A stretch of 64,000 bases of DNA from positions 30,328 to 94,327 of the forward strand of contig JAQGNH010000120.1 in NCBI GenBank assembly GCA_028291945.1. The letters are read 5' to 3'. Origin of the DNA: Betaproteobacteria bacterium. GTDB taxonomy: Bacteria > Pseudomonadota > Gammaproteobacteria > Burkholderiales > SG8-41. Positions 1-64,000 of the stretch are shown piece after piece; positions within the stretch are counted from its first letter, which is position 1; every line of letters begins with the position of its first letter. The position numbers were made by a program, and so were the translations under genes. A model generated the notes under the pieces. That model made no database searches. It saw only the letters and a list, made by a program, of their open reading frames with translations, and was not told where the DNA came from.

Positions 1-136
1 AGTGTACCCGCGCTTGCGATCTTTAGTGTATCGGGGCCTCACTGCTAAGAAACGTCAAGGCGCCTTCAAGCGCCGGCGACACGGGGGAATTCGCTTGCTT
101 CGGCGTACAATCGCGTTTTCCCCGAAGGCATCTCCG

Positions 137-1750
137 ATGTTGTCATCCACACGCGGCCGCCGCGGTATGGCGGTTGCGCCGCATGCGCTTGCTGCTCAGT
201 CTGCGCTCGACATTCTGCGCGAAGGCGGGAATGCACTCGAAGCGATGATCGCTGCAGCGGCGACCATCGCGGTTGTATACCCGCACATGAATTCGATCGG
301 CGGCGACAGTTTCTGGATGATTCACATTCCGGGCCAGACCCCCGGCGCCATCGATGCGTGCGGCGCTGCCGCCCAACGCGCATCGATAGACTGGTACCGT
401 CAGCACGGCGTTATAGACGCGATCCCGTTTCGCGGCGGGCTTGCAGCGAACACGGTCGCCGGCACGGTGTCCGGCTGGGGCGCCGCCCAATCGCTGTCCC
501 GCCGTGCTTTGCGAGGGCGCATACCGCTGTCGCGATTACTGGCCGACGCAATCTACTACGCGGACCAGGGCGTCCCACTTACGCTCAGTCAAGCTGCGAA
601 TACCGCTAAAAAAGCAGGAGAGCTGCGCGCCCTGCCCGGGTATGCAAAGACGTTTCTCGATCGCGGCAAGGTGCCTAAGACGGGTTCTTTGTTCGTGCAG
701 AAACGTCTCGCATCGACGTTGAAGCGCATCGCCGAAGCCGGAGCCGACGACTACTACCGTGGCGACCTTGCCCGCTCAATCGCCAAGGATCTGGCTCAAA
801 TCGGCAGCCCCGTCACTCTTGCTGACCTCAACGCCCATCGGGCACGCTTGACCGATCCGCTGCGCATCAAACACAGCACGGGAACCCTGTACAACACCCG
901 GCCGCCGACGCAGGGGTTGGTGTCGCTGCTCATGCTCGGAATCCTCGATCAGTTGCAGGTGAAAAGGACGGGTCCCATGAGCCCGGAGTATGTGCATCTG
1001 TGCGTTGAAGCGGCCAAGCAGGCTTTCGCGGTGCGTGACCGCTATATCGAAGATCCACGCTACATGAGCATCGATGCACAACGCCTGCTCGATCGGGGTT
1101 TCGTGCGCAAGCTCGCCTCGAAGATACGGCGCAGGCACGCAGCCCCGTGGGGTGAGCCGGGAAGAACAGGCAATGGCCCGGGCGATACGGTATGGCTCGG
1201 CGTCATCGACGACGCTGGGCGCGCGGTATCGTTCATTCAGAGCATTTACCACGAGTTCGGCTGTGGCGCCGTGCTCGATAAGACCGGCATCAACTGGCAG
1301 AACCGCGGCTGCAGTTTTTCGCTCGACCAGTTTGCGATCAATGCGCTGGTCCCCGGCAAGAAGCCGTTCCATACGCTCAATCCTGCGCTCGCGGTACTCA
1401 AGGATGGCCGAACGATGGTATACGGTTCAATGGGGGGGGACGGACAGCCGCAGAACCAGGCCGCCGTGTTCACGCGCATCGTCAATTTCGGCATGGATCC
1501 CCAGGCGGCGGTGAATGCGCCCCGCTGGCTGCTCGGGAGGACGTGGGGGCAGTCGACCGAGTCGCTCAAGCTGGAATCGCGATTCGAGATGGGGCTTGCA
1601 CACTCGCTCATGGAGTGGGGGCACGAAGTCGAGATCCTCGATCCGTACGATGAGACGGTGGGTCACGCCGGTGCGATTGTGCGCCACAAAAGCGGCGCGC
1701 TCGAAGGCGGGGCGGATCCGCGCAGCGACGGAGGCGTCGCGGCTTATTGA
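137..1750 (+). CDS. gamma-glutamyltransferase (GGT) family protein
   Basis: ORF 2..1750. Family-typical blocks: HALAAQSALDILREGGNALEAMIAAAATIAVVYPHMNSIGGDSFW, the PGDTVW region (autoprocessing Thr), FHTLNP, GSMGGDGQPQ. I chose ATG 137 over GTG 2; the start is uncertain. Confidence 0.85.
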   Translation: MLSSTRGRRGMAVAPHALAAQSALDILREGGNALEAMIAAAATIAVVYPHMNSIGGDSFWMIHIPGQTPGAIDACGAAAQRASIDWYRQHGVIDAIPFRGGLAANTVAGTVSGWGAAQSLSRRALRGRIPLSRLLADAIYYADQGVPLTLSQAANTAKKAGELRALPGYAKTFLDRGKVPKTGSLFVQKRLASTLKRIAEAGADDYYRGDLARSIAKDLAQIGSPVTLADLNAHRARLTDPLRIKHSTGTLYNTRPPTQGLVSLLMLGILDQLQVKRTGPMSPEYVHLCVEAAKQAFAVRDRYIEDPRYMSIDAQRLLDRGFVRKLASKIRRRHAAPWGEPGRTGNGPGDTVWLGVIDDAGRAVSFIQSIYHEFGCGAVLDKTGINWQNRGCSFSLDQFAINALVPGKKPFHTLNPALAVLKDGRTMVYGSMGGDGQPQNQAAVFTRIVNFGMDPQAAVNAPRWLLGRTWGQSTESLKLESRFEMGLAHSLMEWGHEVEILDPYDETVGHAGAIVRHKSGALEGGADPRSDGGVAAY

Positions 1751-1909
1751 CCGCCCGACGTCAAAACGAGCAACGCACACGAAGCGGTGGTGGGCGGCGC
1801 GCTGCGATTTCGAGGCAAGTCTACAGGGAGCGCTGTCGTCTGTTGACGTCGAACGTCATTCTGGCGAAAGTCACCGCAAGGATGTGAATCCAGAAAGCGA
1901 AGGCCGAGC

Positions 1910-3406
1910 ATGAGTGTGTTGGAAACAGTAGACGTCGTCGTGGTCGGTAGCGGCAACGCGGCATCCTGTGCTGCGCTGGCGGCTAAAGAGGCGGGTTCAG
2001 CGGTGCTGATGGTGGACGCGGCGTCGGTTGACGATCGCGGCGGCAACACGGCCTACGCCGGGGGCCAGATGCGTGTCGCGTTTGATGGCATTGACGATCT
2101 CACCCGGGTGATTGCAGACCTCACCGACGAAGAGATCCGCAACACGGATTTCGGCGTGTACTCCCGCGCCGATTTCTTCGACGACATGGCGCGAGTGACA
2201 CAGTACCGCTGCCATCCTGAGCTCGTCGAATATGTCATCGAGAACAGCCTCGAGACCCTCGTGTGGCTGCGAAGCAAAGGCGTGAGATTCGAAGCGGCTT
2301 TCGGACGGCAGGCGTCGAAGGTGGACGGCAAGATGAAGTTCTGGGGCGGGCTGCCGTGCATTGTATGGGGTGGCGGCGCGGGCCTGATCGAGGCGCTGCA
2401 CGCGAAAGCTTCAAAGGACGGCATCCGTATACTCTACGACACGCCCGCGGTGGGGCTTCTTCGCGACTCGAGACGCATCACCGGTATCACCACGCTGCAC
2501 AAGGGCGAGATGCGTGAGGTTCGCGCGAAAGCGGTCGTGCTCGCGTGCGGCGGTTTCGAGGCAAACGCGGAAATGCGGACACGCTATCTCGGCATCAACT
2601 GGGACTTGGCCAAAGTGCGCGGCACGCGTTTCAATACCGGAGCGGGGCTGCGCATGGCGCTCGAAGCGGGCGCAAGATCGTATGGACACTGGTCGTGCGC
2701 GCACGCGAGCTTCTGGGAGCTCAATGCCCCCGAGTACGGCGACCCGGTGGTGAAAGGCGCTTACCAGAAGCTCAGCTATCCTTTCGGCGTGATGGTGAAT
2801 GCGAACGGCGATCGTTTCATCGATGAAGGCGAAGACTATCAGACGCTCACCTACGCCCGTTTCGGGCGTGAAGTGCTGGCACAGCCGGGACTGTTTGCGT
2901 GGCAGGTTTTCGATCAGCGTGCGATCCCGATGCTGCGGGATACTTACCGCATCCGTCAGGTGACGAAAGCGCAGGGCGCAACGCTGGAAGAGCTCGCGTC
3001 GAAAATGGAAGGTGTCAATGCCGGGCGTTTTCTCGACACGATTGAGGCATTCAATCGCGCCGCGCCCACCTCGGATGCGCCTCTCAATGCGAGCGTGAAA
3101 GACGGCCTCGCGACTCAGGGCCTCGCGCTGCCCAAGTCGAACTGGGCGCGGCCGGTGGATCGTGGACCGTTCGAGGCCTTCGCGGTCACCGCCGGAATTA
3201 CCTTCACTTTCGGCGGCTTGAAGATCACGACCAAGGCCGAAGTCGAGGACGATGCCGGTACCCCGATCCCGGGCCTGTTTACCGCGGGTGAGATGGTTGG
3301 GGGTCTCTTCTATCATAACTACCCGAGCGGCACGGGATTGACGTGCGGCGCGGTATTCGGTCGCACCGCGGGCCGCAGCGCCGCGGCGTTCGCGCGCAGC
3401 GTGTGA
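1910..3406 (+). CDS. FAD-dependent oxidoreductase, tricarballylate dehydrogenase (TcuA)/fumarate-reductase flavoprotein-like
   Basis: N-terminal dinucleotide fold VDVVVVGSGNAASCAALAAKEAG. C-terminal GLFTAGEMVGGLFYHNYPSGTGL block typical of FRD/SDH-type flavoproteins. Length is similar to TcuA. Confidence 0.8.
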   Translation: MSVLETVDVVVVGSGNAASCAALAAKEAGSAVLMVDAASVDDRGGNTAYAGGQMRVAFDGIDDLTRVIADLTDEEIRNTDFGVYSRADFFDDMARVTQYRCHPELVEYVIENSLETLVWLRSKGVRFEAAFGRQASKVDGKMKFWGGLPCIVWGGGAGLIEALHAKASKDGIRILYDTPAVGLLRDSRRITGITTLHKGEMREVRAKAVVLACGGFEANAEMRTRYLGINWDLAKVRGTRFNTGAGLRMALEAGARSYGHWSCAHASFWELNAPEYGDPVVKGAYQKLSYPFGVMVNANGDRFIDEGEDYQTLTYARFGREVLAQPGLFAWQVFDQRAIPMLRDTYRIRQVTKAQGATLEELASKMEGVNAGRFLDTIEAFNRAAPTSDAPLNASVKDGLATQGLALPKSNWARPVDRGPFEAFAVTAGITFTFGGLKITTKAEVEDDAGTPIPGLFTAGEMVGGLFYHNYPSGTGLTCGAVFGRTAGRSAAAFARSV

Positions 3407-3489
3407 GGGAGAATCATGTCGTCGGTGTTTCAATCCGTATTTCGATGCGGCCGGGCACTATCGAGCAACGACGAGCGGATCAGTAAGTT

Positions 3490-4116
3490 ATGGAACCTTA
3501 CAGTCGCCTGACTGCCGTCGCAGTCCCGCTCGACGACGCAAACATCGATACCGGGCGCATATTTCCCTCCCGCTTTTTGCGCAAGCCGCGCTCAGCGGGC
3601 TATCACAATTTCCTGTTTCGAGACGCGCGCTTCGACGAGACGGGCAACGAGCGGCCCGACTTCATCATGAATCGCGCGCCGTACCGCGCTGCGAGAATCG
3701 TCGTCGCCGGTGCGAACTTTGCCTGCGGCTCTTCGCGCGAGCCTGCGGTGTATGCGTTGGTCGACGCGGGTTTCCGCTGCGTCATCGCGCCGAGCCTCGG
3801 CGACATTTTTTTCAGCAACTGCTTCCGCAACGGGCTCCTTCCAGTGGTGCTCCCCGCGCATGACGTAATCGAGCTGCGTCGCCAGTTGCACGCGCAGCCC
3901 GGCGCGCATATGACCGTCGATCTGGATGCGCAGCACGTGCACGGTCCGGACGGAGGCGTATACCCCTTCGAGATCGACGCGACGCGCAAGCTCAGGCTTG
4001 CGCAAGGCCTTGACGACGCTGCGCTCGCACGAGCTTACCTCGCTGAGATCGAGCGGTTCGAGCGAGAGCATCTCGCGGCGTGGCCCTGGGCAGCGGTTCG
4101 CGCAAAGGCCACATGA
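3490..4116 (+). CDS. aconitase-family dehydratase small subunit (LeuD-like)
   Basis: IVVAGANFACGSSREPAVYALVDAGFRCVIAPSLGDIFFSNCFRNGLLPV is the LeuD/aconitase swivel-domain signature. About 208 aa. Confidence 0.85.
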   Translation: MEPYSRLTAVAVPLDDANIDTGRIFPSRFLRKPRSAGYHNFLFRDARFDETGNERPDFIMNRAPYRAARIVVAGANFACGSSREPAVYALVDAGFRCVIAPSLGDIFFSNCFRNGLLPVVLPAHDVIELRRQLHAQPGAHMTVDLDAQHVHGPDGGVYPFEIDATRKLRLAQGLDDAALARAYLAEIERFEREHLAAWPWAAVRAKAT

Positions 4117-4158
4117 TCACGCAGTCTCTTCTCTTACGCGCAACGATGGGCGTCGTGC

Positions 4159-5577
4159 ATGCCGACACACGTGAATAGACCTCTGACTCTCTTCGAGAAG
4201 ATCTGGAATCGCCACGTCGTGACGGCATCCGCGGACGGCGAGTCGCTCCTCTACGTCGACCGCAATCTCGTGCATGAAGGATCGTTCCTCGCGTTCGACT
4301 TGCTCAGGCACGCCGGCTCGCGCGTGCGAAAGCCGAGCGGCACTCTCGCGTTTGTCGATCATTTTGCGCCGACGCGCCGAGTCGAAGGCGACAGGGCGGC
4401 CGCGATATTCGATGCGGACGGCCGCCACGTCATCATGGAGCTCGAGAAGAATGCGCAAGCGCACAGTCTTGAGTTTTTCGGCCTCGCCGACGAGCTCCAG
4501 GGCATCATGCACGTCGTAGGGCCCGAGCTCGGCCTGGTGCTGCCGGGCCTCGTCATCACCGGAAACGACTCGCACACCTGCACGAACGGCGCGTTTAGCG
4601 CATTCGCGTTCGGCATCGGCCAGTCCGAGATCAAGCAGGTCTTGGAGACGCAGACCGTGTGGCGCAGCAAGCCGAAAACGATGCGCGTGTGTATCGCCGG
4701 TGGACTGCCGCCGCGCGTGTTCAGCAAGGACGCCGCCCTCGCGCTGATCGGCCGTTTGGGCGCGGGCGCAGGCACGGGCTACGTGATCGAATACGCCGGT
4801 TCGTGTGTTGCGGCCATGAGCATGGAAGCGCGCATGAGCTTGTGCAACATGTCCATCGAAGCGGGCGCGCGCTCTGGAATGGTCGGGCCCGACGCGACGA
4901 CATTCGATTACCTGTCGCGCTGTCCGCGCGCGCCCAAAGCCGGCGACTGGAACGACGCTTTGGAGGCGTGGAAGGGCCTTGCCACAGAAGTCGGCGCTCA
5001 GTTCGATCGCGAAGTCAGCCTCGATGGGAATAAGCTCGTGCCGATGGTGACCTGGGGCACGAGCCTCGATCAGTCCGCCGGTATCGAGGGCACGGTTCCG
5101 CGGCCGGCCGATGTAGAAGATGCGGACAAACGTGCAGTGCTCGAGCGCGCGATTTCGTATATGGGCCTGTCGCCCGGAACGGCGCTGCGGGGAATACCGA
5201 TCGATCGTGCGTTCATCGGCTCGTGCACGAATGCGCGCGTCGAAGACCTGCGCGCCGCTGCCGAGATATTGAAAAGCAGCCGCGTGCGCGTTCCGACGTT
5301 GATCTCACCCGGCTCGATGTCGGTAAAACGGCAGGCCGAGTCGGAAGGGCTGGACCGCATATTCGTGAGCGCCGGTGCCGAGTGGGGCGATGCGAGCTGC
5401 TCGATGTGCGTAGGTTCCAACGGCGACCTCGTCGCCTCGGGCCAGCGCTGCGCCTCGAGCTCGCCTCGGAACTTCGAAGGGCGCCAGGGCATAGGCGCTC
5501 GCACGCACGTCATGAGTCCTGCGATGGTCGCTGCTGCTGCAGTGGCAGGCGCTCTAGTCGATGTGCGAGCGTTTTAG
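4159..5577 (+). CDS. aconitase-family dehydratase large subunit (LeuC-like)
   Basis: LFEKIWNRHVV, DRNLVHEGS, GNDSHTCTNGAF and GSCTNARVEDL (Fe-S cluster Cys ligand regions). 472 aa. Confidence 0.9.
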   Translation: MPTHVNRPLTLFEKIWNRHVVTASADGESLLYVDRNLVHEGSFLAFDLLRHAGSRVRKPSGTLAFVDHFAPTRRVEGDRAAAIFDADGRHVIMELEKNAQAHSLEFFGLADELQGIMHVVGPELGLVLPGLVITGNDSHTCTNGAFSAFAFGIGQSEIKQVLETQTVWRSKPKTMRVCIAGGLPPRVFSKDAALALIGRLGAGAGTGYVIEYAGSCVAAMSMEARMSLCNMSIEAGARSGMVGPDATTFDYLSRCPRAPKAGDWNDALEAWKGLATEVGAQFDREVSLDGNKLVPMVTWGTSLDQSAGIEGTVPRPADVEDADKRAVLERAISYMGLSPGTALRGIPIDRAFIGSCTNARVEDLRAAAEILKSSRVRVPTLISPGSMSVKRQAESEGLDRIFVSAGAEWGDASCSMCVGSNGDLVASGQRCASSSPRNFEGRQGIGARTHVMSPAMVAAAAVAGALVDVRAF

Positions 5578-5742
5578 ATTTATGTTGCGGGCGGGGAGCA
5601 AATCTGGCTCGCGCCCAAGGGCGTGTGAGAGTCATTCCGCGCTGGCCTACTCGCACGAGCGCAACTCGGTGATATGCGCGAGGTCTGGGCGGTGTGTTTT
5701 GATCAACGGTCGATGATGGATGTGTCCTCTCGTCAAAGCTCG

Positions 5743-6801
5743 CTACAGAGCCGCGGCGACGGCTTTGCCGAGGTCCGACGTAGAAGCCTTGCCGCCTAGA
5801 TCCGGCGTTTTAGGTCCTTCCTGCAGCACGTTCTCGATGGCTTTGAGCACTGCAGCGCCCGCTTCCGGGCAACCGAGGTGATCGAGCATCATGGCCCCCG
5901 ACCAGATCTGCCCGACCGGATTTGCGATCTTGCGTCCATAGATATCGGGCGCAGAGCCGTGCACCGGCTCGAACAGCGATGGATACGCGCGTTCCGGATT
6001 GATGTTAGCCGACGGCGCAATGCCGATCGTTCCCGTCGCTGCAGGTCCGAGGTCGGAAAGGATGTCACCGAACAGATTCGAGCCCACCACGACATCGAAC
6101 CAGTCGGGATGCATTACGAAATGCGCGCACAGGATATCGATGTGAAACCAGTCGGTCTTCACTTCCGGGTATTCGGCGGCCATCGCCTTGACGCGCTCGT
6201 CCCAGTACGGCATTGAAATCGAAATTCCATTCGACTTGGTTGCCGAAGTCAGGTGTTTTTTCGGACGTGTCATAGCGAGCTCGTACGCGTATTTGAGTAT
6301 GCGGTCGACGCCGTGCCGCGAGAACACCGCCTGCTGCGTCACGAACTCGCGGTCCGTTCCTGCGTACATGCGCCCGCCGACTGACGAGTATTCCCCCTCG
6401 CTGTTCTCGCGCACGACCCAGAAGTCGATCTCTCCCGGTTTACGGTTGGCCAGCGGACATTTCATCCCGGGCATCAGGCGCACCGGACGCAGGTTCACGT
6501 ACTGGTCGTAGCCGCGACGAAACGGAATCAGCAAACCCCACAGTGAAATGTGATCGGGCACCGTAGCGGGCCAACCGGCTGCGCCGAAGAACACTGCATC
6601 GTGCTCCTCGAGCTGGTCGAGCGCGTCCTCCGGCATCATGCGTCCGTGCTTCTGATAGTAATCGCAGCTCCAGTCGAATTCGTCGAACTTCCACTCGATG
6701 CCAAACTTGCGGCCGGCCGTTTCGAGCACGCGCAAGCCTTCTGGCATGACTTCCTTGCCGATGCCGTCGCCAGGAATGACTGCGATACGAAATTGTTTCA
6801 T
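5743..6801 (-). CDS. tartrate dehydrogenase/decarboxylase or D-malate dehydrogenase (isocitrate/isopropylmalate dehydrogenase family)
   Basis: The N-terminus MKQFRIAVIPGDGIGKEVMPEGLRVLE and the WSCDYYQKHGRMMPED block match the TtuC/DmlA subfamily rather than LeuB. GGAG lies 9 nt upstream of the ATG. Confidence 0.85.
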   Translation of the reverse strand: MKQFRIAVIPGDGIGKEVMPEGLRVLETAGRKFGIEWKFDEFDWSCDYYQKHGRMMPEDALDQLEEHDAVFFGAAGWPATVPDHISLWGLLIPFRRGYDQYVNLRPVRLMPGMKCPLANRKPGEIDFWVVRENSEGEYSSVGGRMYAGTDREFVTQQAVFSRHGVDRILKYAYELAMTRPKKHLTSATKSNGISISMPYWDERVKAMAAEYPEVKTDWFHIDILCAHFVMHPDWFDVVVGSNLFGDILSDLGPAATGTIGIAPSANINPERAYPSLFEPVHGSAPDIYGRKIANPVGQIWSGAMMLDHLGCPEAGAAVLKAIENVLQEGPKTPDLGGKASTSDLGKAVAAAL

Positions 6802-6825
6802 GTCAGAAGCTCCGAAAAGCGTTTA

Positions 6826-6959
6826 CCACGAAGGACACAAAGGACACCAGTCGACACACATCAAGGGCTGTAACAAGAGCGCGAGCTCGGAAGCAACACT
6901 TGGTCATTCGTCGTCGAAACGGTTATTGCAGTCCTTTGTGGCCTTCGTGACCTTTGTGG
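6826..6959. repeat. Inverted pair of 9-mer-periodic repeats (RAAGGACRC family) enclosing about 80 bp
   Basis: 6826-6848 is ccacgaaggacacaaaggacacc. 6931-6959 is gtcctttgtggccttcgtgacctttgtgg. The reverse complement of the left arm matches the right arm at 18 of 20 positions. The same 9-mer family recurs at 14501-14536. Confidence 0.6.
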
Positions 6960-6977
6960 TTGATTGGTTTTGATTTC

Positions 6978-7007
6978 ATAAAAAGCAAAGGGCAGCCGAG
7001 GCTGCCC
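6978..7007 (-). terminator. Rho-independent terminator of rpmE
   Basis: 7-bp GC stem GGGCAGC/GCTGCCC (6990-6996 / 7001-7007), 4-nt loop. On the minus strand it is followed by TTTGCTTTTTA. It sits 26 nt after the rpmE stop. Confidence 0.7.
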
Positions 7008-7032
7008 TTCATCCTGCCGAACGTCGGCTGTT

Positions 7033-7263
7033 TTAAGCGGCTTCTTGCGGCTTGGCCGCGGGCTTGCTTGCGTATTTCTGACGGAATTTCTCGACACGGC
7101 CTGCGGTGTCGACCATCTTCTGCTTACCCGTGTAGAACGGATGACACGCGGAGCAGACCTCGATATGCAGGTCCTTGCCGAGGGTCGAGCGCGTGGTCCA
7201 CGAGTTGCCGCAGCTGCACGTGATCGTAATGTTTCTATAGTCGGGGTGGATTTTCGCTTTCAT
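7033..7263 (-). CDS. rpmE: 50S ribosomal protein L31 (Zn-binding type)
   Basis: [22 protein letters not shown]...[14 protein letters not shown] is the canonical L31 sequence with CxC...CxxC. Confidence 0.97.
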
Positions 7264-7399
7264 GGCGATATCTCTGCTTGCGGCTTAACGCCGCTGGAAA
7301 CGGAAAGCTGCGCATTATCGATGATTCTGCGACGGACGGCAACCCGCGATATTTCCTGCGACCGACCGACGGGAATTTCCAGTTCAATCGCTGGCCGTA

Positions 7400-7858
7400 C
7401 TAACGAAGCAACGGCCGCTGTCCGGGCGCCCCACCCTCCAGCAATGCACAACACGCCCGGATCCGCTCCTCGCCGATGGCTTCGGGCACGACGCGGAAGT
7501 GCGAGTGACCGGCCAGCACGTCGAGGGCGACGATGTAGATCCCGCCCGCGCGCGTGTCGAGCGCGATGTGCCCGATGTCGATGCCGTTGCCGTGAAGCAC
7601 GTGATGGCCGGGCACCGCGTCAATGCGGAAATAGGCGCCCGGCGATGTGCTCCCGACGAGCCGGCCGTTCAAATAAAGCACCGAATCGGTGTCGTAGTAG
7701 TTGAACGGGCTGCGATAAACGTAAATGCTGGACGCGTCGGGATGCGTCACGAACGTCTTGGCCGCCGCATCACGATCGGGACTTGCGTGAGGCGTCCACG
7801 AGCACGCTGAAAGAAGCGCAACGAGCAGCGTGGTTAACGCCGCGGCAATGCGCAACAC
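7400..7858 (-). CDS. DUF2846-like lipoprotein (paralog 1 of 3)
   Basis: Lipobox LLSAC. AAAKTF..SSIYVYR...LNGRLVGSTSPGAYFRIDAVPGHHVL pattern. The longest ORF (to 7921) overlaps the upstream paralog, so GTG 7858 (VLRIAA...) is preferred. Confidence 0.7.
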   Translation of the reverse strand: MLRIAAALTTLLVALLSACSWTPHASPDRDAAAKTFVTHPDASSIYVYRSPFNYYDTDSVLYLNGRLVGSTSPGAYFRIDAVPGHHVLHGNGIDIGHIALDTRAGGIYIVALDVLAGHSHFRVVPEAIGEERIRACCALLEGGAPGQRPLLR

Positions 7859-7868
7859 GTCTGCGTTA

Positions 7869-8309
7869 CTACCCGGCAGCAGGTACGGCTCGAGCCATGG
7901 CTGCGCGCGCTCGCGCTTCACTCATGACCGAGAAGAACGAATGCGGATTGGTTGCACGCCAGCTTCCAGACACTGTGTGCTGGATGAAATAGACTCGGTC
8001 GGGTTGCACGTCGAACGTCATCGCGCCGTTATCCTCGCCGTAACCTGAGATGCGATGTCGTCCAGGTGGCAATTCCAGACGGAAGTAAGTGCCTGCGAAG
8101 GTCGCTCCGATGATTTGATCGTCCAGTACCAACTGGGCGGTCAGGTAGCTCATGTCGGGTCGCGTCCGCACGATGTACACGACGGCTTTACCCGGAGTGC
8201 TTTCTATTCGGGGCGCCGCAGCGGACTGAGGCGCAGGCGCCATCGGGGCGCATGCAGTCAGCCCTGCGATCGTTGCAATGGCAACTATCCACATTTTCAA
8301 CATGATCAT
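7869..8309 (-). CDS. DUF2846-like lipoprotein (paralog 2 of 3)
   Basis: Lipobox GLTAC. PGKAVVYIVR...LDDQIIGATFAGTYFRLELPPGRHRI. ATGA overlap with the upstream gene's stop. Confidence 0.7.
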   Translation of the reverse strand: MIMLKMWIVAIATIAGLTACAPMAPAPQSAAAPRIESTPGKAVVYIVRTRPDMSYLTAQLVLDDQIIGATFAGTYFRLELPPGRHRISGYGEDNGAMTFDVQPDRVYFIQHTVSGSWRATNPHSFFSVMSEARARAAMARAVPAAG

Positions 8310-8743
8310 CGACCTCCTACGAGTTCCGCGCGCAGGATTGCGCCGCGGCCATACGGTTCAGGAATAGGGCGGAAAAAGGATTGGCCGAAGCCAGTGAAAC
8401 CGCGAGTGTACGATTGCTGCACGAAATACATCCGGTCGGGAGCGGCGTCGAGCGTCATCGAACCGGCATCTCCGGCAAAACCTCTGATCTGATGGCGCCC
8501 GGGCTCGACCACCCACCGAAAATACGTCCCGGGGTAGGTCGTTCCCATCATAGTGTCGTCCAGCATCACCGTGGCGGCCTCGCGTGAAATGTCGGGCAGA
8601 TCGCGAACCATGTAGATCACAGCCTTACCGGGCACCGGCTCGAAGCGCTTGGCCTGGATGTCCTGCGGGCTGGGCGGCAGCGGTGCGCAACCCGCGAGCG
8701 CGAACGCCAGCAACAAGATGCGAAACATCGGGTACACCGCCAT
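8306..8743 (-). CDS. DUF2846-like lipoprotein (paralog 3 of 3)
   Basis: Lipobox ALAGC. PGKAVIYMVR...LDDTMMGTTYPGTYFRWVVEPGRHQI. The start could be 8770, 8743 or 8728. Confidence 0.7.
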   Translation of the reverse strand: MAVYPMFRILLLAFALAGCAPLPPSPQDIQAKRFEPVPGKAVIYMVRDLPDISREAATVMLDDTMMGTTYPGTYFRWVVEPGRHQIRGFAGDAGSMTLDAAPDRMYFVQQSYTRGFTGFGQSFFRPIPEPYGRGAILRAELVGGR

Positions 8744-8828
8744 TATTCCGGGGCGCGATGCCGGACCCATGCCCGAACGTTATCTAATACCACGATTGGA
8801 CAGTTCGATCCTTCGGAGAGTTCGATCC

Positions 8829-9161
8829 CTATGCCGGAGGACGGCAGACGTCGAGCTTCTTGAGGTGGGGCATAAGCGCCTCACGCTCCTCCCGTTCCTG
8901 GTTGTTCCGAGAGAAGGCGACGACCTGTCGCCATTCGGCAGGCGTCATGTTCTTGTTGAGCGTCTCCAGCATGCAGCCGCAGAAAGCCTCCACTTTGGCT
9001 TCCGGGTCACCTTGCTGCTTACCGCCGTCACGGCAGGCACTTTGTGCGGCGCGCTTGTAGTCCGCGATCTGGGCTTCCGTGACCGTGGACGTGGTTATCT
9101 GAGCCCATGCCGAACCGGCCATGGTGCACGTAAGCAGTACCGCGAAAGTGCGAAGCTTCAT
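8829..9161 (-). CDS. small secreted Cys-containing hypothetical protein
   Basis: Internal ATG 9161 is preceded by GAGGA 6 nt upstream. Signal peptide MKLRTFAVLLTCTMAGSAWAQ. 4 Cys in the mature part. No family recognised. Confidence 0.55.
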   Translation of the reverse strand: MKLRTFAVLLTCTMAGSAWAQITTSTVTEAQIADYKRAAQSACRDGGKQQGDPEAKVEAFCGCMLETLNKNMTPAEWRQVVAFSRNNQEREEREALMPHLKKLDVCRPPA

Positions 9162-9254
9162 TCGTATCCTCAAGGTAAGACAGAAAGGGTCCAGCTGCAT
9201 CCGACCACGGCCCGGCTGGGACGTTCCGGCGCAGAGATGTCGACCAGACACAAA

Positions 9255-9716
9255 GCGATTTGAGCAGGGGGCTTGGAGGCCCCCAGATCCGAGCCCAAGC
9301 GACCCCGCATGGCGTCAAAGAATTAGGACACCGCAGCGTGGAGAAGGGGCCCGGATTCCGGGGATCGACCGCACAAGCGGCCACAGACGAAACATGAACG
9401 CTCAAACGTCCGCGCTCATATGCAGGCGTGATTAGCCTCGACCCATGGAGTCAAAGGAGCGCGTGGGAGGGCGGAGCAGGGGCCCCTTTGGGGATGCGAC
9501 CCCGGACGCGCGCATCGATTTCGGAACAGAAGCGAGAACGGCTGGACGCCCGGCGGCGATTCTATAATCGATCATCCTCGACGCATCGAGTCAAAGAAGT
9601 AGGATGCCGCAGCTTGGAGGAGGGGCCCCGGTTTCCGGGGATCCGACCGCGGAGGTGGCCACAGACTTCGGACCAAACACGTGAACGCTCAAACGTCCGC
9701 TTTCTTATACATGTGA
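9255..9716. repeat. Degenerate tandem repeat, 3 full units (136/140/145 bp) plus a partial unit, each starting with a pseudo-copy of the rho 3' end
   Basis: Copies of the rho stop-codon position lie at 9296, 9432, 9572 and 9717 (the real one). Units 1 and 3 share an exact 19-mer, tgaacgctcaaacgtccgc. Every unit keeps a GC hairpin with a 3-nt loop. Confidence 0.85.
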
Positions 9717-10976
9717 TTAGCCCCGACGCATCGAGTCGAAGAAGTCGGCGTTGTTCTTCGTCGCCTTCACCTTGTCCAGCAGAAACTCGGTCGCCTCGAG
9801 CTCGTCCATCGGATAGAGCAGCTTGCGCAGCACCCAGATCTTTTGCAGCACGTCCTGCTTGATGAGCAGCTCTTCGCGCCGTGTGCCCGAGCGGTTGACG
9901 TTGAGCGCAGGGAAGATGCGTTTTTCGTACATGCGCCGGTCAAGATGGACTTCCATGTTGCCGGTGCCTTTGAATTCTTCGTAAATCACGTCGTCCATGC
10001 GCGAGCCGGTGTCGATCAGCGCCGTAGCGAGTATCGTCAGCGAGCCGCCTTCCTCGACATTGCGGGCCGCCCCGAAGAAGCGCTTCGGACGCTGCAATGC
10101 GTTGGCATCCACGCCGCCCGTCAGCACTTTGCCGGACGCTGGCACGACCGTGTTGTAGGCGCGGGCGAGCCGCGTGATGGAGTCGAGCAGAATCACGACG
10201 TCTTTCTTGTGTTCCACCAGACGCTTGGCTTTCTCGATGACCATCTCGGCGACCTGCACGTGACGCGAGGCGGGCTCATCGAACGTCGAGGAAAGCACTT
10301 CGCCTTTCACCGAGCGCTGCATTTCGGTGACCTCTTCGGGCCGCTCGTCGATCAGCAGCACGATCAGGACGACTTCCGGGTGGTTCGCCGTAATCGCGTG
10401 CGCGATGTGCTGCATCAGCACCGTCTTACCGGCTTTCGGCGGCGAAACGATCAGTCCGCGTTGGCCTTTGCCGATCGGGGCGATGATGTCGATGATGCGG
10501 CCGGTGAAGTTTTCTTCGGCCTTGATGTCGCGTTCGAGTTTGAGGTGTTCGGTGGGGTGGTAGGGCGTGAGGTTTTCGAAGAGGATCTTGTGCTTCGAGT
10601 TCTCGGGCGCCTCGCCGTTGACTTTGTCGACCTTGACCAAGGCGAAATAGCGCTCGCCATCCTTCGGCGTTCGGATCTCACCTTCGATCGTGTCGCCGGT
10701 GTGCAGATTGAATCGGCGTATCTGCGACGGTGAAACGTAGATATCGTCCGTGCCTGCGAGGTAAGACGTATCGGGCGACCGCAGGAAGCCAAAGCCGTCC
10801 GGCAGCACTTCCAGCGTGCCGCCGCCGTATATCGATTCGCCTTTTTTCGCCTGGTTCTTGAGCAGCGCGAAAATCAGCTCCTGCTTGCGCAACCGGTTCG
10901 CGCCGTCGACTTCGTTCTTGACGGCCATGTCGACGAGCTCGCCGACGTGGAGATTTTTTAGATCGGATAAGTGCAT
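9717..10976 (-). CDS. rho: transcription termination factor Rho
   Basis: [19 protein letters not shown]-terminus, RNA-binding domain, Walker A PPKAGKT. 419 aa. Confidence 0.98.
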
Positions 10977-11113
10977 GGACTGATCGCGCGATACGCGGTT
11001 AAAACCAGGGAAAAGGATGCGGGAGGACCTGCGCCCGCGCCTGAACTGCTCGATTCTTATTTATGGGGGAGCGGCCTAAGGAAGTACAGGCGCTGGCAGG
11101 AAGGTTAGCTAAG

Positions 11114-11440
11114 TTAAATATGACTGTCAATAAATGCCGTCAGCTGCGACTTCGAGAGCGCGCCGACTTTGGTGGCTTCGACGGCGCCATTCTTGAATAT
11201 CATCAGCGTCGGTATGCCGCGAATGCCATACTTGGGCGGCGTGCCCTGATTCTCATCGATGTTGAGCTTTGCTACTTTCAAGCGGCCGGAATATTCCTTG
11301 GCCACTTCGTCGAGAATGGGCGCGATCATTTTGCAGGGACCACACCACTCCGCCCAGTAATCCACGAGGACCGGCGTAGAACATTGCAGGACCTCGGGTT
11401 CGAACGAGTCATCGGTTACGTAGATCATATGTTCAGCCAT
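11114..11440 (-). CDS. trxA: thioredoxin
   Basis: [18 protein letters not shown] active site. 108 aa from ATG 11440; the longest ORF starts at 11464. Confidence 0.95.
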
Positions 11441-11635
11441 GTGTGCGCCTTGATGATTTAGCAAACTTGCCAGTGAGAAGGGTCGCGGGGAACTCGGGAT
11501 CAGCGATTATCGTAACCAAATTCGCCCCCCTTGGGAAGCGCGCGAACCGGTGCGATGACGACGATATCACGTTGTTTCTGCTAACATAGGTCCTTTTCGC
11601 TGCGTTTCAAGCCCAGCGCTCAAACAAGGAAAATC

Positions 11636-11959
11636 ATGACCTACGTTGTCACCGAGACCTGCATCAAATGCAAGTACACCGATTGCGTTGATGTGTGCCC
11701 GGTCGACTGCTTCCGCGAAGGTCCCAACATGCTGGTGATCGATCCGGACGAGTGCATCGATTGCACGCTGTGCGTGGCCGAATGTCCGGTCGAAGCGATC
11801 TTTGCCGAGGACGACGTGCCAGACAGCCAGCGTGAGTTCACACAGCTCAACGCCGAGCTCGCCAAGGTCTGGAAGCCGATCATCGAGAAGAAGGATGCGC
11901 CCCCGGATGCTGACGAGTGGGCACAGACGAAAGAAAAGAAACAGCTGCTAGAGAAGTAG
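11636..11959 (+). CDS. fdxA: 7Fe ferredoxin (FdxA type)
   Basis: [26 protein letters not shown] and [12 protein letters not shown] cluster motifs. 107 aa. Confidence 0.93.
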
Positions 11960-12022
11960 CGCAACTGCACCGTTCGCGTGCATCCGCGTCAGCCGAGCTT
12001 ACTGTTTGACGCCGATTCAGCC

Positions 12023-12613
12023 CTAACGGGGTTTGGCAGCGGGCTTGCTGACCTGGACACGCTCGGCGGCGAGTTTGTCTTGGGCGTCGGCTCTGGCACT
12101 CAGGTTTACCTCGGCCCCGGGCACCAGCGCTGAGCGGTCCGCATCAACGAGCTCCGAGATCGGCAGGTTCTGCGGCACCACGATCCTCTGTGAGCCGCCT
12201 TTGTACGTGAGAACCAGCTCGCGGCCTTCCGTGGCCTGAACCGTTGCCGACACGGTCGCATTGGTCATTGTGGATCCGGGTTGAAAGTCCGAAGGGCGAT
12301 GACCCTCATTCGACGGCGCCGGAAAGCGCCGGACCTCCGCCGCGACGAGCGTTCCGTCGGCGCGTTTCATGGCGGCCACACCCACGAAATCGTTTGGTTT
12401 GATGTCGCTGAGCGCGATGGGTGAGGTGGAGACGATCGTTGTTTTCGGCGTCAGCTGAATCTCCGAGATCGTTCCTTCACGTGACTTGACCGTGAGCATG
12501 TCGCCGCGCAGCGCGGCAATCGAGCCGCGCACGCGAACAGGGTTTTGCGCTTCGGCTGAAGCGGCGGAAAAAAGAACGACGCTGAGAAGCAGTGCGGTGA
12601 TAGTCGTGTCCAT
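12023..12613 (-). CDS. secreted hypothetical protein with two similar beta-rich halves (possibly DUF5666-like), paralog A
   Basis: Signal peptide ends AEAQ. VRVRGSIAALRGDMLTVKSREG..., and the second half repeats the pattern. Paralogous to 12658..13254. Confidence 0.65.
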   Translation of the reverse strand: MDTTITALLLSVVLFSAASAEAQNPVRVRGSIAALRGDMLTVKSREGTISEIQLTPKTTIVSTSPIALSDIKPNDFVGVAAMKRADGTLVAAEVRRFPAPSNEGHRPSDFQPGSTMTNATVSATVQATEGRELVLTYKGGSQRIVVPQNLPISELVDADRSALVPGAEVNLSARADAQDKLAAERVQVSKPAAKPR

Positions 12614-12657
12614 CTGAGCCTTTGAAAAAATAATGGTGAGGGTGATTTGCGCCTGCT

Positions 12658-13254
12658 CTATTGCGGCGGCCGGACACCGTCCCGGCTCACTTGTATTCTC
12701 TGAACGGTCATCAGCCCATCGGCGCCAACCTGGGCAATGCTGAAGATATATTCGCCGCGCTTCAGGTACGAGCGGTCGACCGGTGTGTTAGTCACGATCG
12801 GCGTGCCTTGCGGCACCAGTATCTTCTGCGAGCCGCCTTTGTATTGCAGCGTGACATACTGGCCGCCTGCCGACTCCACCGAAGCGACGTTGGCGTTTGT
12901 CATCATCGATTCCGGCTCGAGATCCCACGGGCCGTGACCTTCCGGCGTCGTCGGTGCGAGCGTGTGGATTTCCACTGCGACACGTGCCCCGTCCGGGCCT
13001 GAGCGGGTGGTGGCGCCCACATAGTCGCCCGCTTTGAGATCGCTCAGCGTCATCGCTTTCGCGGCAACGATGGTGGCGTTATCGGCGAGCTTCAGCTTGA
13101 GATCTTTACCGTCGCGCGATTTGACCGACAGAACCGACCCGTCAAAATCGTTGATCGTACCGCGCACGCGCAAGGTCGATTGCGCATGGACCGAGACAGT
13201 TGCCATGCCGAACAGACCCAAAAGGATCCATCGCTTGACGTTTGTGTATACCAT
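12658..13254 (-). CDS. secreted hypothetical protein with two similar beta-rich halves (possibly DUF5666-like), paralog B
   Basis: Signal peptide ends VHAQ. LRVRGTINDFDGSVLSVKSRDG...MTNANVASVESAGGQYVTLQYKGGSQKILVPQGTPI aligns along its length with paralog A. Confidence 0.65.
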   Translation of the reverse strand: MVYTNVKRWILLGLFGMATVSVHAQSTLRVRGTINDFDGSVLSVKSRDGKDLKLKLADNATIVAAKAMTLSDLKAGDYVGATTRSGPDGARVAVEIHTLAPTTPEGHGPWDLEPESMMTNANVASVESAGGQYVTLQYKGGSQKILVPQGTPIVTNTPVDRSYLKRGEYIFSIAQVGADGLMTVQRIQVSRDGVRPPQ

Positions 13255-13410
13255 GGTCGCGCTCCTTCGGGTTGCGATGCGGCACGGAAACGTACTGATT
13301 ACAGCAGCTCTGTTCGAATTATTCCCGCTGCATGAGTGTGTATCAGTGTTGGCCGCCGGCGCAACCCCCAGCTATTCCGTATCGGCGCTACACTCTTTTT
13401 GACGTCAGCT

Positions 13411-13429
13411 TGCGGCGCATTGCGCCGCA
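13411..13429. promoter_or_regulatory. 19-bp perfect palindrome upstream of the quinone oxidoreductase gene
   Basis: tgcggcgca-t-tgcgccgca, 21 nt upstream of ATG 13450, preceded by TGACGTCA (13400-13407). It is either an operator or a 5'-UTR hairpin; function unknown. Confidence 0.25.
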
Positions 13430-13449
13430 CTTAGCGAATCGGAGCACCC

Positions 13450-14421
13450 ATGAAATCCTACTGGATCGTTACGCGCGACCACGAAGCTACCCTGGAGCGG
13501 CGCGAGGTCGCGCAGCCGCAGCCCAAACCGGGCGAAGTGGTGGTGAAAGTCCACGCGAGCGCGTTGAACCGCGGAGAGCTCATTGTCGGAGGCGTGGTGC
13601 ACGGCGGTCCTGAGAAGATCGGCGGCAATGAAGCATCGGGCCTTATCCACGCGGTCGGCGCGGGCGTGACCGGAATCAATCCCGGCGACCGCGTCATGGG
13701 GCGCGCGCGGGGGGCTTTCGCTGAATATGCGCTGATGGACGCACACCAGGTTCTGCCGGTGCCGGCCAAACTCACCTGGGAGCAGGCGGCTGCGACGCCG
13801 CTCAGCTTTATCACGGCCTACGAAGCCGTAGTCATGTACGGCAGGTTACGAGAAGGAGAGTGGCTGCTCGTCACCGGGGCCTCATCCGGCGCTGGCGTCT
13901 GCAGCATACAGATAGCCCAGGTTCTTGGCGCACACACGATCGGAACGTCGGGATCGGCCGAGAAGCTCGAGAAGCTGAAAGCGGTTGGCCTCGACGTCGG
14001 CATCAAGACACGCGCGCCCGATTTTGCGCCGAGAGTGCGGGAAGTGACGGAAGGCGCCGGGGCCAATCTGGCTGTGAATCTGGTTGGCGGATCAGTTTTC
14101 CCGGAATGCTTGCGTGCTCTCGCGCGCAAAGGCCGCGTGGCGGTGGTCGGTTACGTCGACGGCGAGCATCACGCCGACATCGATCTGTCCGCCGTCCATG
14201 CCAACCGGTTCGAAATTTTCGGCATTTCGAATGCAAAGCTGAAGCCGGAAGAACGCGCTGAAGCGACACGCGGTTTCAGACGCGACATTCTGCCGGCCAT
14301 CGAGAGCGGACGCATTACACCCGTCGTCGACCGCGTCTTCAGCTTCGATGAGCTTCCTGCTGCGAAGGCGCACATGGAGTCGAATGCGATGGTGGGCAAG
14401 ATCGTTGTGAAGATCGCGTAA
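13450..14421 (+). CDS. NADPH:quinone oxidoreductase / zinc-type alcohol dehydrogenase superfamily (MDR)
   Basis: GEVVVKVHASALNRGE, LVTGASSGAGVCSIQIAQVLGA (Rossmann fold), C-terminal GKIVVKI. Confidence 0.85.
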   Translation: MKSYWIVTRDHEATLERREVAQPQPKPGEVVVKVHASALNRGELIVGGVVHGGPEKIGGNEASGLIHAVGAGVTGINPGDRVMGRARGAFAEYALMDAHQVLPVPAKLTWEQAAATPLSFITAYEAVVMYGRLREGEWLLVTGASSGAGVCSIQIAQVLGAHTIGTSGSAEKLEKLKAVGLDVGIKTRAPDFAPRVREVTEGAGANLAVNLVGGSVFPECLRALARKGRVAVVGYVDGEHHADIDLSAVHANRFEIFGISNAKLKPEERAEATRGFRRDILPAIESGRITPVVDRVFSFDELPAAKAHMESNAMVGKIVVKIA

Positions 14422-14500
14422 AGTTCTACGCCGCGCCTTCGCTTACGCTCCGCGCGAAGGCGAGGTAGGCGGCCACAATAAAAAGGCAACAGCAGCATAG

Positions 14501-14536
14501 AAAGGTCGCCAAGGACGCGAAGGACGCAAAGGACGC
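14501..14536. repeat. Four tandem 9-mers (aaaggtcgc caaggacgc gaaggacgc aaaggacgc)
   Basis: Read directly. Same 9-mer family as 6826-6959. It lies between convergent genes and is followed by the inverted repeat TTAAGA-n6-TCTTAA. Confidence 0.7.
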
Positions 14537-14612
14537 AATTAAGAACATGCTCTTAAGCTGCGGGGACTCGGACGCAAAGCACTGCATTCCCGCGCTTCGA
14601 TACGCAATTGAA

Positions 14613-15785
14613 TCAGTTGGCGACCTTGCTTTTCTCCTTTGCGGCGTCAATGCTTTTTTTCTTCGGCCGCGTGAGCGCAGAACCGCCGCCGAGTAGGATC
14701 GCGCACGTCCAGAATATCGGCGCAAGCCCGAGCGCAGCACCCACCGCGCCGAAAACAGGCGGGATCACCACGTGTGCGCCATAGCTCACTGTGAGCCGCA
14801 TCGCGATTGCTTCCGCTGAACGGTCAGGCGGCGCTGCGTTGAATGCGAGAATCATCGAGAGGGGCTGCCCGCAGCCGAGACCCAACCCGAGGACGAACGA
14901 TGCCAATCCCAGAACCAGCGGCTGCTTCGCGAACGGCACCGCTATGAATGCGAGTGCAGACACGACGAGTGCACCCGCCATCATGGCATGCTCTCCCCAG
15001 CGCGCCGTGACAGGGGGTATCGCAAGACGCGTCACGAACGCGGCAATACCGAACGCGCCCATGATGAGCCCGATCGACGTCGCGCTGAAGCCGAGACTGT
15101 GTGTGTAGACCGGCATGTACAGATTGAATAGATCGAGCCCCGCCATCACCGTACCGTTTGCGAGCAGCGCATTGCGCAAATCGGACAGTGCGAGCAGGTC
15201 CTTTGCGCTGCGGTTGACTTTCCTGTCGACGTTGCGGATCGTGTTCGGTATGCGGTTGCGTCGAGCAAACAGGAGCATGAGGCAAGCGCAATTGATTGCG
15301 GCGAGCACAGCGAACGTCAATGGATGCCTGAATGCGTCGATGCAAAGGCCGACCAGGACGGGGCCCACGATCGCGGCCGAGGATTCCGCGAGGCTGTAAT
15401 AACTGAAATTGCGCGTGCGAGACTCAGCGGACGACAGCACGCCGACGAGGTTTTGAGTCGCAACAACGAACAGCATGGTCGTGCATCCACCGAGCGCAGC
15501 CGAAAGATAGAGCGCAGTCAGGCCCGGGAACGCGAAGGGAAGCAGGAGACTTACCGTAAAGCCGGCAAGTCCGCAGTACATGAGAACGCGGTTGTCGAAG
15601 CGGTCTGCGAGTCGGCCGGCATAGATCGACAACACAAAGGGAAACACCCCCCATATCGCGAAGAGCATGCCCGTTTGCAACGGCCCTGCGCCGAGCTCGA
15701 CGGCAAAGAGCGTCGCGAGAATTCGATAGCCCTTGGTGCTGACGAACGAGATCGAGCAGAGAACGAGGAGCAGGACGATCGGCAT
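14613..15785 (-). CDS. MFS transporter
   Basis: 390 aa, about 12 hydrophobic segments, with a GRLADRFDNR loop typical of MFS motif A. Confidence 0.8.
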   Translation of the reverse strand: MPIVLLLVLCSISFVSTKGYRILATLFAVELGAGPLQTGMLFAIWGVFPFVLSIYAGRLADRFDNRVLMYCGLAGFTVSLLLPFAFPGLTALYLSAALGGCTTMLFVVATQNLVGVLSSAESRTRNFSYYSLAESSAAIVGPVLVGLCIDAFRHPLTFAVLAAINCACLMLLFARRNRIPNTIRNVDRKVNRSAKDLLALSDLRNALLANGTVMAGLDLFNLYMPVYTHSLGFSATSIGLIMGAFGIAAFVTRLAIPPVTARWGEHAMMAGALVVSALAFIAVPFAKQPLVLGLASFVLGLGLGCGQPLSMILAFNAAPPDRSAEAIAMRLTVSYGAHVVIPPVFGAVGAALGLAPIFWTCAILLGGGSALTRPKKKSIDAAKEKSKVAN

Positions 15786-15902
15786 GGAGAGTTGCGATTA
15801 TAGTTGTGATGCAGATCGACGAGCACCGCGTGAGCCATTGCACTTGGCGCGAGAACGCTTCGTCTAGCGTGCGGCTCCTCATCACCGTGCTAGGATAGCG
15901 CC

Positions 15903-17687
15903 GTGGCACTCCCTCCCGGTTTCATCCCTCCGCCTCGCGGCGATGTCGCACAGCTCCTCCGCCTCGCCCGCTTTCTCAGGCCTTATCGCGGCCGCATAGC
16001 TACGGCACTCGTCGCTCTCGTGGTCGCCGCAGGCTGCGTGCTTGGGCTCGGCCAGGGTCTGCGGCACGTGATCGATGCCGGGTTCGGCAGCGGCGATCCT
16101 CACCTGCTCAATGCAGCGTTGATCGGTGTCGTCGTCGTGTCGGTGATTCTCGCCGCAGCCACATGGACACGTTTCTATCTGATGATGAGCGTTGGCGAGC
16201 GGGTGATCGCGGATCTGAGGCAAGCTGCTTTCGCGCATGTCGTAAGCCTTTCGCCTGCATTCTTCGATTCGGTTCGCACCGGTGAGATTGCGTCCCGGCT
16301 CACGAACGATACCGAGCAGATACGCCAGGTGATCGGCTTCGGTTTGTCCATGTTCCTGCGCAACGGGCTGATGATGATCGGCGCGCTGGTACTGCTGTTT
16401 CTCACGAGCATCAAGCTCGCCGCGATGATCGTTCTCGGCGTGCCAGCGACGATCATTCCCATCCTTGTCATGGGCCGGCACGTCAGACACCTGTCGCGCG
16501 TGAATCAGGACCGCGTCGCAGATGTCTCCGCACACATCGACGAGTCATTGCACGAGATCCGCACCGTACAGGCCTATGGGCACGAAGCAAGCACACGGGA
16601 GCAGTTCGACTCGGCGACTGAAGCCGCGTACGCGGCCGGCGTACACCGCATACGCATCAAAGCGTGGTTGATCTCGCTCGTCATGCTGATCGGCTTCTGC
16701 GCGATCGGCGTGATCATGTGGATCGGCGGTTACGATGTTTTCGCCGGCCGCATCACCGCGGGACAGCTTTCAGCTTTCGTGTTCTACGCGGCTATGGTCG
16801 CGAGTGGAGCGGGCACCGTGTCGGAAGTATGGGGAGAGATCCAGCGTGCTGCAGGCGCGACCGAACGTCTCATGGAGCTACTCGATACCCGTCCGGTGCT
16901 GACCACCGCGGCACCGGTGATCACGCTGCCCCCGCGCGTCTCAGGCTCGATTCGTTTTGACGAGGTCACGTTCTCCTATCCCACGCGTCCCGAAAACGTT
17001 GCAGTCGGTCCCATCTCCTTCGACGTTCGCCCTGGCGAACGGGTCGCACTGGTCGGTCCTTCGGGTGCAGGTAAATCGACGCTTTTCGGCTTGATTCTCC
17101 GCTTCTACGATCCCAACGCGGGCCGCATCCTCTTGGACGGTGCAGATTTACGCCACTGCGAACCGCAGCAACTAAGACGCGCAGTCGCGCTCGTACCGCA
17201 AGACCCCGTCATATTCGCGACCAGCGTGACCGATAACGTGCGCTTCGGCCGGCCGGGAGCTTCGATGGACGAGGTGAGGTCTGCGTGCGTTGCAGCGCAC
17301 GCGCTCGAATTCATCGAGCACCTGCCGCAGGGCTTCGAGACTGATCTCGGCGAACGCGGGGTGAAGCTTTCGGGAGGACAGCGTCAGCGCATTGCAATTG
17401 CGCGCGCGTTGCTCGCCGACCGGCCCATCCTGCTGCTCGATGAAGCGACGAGCTCGCTCGACGCTGAAAGCGAGCGCCACGTCGCGCAGGCGCTCGAGCA
17501 GCTTGCGCGGGGGCGCACGACGCTCGTGATCGCGCATCGGCTCGCGACGGTTCGCAACGCCGATCGCATCATCGTGCTGGAGCGCGGGCGAATACATGCG
17601 GTGGGCACCCATCAGGCGCTATTACGTGAAAACGGGCTTTACGCTCACCTTGCGCGGCTGCAGTTCATGGAAGGCGAAGCGGCTTAG
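15903..17687 (+). CDS. ABC exporter, fused permease/ATPase (MsbA/ATM1-like)
   Basis: Six-TM N-terminal half. Walker A GPSGAGKST, signature LSGGQRQRIAIARAL, Walker B ILLLDEATSSLD. GTG start. Confidence 0.9.
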   Translation: MALPPGFIPPPRGDVAQLLRLARFLRPYRGRIATALVALVVAAGCVLGLGQGLRHVIDAGFGSGDPHLLNAALIGVVVVSVILAAATWTRFYLMMSVGERVIADLRQAAFAHVVSLSPAFFDSVRTGEIASRLTNDTEQIRQVIGFGLSMFLRNGLMMIGALVLLFLTSIKLAAMIVLGVPATIIPILVMGRHVRHLSRVNQDRVADVSAHIDESLHEIRTVQAYGHEASTREQFDSATEAAYAAGVHRIRIKAWLISLVMLIGFCAIGVIMWIGGYDVFAGRITAGQLSAFVFYAAMVASGAGTVSEVWGEIQRAAGATERLMELLDTRPVLTTAAPVITLPPRVSGSIRFDEVTFSYPTRPENVAVGPISFDVRPGERVALVGPSGAGKSTLFGLILRFYDPNAGRILLDGADLRHCEPQQLRRAVALVPQDPVIFATSVTDNVRFGRPGASMDEVRSACVAAHALEFIEHLPQGFETDLGERGVKLSGGQRQRIAIARALLADRPILLLDEATSSLDAESERHVAQALEQLARGRTTLVIAHRLATVRNADRIIVLERGRIHAVGTHQALLRENGLYAHLARLQFMEGEAA

Positions 17688-17783
17688 CAAATCGTCTCCC
17701 TTGAACTACGCATTTCGAGCGATAGACGCCGCAGGCCGTACTCGATAGTCACGTTGAGATAGCTCCGCAAGGGTGCGGAACCT

Positions 17784-19469
17784 ATGCCAAAAACCAAAGC
17801 CATCGGTCAGACGCCAGCCCCGCCCGGGGGCGAAGAGGTGGCTGTGCGCTCTGCAGTCTGGCGTTGGTTCGACGCAAACATTCTCGCCCTCGGCCGCGAC
17901 ATGCGGCTGTCTTATCTGCCACCGCTGATGGTGTACATGGCCGCGGGGATCTCGGGCCTGACGGGGATCGTCGGGACGTTTTTCGTCAAGGAGTATCTCG
18001 GGCTTTCGGCTGCATTCCTGGCCGCGCTCGCTTTCTGGGGCGGTATCCCCTGGGCGCTCAAGATGCCGATCGGGCATATCGTCGACTTGATCTGGCGCTA
18101 CAAAAGCTGGCTCGTGTATCTCGGCGCGGGCCTCATCGCAGCCAGTCTGCTGATCATGATTGCGCTGATCACCGATCGCGCAGCGATGACCGCGATCATG
18201 CCCGCAGATAGGTGGTACGTGCTGAGCTTTCTCCTGGCCCCGATCGGCTTCGTCATTCAGGATACGGTCGCCGATGCGATGACTGTCGAAGCCGTGCCGC
18301 GCGTGGACGAGCACGGCAAGCCGATCGATCCCGAGCGGCGCAAGCTGATGCACACCACCATGCAGACGCTGGGGCGCGTCGCGATCATCGGCGGCACTGT
18401 GCTCGTAGGCGTGATCAACCTCTACGTGTTCGCAGGCGCCAAGGAACTGGCTCCCGCCGAAATGGCGGCGACCTACGCGCGGGTCTACACCATGGCGCTC
18501 GCGATCCCGCTGATCTCGGTGCTCGGTGTTGTCGTTGCGAGCGTATTGAAAGCGCGCGAAAGAAAGCATCTCATCGCACAGGGCATCAGTGCCGCCGATG
18601 CGCGCAAAGTCACCTCCGAAGGCAAAGAACGACCTCGAGCGAATTGGTGGATACTCGCCGGCGGTCTCGTCTTCGTGATATTCACGGTCGCGGTGGGATT
18701 TGCCAGCCTGGGCTACGGGGAGGAAATCATCTTCGCCGGGTCTTTCGCGATCGTCTCGTTTCTGGTCCTCCGTCTCACGCGCGAGCTCGACGCGGTATCG
18801 CGCGAGACGTTAATCGGGACCGCCATCGTGATTTTCGTGTTCCGTGCGGTACCCACAACCGGCGCCGGCATCGAGTGGTGGATGATCGACGTCTTGCACT
18901 TCGACCAGCATTTTTTCGCGGTGCTCTCTCTTATAGGCAGCGCACTCACACTCGCGGGCATGTTTGTATTCAGGCGCTTCATGGCCGATCATTCGATTAC
19001 TTACGTCGTTGGATTCCTGACGATCTGTGGCACTGTGTTGTCGCTGCCTTTGATCGGAATGTACTTCGGATTGCACGAGTGGACGGCACGTGTGACCGGC
19101 GGTGTCGTAGATGCACACTTCATTGCGCTCGTCGACACCGCGCTCGAATCACCGCTCGGACAGATCGCCATGATCCCGATGCTCGCATGGATAGCGCGCT
19201 CTGCGCCGGACAATCTGAAAGCGACCTATTTCGCCGTCATGGCATCGTTCACGAACCTTGCGCTATCGCTCGCGCAGCTCGGCACCAAGTACTTGAACAA
19301 CATGTTCGTCGTTACGCGCGAAGTCAAGGACGCTGCAAGCGGCGCGGTTCAGTTGCCCGCCGATTACAGTCAGCTGGGAACGCTTTTGGTCGCGCAGACG
19401 CTGCTTGGGCTCGCCCTGCCGTTCGCGGCGATACTGATCGCAAGATTATTCAGACTGCGCACGGCGTAG
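17784..19469 (+). CDS. polytopic membrane transporter, folate-biopterin transporter (BT1)-like MFS
   Basis: LMVYMAAGISGLTGIVGTFFVKEYLGLSAAFLAALAFWGGIPWALKMPIGHIVD resembles the BT1 N-terminal block. 561 aa. The family call is tentative. Confidence 0.6.
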   Translation: MPKTKAIGQTPAPPGGEEVAVRSAVWRWFDANILALGRDMRLSYLPPLMVYMAAGISGLTGIVGTFFVKEYLGLSAAFLAALAFWGGIPWALKMPIGHIVDLIWRYKSWLVYLGAGLIAASLLIMIALITDRAAMTAIMPADRWYVLSFLLAPIGFVIQDTVADAMTVEAVPRVDEHGKPIDPERRKLMHTTMQTLGRVAIIGGTVLVGVINLYVFAGAKELAPAEMAATYARVYTMALAIPLISVLGVVVASVLKARERKHLIAQGISAADARKVTSEGKERPRANWWILAGGLVFVIFTVAVGFASLGYGEEIIFAGSFAIVSFLVLRLTRELDAVSRETLIGTAIVIFVFRAVPTTGAGIEWWMIDVLHFDQHFFAVLSLIGSALTLAGMFVFRRFMADHSITYVVGFLTICGTVLSLPLIGMYFGLHEWTARVTGGVVDAHFIALVDTALESPLGQIAMIPMLAWIARSAPDNLKATYFAVMASFTNLALSLAQLGTKYLNNMFVVTREVKDAASGAVQLPADYSQLGTLLVAQTLLGLALPFAAILIARLFRLRTA

Positions 19470-19473
19470 CGCA

Positions 19474-20616
19474 ATGGCGAGCAACAAGAAGGGCCGGGTT
19501 GCGAATCGCCGTCCAGCCAAGCGCGCAGGAGTGAGGCAGGCGAAGGCGCGCCCGAGCCCGGATCGCGAAGCATTGGCCGCGCTCGATGCTGCTCGAGAAG
19601 ACGTCACGCTCGAGATTGAAGGCGAACGACTGAAGCTCACGCATCTCGACAAGTTGCTCTGGCCGCCCGACGAACGCGCTGGCCTGCAGGGCTACACGCG
19701 ACGCGACTACGTGCGCTATCTCTTGCGGGTAGGCCCGTACATGTTGCCCCACGTGCGCGATCGCCCGCTCACCTTGATACGCATGCCGGAAGGCATCGCT
19801 GGACGTCGTTTCGTGCATTTTCATTACGAGCAGCGGCTGCCGTCCTTCGTTGATACCCTTATGATCTACTCCGAAAAGAACGATCGCGCCGAAGAGTTCT
19901 TGCTGTGTAACAACATGGCGACGCTGCTGTGGCTTGCTCACATCGGTGATCTGGAGCTGCATGTCTGGCACTCGCGCGCGAGCACAGCACCCGACGCCAA
20001 AGGCGCCAGCACCGACTTCTTGACGTCTGCTGAGAGCCTGCGCCGCTCGATACTGAACTATCCCGATTACGTCGTATTCGATCTCGATCCGTATATCTAT
20101 TCGGGCAAGGAACCAGCCGGGGCACAGCCGGAGTTCAACGTCGAGGCATTCGAGCGGGGCAAGGCAGTTGCATACCGCCTCAAAGCGCTGCTTGATTCCA
20201 TGAAGCTGAAAACGTATGTGAAAACGTCGGCGAAAACAGGCTTGCACGTCCTCGTGCCGATCGTCCGCAAACTGGATTACGACGGCATACGGGCATTTGC
20301 CGAGACGATCGCGCGTCACCTGGTCCGGCAATACCCAGACGACATCTCGATCGACTGGAACGTAACGCGCCGCACGGGAAAGGTATTCCTGGACTACAAC
20401 ATGAACGTGCGTGTGAAGACGCTGAGCGCGCCCTATTCGGTGCGCGGATTGCCCGGTGCGCCCGTGTCGATGCCGCTGACGTGGTCGGCTCTCGAAACGA
20501 CGCATCCGCTCGATTACACGATGGCCGACGTGGCGGACATCGTCGCAAAGCGCGGCGACATGTGGGGCGATATTCTCGATGCAAAACAGGATGTCGCGAA
20601 AGCGCTCGGTGCTTAG
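19474..20616 (+). CDS. stand-alone LigD-type primase-polymerase domain protein (NHEJ PolDom)
   Basis: [39 protein letters not shown] (metal-binding DxD), [23 protein letters not shown]. No ligase or nuclease domain. Confidence 0.8.
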
Positions 20617-21527
20617 GGGCCGGGCTGCAGCACGGTACCCATGCGCAGCAGATTGTGTATCCCCGTCGCGGCGATCGCCGCGTGCCCGGCGCCCACCGCG
20701 ATCTGGTTCAAATCGTTGGCAACATCCCCCGCGGCGTATACCCCCGGCACGGTGGTGCGCAGCCGGTCATCGACGATGATCTGACCGACTCCGTCACACG
20801 CCGCGCCGAGCGTTCGTGCGAGGTCGGAGCGCACCCTGCAACCGAGCGCCGAGTAGAGCGTGTCGAAGCGGTAGATTGTGCCGCTTCGAGTCTGCAGCCC
20901 CACGATCGCGCCTTCTTGAGTGCACACTTCGGCGAGGGACTCGTCGACGATCACGATCCCACATTGCTGGAGCGATGTGCGGTCTGAGTCGCCGATTTCA
21001 TGCGGTGTGCCTAGCGTGAATAACGTAAGCTTGTCCGTGTAATGCCGGAGAAAACGCGCCTCGTTCACGCCTTTCATGCCGCGGCCGATGATCGCCACCT
21101 GTTTATCGATGACTTCATAGCCGTCGCAAATCGGACAATGCCGGATGAGACCCGAGCGAATGGCATCGTTGATGTTGGGCAGACTCGGTTCCACATCCAT
21201 GGAACCTGTCGCGAGAATAATAGTGCGCGCCGCGATGGATTCATTGCCGACCTGTGCCCGGAACATGCCGTCAGGCATACGTTGAAGTGCATCGACGTTC
21301 CCGGCGGTCAATGCGGCGCCATAACGCCGAGCCTGCTCGCGAAGCCGCAGGAGGAGCTCGCGTCCGCTGATGCCGTCCGGAAATCCCGGGTAGTTGTGCG
21401 AAGTTGGAATGAGCGAAGCGCGGCTGGCGCCAGCATCGATCACGCGGACGCTGCGACGAAAGCGCCCGAGATAAACCGCGCCTGTCAGGCCGGCCGGACC
21501 TCCGCCGACGATCAAGCAGTCGAGCAT
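20613..21527 (-). CDS. thioredoxin-reductase-like NAD(P)/FAD-dependent oxidoreductase
   Basis: [20 protein letters not shown], redox CxxC (HCPICDG), C-terminal VYAAGDVAN. Confidence 0.85.
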
Positions 21528-21684
21528 GCCTCAGCTCGGCTGGCGCGGACGCAGGCATCGCGACCGTGATTTTTTGTTGAGAGAGGGGCAGACACGAAGG
21601 CCCCGGTCGCAATTGGCGTGCCGGCTAGCGTCAGTGTCCGGGTGCGGCATGGCGCTGCTGCTCGGACTGATCTACCGCACTGGC

Positions 21685-22206
21685 TTAAGTCTGCTGATCG
21701 GAAAAGAGTCCGACGGGGCGCGGACCATACGGCGCCTGCCGCTTCAGCAGCGTGGGTGAGCGCGGAAAAGCGTTATCGGGCATGCGATCGACCATGTAAG
21801 CCATTACGCGATCGCGATCGTCGACCGAAAGGTCGGCGACGTTGAAATCGAATGCACGCTGGTGCGCATCGAGCACGACGATATGCCAATCGCGCCCTCC
21901 GCCACGCCGTTCGAGGTAGATATCCGTCGCGTCTTTCCAGCGCACACTGTGCTGGTCTGCAAGAAAAGCGTAAACGCTTCCAGCTTCATTCGTGATCGTC
22001 GCATTGAACGTCGCGAAGTAGAGCCCGGCCCAGGCAGCCACGGCAGTCGCTATGGTCAGCGTCCAGCGACGCCGTATGCGCTTGCTGCCAAATACGGTGA
22101 GAGCCAGAAGCACCGCTGCGCCGAGCAGGAGCATCACGCCGATCCACAGGGGATAAGACAGGACGAGTCGGTCTGCGTTTTGCGCGACCTGCATGAGGGA
22201 AGACAT
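21685..22206 (-). CDS. hypothetical membrane protein
   Basis: 173-aa ORF with two N-terminal hydrophobic helices. No family recognised. Coding status rests on ORF length and composition only. Confidence 0.5.
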   Translation of the reverse strand: MSSLMQVAQNADRLVLSYPLWIGVMLLLGAAVLLALTVFGSKRIRRRWTLTIATAVAAWAGLYFATFNATITNEAGSVYAFLADQHSVRWKDATDIYLERRGGGRDWHIVVLDAHQRAFDFNVADLSVDDRDRVMAYMVDRMPDNAFPRSPTLLKRQAPYGPRPVGLFSDQQT

Positions 22207-22355
22207 GAGCGGCGCATGATAGCATCGGCATCATCGTACGCGCCAAGCCGCGAACCGTGGAATATGTAAATGCGCACGATCTCATAAAGCGCGCGCGATT
22301 CCGATTTGCGACTCTTCCGGAGCAGAGCAGCTCACGATCGACAACACGAGTTTCC

Positions 22356-23123
22356 ATGCCTGACGCCGTATTCGACACCCACTTCCACATTATAGATCCG
22401 CGCTTCCCGGTCATGGAAAACCAGGGTTTCCTGCCGCCCACCTTTACGGTGGAGGATTATCGCGCGCGGACGGCCGGGCTCGGCATCAGCGGTGGCACCG
22501 TCATCGCGGGCTCTTTCCAGGGCATACAGACCGAGTACATGTACGATGCGCTCGAGAAGCTCGGGCCCACGTTCGTGGGTGTCATCCAGATTGCGGCAAC
22601 CGTGAGCGATGAGGAAATACTGAGACTCAATGCAGCTGGTGTACGCGCGGTCAGATTCAATCTGTATCGAGGCGGGTCGGCTGGCATCGCGGATCTCGAT
22701 CGCCTCGCGCGTCGCGTTCACGATGTCGCCAGCTGGCATGCGGAGCTTTACGTCGATGTTGCGACGATCGAGCCGATCTTTGATACGCTTGCAAGCTTGC
22801 CGAAAATTAGTATCGATCACCTCGGGATGACGCAAGCGGGCTTGCCAAAGCTGCTGGCGCTCGCCGAACGCGGAGCAAAAGTGAAAGCGACGGGTTTTGG
22901 CCGCACAGAGGTCGATGTGACCGCTGTGCTGCGCGAGCTTGCGGCTGTGAACCCGGATTGCCTGATGTTCGGGAGCGATCTTCCTTCGCAACGGGCGCGA
23001 CGCCCGTTCATGCCGTCCGACATGGAGCTTATCCGTCATACGCTGGGTGCGGATCTGGCGCGCAAAGCATTCCGGGACAATGCGGTCGCGTTTTACCGGC
23101 CGCGTGAGCTTCCGGCGCGTTAG
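22356..23123 (+). CDS. amidohydrolase-2 family metal-dependent hydrolase
   Basis: DTHFHI (HxH metal motif) at the N-terminus when started at ATG 22356. FGSDLP near the C-terminus. Confidence 0.75.
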   Translation: MPDAVFDTHFHIIDPRFPVMENQGFLPPTFTVEDYRARTAGLGISGGTVIAGSFQGIQTEYMYDALEKLGPTFVGVIQIAATVSDEEILRLNAAGVRAVRFNLYRGGSAGIADLDRLARRVHDVASWHAELYVDVATIEPIFDTLASLPKISIDHLGMTQAGLPKLLALAERGAKVKATGFGRTEVDVTAVLRELAAVNPDCLMFGSDLPSQRARRPFMPSDMELIRHTLGADLARKAFRDNAVAFYRPRELPAR

Positions 23124-23126
23124 ACG

Positions 23127-23612
23127 ATGGCCAGGACTCCACACGATTCAAGCAGGAAGCCCAAAAATGGCCGCGCGCACGAAGTCGTGTTGCACGGCGG
23201 AATGGCAAAAACGCTAGGCGTGCACCTGGTGAGTGTCAGTAAGAAGCGCGTCGTCGCCGAGATGCCGGTCGGTCCTAAGCATCTCAATCGTTCGCTCCGG
23301 GTCAATGGAGGTGCGCTGATGGCGTTTGCCGATGTGCTGGGCGCGACCGGCACGGTGGCGAATCTGCCCCCCGGTCACCGCACTACGACGCTCGAGTCCA
23401 AGACAAACTTCTTCGCCGCCGGTGAAGGTCCAGTACTCCAGGCGGTGTCCAAGCCGCTGCATATCGGCCGCACTACGATGGTCTGGCAGACGACGATACG
23501 CAATTCAGACCGCAGACTCGTGGCTGTCGTCACTCAGACGCAGATGGTTTTGCCGGGTGAGCGCGTACCAGACGTCAGCGGTCAGCTCTCAGGCGTTGGC
23601 CGCAAACGCTAG
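23127..23612 (+). CDS. PaaI-family hotdog thioesterase
   Basis: GGALMAFADVLGATG...TTLESKTNFFAA...HIGRTTMVWQTTI matches the PaaI/YdiI pattern. Confidence 0.8.
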   Translation: MARTPHDSSRKPKNGRAHEVVLHGGMAKTLGVHLVSVSKKRVVAEMPVGPKHLNRSLRVNGGALMAFADVLGATGTVANLPPGHRTTTLESKTNFFAAGEGPVLQAVSKPLHIGRTTMVWQTTIRNSDRRLVAVVTQTQMVLPGERVPDVSGQLSGVGRKR

Positions 23613-23622
23613 AGCAGCGCAA

Positions 23623-24054
23623 TCACGGTTCTTCGACGCCGACACGATGCACGTACACCATCTGACCGCCCAGCCAACCTGAGACGGCGAGCAGGCCGAT
23701 CGCCACGACCGACAATATCAAGGGCGCACCCGCTACGCTTGCGCCCTGTATCCGCGTACCGATGTTGATGGCATAGAGCAGGATGATCGTTGCATTCAGC
23801 GCCATGTGAGTCAGTGCAAGCCGTTTCGGCTGAGCGGTCAGCGAGAGCATGTCGATGAAACCGGGAACAGCCGCTAGCAGAGCGCCGACCAAGCCGCCGA
23901 TCATGGTCCAGAAGCTCAGCGTAAACCACAGACTCACGCCGCTGCCGAGCACGAACGTCAGATCGCATACGAACGAGAATATCCACAGGCCGATAGGGAT
24001 TGGTACGAGCATCGGATGGATCGGATGTTTCGCGACGCTGGCCGGAGTACGCAT
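23623..24054 (-). CDS. DUF2231-like membrane protein
   Basis: KHPIHPMLVPIPIGLWIFSFVCD N-terminal motif. Four TM segments. Confidence 0.7.
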   Translation of the reverse strand: MRTPASVAKHPIHPMLVPIPIGLWIFSFVCDLTFVLGSGVSLWFTLSFWTMIGGLVGALLAAVPGFIDMLSLTAQPKRLALTHMALNATIILLYAINIGTRIQGASVAGAPLILSVVAIGLLAVSGWLGGQMVYVHRVGVEEP

Positions 24055-24355
24055 GCAGGGCTCTCCTCTCGAGATCTGAAGTGCAGCTGTAGAATTGGGA
24101 CGCCTGCTGCACCGGACCGTATCACCGCATCATACTTTACCTGCGATGCTGGAAAGTGCGGTTCAGCGAAGGCCGCAAGGGGCTGCGGTCACATGCGGCC
24201 AGACACGCCGAGCAATTCCAGTACCGTGCCGATTGCTCGCCGCGAGCTTCTCACGCTGTCCGGGTGAGATGCGATCACCTCGGCGTGGCGGCGGGCCAGA
24301 TCTGGGCGAGAATATCAAGGCGACTGAGATAAGAGCCGACAACCAAGGAGCACAG

Positions 24356-25585
24356 ATGATCAGAAAACTAAGAACGCAGCGCGACGACCAGCAATGGATG
24401 CTCGACCTTGCCCTCAATATGCGAGGACGTGTGCAGAACTTCGAGCGCGACGACGTCGAAGTGCCGCAAGGCAAGCGCGCGCGCAACTATCGTATGTTGC
24501 CGAAGGTCTGGCGCGAAGCGGGTGAGCGTCACGAATCTCTGGCAAAGCGCGCGCAGGCGCGCGGTGCCAACGCGACTGCAACTGCACATTACGACCACGC
24601 TGTCGAAGCGTATCGCATGGCACAACACCCGATTTACTTCGACAATCATCCGGTCAAAAAATATCTGTATCGCAAGCTTTCGGAGATGGTCGACCGCCGT
24701 TCCGAGGTGGCAGACTACCCGATCGAGCGCGTGGAAGTGCCGTTCGACGGCGGCAAGACGATCTCGTGCCTGCTGCATCTCTTGCCGGATCGTCGCAAGG
24801 CGCCCGTGGTGATCTACGTACCGGGAATGGATCAGAGCAAGGAGGTGTTCCCGAAAGCAGCGCACAACATCGCGCTGTCGCGTGGCTTTCACGTTCTCGC
24901 GATCGACGGGCCCGGACAGGGCAACAGCAACCTGCAGAAGATCCGTGCCGTCGGCGACAACTACGAGCGTGCCGGTGCGGCCGTGATCAGCTATCTGATG
25001 AAGAGACCCGAAGTGAATCGCCGCAAGATCGCGATATACGGCATCAGCATGGGAAGCTACTGGTCGCTGCGGCTGTCGAGCTACGATCACCGCGCGGCAG
25101 CGGTCGTGAGCTCGGTCGCGTGCTTCAATCCGAACAACACGATTTTCACGCAGTCCTCGCCGCGTTTTAAACAGATGTTCATGTACATGGCGGGATACGA
25201 TGACGAAGAGCGATTCGACGAGGAAGTCGCGAAAGGGATGACGGTGCGTGGCTATCTGGACCAGATCACGTGCCCTACGCTGCTTGTCACGGGAGAGTTC
25301 GATCCGTTATGTCCGCTCGAGGATGCTGTCGAGGCTTTCAACGACCTGCGAGTGCCGAAGGAAATGTGGGTCATCGAAAATCAGTATCACCCGCTTTGGG
25401 GCATCCCGAACCTGGGCGGTCTCGATTGCCATGAATACGTGTTGGACTGGTTGGCGGGTGTCTTCAGCGGCAAGCAAGCGCCTTCGAAGAAGGGCCGGAT
25501 CGCGTACGTCAGAGAGAATGGAGATGGCCCTTTCGGCAATTGCGAATGGGAGCCACCGATCAAACCGGGTCAAGCCTACTTTTAA
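24356..25585 (+). CDS. alpha/beta hydrolase
   Basis: ATG 24356 is preceded by AAGGAG (24345-24350). Nucleophile elbow GISMGSYW. VTGEFDPLCP block. The longer ORF from 24095 lacks an RBS. Confidence 0.75.
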   Translation: MIRKLRTQRDDQQWMLDLALNMRGRVQNFERDDVEVPQGKRARNYRMLPKVWREAGERHESLAKRAQARGANATATAHYDHAVEAYRMAQHPIYFDNHPVKKYLYRKLSEMVDRRSEVADYPIERVEVPFDGGKTISCLLHLLPDRRKAPVVIYVPGMDQSKEVFPKAAHNIALSRGFHVLAIDGPGQGNSNLQKIRAVGDNYERAGAAVISYLMKRPEVNRRKIAIYGISMGSYWSLRLSSYDHRAAAVVSSVACFNPNNTIFTQSSPRFKQMFMYMAGYDDEERFDEEVAKGMTVRGYLDQITCPTLLVTGEFDPLCPLEDAVEAFNDLRVPKEMWVIENQYHPLWGIPNLGGLDCHEYVLDWLAGVFSGKQAPSKKGRIAYVRENGDGPFGNCEWEPPIKPGQAYF

Positions 25586-25619
25586 CTTGCTGCTCTGGGA
25601 ATAACGAGAGGCGGGCAGA

Positions 25620-26429
25620 TCAAGCGTACGGGGCGGGTCTCATCGGGCGCATCGGCATTTGCGAAAGCTCGTCGAGCAAACCTTCAACCAGCCTCTCCGC
25701 CATTGCAAACGCAGTCGCGAGCCCCGCAGTATTCTTGTTTCTCGCCTGAGTCTCGACGCTGACGACCGCGTTGAAAACTTCTGGGGCTTCGAACGGCGCG
25801 ACGGCGCCTTTGAGCGAGTGGGCTTCCGCGTATGCGTGTTCCAGATCGTTGCTCGCCAGCGCTGCATTCAATGAAGCAAGTATCTGCGGGACCGTGCGCA
25901 AGAAGATCTGCGCAACCTCCGCGAGCAGCGCTTCGTCTCCCGCAAGACGGGTGAGCGTCATCTCGACGTTGAGAAGACCGGAGCTTGTCTGCTGAGCATC
26001 GAAGGCCGTGGCCTGGTCTCCGCTTAGCAAAAACGCGCGGTTCACGAGTTGTTTCTGGCTTGAACGCAGGAACAGCATATGATTCATGCGCGACTGCAGC
26101 TCAGTGAACTCGAACGGCTTGTTCATGAAGTCGTTGAAGCCATTCTGAAGCGCGCTGTGGCGTATCGTGCGGTCAGCGCTGGCGCTTACCATCATCAAAG
26201 GAGTCGCTGCCCTGCCTTCCAGAGCACATAGACGGCGCGTAAATTCGATGCCATTCAAAACGGGCATCATGTAATCGACGATGACGACGTCCGGCACATT
26301 CGGCCTACACCATGCGAGAGCAGCGGTAGGGTCGGTGAAGGCCCGCACGCTGCAATCCGGCAGCTTTGCCACGAGCTGCTTGAGCACGGTGAGGCTCACC
26401 AGCTCGTCGTCTACGATGATGATTTCCAT
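25620..26429 (-). CDS. response-regulator receiver domain fused to an Hpt phosphotransfer domain
   Basis: MEIIIVDDE...VVIVDYMMPVLNG...KPF receiver. C-terminal AHSLKGAVAPF Hpt histidine motif. Confidence 0.8.
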   Translation of the reverse strand: MEIIIVDDELVSLTVLKQLVAKLPDCSVRAFTDPTAALAWCRPNVPDVVIVDYMMPVLNGIEFTRRLCALEGRAATPLMMVSASADRTIRHSALQNGFNDFMNKPFEFTELQSRMNHMLFLRSSQKQLVNRAFLLSGDQATAFDAQQTSSGLLNVEMTLTRLAGDEALLAEVAQIFLRTVPQILASLNAALASNDLEHAYAEAHSLKGAVAPFEAPEVFNAVVSVETQARNKNTAGLATAFAMAERLVEGLLDELSQMPMRPMRPAPYA

Positions 26430-26655
26430 TGATCGGTCCTGATTCAGACACATTGCTGCGGGCACGAACTATCGTGTTCCGCACTCGGCGCGCGTTAGGA
26501 AGTTTGTCTCACGGTCTCTGGGTGCACAGGGCTGGGACTGCATGCAAGTCCTCGAAGCGAACGACGACGCAGAAAAGATGAAGTAGAGACAAATTCCCGC
26601 GCACTCAAATTCAAACAGGCGGATAGTTCGAACCTTCGCGGGTCATCGCGTCCTA

Positions 26656-26750
26656 GGCAGATGGGTACTCTGCCGCTTGCGCCAGCGTAACGGGCCTGCA
26701 CAGATAGTGCAGTAGAAACCCCGACGGGAAACCGGCGGGGTTTTCTTTTT
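26656..26750 (+). ncRNA. candidate small RNA 3' region (three stem-loops ending in an intrinsic terminator); 5' end unknown
   Basis: Hairpins GGCAG/CTGCC (26656-26674) and CTGCAC/GTGCAG (26696-26712), then the terminator. No ORF above 14 codons lies upstream on this strand. No family recognised. Confidence 0.3.
26716..26750 (+). terminator. Rho-independent terminator with no upstream CDS
   Basis: AAACCCCG(ACGG)...(CCGG)CGGGGTTT stem followed by TCTTTTT. The T-tract is only on the + strand. Confidence 0.65.
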
Positions 26751-26962
26751 GTGGCGTCGCTTCGGTCATATCTTCGGCAAGCATGACCGAGCGCCTACGA
26801 ACTGTTGCGATTCCCCTCTCGCCCTTGTGTCCGGAGGGCTCCACGAGCGAGCAGGTACTCAGAGACTGAACGAGCGTTGTCAAGCCACGCTACAGCGAGT
26901 GCGTGCAAGCTCCGCGTAAGCTTGAAGACTCATGATCGGCCATCATCCGAGAAGGACCTATC

Positions 26963-27109
26963 ATGAGCACTGCGCGACCCGGAGGGAACACACTCAATGA
27001 TCGGCGCCTCAATAAGATGAGCGCCAGCGAAAAGCTCGCCTTCATCGGCAAAGCGCTCGTATTCTTCATTTCCGGCGGATTCATCTTCCCGACATTGTGG
27101 GTTGATTGA
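26963..27109 (+). CDS. candidate 48-aa small membrane protein
   Basis: ATG preceded by GAAGGA. MSTARPGGNTLNDRRLNKMSASEKLAFIGKALVFFISGGFIFPTLWVD has a basic N-terminus plus one C-terminal TM helix. Not in the supplied ORF track because it is under 60 aa. Confidence 0.3.
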   Translation: MSTARPGGNTLNDRRLNKMSASEKLAFIGKALVFFISGGFIFPTLWVD

Positions 27110-27211
27110 CTGCGCAATGTGTTGACCGATCAAAGCGTTGCGCATGTTGCCGCCTTCGGCCCATGGCATTCGGGCTTTGGTTGTGGTCGCGTCCGCAGAC
27201 ACAACGCTCGG

Positions 27212-28648
27212 TCATCCGGCACTTGCTGCATTCCACCCGCCGCCCAGAGCCTTATAAAGACTCACGGCCGCTTCGAGCCGATTACGCCGCAACTGCGCGA
27301 GCTGGTCCTGCGCATTGAAGAGCGTGCGCTGCGCGTCGAGTACCGTTAAGAGATCGTCCGCCCCTTCGCGATAGCGGACCTCAGCGAGTCGCAATGCTTC
27401 GCGCGATTGAGTCTGAACCTCCTGCTGCAGCGTTTCCTGCTGTGCTTGGTGACTCGCTGCCACGAGGGCGTCTTCCACATCTTTGAAGGCGGCAAGAATC
27501 GCCTTGCGATAGTTTTCCACCAGCTCCCGCTCGCGCGACTCCGCGATACTTTTCTGACCGCGCAAACGGCCGCCGTCGAAGATCGGCTGCAACAGCGAAA
27601 GCGCGAGACCGATCGTGCTGCTGGCGCCGCCGCTTGCGAAACTCAAGAGCGCAGCGCTCGCGGTGCCGGCAGACCCAGTCAGCTGAATGCTCGGCAGCAT
27701 CGCGGCACGCGCGGCGGCGAGATCTGCATTGGCACCTGTGAGTTGCGCTTCGGCGCTCGCAAGATCGGGCCGGCGCACGAGAAGTTCCGCAGGGAGCCCA
27801 GCATTGATTGCAGGCACAGCCAAATCGGCTACTCCCGTTGCCTTGACGTCGAATCCCTCGGGCACGCGCCCGATCAGTACCGCGAGCGCTGCAAGGGTCT
27901 GACGTTCCTGCTGCTCGAGCGGAAGGAGCGCAGCGCGTTGGGACAGCACCGTCGCTTCCTGGCGCGCGGAGTCGAGCGACGATGCGGCGCCGTTGCGCAC
28001 ACGGGCTGAAACGAGATCGCGCACGTTCTCGGCGATTGCAAGGTTCTCGCGTGCTATGGCGAGTCTGCTGCGCAAGGAAAGCACTTCGAAATAGCTCGTC
28101 GCAACACCCGAGATCAGCGTCAAGTGCGCGGTATCACGATCGTATGCCGTCGCCTGCAGTGAGCTCTGTGCCGCGCGCACGCCTGAACGATTACGTCCCC
28201 ACAGATCGAGCTCGTAACTCGCGCTGAGCGTCGCGCTGCTTGCGTTGGATGTGAAAGACGAGCCGTTTCCGCTCGTGCTGCGGCTCGAAGTGCCAACGCC
28301 GAGGTCTATTGTCGGGAAAAGCGATGCACCCGCGATACGCACCTGTGCTTCCGCTTGCCGCACGCGCTCGGAGGCAATTGCAAGGTCCGCGCTACCGGCG
28401 AGTGCTTGTTCCACCAGCTGCTTTAACTCCGCCGAGCCGAACGTTCCCCACCAGTCTGGAGATACCGATGCGCCGTTGCTCGGTGCCGGTTCGTTCCAGG
28501 CGGACGCTGCCGCGACATCCGGCTTGAGCATCGGGCTCGTCGTGGCACAGCCGGCGAGCGCCAGCGCGACAGCAACGCATATCCATTTGCGCGTCGTTGT
28601 AGCAGACGATCTTTCGTGAGTTCCAGATGTGCTCATACGTTTCTCCAA
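27212..28648 (-). CDS. efflux outer-membrane factor lipoprotein (NodT family)
   Basis: Lipobox ALAGC. Two TolC-like repeats. C-terminal LYKALGGGW motif. Confidence 0.9.
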   Translation of the reverse strand: MEKRMSTSGTHERSSATTTRKWICVAVALALAGCATTSPMLKPDVAAASAWNEPAPSNGASVSPDWWGTFGSAELKQLVEQALAGSADLAIASERVRQAEAQVRIAGASLFPTIDLGVGTSSRSTSGNGSSFTSNASSATLSASYELDLWGRNRSGVRAAQSSLQATAYDRDTAHLTLISGVATSYFEVLSLRSRLAIARENLAIAENVRDLVSARVRNGAASSLDSARQEATVLSQRAALLPLEQQERQTLAALAVLIGRVPEGFDVKATGVADLAVPAINAGLPAELLVRRPDLASAEAQLTGANADLAAARAAMLPSIQLTGSAGTASAALLSFASGGASSTIGLALSLLQPIFDGGRLRGQKSIAESRERELVENYRKAILAAFKDVEDALVAASHQAQQETLQQEVQTQSREALRLAEVRYREGADDLLTVLDAQRTLFNAQDQLAQLRRNRLEAAVSLYKALGGGWNAASAG

Positions 28649-28741
28649 TTTGTGATTCGTTGTGCTCGAGTCTCTCGACCGACCGACGGAGCGAGGTAAC
28701 GGCGGGAACCTGTTCGTTAACCGCCCGAGGGCCGAAGGGAC

Positions 28742-30733
28742 TCACTCTGAAGCGAGCGCTACTACGGGATCGAGTCCCGCGGCTTTGCGCGCCGGCATGT
28801 AACCGAAAATAAGACCCGTGGCGAATGCGCAGCCAAAAGCGAGCGCGACCGGAAAAATCGAAAATTTCACCGGTGTGCCGAGCGCGCCGATCAGGGCGGC
28901 CGCGCCGAGTCCGCCCGCAACGCCGATCAATCCGCCCAGCGCAGACACCGCCATCGCTTCGGTCAGAAACTGCTGCATGATGTCGCGCATGCGAGCTCCC
29001 GTTGCCATACGCACGCCGATTTCGCGAGTGCGCTCGGTAACGTTGACGAGCATGATATTCATGACGCCGATCCCGCCGACGAGCAACGAAATTGCGGCGA
29101 TCGATCCGAGCAGGATCGTGAGCGTGTTCTGAGTGGCCGTCGCTGTCTCGAGCAGAGACGCCATGTTGCGTATCTGGAAATCGGCCGTACGATGGCGTAC
29201 TTCGAGCAGCTTCGAAACGGCGTCCTGCGTCTCGTCGATGCGTGCAACGTCGTCGACGGCGACAGTTATGTTGCGCAGGAAGCGCTGGCCGAAAAGGCGC
29301 AAACCGCCGGTGGTGTAGGGCACGAAAACCACATCGTCCTGATCTGCGCCCTGCGGGGACGCACCGCGGTCCCCCATTACCCCGATGACCTGGAAAAGCA
29401 CGTTGTTCAGTACGACGTGCCTGCCGATCGGGTCGCTGCCGTCGGGGAAAAGGTTGCTCACCACTGTGGTGCCGAGTACGACCACGGGCGCATAGCTGCG
29501 AACATCCGCGCGAGAAAAGAATATGCCGCGCGCCACTGGCCAGTTGCGCGCAAGCGGAAACTCAGCGCTGGTGGACGTCGCCTGCGTCTGGTAGTCCATG
29601 TTTCCAAAGCGGGCCGTGACATTGCCGCCCAGTTCCGGCACCGCAGCGAGTACGTTGGGCACGGCGGCGATTGCTTCAGCGTCGTCGGGGGTCATGGTTG
29701 CGATGCTTCCGCCCATGCCGCCGCGGTTCCCCGCAACGGGCCGGATCAGCAGAAGGTTCGTACCCATGCCGCTGATGCGGTCAACGACCGCCTGCTTCGC
29801 ACCGTCTCCGACTGCGAGCATGGCAATGACGGAGCCCACCCCGATAACGATGCCGAGCAGCGTTAGCGCAGTGCGGAACAGGTTGGACCGCAGCGCGCGG
29901 CCTGCTGCTTTTGCTGCTTCCACGAGCGCGCCCAAAGGCGAACGGGTGTCATGACCGTGCGGTCGCTCCGCTATGGGCCCGCCAGCGCGTGCTCCCGGTC
30001 CAGGATCGCTGACGATCACACCGTCGCGGATCTCGATGACGCGGTGCGCGTGTTGCGCTACTTCCTGGGAGTGCGTAATGACGATGACCGTGTGGCCTTT
30101 GCGCGACAGCTCGTTCAGCAGCGCCATGACTTCGACCCCGCTCCTGCTGTCGAGGGCGCCGGTGGGTTCGTCAGCCAGAATGATTTGCCCGCCATTCATC
30201 AGCGCGCGGGCGATCGAGACCCGCTGCTGTTGACCACCGGAGAGCTGGTTCGGCTTGTGCTCGAGGCGGTCGGCGAGGCCGAGCGTGCGCAGGAGTGCTT
30301 CGGCACGCTCGCGGCGCTTTGCCGGCGCAGTACCCGCGTAGATTGCAGGGATCTCCACATTCTGAGTCGCCGTTGCGCCGCCGATCAGGTTGTAGCTCTG
30401 GAAGACGAAGCCAAATGCTTCGCGTCGCAGGCGTGCAAGCTCGTCGCGACCGAAGCTAGACACGTCCTCACCCATGAAGCGATAGGAACCGGTCGTTGGG
30501 CGATCCAGGCAGCCGAGGATATTCATCAGCGTGGACTTGCCCGAACCCGATGCGCCGACGATCGCGACGAACTCGCCGGGGTAAAGGGCGAGGTCGATGC
30601 CGTGCAGGACTTCCACCGCAAGATCGCCGGTGCGATATGTCTTGGTTACGCCAGCGAGCTCAATCAGCGACGCCGTATTTGCCCGCTCGAGGACTGCCGG
30701 CGCTGAGGCGTTGAGTTCCGTATCGATTTTCAT
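28742..30733 (-). CDS. macB: MacB-type ABC transporter, fused ATPase/FtsX permease
   Basis: Walker [34 protein letters not shown]-terminal FtsX-like 4-TM domain. 663 aa. Confidence 0.92.
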
Positions 30734-32106
30734 ATGCGTGGCTGCATTTTGGGTGCGTTGTTGTTGCCCGATTTGGCCGCTGACGCAGGCTTAGGCGTTG
30801 CCGAGCCCGTCACTACTTGTTCACCAGGCTCAAGGCCCGAAACGATTTGCGCTGAAACGCGGCTTATGACTCCGACGCGCACTTCGCGATCTTCGAGGGT
30901 CCCATCCGGCTTGACCACGCGGACCATCGCACGCCCGTTGCCCAAACGCGTTCTCGCGTCGAGCGCGCTTTGGCCGGTGCGGCCGGATGAGCTGCCCTTC
31001 GGGGCCGCCCCCGGGTTACTCGTACCTTTTGCATCCGCTGCGTTTCCGCGGCGACGCTCACCTGAACCCGTGCCGGCGGGCTGCAATGCGGTGATCGGCA
31101 CCTGCACGGCATCCTTCGCCTGCGCCGTCACGAAAAATACTTGCGCCGTCATCTGCGTCATGAGCACGCGATCCGGATTTTCGACATCGAACAATGCGTT
31201 GTAGAGAACGACGTTATTGACAGTCTGGGGCGTAGGCTCGATCTGCCGCACTTTTCCATACCAGCGGTTGTTCTGATTGCCCAGCGTCGTGAAATACACG
31301 TCCATACCGACGCGCAGCTTCGATACATCGGCCTCGGAGACCTGCGACTGAACGGTCATCGTGGAAAGGTCAGCTATGCGCAGGACGATCGGAGCCTGTT
31401 GATTGGCGTTCAGCGTTTGGCCCTGTTTGGCGCTTTGCGAAACGACGGTGCCCGACATCGGCGCGTATATCTTGGTGTAGCTCAAGCTGGCCTCATCGCC
31501 GCGAAGCGAAGAACGCGTCTGGTCGGCTTGAGCTTTCAGCACGTCGATCTGCGCCTTCGCCGAGCGGAGCGCCGCTGCTGCGGTGTCGAGGGCATCTTGC
31601 GTAGTCGCCTTTTCGTTCATCAGATTGGTCTGCCGCTTGAACTGCTGTTCGGCGAGCGCGAGCTGCGCCTGGCGATCGGCAAGCTGGGCCTCCTGGGTGC
31701 GCAGCTGCGCGCGGTCGGCGTCGACTTTGGAGAGATAAACGGTTGGATCGATTTCGGCCAGGAGCTGTCCCGACTTCACCGCAGAGCCGATTTCAACGTG
31801 CAGCTTTTTGATCTGCCCGGACACTTGCGTGCCGACATCGACGTAGTCGCGGGGCTGCAGTATCCCGGTCGCGGTGACCGTGTCTTCCAGATCCCCGCGC
31901 TGAGCCACCGCCGTCGCGTATTGCGCCGGGTGTTCACCTGCGCCGTTCCATGCGTTCCAGCCGTAGTAACTTCCGGCGCCAATTGCGAGCGCCACCGCGA
32001 GGGCGATCGACGCGCGCGCTGCGCGGCTCCGTTTGGCAAACGGAACATGCTGCGGGAGGCGCGACTGGGGTGCCGGTGTCAGCTGGTTCTCGTCGATGCG
32101 GTCCAT
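30730..32106 (-). CDS. macA: MacA-type periplasmic adaptor (HlyD/MFP family)
   Basis: Coiled-coil hairpin plus lipoyl and beta-barrel blocks ([21 protein letters not shown]). ATGA overlap with macB. Start is 32106 (AGGA upstream) or 32133. The ORF extension to 32382 is rejected. Confidence 0.85.
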
Positions 32107-32164
32107 GGTCTGTCCTGTCTTATGGGTGTCCATGGCTTGCAGTTTGATGTTTGAACGCGCACGG

Positions 32165-32183
32165 AATGTGGACGCAATGTGGA
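32165..32183. promoter_or_regulatory. direct repeat AATGTGGA-n3-AATGTGGA (11-bp register) in the macA/sensor-kinase divergent promoter
   Basis: Read directly at 32165-32172 and 32176-32183. The geometry fits OmpR/PhoB-type response-regulator boxes. Binding has not been shown. Confidence 0.3.
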
Positions 32184-32347
32184 AGTTTTGTAACGGTCTG
32201 CGCAGGTGCGCGGCCGGTTTGACCGTGTCTCCGGTCCTCGGGAAACCCAGCCCCGACATGGAGTTTGAAACCGACTGCTCTTCGCTCCAGAATCGCGCGC
32301 TTCTCGCGTGCATAATTCTTGCGCGATTGCCGTTTAGGCTATGAGCC

Positions 32348-33781
32348 GTGAACAAGTCCCGTTTCGACAAACTGCACGTCAAGCTCTTCCTGGTGATCGC
32401 CGGGGCGATCGCGGCGCTGACGCTTGCCGCGTACTACGTATTCACGGCGAGCTTCGAGCGTGGGTTCATGCAGTACCTGAACCGCGCCGACGAGGTGCGG
32501 CTCGACTCGATGATCGACCGCCTTTCTATTGAGTACGCACGTGAGCGGAGCTGGTCGTGGATCGCCAATGATCATCAGCGATGGATCGATATGTCTCGTG
32601 ATGCCCTCGGACTGCCTGGACCGTCCGAACAAACAAAAGGACAGGTGCAGGAACGGGCACTGCCGCGACGGGATACGCCGCTTACGATCGATCCGCGCCT
32701 GATGCTTTTCGACCGCGACCGCAAACAACTGATCGGCAGGCTGGAGGCCGTTTCACTCGCGGTGTTCAAGCCCATTTCTTTGGAAGGCGATACGGTGGGA
32801 TATCTCGGTTACGTGCCGCGGCCGGACGTCATCGCATCGATCGAGCGCGTGTACTTGCAGCGACAGCGCGTCGCTTTTGGATCGATCGCACTCGGCATGA
32901 TCTGCGCCGCATTGCTCCTCGCAGCAGGTCTGGCATATTGGCTCACGCGACGCATCCGCCTTCTCACGCGCGGCACGCACGCGTTGATCGGGGGCGACTA
33001 TGACACACGCGTCAATGCCCGGGGCAACGACGAGCTTGCGCAGCTCGCACGCGACTTCAACACCCTGGCGACGACGCTCAGCAAGACGCAGCACGCACGT
33101 CGACAATGGATCGCCGATATCGCCCATGAGCTGCGCACGCCGCTTGCGATACTCCGCGCTGAAATCGAATCGCTCGAAGATGGTGTGCGTCCTCTCGACA
33201 AGACCGCGCTCGACTCACTGTCGTATGAGACGTCGAGGCTTTCGCGGCTGGTAGAAGACCTCCACACGTTGTCGCTGTCGGATCTGGGGGCCTTGAGCTA
33301 TTACAAGGAGCCCACCGATATCGCGGAAGTGATCAGCGATGTCGTTGATGCACAACGTCGCGCGATCGAGGACAAGGGTTTGCAGGCGAAAATGAACCTC
33401 GCTGAAGGACTCCGCGTGTTCGCGGACGAGACTCGCCTGTCTCAGGTATTCGCGAATCTGCTGCAAAACAATCTGCGCTACACCGACGCGCCCGGCGACA
33501 TTCATATCACCTCGCGGCGCAATGCCAAAGAGGTGCTGGTGCACTGGGAAGATAGCGGTCCGGGGGTGCCCGAGGAAGATCTGCCCCGCCTGACGCAGCG
33601 CCTCTATCGCGTCGAAGGCTCCCGCAGCCGCGCAGGCGGGGGTTCGGGATTAGGGCTCGCGATCGCGAAAGCCATCATCGAAGGACACGGGGGTAGACTC
33701 ACTGCGCGTGCGAGCCCGCGGGGCGGCCTCGCAATCGACATCGCGCTGCCCGTCTACGACGGAAACAATGGCCATGGCTGA
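32348..33781 (+). CDS. sensor histidine kinase (BaeS-like: 2 TM, HAMP, HisKA, HATPase)
   Basis: H-box IADIAHELRTPLA, N-box QNNLRYT, G-boxes DSGPGV and GGSGLGLAI. Confidence 0.9.
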   Translation: MNKSRFDKLHVKLFLVIAGAIAALTLAAYYVFTASFERGFMQYLNRADEVRLDSMIDRLSIEYARERSWSWIANDHQRWIDMSRDALGLPGPSEQTKGQVQERALPRRDTPLTIDPRLMLFDRDRKQLIGRLEAVSLAVFKPISLEGDTVGYLGYVPRPDVIASIERVYLQRQRVAFGSIALGMICAALLLAAGLAYWLTRRIRLLTRGTHALIGGDYDTRVNARGNDELAQLARDFNTLATTLSKTQHARRQWIADIAHELRTPLAILRAEIESLEDGVRPLDKTALDSLSYETSRLSRLVEDLHTLSLSDLGALSYYKEPTDIAEVISDVVDAQRRAIEDKGLQAKMNLAEGLRVFADETRLSQVFANLLQNNLRYTDAPGDIHITSRRNAKEVLVHWEDSGPGVPEEDLPRLTQRLYRVEGSRSRAGGGSGLGLAIAKAIIEGHGGRLTARASPRGGLAIDIALPVYDGNNGHG

Positions 33782-34442
33782 CCGAATACTGGTAGTCGAA
33801 GACGAGGAAAAGCTGGCCGCTTTGCTCCACGACTATCTTGTACAGGAAGGATTCGAGGCCTCCGTTCTGCACCGGGGCGACCAGGTCGAAGACTGGGTGC
33901 GCACGCACGAGACCGATCTCGTGCTGCTCGACCTCATGCTGCCCGGAAAAAGCGGGCTCGAGGTGTGCAAGGCGCTGCGTGCCGGAACTGGCGTATCGAT
34001 TATCATCGTCACGGCGCGGGTCGACGAAATCGACAGGCTGCTGGGGCTGGAGCTTGGAGCCGATGATTACATCTGCAAACCGTTCAGCCCCCGGGAAGTG
34101 GTAGCGCGGGTCAAAGCGGTTCTGCGTCGGGTGAAGCGCGGCGATACCCCGCAAGACAGTGGCCTCACGATGGACGACTCAGGTTATAGGGCGGCACTTT
34201 CCGGAAAGGACCTCGGTCTGACGGCTGTCGAGTTCGAGCTCCTCAAGGTGCTGGTAGCGCATCCTGGACGTATCTATACGCGTGAACAGCTGATGGATGC
34301 GATGTATCGCGATCAGCGCGTCGTATCGGACCGCACGGTCGACAGTCACGTGAAGAAAATCAGAAAAAAGATTTCGGCCGTGCTGCCGGATCGGGAGATC
34401 GTTCATTCCGTGTACGGCGTCGGCTACAAATACGAGTGGTGA
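33768..34442 (+). CDS. OmpR-family response regulator (BaeR-like)
   Basis: RILVVEDEEKLA, DLVLLDLMLPG, KPF. Winged-helix C-terminus VHSVYGVGYKYE. Overlaps the kinase stop. Confidence 0.92.
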   Translation: MAMADRILVVEDEEKLAALLHDYLVQEGFEASVLHRGDQVEDWVRTHETDLVLLDLMLPGKSGLEVCKALRAGTGVSIIIVTARVDEIDRLLGLELGADDYICKPFSPREVVARVKAVLRRVKRGDTPQDSGLTMDDSGYRAALSGKDLGLTAVEFELLKVLVAHPGRIYTREQLMDAMYRDQRVVSDRTVDSHVKKIRKKISAVLPDREIVHSVYGVGYKYEW

Positions 34443-34449
34443 TCCCGCG

Positions 34450-35112
34450 ATGCGTGTGCTCCTCGTCGAAGACGACGCGATGATAGGCGCCAGTGTGCAG
34501 AAGGGCTTGCGCCAGGACACGTTCTCGGTCGACTGGGTGCGCGACGGGCGCAGCGCGGAGACCGCATTGGCGACTCATACCTATGATGCCTTGTTGCTCG
34601 ACCTCGGATTGCCGGAAAAGAGTGGGGCCGAGGTGCTCAAGACATTACGCCGGAGCGGCAGCGAGATTCCCGTGCTGATCATCACGGCGCGGGACGCCAT
34701 CAGCGACCGCGTCGCCGGCCTGAACAGCGGCGCTGACGATTACATTGCAAAGCCTTTCGATCTCGACGAGCTCGCTGCCCGCATTCGTGCCGTTGTGCGC
34801 CGCCGTGCCGGGCGTGCCGACAGCGTAATACGCGCTGGCGACGTGACGTTCGATCCGGCATCTCACCGTGTGACGTTACGCGGAAAAGAGCTCGTGCTAT
34901 CGGCGCGGGAGCTCGCGCTCCTCGAAGCGCTTCTGCACCGCCGCGGCGCGATACTTTCCCGCGCGCAGCTCGAGGAGAGTATTTACGGCTGGGGTGAAGA
35001 AGTGGGTAGCAATGCGGTCGAAGTGTACGTGCACTCTCTGCGTAAAAAGCTGGGCGCAGATTTCATCAAGACCGTGCGCGGTGTTGGCTACCTCGTGCCG
35101 CAAGACCGGTGA
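34450..35112 (+). CDS. OmpR-family response regulator (QseB/PmrA-like)
   Basis: MRVLLVEDDAMIG, DALLLDLGLPEKSG, KPF, TVRGVGYLV. Confidence 0.92.
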   Translation: MRVLLVEDDAMIGASVQKGLRQDTFSVDWVRDGRSAETALATHTYDALLLDLGLPEKSGAEVLKTLRRSGSEIPVLIITARDAISDRVAGLNSGADDYIAKPFDLDELAARIRAVVRRRAGRADSVIRAGDVTFDPASHRVTLRGKELVLSARELALLEALLHRRGAILSRAQLEESIYGWGEEVGSNAVEVYVHSLRKKLGADFIKTVRGVGYLVPQDR

Positions 35113-36422
35113 AATCGATCCGGCGTGAGCTGCTCGGAGGGCTGCTCGGGTCTGTCCTTCTTGCGGCAGCTATTGCGGGCGCTGCAGTCTATTACAAAGC
35201 TCAGGATGAAGCCGGGGCCCTATTGGACTACCAGCTGCGGCAGATGGCGCTCTCGCTGCGCGATCAGGCGTTATATGGAAACGGCGCGATCGGTCCACCC
35301 TCTCTGGGCGACGACTTCGATTTTGCAATCGAAATCCAGACGCGGGACGGTTCACGGATTCAGTACTCGCAATCGCGCGTGCGCTTTCCAGAGAACACGG
35401 GCGCCGGTCATGCGACATTCAATGCAGCAGACGGCGCATGGCGTATCTACACGCTGCAGCAGCTAGACTTCAGTGTCAGAGTGGCGCAACCGATGTCTGT
35501 ACGCAATGAGCTCGCTGCGAAGGCAGCTTTGCGCACGCTCACTCCCTTCATTTTGCTCGTGCCATTGCTCGGCTTGCTGGTGTGGTTCGCGGTCACACGC
35601 GGCTTGCGACCCTTGAGCGTGGTCGCCGATGCAGTGAAGGCGCGGAGTCCGTCGTCACTGCACGCGCTCGACGAGCGGAGCGTGCCGCAGGAGATCAGGC
35701 CGGTCACCTCTGCACTGAACGACCTGCTTGCGCGTCTGACGCGAGCGCTCGAGACGCAACGCGCGTTCATCGCGGACGCAGCGCATGCGCTACGCACGCC
35801 GCTTACCGCGCTGCGCCTTCAGATTCAGCTTGCAGAGCGTGCGTCGGATCCCGAAGAGCGGTGCGCGGCATTCGCCACCCTGAAACAGGGCGTCGACCGC
35901 ACGACCCATCTCGTAGAGCAGCTGCTGACGCTTGCACGGCACGAGCCCGAGGCGGCTGACCGCCCTATGACCGAAATCGATCTCGGTGAGCTGGCGGCGG
36001 ACGTGGTCGCCGCCTATGCACAACTTGCCGAAGACCAGAATATCGACCTTGGACTCACGCAACGTGATCGTCATGTCGTTGTCCATGGCGAGCGCGACGC
36101 CTTGCGCACGTTACTTTCGAACGTCGTGGACAACGCGCTGCGCTACACAGGCCGCAGCGGCCGAGTCGACGTCGCCGCCTTGAAAACGCCGCAAGGCCCT
36201 GCGCTCGAAGTCACCGACAATGGTCCTGGCATACCGCCGGATGAGCGCGCGCGTGTATTCGACCGGTTCTACCGTCGTCCCGGGACGGATGTTCCCGGCA
36301 GCGGGCTCGGGCTCGCGATCGTCCAGCGTATCGCAGAGCGCCATGGCGCCAAGGTGAGCATCGACTCCGGTCCTGCGGGCCGCGGCCTCACTGCACGGAT
36401 CGTTTTCGGCGCACCCGATTGA
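35109..36422 (+). CDS. sensor histidine kinase (QseC-like)
   Basis: GTG start with a 4-nt overlap on the upstream stop. H-box DAAHALRTPLT, DNALRYT, DNGPGIP, GSGLGLAIV. Confidence 0.9.
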   Translation: MKSIRRELLGGLLGSVLLAAAIAGAAVYYKAQDEAGALLDYQLRQMALSLRDQALYGNGAIGPPSLGDDFDFAIEIQTRDGSRIQYSQSRVRFPENTGAGHATFNAADGAWRIYTLQQLDFSVRVAQPMSVRNELAAKAALRTLTPFILLVPLLGLLVWFAVTRGLRPLSVVADAVKARSPSSLHALDERSVPQEIRPVTSALNDLLARLTRALETQRAFIADAAHALRTPLTALRLQIQLAERASDPEERCAAFATLKQGVDRTTHLVEQLLTLARHEPEAADRPMTEIDLGELAADVVAAYAQLAEDQNIDLGLTQRDRHVVVHGERDALRTLLSNVVDNALRYTGRSGRVDVAALKTPQGPALEVTDNGPGIPPDERARVFDRFYRRPGTDVPGSGLGLAIVQRIAERHGAKVSIDSGPAGRGLTARIVFGAPD

Positions 36423-36487
36423 TCTCGTGTGCTGGTGTTTGCGGGGTGCGCCTATCTTTAAGGCGTCCTTAAGGAAGCATCGTCAGC

Positions 36488-38005
36488 ATGGCGGCTATTG
36501 CGCGGCGCCTCGCGCGTTTCTTCACTGGAGAGATTGCCTTGAAACTGAAACTCATCGTAAGGAGCCTGGTGGCAGCAGGATTCGTCACTGCGCTTGGGCT
36601 CGGTGTGAATTTCTATGAACCGATCGCCGCGCACGCACGCACGGCTGACGTAGCTCAAACTGCACCGACTGCAGCGGCGCAGCCGGCCGTTGCGCTGCCC
36701 GATTTTGCGAAACTCGTTGAGCAAAACGGTCCCGCAGTCGTGAATATCAGTGTTACCGGGAACATGAAAACGAGCGCGGCAGTGCCCGATCTCGGTTTGA
36801 GCCCGGATGATCCCATGTTCGAGTTCTTCCGGCGCTTCCAGGGTCCTCAAGGCCAGCGCGGTATGCAGCCGCAACCGCAGACGCCTACTCACGGTATCGG
36901 TTCCGGCTTCATCGTGAGCGCGGATGGCCTCGTGCTGACTAACGCGCACGTGGTGCAAGACGCTTCAGAGGTGAACGTCAAGCTCACGGACCGGCGCGAG
37001 TACAAAGCTAAAGTGCTCGGAGTCGATGCCCAAAGCGACATTGCTGTGCTGAAGATCGAGGCAAAAAACCTGCCGACCGTCCGACTGGGCAAAGCTGACG
37101 ACGTCCGGGTTGGCGAGTGGGTCGTCGCAATCGGTTCGCCGTTCGGCTTCGAAAACACAGTCACATCCGGTATCGTCAGTGCGAAAGCACGTGCTCTTCC
37201 CGACGGCTCGTCCGTTCCGTTTCTTCAAACCGATGTCGCGGTGAACCCCGGCAATTCCGGGGGGCCGCTCTTCAACCTGAAAGGCGAAGTGATCGGGATC
37301 AATTCGCAGATTTACAGCCGCAGTGGGGGCTACCAGGGTGTGTCGTTCGCCATTCCGATCGAAACGGCCGTAAACGTGAAGGACCAGCTCGTGCAGCACG
37401 GCAAGGTTACGCGCGGCCGGCTGGGCGTCACGATACAGGAGGTGAATCAGTCGCTCGCAGGCTCTTTCGGTCTTCCGAAAGCGGGCGGCGCGCTCGTCTC
37501 ATCGGTCGAGGATGGAAGTCCCGCAGCGAAGGCGGGTCTCAAGCCCGGTGACGTGGTGTTGAAGATCGATGGGATCGAAATTGGAAGCTCACTCGATCTC
37601 TCGAGCCGCGTGTCTACCATGAAGCCCGGGACAGCTGCGAAGCTAGAGGTCTGGCGCGACCGGAAACCGCGCGACGTTACGGTGAGCGTCGGTGAAGCTC
37701 CTGGAGCGAAAGTGGCCTCATCCGGGAAGGCTGATCTTGCCGGCACGCGCCTCGGCGTGGCTGTGCGGGGCCTCAGTGCGGACGAGCAAAAAGAAGCGTC
37801 GATTCAAGGCGGACTGATGGTAGAGCAGGTTGCCGGGGCAGCCGCCCGGGCAGGCATTCGTGCGGGCGATATTATCCTTGCCGTGAATGGAAAATCGATC
37901 AAAAGCGCCGATGAGCTCAAAGCGGCGACGAAGGAAGCCAAGACGATGGCACTGCTGGTGAAGCGCAACGATGCGCGGATCTTTGTGCCCGTCGAGCTGG
38001 GCTGA
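36488..38005 (+). CDS. degP: periplasmic serine endoprotease, Do/DegP/MucD family (protease plus 2 PDZ domains)
   Basis: Catalytic triad contexts TNAHVV, DIAVLKI, GNSGGPLFN. Two PDZ-like repeats. Confidence 0.93.
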   Translation: MAAIARRLARFFTGEIALKLKLIVRSLVAAGFVTALGLGVNFYEPIAAHARTADVAQTAPTAAAQPAVALPDFAKLVEQNGPAVVNISVTGNMKTSAAVPDLGLSPDDPMFEFFRRFQGPQGQRGMQPQPQTPTHGIGSGFIVSADGLVLTNAHVVQDASEVNVKLTDRREYKAKVLGVDAQSDIAVLKIEAKNLPTVRLGKADDVRVGEWVVAIGSPFGFENTVTSGIVSAKARALPDGSSVPFLQTDVAVNPGNSGGPLFNLKGEVIGINSQIYSRSGGYQGVSFAIPIETAVNVKDQLVQHGKVTRGRLGVTIQEVNQSLAGSFGLPKAGGALVSSVEDGSPAAKAGLKPGDVVLKIDGIEIGSSLDLSSRVSTMKPGTAAKLEVWRDRKPRDVTVSVGEAPGAKVASSGKADLAGTRLGVAVRGLSADEQKEASIQGGLMVEQVAGAAARAGIRAGDIILAVNGKSIKSADELKAATKEAKTMALLVKRNDARIFVPVELG

Positions 38006-38030
38006 AGCGCTAATCGTTGAGGTTCAGCAA

Positions 38031-38060
38031 AGGCCGGCGCGTGAGTGCCGGCCTTTTTTT
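38031..38060 (+). terminator. Rho-independent terminator after degP
   Basis: 8-bp stem AGGCCGGC/GCCGGCCT (38031-38038 / 38047-38054), 8-nt loop, run of 7 T. Confidence 0.75.
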
Positions 38061-38062
38061 CG

Positions 38063-39025
38063 TTATTTTAAAGCGCGGGCGGTCCCGACATCCAGGCTGG
38101 TCGTGGCTGGACGCGCATCGGAAGGACTGACCTGTGCGCGCGCGGTATCCTCCACAACTTCCCAGTGATCCTTCTGCCAGCGGAATAGCTGCGGACTGAC
38201 TGCGCGAACAGCTTTGCGTGACTCGTTGATCGCTATTTGGCGCAGCGTACGAATGTCATCACTGGTCAGGGCGGACCCGAAAATGACGGTGTTCGAAGCG
38301 GGAACGCTGACTATGAGGTCACCGGGACGCGCTTTGGCGACCTCCGCCCACTCGGCGTGCATGAGAAGACGACTCGGCTCGAACTCGTCCTCGGTCAGGA
38401 CCTGAAAACGAGTGCCGCGGAGAGGTAACGCCCTTTCGAGTATCGGCGCTTTCGCCTCGCGCGTGTTCTTCAATGCCAGATCGTAAGCGGCGGGCTCCTC
38501 GAGCTTGAGTATGCGTAGCGTGTCAGCGGTGGCGTAGCGCGTGAATGAAGGCCCGCTGATCGCAAGTATGATCCACAGCTCGCCTACGTACTGCTTTGCT
38601 ACGGCCGGAAGCATCCCGTTCTGCTTGTGAGCTTCGCTCAGCGCGTGAACCCACGCGGCGGGTCTAAGCACCACCCGCAGCATGTCCCGTTCGATGGGCC
38701 GGGTAACCTCGCCGAAAACCTGGAATGCTGCTTCGACGAGCTTCTCGGCCTCTTCGGCGCATCGACCTTCGAGAGCAACACAGTGACTGTGCAGGTCGGA
38801 CAGGTTGGCATCCACGGACATACCGGAAGGTGCCCCGAGCTTGATGGCGAGAGGTCCGACTATCGTGATCCGTACGGGCAAGCCCTCCGGACGCATATCT
38901 TTCATGCGTTCAGCGACGTAGGAGGTGAATTCAGCGCGCTCGACCGGGACGGCCTGTGCAATGGCTACGGCCGGTACGGCGAGCAGCGAAAAGGCAAGCA
39001 GAAGGTTCAGCGGCCGAATTAACAT
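38063..39025 (-). CDS. exported hypothetical protein
   Basis: Signal peptide MLIRPLNLLLAFSLLAVPAVAIAQA from ATG 39025. 320 aa. No family recognised. Confidence 0.5.
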   Translation of the reverse strand: MLIRPLNLLLAFSLLAVPAVAIAQAVPVERAEFTSYVAERMKDMRPEGLPVRITIVGPLAIKLGAPSGMSVDANLSDLHSHCVALEGRCAEEAEKLVEAAFQVFGEVTRPIERDMLRVVLRPAAWVHALSEAHKQNGMLPAVAKQYVGELWIILAISGPSFTRYATADTLRILKLEEPAAYDLALKNTREAKAPILERALPLRGTRFQVLTEDEFEPSRLLMHAEWAEVAKARPGDLIVSVPASNTVIFGSALTSDDIRTLRQIAINESRKAVRAVSPQLFRWQKDHWEVVEDTARAQVSPSDARPATTSLDVGTARALK

Positions 39026-39529
39026 AGTGTTGCGACAGAAAGGCTGGCGAAAATCACCAATCGTCGCTTCCTCCGTTTTCAACACATGACACATGTCATC
39101 GTAGCCAAGGGTGGTTCGGGTCCGGCGGTATTAGTTCACGGTGTCAGCGGGATCGCAGTGTTCCTTAAAGCACGGTTGAGCACGTTAGCAAGTATGATAC
39201 CGCTGTCTTTGAGGAAATAGTGCCTCCTTAGAACAGGGCACGAGGACCAGAAGTTCCAGGCCAGCGGCCCTACCCACTGGACCCGCATTCACGCGTGTGC
39301 CGCGGCGGCCGCTAAGCTGCTTGGGCGCTCGGCATAACCGTCCGGTGGTGCGCTTTAAGCGGCACCGCGTGTCCCCGTTGCTGCGACGGTAACGGGCGGT
39401 TTCATCTGCGGCTATCACAACAGTTCACCTTCCGCTGTCGTGTCGACGCGAACCCGCACGGAGGCACGCCACCCCATCGGCATAGCGCTTGCTGCAGTGT
39501 CCCCCGCTCGGGTGGGCATTGGAGGTCGC

Positions 39530-39709
39530 ATGGACCAATGGTTGTTTCTCCGCGTGACAGCGGAGGACGGCACAGGCTGGCGCTGGGAAAGGCACAACGA
39601 CGAAGGCGAAGTCGTTGAAGCCGGAACCCGTACGTTTGCGGATTACTCGCAAGCGCTCGGCGACGCGATGCGGCACGGGTACCTGAGCGACGTCAAGACA
39701 TTGCCTTGA
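39530..39709 (+). CDS. small hypothetical protein (59 aa)
   Basis: GGAGG lies 5 nt upstream of ATG 39530. MDQWLFLRVTAEDGTGWRWERHNDEGEVVEAG...DAMRHGY. I recall similar small Trp-rich proteins in Burkholderiales, but this is unverified. Confidence 0.4.
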   Translation: MDQWLFLRVTAEDGTGWRWERHNDEGEVVEAGTRTFADYSQALGDAMRHGYLSDVKTLP

Positions 39710-39931
39710 AGGCGTGCGGATGCGGCCGCTCGCGCGCGCCGGTCAGATCGACGTTTCCGGGTGCGCGATGCATCCGCTGATTCCAAAGAGGGCGTTCCGA
39801 CATCTGTAGCACTGAGATGGCGCAATTTCTCGGGAAGCCACACGCGGCGGAATGGCGGGCTTCTTGGCCACATCAACGCGCCGGCTTAAACGTTGATAGG
39901 GAATGTCTGCTTCTGCGAGGTATCGCTGCAA

Positions 39932-40924
39932 TCAGATCTTGAACGCTTCCATCGTCTCGGGCGCAAAAAGCGTTTCAGGTTCGAGACGATGCTTCGAGAG
40001 GCCCTGCTCGTGGTGGTAGCGGAGGAACGTGTCCAGCCCCGCGCGGTTTCGCCCGAAGCCGTACGGCCACCAGTCATGGCCCATGTCGCGCCGCACGTCC
40101 TCGATCTCTGCAATCATCCAAGGCAGCATCGTGCGCAGCGCCGCTGTTTCGTACAGTTCGTCATACGCAATCTTCTGCGACTGCACAAAAGCTTTGTATA
40201 GCGACATCGCGATCCATGGGTTTCGTTCATACACCTCACGCTTTATCGCGATCGCGTGCATGATCGGGAAGATTCTGGTCTTGCGGTAATAAGCGCGCTC
40301 AACGTCGATATAAGGTTCGAACAGGCGCTTCACCTTGTCCGGCTGCGTATGCAACGTAGAAGGCATGCGCGGGCTGTGCAGCGCGTCGATCTCGCCTGCT
40401 GCCAGCATCTGCGACAGTGTCTTTTCGGGGCCGATGGGGCGCACCTTGATCTGCGGCGGGAGGTCAAGCTTGAGCTTTTCCTCGCGTCCCGGCTCCTCCT
40501 GGCCCCCGGTGAAGTATTCGCAGCTCTCTACGTTCACCCCGTACTCGTCCTGCAATATTCCGCGTATCCATACCGGCGCAGTCATTTGATACTCGGGCGT
40601 ACCGATGCGCTTTCCAGCGAGATCCTCAGGCTCGCGTATGCCACTCTTCGTCGAAACGAATATGCAGGAATGGCGGAACATGCGCGAAGGAAACACGGGT
40701 ATTGCGACGAACGGTCTCGGCTCGCGAAACAACGATACGGTATACGACGACAGGGACAGCTCGGCGACATCGAACTCTCGGTTGCGCAGCATCCGGAAGA
40801 ACGTTTCCTCGACCGGCAGATCGAGGAAATTGAGGTCAATGCCATCGGGCTGTACGCGACCGTCGGCGAGCGCGCGCATGCGGTCGTAGGCCCAGCAGGA
40901 GAGAGTCAGGCGCAATTTGGACAT
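39932..40924 (-). CDS. 4,5-dihydroxyphthalate decarboxylase-like protein (periplasmic-binding-protein fold family)
   Basis: MSKLRLTLSCWAYDRMRALADGRVQPDGIDLNF..FFRMLRNREFDVAELSLSSY..FVAIPVFPSRMFRHSCIFV..GTPEYQMTAPVWIRGILQDEYGV matches proteins annotated this way. Confidence 0.7.
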   Translation of the reverse strand: MSKLRLTLSCWAYDRMRALADGRVQPDGIDLNFLDLPVEETFFRMLRNREFDVAELSLSSYTVSLFREPRPFVAIPVFPSRMFRHSCIFVSTKSGIREPEDLAGKRIGTPEYQMTAPVWIRGILQDEYGVNVESCEYFTGGQEEPGREEKLKLDLPPQIKVRPIGPEKTLSQMLAAGEIDALHSPRMPSTLHTQPDKVKRLFEPYIDVERAYYRKTRIFPIMHAIAIKREVYERNPWIAMSLYKAFVQSQKIAYDELYETAALRTMLPWMIAEIEDVRRDMGHDWWPYGFGRNRAGLDTFLRYHHEQGLSKHRLEPETLFAPETMEAFKI

Positions 40925-41030
40925 CGTTTTAGAGCCTCATCTCAAGGACGCAGCAGAGCGAGTTCCGCGAAGACTAACCTTTAGGTTGCGTGCGAGCCCA
41001 AAATCAACAGCGAAAACAAAAGTAGCCGCG

Positions 41031-42314
41031 TCACACCGTCAAGGGATCCGTATTCAACGGCGCGAAGAGACCATGTCGCGCATGGTCTTTGAAGTGCTTG
41101 TCGCGAGGAAGCACGATCGAGCAGGAGCGCACGTGCTGCTCGCCCGGGTCCAGACCGGGCAGTCGTTGACCGAGGCGATTGTCCTCTGCGGCTTTCAGCA
41201 GCATCCGGCGCGTGCGCACGATGCCCAGGTCCGTCGGACACAGGTTCTCGCGCGCGCGGTCCTGTATCGGCCCCATCGATTCCTGCAGTGACGCGTCCTG
41301 CATGCCTATGCCCTCGATGCCTGAATAATGAATACCTGCCTTCTGGGCTCCGCGATCGATGAGGTAATCATTGGTCTTGTTCGCGAGCGGAATGAACGTT
41401 CCGGGCACGTATTTCACGTGTATTCCCGCGCCGTCGTTCATGGCAGTGCGTTCCGCATCGGTGAGCGCGCGCGCAGGGTGGTAATTGATGCTCCATGCCC
41501 AGCAGTTTTGATCGTCTATCGGCACCCACGCATGGGCGCCGAGCGGGTGTCCTGCGCGAGGCGGAATGATCGTGTACCACGGCATGATCCACGGGGTGAT
41601 GCGCCAATAGTACTTGTCCTCTTCTGCATTCCTGCGAGCGCCGATGAGCAGTCCGCCTTCGAAGTCGACGACGTCGAAGTGAGGCATCTTGTCGCCTTCG
41701 TTGTACTCGTTGCCTTTACTGCCGACAAACAGCGGGTCACGCTTCAATGCGCCTGAGTGCAGAAAGCTCACGTGTGACGAATCGATCCCGCCTTCCAGCG
41801 CCTGCAGATAATTGGATTCCTGCAGACGTTTCGACACGAAACGGCGCTCCGGCGACACCTTCACCCATTCGAGCGCGGGGGGCTCGGGCTCGAGCTCCGG
41901 CGGGCCCATGTAGGTCCAGATGAGACCCGCGGCCTCGATGCATGGATACGATTTCAGCTTCATGCGCTTGCGCATGGGACCGTTCGCGCCTTCGGAAGGT
42001 AAATCGACGCACTGGCCGGTGATGTCGTACTTCCAGCCGTGGTAAGGGCAGCGCAGCCCGCATTCTTCGTTGCGTCCGAACCAGAGCGACACGCCGCGAT
42101 GCGCGCAGAATTCGTCGATAAGACCGATGCGGCCCTGAGTGTCTCGAAACGCGACGAGTCGCTCGCCGAGCAGCTTAGTGCGCACCGGCGGACAATCCGG
42201 CTCGGGCAGCTCACTACCGTGCAGCGCCGGAATCCAGTACCTACGGAATAGCGCCCCCAGGATCGTCCCCGGGCCGGTCTGCGTTAGTGCGTCGTTCTGC
42301 TCCTGGGTAATCAT
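41031..42314 (-). CDS. Rieske non-heme iron oxygenase, phthalate-dioxygenase (class IA) type alpha subunit
   Basis: Rieske motif CAHRG...CPYHGW. AGGAGG lies 5 nt upstream of ATG 42314. About 427 aa, single-subunit type. Confidence 0.88.
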   Translation of the reverse strand: MITQEQNDALTQTGPGTILGALFRRYWIPALHGSELPEPDCPPVRTKLLGERLVAFRDTQGRIGLIDEFCAHRGVSLWFGRNEECGLRCPYHGWKYDITGQCVDLPSEGANGPMRKRMKLKSYPCIEAAGLIWTYMGPPELEPEPPALEWVKVSPERRFVSKRLQESNYLQALEGGIDSSHVSFLHSGALKRDPLFVGSKGNEYNEGDKMPHFDVVDFEGGLLIGARRNAEEDKYYWRITPWIMPWYTIIPPRAGHPLGAHAWVPIDDQNCWAWSINYHPARALTDAERTAMNDGAGIHVKYVPGTFIPLANKTNDYLIDRGAQKAGIHYSGIEGIGMQDASLQESMGPIQDRARENLCPTDLGIVRTRRMLLKAAEDNRLGQRLPGLDPGEQHVRSCSIVLPRDKHFKDHARHGLFAPLNTDPLTV

Positions 42315-42560
42315 CGATCCTCCTGCCGAAGTAAAGGTGAACGGGACATTCACCCCTCGACCGCAACGGCGCTGTGCTGCGTCAGCAGCCCGCCGCCCGC
42401 TGCGTCGTTGTGGTTATCGCGAAAAGTTGACCATACAATAGTTCGCGCGGTCAATTGGCGACTATAGGAAGCAATGGGACCCTCGGCCCTGACAGAATGC
42501 AACCGATGCGCCCTGCATCCGCTGCCCGCAGGACTACTCTGCTGCACTGCGGCGCGATCG

Positions 42561-43520
42561 ATGCGAGCGCTTCGGCTTCTTTGTATGTGTGTAGCAGTGC
42601 TGTGCGCGCCGGCCGCTGCGCAAACGTGGCCTGCGAAGCCCGTCCGAGTGATCGCACCGTTCACGCCTGGCGGCGCGGCCGACACGCTCGGCCGCATCGT
42701 GGGCGGAAAACTCACCGAAAGCCTCGGCCAGAATTTCGTGATCGAGAATCGTGCCGGTGCCGGCGGCGTCATCGGATCGGATCTCGTGGCGAAAAGCGCA
42801 CCCGACGGTTACACGTTCGTGATATCCGGAGTGGCCTCGCACGTGGTGGCGCCTGCAATCGGAAAAGTGCCCTTCGATGCGCTCAGGGATTTCGCTCACA
42901 TTGCCCTGATCGGCGGTCCGCCAGCCGTATTTGCAGTGCATCCGTCGATGCCGGCAAAAGATTTGAAAGCGTTTCTCGCACTCGCGAAGTCGCAGCCCGG
43001 CCAGCTCACGTATGGCTCGCCCGGCAACGGCACCCAAGGTCAGTTGGTCGCCGAGTTGTTCAAGCGCAGCACCGGGATCGATATCAGGCACGTACCCTAC
43101 AAAGGCGCGAGTCTCGCGGTCATCGATGTCATGGCTGGACACATTCACTCGATTTCGACCACACTGAGCACGGCAAGCGCGCAGATTCGGGCCGGCCGCC
43201 TCAGAGCGCTCGCGGTGAGCTCTGCTGAGCGGCTACCCGACTATGCGCAAGTGCCGACCTTCCGCGAGCTAGGCTATCCGCAGTTGGTCGCCATCGTCTG
43301 GTTCGGACTTTCCGGTCCTGCCGGAGTGCCGGCAGACATCGTGAATCGGCTCAACAGCGAAGTGCGGCGGATCGTGCAGATGAACGATGTGCGCGAGCGT
43401 TTCCGGGTGGATGGCATCGAGCCTGCGGCGCTGGACGTGAAAGCATTCAACGCATTCATGGCCGCTGAAATCGAGCGCTGGACACCGGTCGTCCGTGCAT
43501 CGGGAGCGCGGCTGGATTGA
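42561..43520 (+). CDS. Bug/TctC-family tripartite tricarboxylate transporter substrate-binding protein
   Basis: Signal peptide ending AAAQ, then WPAKPVRVIAPFTPGGAADTLGR, the hallmark Bug N-terminus. Confidence 0.88.
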   Translation: MRALRLLCMCVAVLCAPAAAQTWPAKPVRVIAPFTPGGAADTLGRIVGGKLTESLGQNFVIENRAGAGGVIGSDLVAKSAPDGYTFVISGVASHVVAPAIGKVPFDALRDFAHIALIGGPPAVFAVHPSMPAKDLKAFLALAKSQPGQLTYGSPGNGTQGQLVAELFKRSTGIDIRHVPYKGASLAVIDVMAGHIHSISTTLSTASAQIRAGRLRALAVSSAERLPDYAQVPTFRELGYPQLVAIVWFGLSGPAGVPADIVNRLNSEVRRIVQMNDVRERFRVDGIEPAALDVKAFNAFMAAEIERWTPVVRASGARLD

Positions 43521-43540
43521 GGGGCTGAACTCAGAAATCG

Positions 43541-44590
43541 ATGAACGCCGAAGTGAGGAACACTGAAATGCGATGGACGGCAAGGTCCGCCGTGTTGCCG
43601 CGAGTCGCCATCGCGCTCGGCGACCCGGCCGGCATCGGGCCGGAAATTGCGCTGAAGGCGGCACTCGACCCCGTGGTGCGTGCGATGTGCCGCCCGGTCT
43701 TGTTCGGAGACCGGCGTGCCCTCGAAGCACATGCTCGATGCTGTGGCATGTCCGTTCGCATCGAATCCATCACGAACGCACGCGATGTCCAGATCAACTG
43801 CGATGACATCGCGCTTGTGAATCGTGACCAATTTGCGGAAGGACAATTGCGGCTCGGTCAGCTTGCTGCCGCGCATGGAGAGTCCGCGCTCGATTCGGCA
43901 CGTGCCGCGATCAGCGCGGCTCTGGCGGGAGAGGTGGAGGCTGTGGTGGCCGCGCCGCAGACGGAGAGCGCGATCAAGCTTACGGGTATCGAGTTTGACG
44001 GTTATCCGACGTTCGTCGCGCGATGCACAGGAACGCCGGCGGAGGACGCGTTCCTCATGCTGTGTTTCGACCGCGAAGGTCGCGAGACGCGTATCGTTCA
44101 CACAACCTTGCACGTCAGCCTGCGCAGAGCACTCGATCTCGTCACGCAGCCGCGCGTGGAGCATGTGATCCGTGCCGCGGATGCCGCGCTGCGGCGCATC
44201 GGTATCGCCTCGCCTCGTATCTCCGTGGCCGGAGTCAATCCACACGCGAGTGAGTCGGGCCTCTTCGGCGATGAGGAAGAGCACATCATCGCCCCCGCGA
44301 TAGCAGCAGTGAAGGCAAGTGGCATCGACGCCGCAGGACCGTTTGGTGCGGACACGATGCTTCACATGTCCGGATACGACGCATTCATCGTGATGTACCA
44401 CGACCAGGGACATATCGCTGCGAAGGCGATGGCGCGCAATCGCACGGCGGGCCTGACGATCGGCACGCCGGTGCTGTTTTCGTCGGTTGCACACGGTAGC
44501 GCGCTCGATATCGCGGGGAAGAATCAGGCCGACTCCAGCGCCATGGTAGAAGCCATACGACGCCTGGTCGGTGGGACACTGCAAAAATGA
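43541..44590 (+). CDS. PdxA-family NAD-dependent dehydrogenase (4-hydroxythreonine-4-phosphate dehydrogenase / TphB-like)
   Basis: IALGDPAGIGPEI N-terminal motif, GVNPHASE, VMYHDQGHI, SVAHGSALDIAGKN. Confidence 0.85.
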   Translation: MNAEVRNTEMRWTARSAVLPRVAIALGDPAGIGPEIALKAALDPVVRAMCRPVLFGDRRALEAHARCCGMSVRIESITNARDVQINCDDIALVNRDQFAEGQLRLGQLAAAHGESALDSARAAISAALAGEVEAVVAAPQTESAIKLTGIEFDGYPTFVARCTGTPAEDAFLMLCFDREGRETRIVHTTLHVSLRRALDLVTQPRVEHVIRAADAALRRIGIASPRISVAGVNPHASESGLFGDEEEHIIAPAIAAVKASGIDAAGPFGADTMLHMSGYDAFIVMYHDQGHIAAKAMARNRTAGLTIGTPVLFSSVAHGSALDIAGKNQADSSAMVEAIRRLVGGTLQK

Positions 44591-44715
44591 TGAATGCGAA
44601 TGATGAATGAGCAATCAGCAGCTTCCTTTGATTTGAGGTCCGTATCCGGCTTGAGACAGGCCGTACGGGCTCTTAGTGCCTGGCAGCCGTATTCCGTATT
44701 CATCATTCATCATTC
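44585..44715. repeat. AT-rich AATGATGAATG boxes: two direct copies, and about 90 bp away two inverted copies, upstream of pcaH
   Basis: aatgatgaatg at 44586-44596 and 44599-44609. Reverse complement cattcatcatt at 44704-44714, plus a 10/11 copy at 44697-44707. A related gaatgaatgatg lies at 46008-46019 after pcaG. Confidence 0.6.
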
Positions 44716-44724
44716 GGAATTGCT

Positions 44725-45429
44725 ATGACTGATCCCACTCCCTACCGACGGCCGTACAGACAGACGCAGCCGGAGTATTTCTATCCACCCTACAGGTCGA
44801 CGGCCAAGCGTGCGCCCACCCGGCCGCTGGTCATGCCGCCGCAAACCATTTCAGAAGTGACGGGCCCCCTCTTCGGGCACGAAGACGTGAAGCCGGAAGA
44901 GGCCGACCTCACTGCGCAGCACGCCGGGGAGCCGCTCGGCGAGCGCATGATCGTGACGGGCCGCGTGCTCGAAGAGACCGGTCGGCCCGTGTGCAATGCG
45001 CTCGTCGAGATCTGGCAGGCGAACGCTGCCGGCCGTTACCGGCATGCAACAGATAACCACGACGCGCCTCTGGACCCGAACTTCACGGGTTGCGGGCGCG
45101 TGCTGACCGACGGCGACGGACGCTATCGCTTCAAGACCATCAAACCGGGCGCGTACCCGTGGCGTAATCATTACAACGCGTGGCGGCCTGCGCACGTTCA
45201 TCTTTCGATCTTCGGGCGCGGCTTCATGCAGCGACTCGTCACGCAGTTTTACTTTCCAGGCGACCCGCTGCTGCCGTACGATCCGATGTTCATGAGCGTT
45301 CCCGACGAACGCGCCCGTCATAACCTAATCGCCGAGTTCGACTGGGAACACACGATTCCGGAGCATGCGATCGCATACCGCTTCGACATCGTGCTGCGCG
45401 GACGCGACGCTACACCGATGGGTGCATGA
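44725..45429 (+). CDS. pcaH: protocatechuate 3,4-dioxygenase beta subunit
   Basis: VEIWQANAAGRYRH, DPNFTGCGR, FKTIKPGAYPWRNHYNAWRPAHVHLSIFG. Confidence 0.93.
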   Translation: MTDPTPYRRPYRQTQPEYFYPPYRSTAKRAPTRPLVMPPQTISEVTGPLFGHEDVKPEEADLTAQHAGEPLGERMIVTGRVLEETGRPVCNALVEIWQANAAGRYRHATDNHDAPLDPNFTGCGRVLTDGDGRYRFKTIKPGAYPWRNHYNAWRPAHVHLSIFGRGFMQRLVTQFYFPGDPLLPYDPMFMSVPDERARHNLIAEFDWEHTIPEHAIAYRFDIVLRGRDATPMGA

Positions 45430-45430
45430 C

Positions 45431-45994
45431 ATGAGTCTGCTTCTGACCGCCGCGCAAACGGTCGGCCCGTTTGTCGCCATCAGCTTCGAGCACACCCAGG
45501 TGCAGGACGTCGCGCCGCCGGGCGTGAGCGGGGAACGCATCGTCATCCAGGGCCGCGTGCTGGATGGTGATGGCAAGCCGGTCGAGGATGCAGTGCTGGA
45601 GACGTGGCAAGCTAATGGCCATGGCAAATACTCCCATCCGGAAGACACACGCGAGAAACTGCTCGACCCTGCGTTCAAAGGATTCGGACGCGTTTTGAGC
45701 AACCGGCACGGCGTGTTTCGATTCAGCACGATCAAGCCGGGGCGCGTGCCCGGTCCCAACGACGTGCTGCAAGCGCCGCATCTCGTCGTGCTCGTTTTCA
45801 TGCGCGGGCTTTTGAAACATCTCGTGACCCGTGTGTATTTTCCGGACGAAGCCGCAAATCGTGAGGATCCGGTGCTGGGACTCGTTCCAGCTGAGCGGCG
45901 GTCCACCCTCGTCGCAGCTAGGGTCGGAGACGGCCTGCTCGAATGGAACGTCGTGCTCCAGGGCCAGAACGAAACGGTGTTCTTCGATTACTAG
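45431..45994 (+). CDS. pcaG: protocatechuate 3,4-dioxygenase alpha subunit
   Basis: ATG 45431 is 1 nt after the pcaH stop. TAAQTVGPFVAISF, LETWQANGHGKYSHPED, FSTIKPGRVPG. Confidence 0.9.
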   Translation: MSLLLTAAQTVGPFVAISFEHTQVQDVAPPGVSGERIVIQGRVLDGDGKPVEDAVLETWQANGHGKYSHPEDTREKLLDPAFKGFGRVLSNRHGVFRFSTIKPGRVPGPNDVLQAPHLVVLVFMRGLLKHLVTRVYFPDEAANREDPVLGLVPAERRSTLVAARVGDGLLEWNVVLQGQNETVFFDY

Positions 45995-46136
45995 CGTGTC
46001 CTCGAAAGAACTTGCGGAATGAATGATGTTCATGGTTCGACAGGCTCACCACGAACGACACGCTATTTCCAGAACGCTCCCACTAGTCGTGCGAGGCCGT
46101 GACCCTTTACCGCGCTGACGCGCGGGGCTTGCGGCG

Positions 46137-46817
46137 CTATGAGCCTTGCTGCGCGTCGAAGCCCTGCGCGAACAGGCCGCGGTCCAGCAGCAGCTGCCAT
46201 AGGGCGAGCCAGGTCGGCCAGTCGTGACCACCCGGTATCGCGGCTACGCGATACCGCGGCAAGCATTCGCGGAGCAGCACGCTCGCTGAAATGAATCGGT
46301 CCTGTTCTCCATAGCCCAGATGAATGGGCGGCAGCGACGCCTGGGGACCGGATTCCCTCAGCCAATCCAGCACGTGCCGCTCGTCGTCGGTTGGAGCGAG
46401 TTCACCCGGCTGCCACATCTTCAATCCACCCGCGCGAACGACCTCGTGGAGCGTTCCGGGAGCACCGAGATACGGTGCCAGCACGACCACACCTTGAACA
46501 TGTTCCCGGTGCGCCCGCGCACACATCAACGCGCCTAATCCGCCCAGCGAAATGCCCATCAGCCAGATGTCGCGATACCCCTGCTTCCGGGCGGGAACGA
46601 CAATGTCTTCAGTGAGCCGCTCCACGACGTTGCGGTCGAGGTAATAGCCGTCATGAGCATCCGCCACCACAACCGAAACCGGCAGTCCGCGCTCGCGCAG
46701 TGCGACGATGAAACCAGCGCGGATGATATCTTCCGGCTTATGCATTGCGCCGGGCAGCATGATTAATAGCACATCGCGTGTGCTTTGCTGAGGCACCCTA
46801 TCGTGGATCGTTCTCAT
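46137..46817 (-). CDS. alpha/beta hydrolase (esterase/thioesterase candidate); last gene of the lipid cluster
   Basis: Nucleophile elbow GISLGG. 226 aa. 69-nt gap after the MMPL gene on the same strand. Confidence 0.7.
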   Translation of the reverse strand: MRTIHDRVPQQSTRDVLLIMLPGAMHKPEDIIRAGFIVALRERGLPVSVVVADAHDGYYLDRNVVERLTEDIVVPARKQGYRDIWLMGISLGGLGALMCARAHREHVQGVVVLAPYLGAPGTLHEVVRAGGLKMWQPGELAPTDDERHVLDWLRESGPQASLPPIHLGYGEQDRFISASVLLRECLPRYRVAAIPGGHDWPTWLALWQLLLDRGLFAQGFDAQQGS

Positions 46818-46886
46818 CGGCAGTGTGCGATCGTGCGGCGTTCCGATTGCGTTGTGCGTGTCGACTGTCAGAAGGTCCGCTCCTGC

Positions 46887-49235
46887 TTATTGTTTGGCCG
46901 TGGCACCGGACGCGCTGTGCGCGATGAAAATCGCCGCGAACACGAGGCTTAGTACGGCACCGAGTCCGACTGTGCTGCCGATCGCATGCAGTATCGGCAC
47001 CTGCGAAAACGAAAGCAGGCCGAAGCCGATCACCGTAGCGACATTGGCGAAGAGTACCGAGACGATGGTGCGTTCCCGGTCGTGACTATCGGGCGTCTGG
47101 CGGTCAAAGAAAAGCGAGTAGTTGGAACCGACAGCGACCACGAGCAACAATCCGACCACGTGAAAAATCGACAGCCTGCTGCCGCTCAGCAAGATCGCGC
47201 TCGCGGTAAACGCCACAGCGGCAGCGAGAGGCAAGGTAACGTCGACCACTCGGCGCGTCGAGCGCAAGGCGAGGAATAACAGCGCGACGATCGCGGCGGC
47301 GCCGAGCAGTGCGTTGCGCACCACTTCCCGGAGATACGCTTCGTAGAGCTCGTCCGCCGCGCGTTTGACATCGAGCACTACCACCGTCGTATCACGCGCC
47401 GCTCCTATTTCTCGGGTCAGCGCCGGCACATCTCGAACCCCTCGCAACGGCAGCATCGCGACCCAGCCGGTGCCTCGAGTCATAAGGAGCGAAGCGAGCT
47501 TCAGCGCGAGGCGCGTTCCATGCAGGCTTTCGCGCGTGACGGGAGGCATTGCTCTGGCTCTCTCGACGTCTTGCAGAAAAGGCTCGAACAAATCCGCCCG
47601 AAATGGAAGCCCGCGTGCGGCTTGCCGCAGGTTCTCGCGCAGATTGTCCTGCTGGGGTATTGCCGCCTGACGCGAACGTTGCATCGAGACACTCGGTAGG
47701 TAAAACGTCGGCGCATCGAAATCTTCCAGCACATCGCGGCCTTGCAGATCGTTCAGACGCGCAGCAATTTTCTCGCTTGCTTCGAGCACCGCCTGCTCAT
47801 TTGCGCCGGTCACCACGACGATGTGCCGCACGTCGGGAGCTCCCATGTCTCGCCGCAACTGCTCGTCGAGTTTCTGCTCCGAGGCCGAAATCGGGCTCAG
47901 ACTTGCGAGATCTTCACTCCAGATCGCACCACTACGTGCAGCCGCCGCCGCGACGCTCAGAGCAATGAGCAAAAGCGCCGGATAGCGCATCGCCGGGGCT
48001 CGGCGCACCAGTGCCATCACGCGCGGCGCGAGCGCCGTTACTGCGTGCGGGCTGAACCCCGGCGGCAGCAATGCGGGCAGGACAAAACGCGTCACCGTGA
48101 CGGCCACGGTGAGCCCTACGATCGAAAACAAACCGAGCTGGGCGAGCCCCGTGAAGCCTGAGAACAGCATCGCGCTAAATCCGCAGATCGACGTCAACAC
48201 GCCGAGGCGCAACGTCGGCCATATGCGATTCAAGGTCTCATGCGGCGGTAGACCCGGGGCGAGTTGGGTGAAGAGATAGATCGCGTAATCGACGCCTTCG
48301 CCTATGAGCGTAGCGCCAAAACCCAGGGTAATACCATGGACCGAGCCGAAGGCAACGCTGACTGCGGCAACCCCGGCCAGTGCACCGGTTGCAACTGGAA
48401 GCAGGCCCAGTATCAACACGCGCACGGATCGGTATAGCGCAAGCAGCAGCGCGGCAATGAGCACGGTTGCGATCAGCGAAATCCGGGTTGCGTCGCCTTT
48501 GATGCGCTCTCGAGAGCTGACAGAGAACACGCCCGGGCCCGTGAGCACGACTTTGGCGCTAGCGGCTTCGCGGGAATCGCTTACTGCTGTCGCAAACGCT
48601 GCGCGTATGGCGCGCGTGGCGTTCTCTTGCGCGTCGATGTCGTAGCCGGGCGCTTTGGTCTGTGCCAGCAATAGCGCACGCGTCCCGTCGCGCGAGAACC
48701 AGACGCCGTCGCGCATTTCCGGCCTGGCCTGTCCCGACAGACGCTCGACGAGCCCCATCAGTTCGCCCGTGGGGTCGTTCGGCAGTATCCGCTGTATGAA
48801 TATTCCCGCTGGCGACCCGAGCAAACGCAGGCTTTCCTCGAGTCTCTCGCGCAGCCCCATAGCGGAAAAATGATCTGCCGTAACGGTGGGGCTCAACAGG
48901 TATCGGTAGCGCCACAGAAACTCGCGATCCTTTTCGTCGCCCGTGTCCTCGCCGTTATCAGCCGAAACGAATTGTCCATCGCCGCGTAGGTCTGCCGCGA
49001 CGCGACGGCTCACGCCCGCGAGCGCAGGCGTAGGAGCGCCTTCCACGCCTATCAATATGAGGCGTGACACAACGCCATCGCGCAGTTGATCGACCAGAAT
49101 CTGCTGGGCGGGTGAGGGCGAGCGCGGAAGAAAAGCAGAAAGATCGGTCGTGAAGTGGGTGCGGCTCACAATGGCCGCGCATGCGACAACGAACAGCAAC
49201 CATGCGGCGACCGGCCAGCGCGAAGCTCGCGTCAC
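46887..49235 (-). CDS. MMPL/RND-superfamily exporter
   Basis: 782 aa, two 6-TM bundles each preceded by a large soluble loop. N-terminus FTTDLSAFLP is typical of APE-cluster MMPL proteins. Confidence 0.85.
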   Translation of the reverse strand: MTRASRWPVAAWLLFVVACAAIVSRTHFTTDLSAFLPRSPSPAQQILVDQLRDGVVSRLILIGVEGAPTPALAGVSRRVAADLRGDGQFVSADNGEDTGDEKDREFLWRYRYLLSPTVTADHFSAMGLRERLEESLRLLGSPAGIFIQRILPNDPTGELMGLVERLSGQARPEMRDGVWFSRDGTRALLLAQTKAPGYDIDAQENATRAIRAAFATAVSDSREAASAKVVLTGPGVFSVSSRERIKGDATRISLIATVLIAALLLALYRSVRVLILGLLPVATGALAGVAAVSVAFGSVHGITLGFGATLIGEGVDYAIYLFTQLAPGLPPHETLNRIWPTLRLGVLTSICGFSAMLFSGFTGLAQLGLFSIVGLTVAVTVTRFVLPALLPPGFSPHAVTALAPRVMALVRRAPAMRYPALLLIALSVAAAAARSGAIWSEDLASLSPISASEQKLDEQLRRDMGAPDVRHIVVVTGANEQAVLEASEKIAARLNDLQGRDVLEDFDAPTFYLPSVSMQRSRQAAIPQQDNLRENLRQAARGLPFRADLFEPFLQDVERARAMPPVTRESLHGTRLALKLASLLMTRGTGWVAMLPLRGVRDVPALTREIGAARDTTVVVLDVKRAADELYEAYLREVVRNALLGAAAIVALLFLALRSTRRVVDVTLPLAAAVAFTASAILLSGSRLSIFHVVGLLLVVAVGSNYSLFFDRQTPDSHDRERTIVSVLFANVATVIGFGLLSFSQVPILHAIGSTVGLGAVLSLVFAAIFIAHSASGATAKQ

Positions 49236-49831
49236 CGGCCGTCCTCGATGATGGTCATCTCCGAGCGGTCACCTCCTGTTTCCATAACCTCGATCACGCG
49301 CAACGACTGATCGTGTCCAGTGATGCGTATCTGACTGACGAGTGCCTGCATTTTGCTGTCGCGAGGCTTGAGCAGCAGGCGCCACTCGCGCTGATCGCCT
49401 TCGAAACGCACCTCATAAAAGCGGTTGAGACTCTTCAGGTCCCCCGCGAGCGTCGAGCGTATGCTTTCTACGAAAGCCCACACCACGGGAAATTCCTGCA
49501 GCGCGAGGGTTCGCCGCTGCTTACGGACTTTGTCTTCGAACGTGAGCCGATCCTGCTCGAGCACGAGGCTGTCCGGTTTCGGCGTCAGCGTGTGCTTCTC
49601 CAGGTGCCCCGGCGCGGAATAGCTCAACGTGCCTCTCGACTCGAGGGGGTCGTTCAGGATACGCAGAAACTTGCGCTCGACGAACCTCGCTTTCGAGCTT
49701 TTCACCTGAGCGAGACTTTGCATGAGGTCTTCGAGACCCCACTTCGGAATCGGCGCACTCGCGGCTGAGCGTGCGCTCAAGGGCGCGAGACACAAAAAAG
49801 CGATCAGCGCGAGGCGTGTCAGTCGAATCAT
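49232..49831 (-). CDS. LolA-like outer-membrane lipoprotein carrier family protein
   Basis: Signal peptide MIRLTRLALIAFLCLAPLSA from ATG 49831. FVERKFLRILNDPLESRGTLSY block. 4-nt overlap with the MMPL start. Confidence 0.65.
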   Translation of the reverse strand: MIRLTRLALIAFLCLAPLSARSAASAPIPKWGLEDLMQSLAQVKSSKARFVERKFLRILNDPLESRGTLSYSAPGHLEKHTLTPKPDSLVLEQDRLTFEDKVRKQRRTLALQEFPVVWAFVESIRSTLAGDLKSLNRFYEVRFEGDQREWRLLLKPRDSKMQALVSQIRITGHDQSLRVIEVMETGGDRSEMTIIEDGR

Positions 49832-49838
49832 GATCCGC

Positions 49839-50741
49839 TCAGGTCCAGTAGTCATAGAAGTTGAACCAGTTATAGGGCGCCATCCGACAGTAGTGCTCGA
49901 GGCGCTGCACGTAGGTCCTGATCGCGTCATCGATGACCGCATCACGCTGCGTGCGTTCGACGTACTGCATGTCGACGAGTGGCTCGAAGTAAATGTCGTA
50001 GCGACGGCCCCCGCGATAAAGGCCGAACATCAGAACGACGGGTCGTTTCAGCATCGCGGCAATCCGAAACGGTCCAACCGGCATCCGCGCGGGCTTTCCG
50101 AAAAACGTGCACGCCACGGTTCCTTCGCCCGCAATGGTGCGGTCCGCGAGCATGCCCACGAGCTCACCCCTCGACAGCGCATTCTGTACCTTCAGCATGG
50201 AGTCGACTGTTCCAAGCGCGATCACGTCCAGCACAGCATCGGGATTGATAGCCGCCAGCACCGAGTTAATTTTCCGGGCGTTCTCTTCGTACATCACCAT
50301 GCTGACACGCGCGCCGCCAGCCTGTCGTCCAAGCGCGCGGATCACCTCGAAACTGCCGAGATGGGCGCCGATGAGCAGACAACCTTCACCCCCCGCGCTC
50401 GCGTTGCGTATCACGTTTTCCCCGTGCACGTGGATATCGAAGCGGTGGTATTCGCCGTTCAGAAAGAAAACGCGGTCGAGGATGGTCGATGCAAAGGTAT
50501 GGTAATGGCGGTACACATGCCGCAGGCGCGGTTTGCCCCCGAGCACCGCACGCAGGTATTGCCGCGACGCGGCGCGTGCGCTGACGGAGAACAGACTGAA
50601 GTAAAGACAGATCGGGTACAGCAGGACCCGTGCTGCGCGGCGCCCGAGCGTGAGCGCGATCCACACGATGACGCGAATGGCGAGCGTTTGCCCGCGCTCT
50701 GGCTGTGCGATCCACCGGGGGGGCGAAGCATCGCTCGTCAA
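49839..50741 (-). CDS. LpxL/HtrB-type lysophospholipid/lipid A acyltransferase family protein
   Basis: N-terminal TM segment. IGAHLGSFEVIRAL (the HX4D/E-like region of the LPLAT family). 300 aa. Confidence 0.75.
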   Translation of the reverse strand: MTSDASPPRWIAQPERGQTLAIRVIVWIALTLGRRAARVLLYPICLYFSLFSVSARAASRQYLRAVLGGKPRLRHVYRHYHTFASTILDRVFFLNGEYHRFDIHVHGENVIRNASAGGEGCLLIGAHLGSFEVIRALGRQAGGARVSMVMYEENARKINSVLAAINPDAVLDVIALGTVDSMLKVQNALSRGELVGMLADRTIAGEGTVACTFFGKPARMPVGPFRIAAMLKRPVVLMFGLYRGGRRYDIYFEPLVDMQYVERTQRDAVIDDAIRTYVQRLEHYCRMAPYNWFNFYDYWT

Positions 50742-50808
50742 TGCTGCTCTGCCTTCATCGAACGCGCTGAAGCGACACTCTGCACGCCGCAGCCCACAAC
50801 CTCAGGCT

Positions 50809-52149
50809 TCACGCTGCGCGGGTGGAAAGCTCGTTCACCAGCGTTGCGAGCGCCTCACGCGGAAGTTTACTGGTCGCGTTGCGCGGCAGCGCTTCCACGA
50901 AGCAGAGCGGGCGGGGCAGGAACGCAGGATCGATGCGCCGACGCAAGGCCTTCATCAACGTGGACCTCGTCATACCCGGCGCGACGACCAGCGCCATCAG
51001 GCGTGTGACGGCTTCGCCTTCGTCGGCTTGGGGCACTACGAACACGCCGTCGCGTACCCCTTCGATCGAGTTCAGGTGGTAGTTCAGATGAGCGAGCGAC
51101 GTGCGTTTGCCCGCGATGTTTACGAGATCGGCGTGACGGCCATGCAGCAGGAAGCGCTGTCGGCCGCGCAGTTCGATCACGTCACCGAGCAGCACTTCCC
51201 CGCTCACGTGACCGCCTTTGATCCAAGTGCCGCGCTCATCCTTGCGCAAGGTGATCCCGGGTAACGCAGACCACTCGGAAGTCTTAACGGTGCGGCGGGT
51301 GGCCACCTGGCCGGCCTCAGTGCAGCCATACACCTCGTATAGCGCGGCGGCAAAGCGTTTCTCTGCTGCGGCTGCAAGCTGGGGCGAAAGCGGCGCTGTC
51401 GCGCAAACCAGAAAATCCGCGGCGGGCAAAACGGCGCTCTCGCATATCAGTGTCCGCAGGTGCACCGGCGTTGTAACAAGACCGCGAGGGCGCGGCAAGG
51501 CTTCGAGCTCCGATGCGATATCGGCCGGGTAAAAAGGTCGTCCCGAGTGTAAAGCGAGGCCGCCCTGCATCGGCAGCACCACCGTCGATTCGAGACCATA
51601 CATGTGCTGCGGCGGTACGGTGCCCACGATGGACGTACCCGGCTTAGTGCTGAGTCCGAGTCGCTCGAATTCCGCTGTAACGCTGCCGACAAGGGCACCC
51701 CACGTCTTTGGATGGGGCGTGGGCTCACCCGTGGAACCGGAAGTCAGAACGATAGCCGCGACTTGCGCAGCCGGTATGGCGGGTATGCTATCGGGTGGCT
51801 GCGGTGTATCGGTCAGCTTGGGGAACGAAAAAATGCTGAAAGGCCGGTGTTCGACAGTGCTGTCGACGATGCAGTAAGCGTCCGGATAGCTGCGGCTGAG
51901 GCGCCTGAAAAGGTCAGGTGTGTGGTTCGGCGGCAGCAGGCTCACCTGCCTGCGCACAAGCGCCGCCGCGAGTGCGACGCTGAACTGGTAGCGGTCGGCG
52001 CATAGGTTCACGACGTAAGCCGCGCTCGGCAGCTGTGACGCCAGATACAGCACGTGCTGCAGAAACCGTGCTGTGCCGATCGGCTTGCCGCTGCAATATG
52101 CAAATACGCCGTCTTCTCTGAAGTTGCGTATGAGCGGCAGGTCAGCCAT
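50809..52149 (-). CDS. AMP-dependent synthetase/ligase (acyl- or aryl-ACP ligase candidate)
   Basis: AMP-binding motif LTSGSTGEPTPHPK, YGCTEAG, C-terminal LPRNATSKLPR. Confidence 0.85.
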   Translation of the reverse strand: MADLPLIRNFREDGVFAYCSGKPIGTARFLQHVLYLASQLPSAAYVVNLCADRYQFSVALAAALVRRQVSLLPPNHTPDLFRRLSRSYPDAYCIVDSTVEHRPFSIFSFPKLTDTPQPPDSIPAIPAAQVAAIVLTSGSTGEPTPHPKTWGALVGSVTAEFERLGLSTKPGTSIVGTVPPQHMYGLESTVVLPMQGGLALHSGRPFYPADIASELEALPRPRGLVTTPVHLRTLICESAVLPAADFLVCATAPLSPQLAAAAEKRFAAALYEVYGCTEAGQVATRRTVKTSEWSALPGITLRKDERGTWIKGGHVSGEVLLGDVIELRGRQRFLLHGRHADLVNIAGKRTSLAHLNYHLNSIEGVRDGVFVVPQADEGEAVTRLMALVVAPGMTRSTLMKALRRRIDPAFLPRPLCFVEALPRNATSKLPREALATLVNELSTRAA

Positions 52150-52837
52150 TCAGGTCCCTGACGATGCCTTGCTTCATTACGGGTGTGGCTGTCGTGGCGG
52201 TCGGACTGTGTCCATCGGCGAAGACCTGTATGCCTTTGAGCATCGAGACGTGCTGGCGGTCGCGGAACCGGACCACACGGTAGACATATTCGCAGACGAA
52301 CATCAGCGCGACCAGCGGCAAGCTCAGCATGTTGACAAAAACGGACCAGGAATCGAGTGAAGCGAACACGAACAGCGCGGCGGACACGACAATCTGCCCG
52401 GCAAAAAAAATACACCACACCGCTGTGACGCGGCGCGTGTACGCTTGGATGTAAGGCGGGAGCTCCCCATGAATCCTGCGAGCAAAGCCGCTGATCAGAG
52501 GTTCGCGGCCTCGCAGCAGGGTGCGGCCGAAAATCCAGAGCATCAAGAGATTGATCGCCGCATGAGTGAACGCATTCATTACCGGCAAACCCACACCGTC
52601 ACGCCATTCGATCGCATAGGTGGCCACAGCGCCAGTGAAAATCGCCAAAGTCCATAAAAACTTTTTGCGTGCGCGCTTCGCTACCCAGTAGCCGAGTGCG
52701 AGCAGGGGGATCAATGCCAGCGCAAAACGCGCCGCGCTGCTTGTTCCGTCGACGATAACCGAGTGGACCAGCACTTGATATGCGATGCATGCCGGCAGGA
52801 TGAGCGCTTTCCACAGCCAGCCGGATCCGTGCTGCAT
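52142..52837 (-). CDS. polytopic membrane protein of unknown function
   Basis: 231 aa, about 6 hydrophobic segments. Its start abuts the ACP stop, and it overlaps the ligase start by 8 nt. Confidence 0.55.
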   Translation of the reverse strand: MQHGSGWLWKALILPACIAYQVLVHSVIVDGTSSAARFALALIPLLALGYWVAKRARKKFLWTLAIFTGAVATYAIEWRDGVGLPVMNAFTHAAINLLMLWIFGRTLLRGREPLISGFARRIHGELPPYIQAYTRRVTAVWCIFFAGQIVVSAALFVFASLDSWSVFVNMLSLPLVALMFVCEYVYRVVRFRDRQHVSMLKGIQVFADGHSPTATTATPVMKQGIVRDLNG

Positions 52838-53137
52838 CTACTGAGTCCGATTTTGTTGGAGGTGATGGCTGAGGCTGCGCAGCGAGCTGAATATTTTCAG
52901 GTTGTTCTCGTCATCCGAGCGAATTTTTACACCATAGCTTTTAGAAATAACAAGCGCGACTTCGAGGATATCGATCGAATCGAGGCCCAGTCCTTCCCGA
53001 TAAAGCGGCGCGTTCGGATCGATTTCGGCTGCGACTACGTCGAGATTCAGAGCTGTTACGATCAACTGTGCCAAGGCGAGCTCTTCAGGAGTGGGCGTCG
53101 CGGCCGGCGGGAGCCGTTGTGCCGAAGTTTTAGTCAT
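52838..53137 (-). CDS. acyl carrier protein
   Basis: LGLDSIDILEV phosphopantetheine-attachment motif. 99 aa. Confidence 0.85.
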   Translation of the reverse strand: MTKTSAQRLPPAATPTPEELALAQLIVTALNLDVVAAEIDPNAPLYREGLGLDSIDILEVALVISKSYGVKIRSDDENNLKIFSSLRSLSHHLQQNRTQ

Positions 53138-53382
53138 GGATTTCTCCCGATGATGCGTTTCGAATATTGTTTGGACTGGATCTGAACCTGCACTCCACGA
53201 TCAGGAACCGACGCACGCCTGCTTTTATTATAACGCCGGTGCGTCCCGAAATCGCCGTCGGCCGACCTGAGGACGTCTGCGGTGGCATTTGTGCATTGCA
53301 GGCCAGCGGCAAGACGATGACAAACGACATCGATTGCATGTACGATTGCCTCTCGCATAACGTCCTTAAAGGGGGGGTAAAC

Positions 53383-53781
53383 ATGTTCGCTCGCTTCCAT
53401 CGTGGCATTGTAGTGGCCGTCGCAGCATTGATGCTCGGCGCATGCGCCGGCACTGGCGTACCAGTTCAAAACGTCATTGAATCGCCCGTCGTAAGCAACA
53501 AACCGAATCCGTCGATGGACGATGTCAGGCAGGCGATCGTACGTGCCGGTGCTGGGCTTGGTTGGCAGATGAGGGCTGAGCGGCCCGGCCACATAGTCGG
53601 TACCTTGGCCCTGCGCACTCACCTTGCTGTCGTTGATATCGACTATAACCCCAAGGCCTACAGCATCAAATATAAAGACAGCACAAATCTCGAATACAAC
53701 GGCAGCACCATTCACAGAAATTACAACGCCTGGATCGAGAGACTGGACAGGGCGGTAAAAACGCAATTGACCGTTCTTTAA
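53383..53781 (+). CDS. hypothetical lipoprotein
   Basis: ATG 53383 follows a G-rich RBS. Lipobox MLGAC. 132 aa. No family recognised. Confidence 0.5.
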   Translation: MFARFHRGIVVAVAALMLGACAGTGVPVQNVIESPVVSNKPNPSMDDVRQAIVRAGAGLGWQMRAERPGHIVGTLALRTHLAVVDIDYNPKAYSIKYKDSTNLEYNGSTIHRNYNAWIERLDRAVKTQLTVL

Positions 53782-53825
53782 TCTCGCATCGGGCCTTTGG
53801 GAATCGCTGCATCGACCAGATCACC

Positions 53826-54671
53826 ATGAGCCGCTCCCTGGCCGATGCATGCGACCCGCGCGTTGCACGCGCAGCTGAGGTAGATAAAAAACCAGCTTTC
53901 GCACTGGTAATTCCTGCGCTGAACGAAGCTGCGACTATTCGCGACGTGGTCAGCCGCGCACTGGTGCAAATCGACACGGTGATCGTCGTCGATGACGGCT
54001 CGCACGACGGCACGGGGCAGGCGCTGGATGGTTTAGCGGCGGTCGTCCTGCGGAATCAATATACGTGCGGCAAGGCGGCGAGTTTGCGGCGGGGCATCGC
54101 GTACGCGCTTGGTGCAGGCGTCGCGGCGGTGATGACGCTTGATGGCGACGGACAGCACGCGCCTGAAGATATCCCGCGGCTTATCGCCGCCTACCGGCGG
54201 AATCCGGGCATGATCGTCATAGGCGCTCGCCTTCACGACACTCGCAAAATCCCGCGCTCGAGGTATTTAGCGAACCGCTTCGCGAATTTCTGGATCGCGT
54301 GGGCCGCGGGATATGCGCTGAACGACAGCCAGTCGGGTTTTCGGCTTTATCCCGCACAGGTTCTCGAGAGCTTGCACGTGGTGCATAACCAATCGCGCGG
54401 GTTTGTTTTCGAAAGCGAGATCCTCATCGATGCTGCGCGATCCGGCGTAAGGAGCGTATCGGTTACGATCCCGGCGGTGTATCGTACGGATGCGCGGCCG
54501 AGCCATTTCCGGCCGGTTCTTGATATTCTGCTGATTACGCGCATGGTCGCGTGGAAGCTCCTGAGCCGAGGCTTGTATGTGTCCGGCCTGATCAGGAGCC
54601 TGCAGCGTTCCGATCGGGTTTCCTACGATTACGAAAGCTCCGAGGTATCGAATAATGCCGAACGCGGTTAA
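53826..54671 (+). CDS. family 2 glycosyltransferase (DPM1/GtrB-like)
   Basis: LVIPALNEAATI, VIVVDDGSHDGT, TLDGDGQH (DxD region), SGFRLYP. Confidence 0.85.
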   Translation: MSRSLADACDPRVARAAEVDKKPAFALVIPALNEAATIRDVVSRALVQIDTVIVVDDGSHDGTGQALDGLAAVVLRNQYTCGKAASLRRGIAYALGAGVAAVMTLDGDGQHAPEDIPRLIAAYRRNPGMIVIGARLHDTRKIPRSRYLANRFANFWIAWAAGYALNDSQSGFRLYPAQVLESLHVVHNQSRGFVFESEILIDAARSGVRSVSVTIPAVYRTDARPSHFRPVLDILLITRMVAWKLLSRGLYVSGLIRSLQRSDRVSYDYESSEVSNNAERG

Positions 54672-55986
54672 ACCCGACGCCGCCTGTCGAGCGTCATGCG
54701 ACGTGCTGGTCATCGGCGGGGGGCCGGCAGGCTCAACCATGGCGGCTCTCCTTGCTGAACGCGGCCGTAACGTCGTGCTCGTCGAGAAGGCGAAACATCC
54801 GCGGTTCCATATTGGTGAGTCGCTGCTGCCTTTGAATCTGCCGTTGTTCGAACGCCTTGGGGTGGCCGAAGAGATCAGACAGATCGGCATGCTCAAATAC
54901 GGAGTCGAGTTCATCTCGCCGTGGCATAGCACACCGATGACTTTCGACTTTGCCGATGCGTGGGACAAAGCTTTTCCGTATTCATACCAGGTGCGGCGTT
55001 CGGAGTTCGACGAGATCCTGTTTCGAAACGCGGCGCGCAAAGGTACGCAGGCGCTCGAAGGCTGTCGGGTGACCGGAGTCGAATTCAACGACAAGGGTGC
55101 GCGCGTCAGCGGCCGTCACGAAGATGGCCGAGAAGTGAGCTGGGACGCGCGATTTGTGGTCGACGCATCGGGCCGCGACACGCTTCTTGCAAACCAGTTC
55201 GCCATCAAGCGCCGCAACAAGCAGCACAACAGTGCTGCGATTTTCGGACATTTTTCAGGCGCGTCCCGCCTTCCCGGCAAAGCCGAGGGCAACATCACGG
55301 TTTTCTGGTTCGACCATGGCTGGCTCTGGTTCATTCCGCTATCGGACGGCACCACCAGCATCGGCGCGGTTTGCTGGCCTTATTACATGAAGTCGCGCAA
55401 AACGAATCCTTCGCAATTCCTGCTGGATACGATTGCGCTGTGTCCAGCGCTGCAAGAGCGGCTGCGCAATGCACAGCTGATCGCACCCGCTACGGCCACC
55501 GGAAACTATTCGTACACCGCGAAGCGTACGGCGGGCCGTAATTACCTGATGCTGGGCGACGCCTTTGCGTTTATCGATCCAGTTTTTTCCACCGGAGTCT
55601 TCCTGGCCATGCATAGCGCCTTCGTCGGCGCTGACACGATTGAAACCTGTCTCGACAAACCTACCCGCGCGAGCTCTGCGCTCGCCGCATTCGATCGAAC
55701 GATGCGCCGCGGTCCGTCAGTCTTCTCGTGGTTTATCTACCGCGTTACTACGCCGACATTGCGCGATCTCTTCATGGAGCCCAATAACCGTTATCGGTTG
55801 CAGGAAGCATTGCTCTCGATACTCGCAGGCGACATCTTTCGCGGCACGCCTCTGAATTCGCGGGTGCTCGCGTTCAAGGCCGTGTACTACCTGAAGAACT
55901 TCTTCAATGCGAAGCGGACGTTTGCGGCATGGAAGAAGCGCAGACGCTTCATTCAGGACGCGGTCGTAACAGAAGCGACGGGTTGA
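54655..55986 (+). CDS. FAD-dependent oxidoreductase, flavin-dependent halogenase-like
   Basis: GxGxxG (VIGGGPAGS, nt 54715-54732) and WLWFIP, matching the WxWxIP halogenase motif (nt 55321-55338). HIGESLLP block. Confidence 0.75.
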   Translation: MPNAVKPDAACRASCDVLVIGGGPAGSTMAALLAERGRNVVLVEKAKHPRFHIGESLLPLNLPLFERLGVAEEIRQIGMLKYGVEFISPWHSTPMTFDFADAWDKAFPYSYQVRRSEFDEILFRNAARKGTQALEGCRVTGVEFNDKGARVSGRHEDGREVSWDARFVVDASGRDTLLANQFAIKRRNKQHNSAAIFGHFSGASRLPGKAEGNITVFWFDHGWLWFIPLSDGTTSIGAVCWPYYMKSRKTNPSQFLLDTIALCPALQERLRNAQLIAPATATGNYSYTAKRTAGRNYLMLGDAFAFIDPVFSTGVFLAMHSAFVGADTIETCLDKPTRASSALAAFDRTMRRGPSVFSWFIYRVTTPTLRDLFMEPNNRYRLQEALLSILAGDIFRGTPLNSRVLAFKAVYYLKNFFNAKRTFAAWKKRRRFIQDAVVTEATG

Positions 55987-56053
55987 CCGTTGCAAGCAAG
56001 AGCTACCGCTGGAGCGCACACACCGGCACGCGGACACACACGCCCGGGAGCCG

Positions 56054-56749
56054 ATGACAATGTTCAAAAACAGGGAAGACTTTATCCGCTACGCGTCCGG
56101 CTACAAGGGACAGGTCTTGAAGGACGACCTCATCGTCGATCTATGCCGCGACAAGACTGTCCTTGACCTCGGCTGCATCGACCACAACGCCCAAAGAGCA
56201 CTTGCTCTCGGCGAACGCTGGCTTCATCGCCGCATCAAGGACGTCGCAAGCGACTTGCTTGGTGTCGACGTGCTGCCTGAAGACGCACAGAAACTAAATC
56301 AGCTTGGATATCGAATTGTCGTTGAAGACGTGACGCGAATGAAGCTGGGGCGTCACTTCGACGTCATAGTTGCAGGCGATCTCATCGAGCACCTTTCGAA
56401 CGTTGGGATGTTTCTCGATTGCGTCGCGAATCATATGCATCCCGAATCCATCTGTGTCATCACTACTCCGAACCCTTTCAATATAGAGCAGACCATGCTC
56501 GCCGTATTCCATAACCAGATCGCAGTGAACCCGCAGCATGTCTCCTGGCTCGATCCGCGCGTGATGTATGAGCTCATTTCGCGTTCGGGACTGTTCATCG
56601 CAGATTTTCACTGGGTCGATACGCGATTCAATTTCCCGATCAAGAAAAAAGGATGGAAGACGTTGATCAATAAACTTTCCGCCTATCTCATGACAAAGCG
56701 GCCCATTCTCCGGCGGGACTACGCAGTAGTCCTTGCGAAGAACGCGTAG
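56054..56749 (+). CDS. class I SAM-dependent methyltransferase
   Basis: VLDLGCIDH (motif I) and DVIVAGDLIEHL (motif II/III region). Two 60-nt lines in the gene count 29/60 and 30/60 G+C. Confidence 0.8.
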   Translation: MTMFKNREDFIRYASGYKGQVLKDDLIVDLCRDKTVLDLGCIDHNAQRALALGERWLHRRIKDVASDLLGVDVLPEDAQKLNQLGYRIVVEDVTRMKLGRHFDVIVAGDLIEHLSNVGMFLDCVANHMHPESICVITTPNPFNIEQTMLAVFHNQIAVNPQHVSWLDPRVMYELISRSGLFIADFHWVDTRFNFPIKKKGWKTLINKLSAYLMTKRPILRRDYAVVLAKNA

Positions 56750-56862
56750 CGGATGCATCGCCTTTCCGCTGGCTTACAACGGGAGAAGATTGAAGACTAC
56801 TTTGCCGCACTGTTGCGAGCGAAAAGAGCAGGCTGGATTTTCCTGTATTTATTGTTGGGCCG

Positions 56863-57582
56863 CTACAACATCGCTCCACTGATCCCGATGATCTGCGCGG
56901 AAATATAGCCCGCCTGGTCTGACGCAAGGAATCCCACCAGATCAGCAACCTCTGCGGGCGTACCGGCTCGTTTCATCGGCACCATGCGCGCGATGTCAGC
57001 TTTACTAAACAAGCTTGCGGTCGGCGTATCGGCAATGATTCCCGGTGCGATGGCGTTCACGGTAATACCGCGGCTCGCGACTTCGAGCGCGAGCGCACGC
57101 GTCGCGCCTTGCAACCCCGCCTTCGCTGCGGCGTAGTTCGTCTGGCCGCGATTGCCCGCGATCGCGCTGACAGACGACATGTTGATGATGCGGCCCCAGC
57201 GCGTGCCGATCATCGGCAGCAGCAGGGGCTGAGTAACGTTGAAAAACCCGTTGAGCGAGACGTCGATGACTCGCGCCCACTGCTCCGGCTTCATGCCCGG
57301 CATGACGGCATCGTCCACGATGCCTGCATTGTTGACGAGGATCTGAACTGCACCGGCTTGAAGCATATCGTGCAGCGCGGCCTCGGTCTCTACGCGGTTG
57401 GTAACATCGAAAGCTATTGCGCTTGCAGCGCCTCCTAACGCCTGGATTTCCGCCGACAGCGCTTCAGCCTGCTGAATGTGCTCGTGCGCATGCACATAGA
57501 CGTAACAGCCGTCCGCCGCGAGCCGTTTACAGATTGCTGCGCCAATCGCGCCGCTGCCGCCTGTGACGAGAGCGCGTTTCAC
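56863..57582 (-). CDS. fabG: 3-oxoacyl-ACP reductase (SDR)
   Basis: ALVTGGSGAIGAAI, NNAG, YAAAKAG (YxxxK). Confidence 0.9.
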   Translation of the reverse strand: MKRALVTGGSGAIGAAICKRLAADGCYVYVHAHEHIQQAEALSAEIQALGGAASAIAFDVTNRVETEAALHDMLQAGAVQILVNNAGIVDDAVMPGMKPEQWARVIDVSLNGFFNVTQPLLLPMIGTRWGRIINMSSVSAIAGNRGQTNYAAAKAGLQGATRALALEVASRGITVNAIAPGIIADTPTASLFSKADIARMVPMKRAGTPAEVADLVGFLASDQAGYISAQIIGISGAML

Positions 57583-58331
57583 GGTGCGTGCTTCTTAGAA
57601 CCATGAAACGTCGGCGCAAAACGCGTGCTCAGATGGTTTGACGCTGGCAGCTCGAAAACGATCACACTGCGTTCGTCCCGTGCCAATGCCGCCAATAAGG
57701 GCAGGCTGCGGGCCGCAGGTATGCCAGTCCGCAACGCTTCCAGGGCAGGATCGATCATGCATGTCGGCTGCAAAGATCCGGCCGTATAAGTCACTTCGAT
57801 TGTTGCGAGCGTGCGTTTGGTGGGCTGCGGCGCAAGCACCAGGGCCACACCAAAGGCGCCGCACACCGGCCGTTTCGAATGCAGTGGCTCGGGATAAGGA
57901 TGATCGTACGCGATCAGCGCGACGGGAGTATTGTCCACAGCCGTTTGCGTCGCCGCATCGAGCAGTCCGGCTCCAAAGCTCGCGTCGTAGCAGCACAAGC
58001 TCGTGGACGGCTGACGCGACTGCGTTGCAATGCTCCAGTATCCGGCCGCCGCGTTGTGAACGGAATTGTGAAATCGCGTCGGCGACACCTCGCGCCCCGG
58101 GAGCGCGAGCGATTCGAAGATGTGATGAACCGTTTCCCCATCGCCGCTGGAAGAGGTGAATACCGTCGCGACGGAGGCCGGGTCGCGTCCTGCGTGCGTG
58201 CAGGCCTCTTGGGCGACCGCGAGCGCGAGCTTGACGGGAATACCGGTGCGACGTCGTTCCGCTGCCGGCAACAACGCACTCGCGCTCAACGCGATTGGCG
58301 AAGAAACGTAGGGCTCGGTACCGGCAAGCAC
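57579..58331 (-). CDS. truncated beta-ketoacyl-synthase-like protein (N-terminal KS domain only; chain-length-factor-like partner)
   Basis: 250 aa with a thiolase-fold N-terminal half (FHNSVHNAAAGYWSIA). No HGTxT or GHxxGAAG C-terminal motifs. 4-nt overlap with fabG. Confidence 0.65.
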   Translation of the reverse strand: MLAGTEPYVSSPIALSASALLPAAERRRTGIPVKLALAVAQEACTHAGRDPASVATVFTSSSGDGETVHHIFESLALPGREVSPTRFHNSVHNAAAGYWSIATQSRQPSTSLCCYDASFGAGLLDAATQTAVDNTPVALIAYDHPYPEPLHSKRPVCGAFGVALVLAPQPTKRTLATIEVTYTAGSLQPTCMIDPALEALRTGIPAARSLPLLAALARDERSVIVFELPASNHLSTRFAPTFHGSKKHAP

Positions 58332-58399
58332 TGAACGGCTCTCGCGCCAGTCGCGGAGTCCTGGGCCCGCGAGGCCGATGCCCTCGAGATAAACGCGGA

Positions 58400-59590
58400 T
58401 CAGGCGGTCGACCCCAGAACGAGGCTGCAGTTGCTCCCGCCGAAACCGAACGAGTTACTGAGAACGCGCTCGACGCGCCCGGCCCTGGTTTTCGTCAGAT
58501 AGCGGCTTTTCAACACGGGATCCACCTCCTCAGTGTTCACGCTCGCCGGCATGAGATCGTTCTGCATCGCGAGTATGCCGATTATGGCCTCGGTGACCCC
58601 GGCTGCGCCCAGCAGATGTCCCGTTGCTCCTTTGGTCGAGCTGCAGGGCGTGCGTTCGCCAAACAGCTCGAAGCTCGCCCTGTCTTCGGCTGCGTCATTC
58701 GTCCTGGTCGCAGTGCCGTGCAGATTAATGTAGTCGATGTCCGAGGCCTCGAGGCTCGCCGAATCGAGAGCGCGCTGCATTGCGAGCTTCGCGCCGAGGC
58801 CTTCCGGGTGCGGCGTTGACATGTGATACGCGTCGGAGCTTTCCCCCACGCCGAGGAGCATCGCGCGCGACGTCTCCGGAGCCTCGATTTTTTGCAGCAA
58901 AGCGAAGCCTGCTCCTTCTCCGATGGAGATGCCGTCACGCGCGATGTCGTAAGGCCGACAGGGCCTCGTCGAAACGAGCTCAAGCGCGTTGAAACCATAA
59001 AGTGTCGTGAGGCAGAGACTGTCGACGCCCCCGACGACCGCGGCATCGCAGACACCTGCGGCAATCAGGCGTGCGGCATGCGCGAACACTTTCGCGCTCG
59101 AGGAGCACGCGGACGATACGGCGAACGCAGGCCCCTGCAACTCGAGATAGCGCTGCACGAAATCGGCTACGGAAAAGCAATTCTGCGTCGGCGCGTACAG
59201 GAAATCGGAAGGCAGCGCGCCAGTCTTCGGGTCTCGGCGCCGATACGCGAGCTCCGCTTGCAAAATCCCTGAAGTGCTCGTTCCTATGAAAACACCGATA
59301 CGTTCAGCGCCTATTCTGGCGCGCAGCGCGCGAACGGCATCGGCAAATCCGTCGAGCTCGAGGCCCATCTGCGCGAGCCGGTTATTGCGGCAGTCGTAGA
59401 GCGCAAGATCGGAGCGCACCGGCGCGTTATCGAGACCCGGCACTTGTCCGATAAACGTATTCAGTTGGACCGATTCAAACGCGCACGGCCCGAGACCTGA
59501 GCGTTCCGCGTGCAGCGCTTCCGCAATCGCGGTGGAGCCGGCACCGAGGCTGTTTACGATGGAGAATTGCGAGACGGATAGGGGCTGCAC
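58400..59590 (-). CDS. beta-ketoacyl-ACP synthase (KAS I/II type)
   Basis: Cys-His-His contexts: VSSACSSSAKV, NLHGTATRTND, SSTKGATGHLLGAAG. 396 aa. Confidence 0.92.
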   Translation of the reverse strand: MQPLSVSQFSIVNSLGAGSTAIAEALHAERSGLGPCAFESVQLNTFIGQVPGLDNAPVRSDLALYDCRNNRLAQMGLELDGFADAVRALRARIGAERIGVFIGTSTSGILQAELAYRRRDPKTGALPSDFLYAPTQNCFSVADFVQRYLELQGPAFAVSSACSSSAKVFAHAARLIAAGVCDAAVVGGVDSLCLTTLYGFNALELVSTRPCRPYDIARDGISIGEGAGFALLQKIEAPETSRAMLLGVGESSDAYHMSTPHPEGLGAKLAMQRALDSASLEASDIDYINLHGTATRTNDAAEDRASFELFGERTPCSSTKGATGHLLGAAGVTEAIIGILAMQNDLMPASVNTEEVDPVLKSRYLTKTRAGRVERVLSNSFGFGGSNCSLVLGSTA

Positions 59591-59847
59591 CGGAGACTAA
59601 CGGGAGAGATCGTTGCGACGGCCTGTATTGTATTTCACGCAGGCCTTACCTGGGGGGAGCAAGTCGCGCTCGCGCGTCGCGCTAGTCAACTGCGAGATCG
59701 AGGATGCCTGTTCATAGCGCCAGCCGCGAGCGCCTGGTAGCTGCTAACATTCAGGCATACCAAGCTTTTCATTCCCGTATCGCCCGTCTGGAGGACCCGC
59801 ATGCGACAGGTAACCTGCGCCTGGCGGTCTGTCGATAAGGAGAGGTC

Positions 59848-60765
59848 ATGCTCGAAATCGACATGACGGCGCCCGGCATCGACCGGCTCATCTCTCACGA
59901 CGCGCCGCTCGATCTCATCGCAAACGATCTGCTTTTCGGTGAGGGTCCGCTGTGGAGCACGCGGGAGCGCGCATTCTATTTCGTGGATATCGTGGGCGAC
60001 ACGATCTGGCGCTGGAGGCCGGGGCGCGGGCGCGAAGTATTCATGCGCCCGTCCACGAAAGCGAATGGTCTAACTTTCGACGTTCAAGGCAAGCTGCTCG
60101 TCGCGGGCTGGGCTTCACGCTCGATCTGGCGGGTCGAGCCCGACGGCTCCGTTTCGACGCTCGCATCGCATTTTGACGGAAGGAAGATGAACAGCCCGAA
60201 CGACATCGTCGTGAAGTCGGACGAGTCGATTTACTGGACCGATTCCCCGGGTGCGCTCTTCAATGTCGGAATGGCCGGCGAGGATGTCCAGCAATATTTG
60301 CCGTTCCAGGGTGTCTTTCGACTCTCCGCCGACGGACACAAGCTTTCCCTCGTGATCGAAGACTGCGTTTACCCAAACGGGCTCGCATTTTCGCCCGATG
60401 AGCGCGTGCTCTACGTGAACGACAGCCGTCAATACCTCATCCGTGCATTCGACGTGCAGCCCGACGGCTCCCTCAGGAACGCCCGCATGTTCCACAAACT
60501 GGAGGGCACCGAGGAAGGGATCGCCGATGGCATGAAAGTCGATCGCGAAGGCAACGTCTATTGTTCGGGACCCGGCGGTATCCACGTCATGGATCCCAAC
60601 GGCAAGCGTCTCGGCCGCGTGCGCATACCAGGGCATGTCACCAATATGGGCTGGGGCGACGATGACTGGCGCTCGCTCTACATCACGACGCGCTCTTCGG
60701 TGTATCGCACTCGCGTGAATGTGCCCGGAGTGCCCGTGAGACAGCCCGCCGGTGAGTCACGGTGA
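59848..60765 (+). CDS. SMP-30/gluconolactonase/LRE family protein
   Basis: AAGGAGAG RBS. GEGPLWSTRERAFYFVDI, NSPNDIVV, PNGLAFSPDE, DGMKVDREGNVY. Confidence 0.85.
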   Translation: MLEIDMTAPGIDRLISHDAPLDLIANDLLFGEGPLWSTRERAFYFVDIVGDTIWRWRPGRGREVFMRPSTKANGLTFDVQGKLLVAGWASRSIWRVEPDGSVSTLASHFDGRKMNSPNDIVVKSDESIYWTDSPGALFNVGMAGEDVQQYLPFQGVFRLSADGHKLSLVIEDCVYPNGLAFSPDERVLYVNDSRQYLIRAFDVQPDGSLRNARMFHKLEGTEEGIADGMKVDREGNVYCSGPGGIHVMDPNGKRLGRVRIPGHVTNMGWGDDDWRSLYITTRSSVYRTRVNVPGVPVRQPAGESR

Positions 60766-61670
60766 GCTGGGCGTTCGAAAGGGTCGCTGGACCCTACGAG
60801 AGTGCTCTCGGCGGGCTCGCGTGGACGGGTAGTGCACTTCTCTTCAGCATTCCCGGGGAAAGCCGAATCCTCTCGTACGATACGCAAACGGGAATGGTCT
60901 CGGAGTTTCGGCGCTATACCAATCGCACGAACGGTCTCGCTTGCGCGCGCGACGGCAGCCTTTACGGCGCGCAGGAAGGCGGCCGGCGCATCGTGCATTT
61001 CGCACGTGATGGCTCAACAATGGTCATGCCGCATCTTCTCGAAGGCAAGTACCACAATCAGCCGAACAATCTCGTCGTGGACTCAGCGGGCAGCATCTGG
61101 TTCACGGACCCGCACAGCACTGTGCGCTCTGCGGGGCCACAGATTTTTCCGCCGCTAGAGCATGCTTCGGTGCTGCGGCTCGATCATGAAGAGCAGCGCA
61201 GGCTATGGGATTTGCGCCGCGTCACGTTCGACACGCGGGCACCGCGCGCGCTCGCCATCGCGTCGGATCGCGGCACGCTGTATGTTGCAGAAACAGACAA
61301 CAGTCCCGGAGGACGGCGCGAGCTGCGGGCGTATACGCTCGTCAAAGGTGAGGTGGTCGGCGCGCCGTCCGTGATGCACACGTTCGGTGAAGATCACCGC
61401 GGACCTCATCGCGGTATCGAAGGCATGTGTCTCGACGCGCAGGACAACATTGTCGCGTGCGCCGGCTCGACGCGGAGCGGCCCCGGACCGATGGTGTATG
61501 TGTTCTCGCCGCGTGGCGAGGTCCTGGCCTCACATCGTGTCCCCGCCGATAGTCCGATCAACTGCGCTTTTGGCGGAGAAGGCCTCTCGCTGCTGTTCGT
61601 GACGACTGCGTCGGGTGAGCTTTTCTGCGTGCGTTCGAGCGGCATGCGTGGACAAAACCGAAGCGCTTGA
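60762..61670 (+). CDS. SMP-30/gluconolactonase-like six-bladed propeller protein (divergent second copy)
   Basis: GTGA start/stop overlap with the upstream gene. NQPNNLVVDSAGSIWFTDP, ALAIASDRGTLYVAE, EGMCLDAQDNIV. Confidence 0.7.
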   Translation: MSWAFERVAGPYESALGGLAWTGSALLFSIPGESRILSYDTQTGMVSEFRRYTNRTNGLACARDGSLYGAQEGGRRIVHFARDGSTMVMPHLLEGKYHNQPNNLVVDSAGSIWFTDPHSTVRSAGPQIFPPLEHASVLRLDHEEQRRLWDLRRVTFDTRAPRALAIASDRGTLYVAETDNSPGGRRELRAYTLVKGEVVGAPSVMHTFGEDHRGPHRGIEGMCLDAQDNIVACAGSTRSGPGPMVYVFSPRGEVLASHRVPADSPINCAFGGEGLSLLFVTTASGELFCVRSSGMRGQNRSA

Positions 61671-61695
61671 GCGCGCGATCCATAGGGACCATTGC

Positions 61696-63849
61696 TTGAC
61701 GGAATTGAAAAAATTTGTTGCGCCTTCCACGGTGGCACTCGTCGGCGCGACCGAAGAGCTCAACCGATTTGGCGGACGCTGTCTGCAGCGTCTACTCAGT
61801 TTCGGTTACGAAGGGCGCGTCTTTCCGATCAATCCCCGTTACAAGACACTTCAGGGACTCGCATGCTATCCGAGCATACTCGACGTGCCCGAGGCGCCGG
61901 ATCACGTCGGCGTTGTGGTGCCGGCAGAGCGTGTTCTCGGTGTCTTGAAGGACTGCGCGAAGCGTGGAGCGCGTTTCGCGACGGTTTACACCGGGGGCTT
62001 TGCCGAAGCCGGAACGGAACAAGGCCTTGCGATGCAGCGCGACATCACCGCGTTCACGCGCGAGTCAGGCATGCGCGTGATGGGGCCGAATTGCAACGGC
62101 GTCATCAACTTCGTCGATGCGTTCGCGATGACGACAACTGCGACCATAGCGGGACCGCGCAAGCCGGCGGGCACCGTGGGCATCGTTTCGCAGAGCGGCG
62201 GGCTCGCCCAGGTGAATGTCATGTGGCGCGCGCAGGAGCTTGGTATCGGCGTGAGCTACGAGGTGAGCTGCGGGAATTGCGCGGACCTCAACGTCCTTGA
62301 TTTCCTCGAGTTCATGATCGACGACGACGCGAGCGACGTCGTGCTCGTTCTCGCAGAACACATTGGCGACGGCGCGCGCCTCATCGAACTGGCCGGCCGC
62401 GCCGCCGATCGTGAGAAGCCGATCGTGATGCTGAAGCTTGGCCGCAGCGAAGCGGGCAGCCTTGCCGCAGCGTCGCATACCGGCGCAGTTACCGGGCCTG
62501 ATGCGGTTGCGGATGCGGTACTGCGGCAGTCGGGGATCGTGCGCGTAATGGACGCTGCCGAGCTATACGAATACGCGATGCTCCTTCGAACGAAGCGCTG
62601 GCCGCGCGGGCGGCGCGCCGCGGCAACCACGATTTCAGGCGGCAACGGCGTGCTGCTCGTCGACCTTGGCGCGACCATGGGAATCACCTGGCCCCAATAC
62701 AGCGCTGAAACACAAACGCGTCTTCGCGAATGGCTGCCCAAGCTCGGCACCGCCGGTAATCCCACCGATGTCACGAACGCGGCGATCGGCAAGCAGGATC
62801 TGTTCCGGCGCTGCATCGAGATCATCGCGGAAGATGACAGCGTGGACCTCGTGATTCCGATTTTCACGATGGCTGCGGCGACCGATGTGCAGCAGGCGGT
62901 GGAGGCTGCACGCACTGCGCAGAAGCCGATAGCGGTGCTTTGGGCGGGCGGCTGTAGCAGCGATCCATCCGTGACCGCGAAAACGCTGATCGAGCGGGGT
63001 GTGCCGGTCTATCGCAACACGTTATCGTGTCTGCAAGCCGTGCGCGCATCGATGCAATACGGCGAGTTCCTGCGCGAGCGGTGCGAGCGCAATACGGACC
63101 GCCCGTCCGGCACCGATAGAACTGCTGCTTTGAAGGTGTTGGGGGCAAGGCGTGGCGGATTGACCGAACGCGAGAGCAAGGAAGTGCTCGCGGCGTACGG
63201 CTTCACGATCATGCGTGAAGCGCTCGCTGCAAATGCCGATGAAGCGGTGCGAATCGCTCGCGACCTGGGAACGCCGGTTGCGCTCAAGATCGAATCGCCG
63301 GATATCCCGCACAAGACAGAAGCGAATGCCATTCGCCTGAACGTGCTGGGCGACGCTGCCGTCCGCAGCGCTTTCGACGACATCATGGCAGCGAGCAGGC
63401 GTTATGCTCCCGATGCGCACTTGAACGGCGTGCTGGTCCAGCCTATGGCACCGGCGGGTCTGGAAGTCATGCTCGGGCTTGCGTCCGATCCCGTCTTCGG
63501 TCCTATCGTCGTAGCAGGCCTGGGTGGCATCTTTGTCGAAGTGTTTCGCGACGTCTCGTACAGGGCTGTCCCGGTTGGAGGCGCAGAGGCGCGAGCGATG
63601 CTGGACGAGTTGCGCGCGAGCGCACTGCTGCACGGCGTAAGAGGCGGCACGCCTCGCGACCTCGAGGCACTGTGCGATCACATCGTGCGTCTTTCCTGGC
63701 TGGGCCACGATCTTCGCGACCACATCGTCGAGCTCGACATCAACCCTCTCATCGTGCTCGAGCGCTCACGCGGCGTGTGTGTCGTCGACGCGCTGGTGGT
63801 TCCCCGTAACGCGCACCGGGACCCATCGCAAGCCGGGCCTGCAGCATGA
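61696..63849 (+). CDS. ADP-forming acyl-CoA synthetase (acetate--CoA ligase family: CoA-binding plus ATP-grasp)
   Basis: VALVGATEELNRFGG CoA-binding N-terminus, GPNCNG, ATP-grasp C-terminal half. The longest ORF (GTG 61615) overlaps the upstream gene by 56 nt. TTG 61696, with AGGGAC upstream, is preferred but uncertain. Confidence 0.85.
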   Translation: MTELKKFVAPSTVALVGATEELNRFGGRCLQRLLSFGYEGRVFPINPRYKTLQGLACYPSILDVPEAPDHVGVVVPAERVLGVLKDCAKRGARFATVYTGGFAEAGTEQGLAMQRDITAFTRESGMRVMGPNCNGVINFVDAFAMTTTATIAGPRKPAGTVGIVSQSGGLAQVNVMWRAQELGIGVSYEVSCGNCADLNVLDFLEFMIDDDASDVVLVLAEHIGDGARLIELAGRAADREKPIVMLKLGRSEAGSLAAASHTGAVTGPDAVADAVLRQSGIVRVMDAAELYEYAMLLRTKRWPRGRRAAATTISGGNGVLLVDLGATMGITWPQYSAETQTRLREWLPKLGTAGNPTDVTNAAIGKQDLFRRCIEIIAEDDSVDLVIPIFTMAAATDVQQAVEAARTAQKPIAVLWAGGCSSDPSVTAKTLIERGVPVYRNTLSCLQAVRASMQYGEFLRERCERNTDRPSGTDRTAALKVLGARRGGLTERESKEVLAAYGFTIMREALAANADEAVRIARDLGTPVALKIESPDIPHKTEANAIRLNVLGDAAVRSAFDDIMAASRRYAPDAHLNGVLVQPMAPAGLEVMLGLASDPVFGPIVVAGLGGIFVEVFRDVSYRAVPVGGAEARAMLDELRASALLHGVRGGTPRDLEALCDHIVRLSWLGHDLRDHIVELDINPLIVLERSRGVCVVDALVVPRNAHRDPSQAGPAA

Positions 63850-64000
63850 AGCTGAATGCTGCAATTGCCGGCGTAGGGACGAGCAGGGTGGGCCAGGTCG
63901 CCGACCGCTCCGCTCTGCAGTTGCAAGCGGATGCCGCGCAGGCTGCTCTGGCGGATGCCGGTTTGCGCATGACCGACATCGACGGGCTGCTCACGACTCC
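63846..64000 (+). CDS. thiolase-like protein, N-terminal fragment (runs off the window)
   Basis: ATGA overlap with the upstream stop. MKLNAAIAGVGTSRVGQVADRSALQLQADAAQAALADAGLRMTDIDGLLT resembles SCP-x/DitF-type thiolase N-termini. Confidence 0.45.
   Translation, partial: MKLNAAIAGVGTSRVGQVADRSALQLQADAAQAALADAGLRMTDIDGLLTT

Follow-up and report, generated by a model that had tools for sequence, protein, structure and literature searches.

Gene content of the locus

Fourteen genes occupy positions 46137 to 59590 of the window, the whole 64-kb stretch of DNA analyzed here, which derives from an uncultured Burkholderiales bacterium. Each gene was detected at the coordinates given in the original prediction, the Pfam and NCBIfam families agreed, and the same 14-gene set was obtained when genes were called independently on nearly identical metagenome contigs (L001 and L002). 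Intergenic gaps in the minus-strand operons were at most 69 nt, within the predicted limit of 70 nt, and the flanks were also as described, with pcaH/pcaG convergent with the cluster on one side and two divergent SMP-30/SGL genes on the other. A further claim, that every open reading frame (ORF) of at least 60 amino acids (aa) was accounted for, held only loosely: about 100 alternative-frame ORFs overlap the genes of this GC-rich DNA, none of which looks real. The genes were assigned as follows.

58400 to 59590, minus strand: elongating ketosynthase (KS; ApeO/arcK type); PF00109 and PF02801, NCBIfam PRK09185 at 538 bits (cut-off, 407)
57579 to 58331, minus strand: half-size chain-length factor (CLF; ApeC/arcJ/Lysobacter ORF16 type); PF13723 Ketoacyl-synt_2 (E = 2e-27)
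56863 to 57582, minus strand: FabG-type ketoreductase (KR; ApeQ/FabG3/arcH type); adh_short (E = 1e-49), NCBIfam FabG at 342 bits
56054 to 56749, plus strand: SAM methyltransferase; Methyltransf_23 (E = 2e-11), weak UbiG match
54655 to 55986, plus strand: flavin-dependent halogenase (arcA type); Trp_halogenase (E = 3e-35), CmlS-like (E = 5e-57, below the NCBIfam cut-off)
53826 to 54671, plus strand: GT2 polyprenyl-phosphate-type glycosyltransferase (arcE type); Glycos_transf_2 (E = 6.5e-22), PpgS/AglJ-like
53383 to 53781, plus strand: 132-aa lipoprotein; LGAC lipobox read in the sequence
52838 to 53137, minus strand: acyl carrier protein (ACP; arcV/XanC type); PP-binding, NCBIfam PRK09184 at 122 bits (cut-off, 70)
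52142 to 52837, minus strand: 231-aa polytopic (6-TM) membrane protein (arcU position)
50809 to 52149, minus strand: aryl-acid:ACP AMP-ligase (ApeH/XanA2/arcT type); AMP-binding and AMP-binding_C
49839 to 50741, minus strand: LpxL/HtrB-type lipid acyltransferase (arcR type); Lip_A_acyltrans (E = 6e-15)
49232 to 49831, minus strand: LolA-like periplasmic carrier (arcQ type); LolA_3 (E = 3e-18), flexirubin LolA2-like (E = 5e-16); ORF extendable to 49945, 199 aa in the independent gene call
46887 to 49235, minus strand: MMPL/RND-type exporter (arcP type); MMPL (E = 7e-18), HAE3/HpnN-like
46137 to 46817, minus strand: alpha/beta-hydrolase (esterase), last gene of the operon (arcO position); Esterase PF00756 (E = 1.6e-8)

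The Cys-His-His contexts predicted for the KS were intact (Cys162, His291 and His325), as were Ser137, Tyr150 and Lys154 of the KR, and Ser54 of the ACP lies within the motif LGLDSID. PF13723 was the sole Pfam family matched by the CLF, in agreement with the original prediction; this protein has more than 7,900 homologues, with the NCBI name "beta-ketoacyl synthase chain length factor." The top PDB matches were 7f28_B and 6qsp_A for the KS and 7f28_A and 6qsp_B for the CLF; for the KR they were 4iiu and 7caw, both FabG-type reductases. These are listed under generic molecule names; we take 7f28 and 7caw to be the ApeO-ApeC pair and ApeQ of Acinetobacter baumannii, 6qsp to be the Xenorhabdus ApeO-ApeC pair and 4iiu to be ApeQ of Escherichia coli CFT073. 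The best NCBIfam match of the AMP-ligase was a 4-coumarate ligase (E = 6e-31, below the cut-off).

The halogenase carries the motifs GGGPAGS and WLWFIP, read from the translation, and is 70 to 82% identical to the halogenases of related loci L009 and L007. The methyltransferase, whose probable role is O-methylation of the aryl head group, was found in the window, L001 and L002 only and was absent from L007; its gene has a local GC content of 0.54 versus 0.61 and occupies the position of the FkbO/XanB2 gene in L009. The membrane protein had no match in Pfam but is kept between the ACP and AMP-ligase genes in canonical clusters, where it has 217 to 219 aa. Similarly, an esterase gene follows the MMPL gene in canonical clusters, and it is convergent with pcaG in both the window and L184. 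The lipoprotein, also called at 132 aa on L001 and L002, had no match in Pfam or NCBIfam; homologues occur in clusters that retain ApeI (e.g., L101, L105 and L115 to L122), and the gene is not peculiar to the dehydratase-less clade described below.

Comparison with known aryl-polyene clusters

On family assignments and gene order, the locus is a predicted xanthomonadin/arcuflavin-type aryl-polyene lipid cluster, and the PDB matches likewise bore out the family originally proposed. The gene order is that of the arcuflavin (arc) cluster of Azoarcus sp. BH72 (PMC3949708) and of about 160 related loci. Shared with the arc cluster are the gene set, the local order KS-CLF-(dehydratase)-KR, the halogenase and GT2 genes on the opposite strand and the order ACP, hypothetical membrane protein, AMP-ligase, (dehydratase), LpxL-type acyltransferase, LolA, exporter and hypothetical/esterase gene; both clusters have a single ACP and no thioesterase (PMC3949708). 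The window lacks arcI (ApeP-like dehydratase), arcS (ApeI-like dehydratase), arcB (XanB2 chorismatase), arcN (polysaccharide deacetylase) and arcD (PlsC-type acyltransferase) and, unlike the arc cluster, has a lipoprotein gene and, within the locus, a methyltransferase gene. Dialkylresorcinol genes were not seen.

The Xanthomonas pig and Lysobacter enzymogenes yellow-pigment clusters share with the window the KS and half-size CLF, a FabG3-type KR, the ACP, a 3-HBA:ACP ligase, an acyltransferase, LolA, an exporter and GT2 (PMC6859482, PMC3691225), and a halogenase is common to the pig cluster and the window. Known products of these clusters are brominated, O-methylated aryl polyenes (PMC6859482, PMC3691225), which fits the halogenase and methyltransferase of the window. 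The FabA/FabZ-like dehydratases of these clusters, two in Lysobacter and XCC4004 in X. campestris (PMC6859482, PMC3691225), and the XanB2 of Xanthomonas are absent from the window. The ApeA-R clusters of E. coli CFT073, Xenorhabdus and Acinetobacter encode homologous ApeO/ApeC, ApeQ, ApeH, an ApeE-type ACP, LolA-like ApeL, the ApeM exporter and acyl- and glycosyltransferases (PMC8253772, PMC8041823, PMC8358021). The E. coli type differs from the locus in having two ACPs, ApeR as a second KS, the thioesterase ApeK and ApeI/ApeP as a heterodimeric dehydratase.

Absence of dehydratase and chorismatase genes

Among the ~160 related loci, the CLF and KR genes are almost always separated by an ApeP-like hotdog gene, and the AMP-ligase and acyltransferase genes by an ApeI-like one. 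Of 73 evaluable genome loci of relatives, 71 had ApeP after the CLF; ApeI followed the ligase in 47 of 48. In the window, the CLF gene overlaps the KR gene at the first position, and a 67-nt gap separates the ligase and acyltransferase genes at the second. Searches of the 64-kb window by tblastn with ApeI and ApeP queries from two relatives gave no match. Profile HMMs built from 92 ApeP, 117 ApeI and 23 FkbO/XanB2 homologues detected none of these proteins in any six-frame segment of the window (best E, 0.44), and a Pfam scan of the alternative-frame ORFs of the locus with 86 aa or more, 44 in all, detected no hotdog family. Every protein of the locus is within about 15 residues of the length of its canonical orthologue, too close for a hotdog domain of ~100 aa to be hidden in any of them. 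A. baumannii has a ligase with ApeI fused to it; the window ligase (446 aa, against 443 aa in L003) has no such fusion and no hotdog domain, and no ApeI gene lies downstream of it. A 4HBT thioesterase at 23127 to 23612, 22.5 kb from the cluster, is the one hotdog protein encoded anywhere in the window.

The predicted lack of FabA/FabZ-like dehydratases was thus upheld by every search and, judged against the related loci, is a real anomaly. Of the other genes listed as missing, the XanB2-type chorismatase marks a real difference from the nearest canonical relative, whereas a second ACP, a thioesterase and an ammonia-lyase belong to the E. coli/Vibrio subtype. Canonical relatives of the window cluster have one ACP and no thioesterase; hence, the absence of a second ACP and a hotdog thioesterase, which are E. 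coli-type features, is no anomaly here. The nearest canonical relative, L009, is 66 to 77% identical protein for protein and has all three of the genes, ApeP, ApeI and XanB2/FkbO, whose absence sets the window apart from it.

Phylogeny and selection

The original prediction had raised the question of a dehydratase-less clade. Such loci (the window, L001/L002, L010/L011 and L007/L008) were monophyletic (neighbor-joining bootstrap, 100/100), with the canonical L009 as sister, and span divergence to ~70% protein identity. These loci form a small, conserved lineage in which the loss of both dehydratase genes and of the starter-acid gene was clean. L092 also lacks ApeI, and its ligase is 79% identical. 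Reduced or rearranged versions occur elsewhere: ApeI is located after MMPL in L148, both ApeP and KR are missing after the CLF in L012, L062 and L104, and L104 lacks KR, both dehydratases, LolA and MMPL.

Between the window and L010, dN/dS was 0.17 for KS, 0.16 for CLF and 0.10 for KR (dS, 0.3 to 0.45), compared with 0.10 to 0.19 for the canonical pair L009/L014. For the CLF, values were 0.16 to 0.17 in the clade versus 0.19 to 0.20 in canonical pairs. Comparisons between lineages (L010, L092 and L007) gave 0.06 to 0.26; against the near-identical L002, values were at most 0.34, with dS too small to inform. The remaining genes have therefore been under purifying selection within the clade after the loss, with dN/dS values like those of canonical clusters. 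Only three clade-specific changes were found at columns at least 90% conserved in KS, CLF and KR together, none of them in the CLF, against 5 to 16 in other, comparably deep clades; ACP, ligase, acyltransferase and halogenase had 0 to 4. As conserved positions have barely changed, there is no sign of a functional shift. The KR changes were H89V, the loss of an otherwise invariant His after the NNAGI motif, and M187P, which alters the lid motif; both are pocket or lid positions that are otherwise near-invariant. The stop codon of the CLF gene overlaps the KR start (GTGA) in three lineages, indicating an operon that is tidy rather than decaying.

Possible products of the cluster

We infer a functional cluster whose product is most likely still a polyene. 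In our estimation, chances are about even that it yields a halogenated aryl-polyene lipid, the dehydration step and the hydroxybenzoate starter being provided in trans. The functions are family assignments, from which the individual steps are deduced. The AMP-ligase would charge the ACP with a hydroxybenzoate-type acid, the KS-CLF heterodimer would add malonyl units and the KR would reduce each beta-keto group. The halogenase and O-methyltransferase would modify the aryl head, the LpxL-type acyltransferase and GT2 would join the chain to a lipid anchor, and LolA and MMPL, with the lipoprotein, would move the product to the outer membrane. The aryl acid might come from UbiC or aromatic catabolism, outside the locus, and dehydration from ApeI/ApeP-type genes that have moved elsewhere, from another aryl-polyene locus or, with lower probability, from FabZ/FabA; a housekeeping enzyme, as originally suggested, is possible as just one of several sources. 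That the halogenase and methyltransferase have been kept, along with the anchoring genes and exporters, speaks for a membrane lipid with an aryl head. Supply in trans is favored by the frequent location of core genes of this family at separate loci, as in L148, L012/L062/L104 and the arc cluster, which is divided over two loci (PMC3949708). Against it, no same-genome dehydratase lies within the 64-kb window, plain loss is a more parsimonious account than the relocation of three genes, each from a different position, and the KR changes could reflect an altered substrate. In E. coli, most core-gene mutants are reported to lose pigment, and apeI and apeP are not named among those retaining pigment or intermediates, although the host has FabA and FabZ (PMC8253772). 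We read that study, which does not say so outright, as meaning that both genes are required, which argues against rescue by a housekeeping dehydratase.

The same reading of the E. coli data, in which the cluster dehydratases are not among the dispensable genes (PMC8253772), would also suit a clade making a different, non-polyene product, a rather unlikely but appreciable alternative. Synthesis would halt at 3-hydroxy-3-arylpropanoyl-ACP or a short hydroxylated chain, the aryl head would be halogenated and O-methylated, and the chain would be moved to a glycolipid anchor for export by LolA/MMPL. Both dehydratase subunits and the starter enzyme are gone from three separate positions while all other genes are under purifying selection, and the KR substitutions are the sole notable conserved-site changes in the core enzymes. 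However, the CLF, which controls polyene chain length, is neither relaxed nor altered in a clade-specific manner, the conserved sites of KS, ACP, ligase, acyltransferase and halogenase show almost no change, and we know of no type II KS of the aryl-polyene family shown to extend 3-hydroxyacyl primers. Dehydration within the cluster by a non-hotdog enzyme (the alpha/beta-hydrolase, the membrane protein or the KR), or spontaneously, seems improbable. The beta-hydroxy thioester intermediates of aryl polyenes are benzylic or allylic, so that elimination is thermodynamically favored, and two cluster proteins have no assigned family; but no dehydratase-like family was detected in any frame, and the esterase, membrane protein and lipoprotein co-occur with ApeI and ApeP in canonical clusters and hence did not evolve as replacements. 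We attach a similarly small probability to a nonfunctional or silent remnant on its way to loss. Three pathway genes are missing and other relatives are reduced (L104, L012 and L062), but all 14 ORFs are intact in lineages diverged to ~70% identity, dN/dS between them is low, active-site residues are intact, the start/stop overlaps resemble those of a translationally coupled operon and a methyltransferase gene was gained in the lineage of the window.

A sublineage of Burkholderiales thus appears to have deleted the genes for both subunits of the heterodimeric hotdog dehydratase (ApeP-like and ApeI-like) and for the XanB2-type chorismatase. Purifying selection on the remaining genes suggests that the missing steps would be supplied from elsewhere in the genome or that a different lipid would be made.

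Gene content and flanks of the locus

The gene inventory predicted for 46137 to 59590 was borne out by an ORF listing and by profile searches. Going by the names of homologues, the DNA comes from uncultured Burkholderiales/Betaproteobacteria. The genes for a ketosynthase (KS), a half-size chain-length factor (CLF) and a FabG-type ketoreductase (KR) form one minus-strand operon, a second operon starts with the acyl carrier protein (ACP) gene, and plus-strand genes lie between the two.

Genes of the locus (window coordinates, strand, assignment)
46137-46817, minus (operon 2), esterase
46887-49235, minus (operon 2), MMPL exporter, PF03176
49232-49831, minus (operon 2), LolA_3 carrier, PF19574
49839-50741, minus (operon 2), LpxL-type acyltransferase, PF03279
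50809-52149, minus (operon 2), AMP-ligase, AMP-binding, 446 aa
52142-52837, minus (operon 2), 231-aa membrane protein, no Pfam match
52838-53137, minus (operon 2), ACP, PRK09184 above cut-off
53383-53781, plus (between operons), lipoprotein, 132 aa, no Pfam match
53826-54671, plus (between operons), GT2, PF00535
54655-55986, plus (between operons), Trp_halogenase-family enzyme
56054-56749, plus (between operons), methyltransferase
56863-57582, minus (operon 1), FabG-type KR, NCBIfam FabG 342 bits
57579-58331, minus (operon 1), CLF-like partner, PF13723 (Ketoacyl-synt_2) the sole match
58400-59590, minus (operon 1), KS, PF00109/PF02801, NCBIfam PRK09185 538 bits, above cut-off

An identical set of 13 genes was called in two near-identical metagenome contigs, L001 and L002, as far as these contigs reach; both end a few hundred bases upstream of the KS gene. 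KS, CLF, KR, ligase and acyltransferase of L002 are 99 to 100% identical to those of the window, while the lipoprotein, membrane protein and GT2 (window 52142-54671) are 89 to 94% identical; this mosaic divergence between otherwise near-identical strains points to recombination within the central part of the locus.

At the KS end, two SMP-30/SGL genes and an ADP-forming acyl-CoA synthetase gene are divergent from KS. The former are tandem SMP-30/gluconolactonase paralogues and the synthetase has CoA_binding_2, Succ_CoA_lig and ATP-grasp_5 domains (59848-63849). As the same synthetase flanks KS in the related locus L010 (L010:116-2843), the KS side is syntenic within this group. At the other end (41031-45994), pcaH and pcaG (protocatechuate 3,4-dioxygenase) are convergent with the esterase gene, an arrangement also present in L184 (2261-4202), whose esterase is 66% identical. 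Further upstream are genes for a LigXa-like Rieske oxygenase, a TctC receptor and a PdxA-family dehydrogenase. Scanned for promoters and terminators, the locus produced counts at chance level.

Elsewhere, the window carries a MacAB-TolC-type efflux set (27212-32382), two two-component systems, a DegP-type protease, rho and a gene with a LigD primase-polymerase domain. ORFs of 343, 330, 196 and 198 aa (38063-39094, 39932-40924 and 12023-13254, all on the minus strand) had no Pfam match at E cut-offs of 1e-5 or 1e-6.

Relationship to aryl-polyene clusters

In gene content, the locus fits the aryl-polyene superfamily in all defining respects but one, the dehydratase pair. An ApeO-type KS adjoins a half-size Ketoacyl-synt_2 CLF, and both adjoin a FabG-type KR with an intact catalytic triad. 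There is a dedicated ACP and an AMP-ligase with a predicted aryl-acid substrate, orthologous to the ligases of ∼125 related clusters (52 to 79% identical), together with a lipid anchoring and export set comprising the LpxL-type acyltransferase, GT2, LolA-like carrier and MMPL/RND exporter. The closest solved structures were the KS-CLF pairs 7f28 and 6qsp for KS/CLF and the FabG-type reductases 4iiu and 7caw for KR; the molecule names are generic, and we take these entries to be ApeO-ApeC and ApeQ, respectively, of aryl-polyene clusters. The hotdog dehydratase subunits, ApeP-like (PF22817) and ApeI-like (PF22818), were found neither in the locus nor in the 64-kb window, and an FkbO HMM detected no XanB2/FkbO-type chorismatase for production of 3- or 4-hydroxybenzoate in the window. 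The FkbO/XanB2 gene adjoins KR in L009, the nearest canonical relative (i.e., with ApeP and ApeI), and in many other relatives; as it is missing within 10 kb in many canonical loci, the chorismatase is a variable feature.

In L009, the order is KS, CLF, ApeP-like and KR, then FkbO/XanB2, halogenase and GT2 on the opposite strand, followed by ACP, membrane protein, AMP-ligase, ApeI-like, LpxL-type acyltransferase, LolA and MMPL. The canonical Sulfurirhabdus locus L003, found through the context of CLF homologues, has membrane protein, AMP-ligase, ApeI-like, LpxL-type acyltransferase, LolA, MMPL, esterase and deacetylase and then KS, CLF, ApeP-like and KR. This gene set is that of the arcuflavin (arc) cluster of Azoarcus, in which arcI and arcS encode dehydratases, arcB encodes a XanB2 chorismatase and there is just one ACP (PMC3949708); it is shared by the pigment clusters of Xanthomonas and Lysobacter (PMC6859482, PMC3691225). 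Compared to L009, the window is collinear save in four places: there is no ApeP between CLF and KR, there is no ApeI between ligase and acyltransferase, the methyltransferase occupies the place of FkbO/XanB2, and a lipoprotein gene is present between GT2 and ACP. The locus descends from a xanthomonadin/arcuflavin-type cluster and, judged by the homologies from which gene functions were assigned, presumably works like one.

Also listed as missing in the original prediction were an ammonia-lyase, a hotdog thioesterase and another ACP. All three are absent, but they are features of E. coli-type clusters (PMC8253772) and not of the xanthomonadin/arcuflavin subtype, so that their absence is unremarkable. 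Clusters of the E. coli/Vibrio type (ApeA to ApeR) have two ACPs, a second KS (ApeR) and a 4HBT thioesterase (ApeK), whereas a single ACP and a single KS are encoded here and a hotdog thioesterase is absent from the locus. The cispentacin-type AmcF/AmcG type II PKS-like system was not matched either, with NCBIfam scores far under the curated cut-offs (AmcG, 16 versus 80 bits; AmcF, 178 versus 325; AmcB, 32 versus 80).

Absence of dehydratase genes

The absence of a dehydratase held up in tblastn, family HMM and Pfam searches and in comparisons of protein length. Searches of the 64 kb by tblastn with ApeI and ApeP of L003 detected nothing. HMMs built from 92 ApeP, 117 ApeI, 23 FkbO, 77 deacetylase and 27 PlsC-type acyltransferase homologues gave best E values of at least 0.22 against all 1241 six-frame segments of the window, and none of the 44 alternative-frame ORFs of ≥86 aa in the locus had a hotdog-family Pfam match. 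The CLF stop codon overlaps the KR start codon (GTGA), the ligase-acyltransferase spacer is 67 nt, and no DNA similarity to an apeP remnant was detected in the CLF tail or at the junction.

Each protein of the locus has the length of its canonical orthologue, which rules out a dehydratase hidden inside one of them. ApeI is fused to the AMP-ligase in A. baumannii (PMC8041823); such a fusion was ruled out here, the ligase being 446 aa compared to 443 aa in clusters with a separate ApeI. The two proteins without a Pfam match, the membrane protein and the lipoprotein, were rejected as hidden dehydratases since both also occur in clusters with ApeI and ApeP, and on the same ground the lipoprotein is not a clade-specific replacement.

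With the rest of the window annotated, the sole hotdog protein was a 161-aa 4HBT thioesterase (23127-23612, plus strand) located 22.5 kb from the cluster and probably unrelated to it; its gene directly follows an Amidohydro_2 gene (22257-23123). A protein search for an orphan or relocated ApeP, with ApeP of L009 as query and inspection of the context of two matches, detected only canonical CLF-ApeP-KR contexts in unrelated samples. Compared in base composition as possible parts of one genome, the L009 contig and L002, which come from the same metagenome, have GC contents of 63.1% and 60.1%, respectively; their tetranucleotide correlation (∼0.94) was no better than that with other Burkholderiales loci.

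Distribution of dehydratase loss

Two sets of 80 loci were compiled, one from GTDB species representatives with the CLF as query and the other from JGI metagenomes with the ligase, and 21 reference proteins were mapped onto all of the loci. CLF was followed by ApeP in 71/73 evaluable loci of the genome set and 15/20 of the metagenome set; ligase was followed by ApeI in 47/48 and 60/69, respectively. The exceptions were rearranged lineages. ApeI is placed after MMPL in L148, L012 (L012:1-6600) and L062 have ApeI but neither ApeP nor KR after CLF, and L014 (250-12400) has retained ApeP and the lipoprotein but lost ApeI. L104 has a minimal cluster (9600-17500) of ACP, AMP-ligase, LpxL-type acyltransferase, esterase, KS and CLF, with FkbO and halogenase on the opposite strand; KR, ApeP, ApeI, membrane protein, LolA and MMPL were not found on its 23-kb contig. 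This type of cluster was reduced independently, and more severely, in L104. Gene content is fluid in the related clusters, and core genes are often unlinked.

Among the surveyed loci, loss of both dehydratase genes with retention of KR was restricted to the window's own group. CLF runs directly into KR in the window, L001/L002, L010/L011 (CLF 86% identical) and L007/L008 (70%). ApeI is absent from the ligase-acyltransferase junction in the window, L001/L002 and L092 (ligase 79% identical), the loci in which this junction could be checked. No GTDB representative in the CLF scan was closer than 66%. An earlier description of a dehydratase-less aryl-polyene clade was not found in the literature searched, which is absence of evidence only.

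Phylogeny and selection

A dehydratase-less clade, the existence of which the original prediction had left as a question, was recovered as monophyletic and under purifying selection. In a neighbor-joining tree of concatenated KS, CLF and KR (80 taxa, p-distance-derived distances), these loci formed one clade in 100/100 bootstraps, with L009 as sister and L014 next, indicating that ApeP was lost once, before a divergence of ∼0.29 substitutions per site. For the window and L010, dN/dS was 0.17 for KS, 0.16 for CLF and 0.10 for KR, with unsaturated dS (0.3 to 0.45); dS was saturated for deeper pairs. The ligase gave 0.12 for the window and L092. These values match those of the canonical pair L009/L014 for the same genes (0.10 to 0.21). 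Selection within the clade is purifying. Catalytic residues read from the sequence are intact (KS Cys162/His291/His325, KR Ser137/Tyr150/Lys154 and ACP Ser54).

Only 3 clade-specific substitutions were present at KS, CLF and KR columns with ≥90% conservation, compared to 5 to 16 in other clades of similar depth, while ACP, ligase, acyltransferase, membrane protein and halogenase had 0 to 4, all conservative. Two of the three are in KR (residues 89 and 187). The position after the NNAGI motif is His in 70/76 sequences but Val in the dehydratase-less clade, the only other non-His KRs being those of L019 and L073, which look like nonorthologous SDRs, and the lid motif SPM is replaced by DTP or QTP. 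These changes coincide with dehydratase loss.

Source of the aryl acid

The methyltransferase gene has a GC content of ∼0.54 versus 0.61 and was confined to the window, L001 and L002, being absent from L007. The low GC content, the narrow distribution and the position, which is that of XanB2/FkbO in L009, suggest a recent insertion or replacement. The aryl acid could come from UbiC, proposed as the source for the E. coli aryl polyene (PMC8253772), or from aromatic catabolism, and the aromatic-catabolism neighborhood might supply the starter, XanB2 being absent.

Proposed pathway and alternatives

By homology to the Xenorhabdus and Acinetobacter reconstitutions and to Xanthomonas and Azoarcus genetics (PMC8041823, PMC8358021, PMC3949708, PMC6859482), hydroxybenzoate would be loaded onto the ACP by the ligase and then iteratively extended and reduced by KS-CLF and KR. 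The halogenase and O-methyltransferase would modify the aryl ring, the acyltransferase and GT2 would join the chain to its anchor, and LolA and MMPL would mediate export. The encoded enzymes alone, lacking a dehydratase, would be expected to stop at a 3-hydroxyacyl-ACP.

The reading that we favor, with about even confidence, is that polyene synthesis continues with dehydration supplied in trans, because no core enzyme, including the CLF that sets polyene length, has signs of relaxed or redirected selection, because the genes for head-group tailoring, anchoring and export are all retained, and because the family tolerates core genes elsewhere (the split Azoarcus cluster, L012, L062, L104 and L148). 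Such trans-complementation is a likely, if mundane, answer. Against it, no such dehydratase gene was found in the 64-kb window, and three independent relocations are unparsimonious. In an E. coli deletion study, apeI and apeP were not among the mutants listed as keeping pigment (PMC8253772), suggesting, though this is unstated there, that FabA/FabZ fail to rescue their loss. The coincidence of the KR pocket changes with dehydratase loss also weakens the case for dehydration in trans.

It is rather unlikely that the product is instead a non-polyene beta-hydroxy compound. Its fuller form, which we consider unlikely, is that this conserved Burkholderiales clade has converted aryl-polyene assembly to a dehydratase-free pathway for a new, non-polyene, halogenated, O-methylated aryl beta-hydroxyacyl (or polyol) glycolipid, which would be exported to the outer membrane, with the aryl acid perhaps derived from the adjacent, syntenically conserved protocatechuate/aromatic-catabolism genes rather than from a dedicated chorismatase. 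The selection data speak against a decaying relic, which is very unlikely, and it is likewise highly improbable that a non-hotdog protein of the cluster performs the dehydration.

The characterized clusters discussed in the cited literature all encode an ApeI/ApeP-type dehydratase making the polyene. A practical caution is that loci such as this one will probably be labeled "arylpolyene" by rule-based tools, despite the incomplete encoded chemistry. A selectively maintained natural lineage with neither subunit poses a testable question of dehydration source versus product. If dehydration is taken from elsewhere, the clade would bear on the modularity and partner specificity of these type II enzymes; if the scaffold makes a non-polyene lipid, it would represent a new product class.
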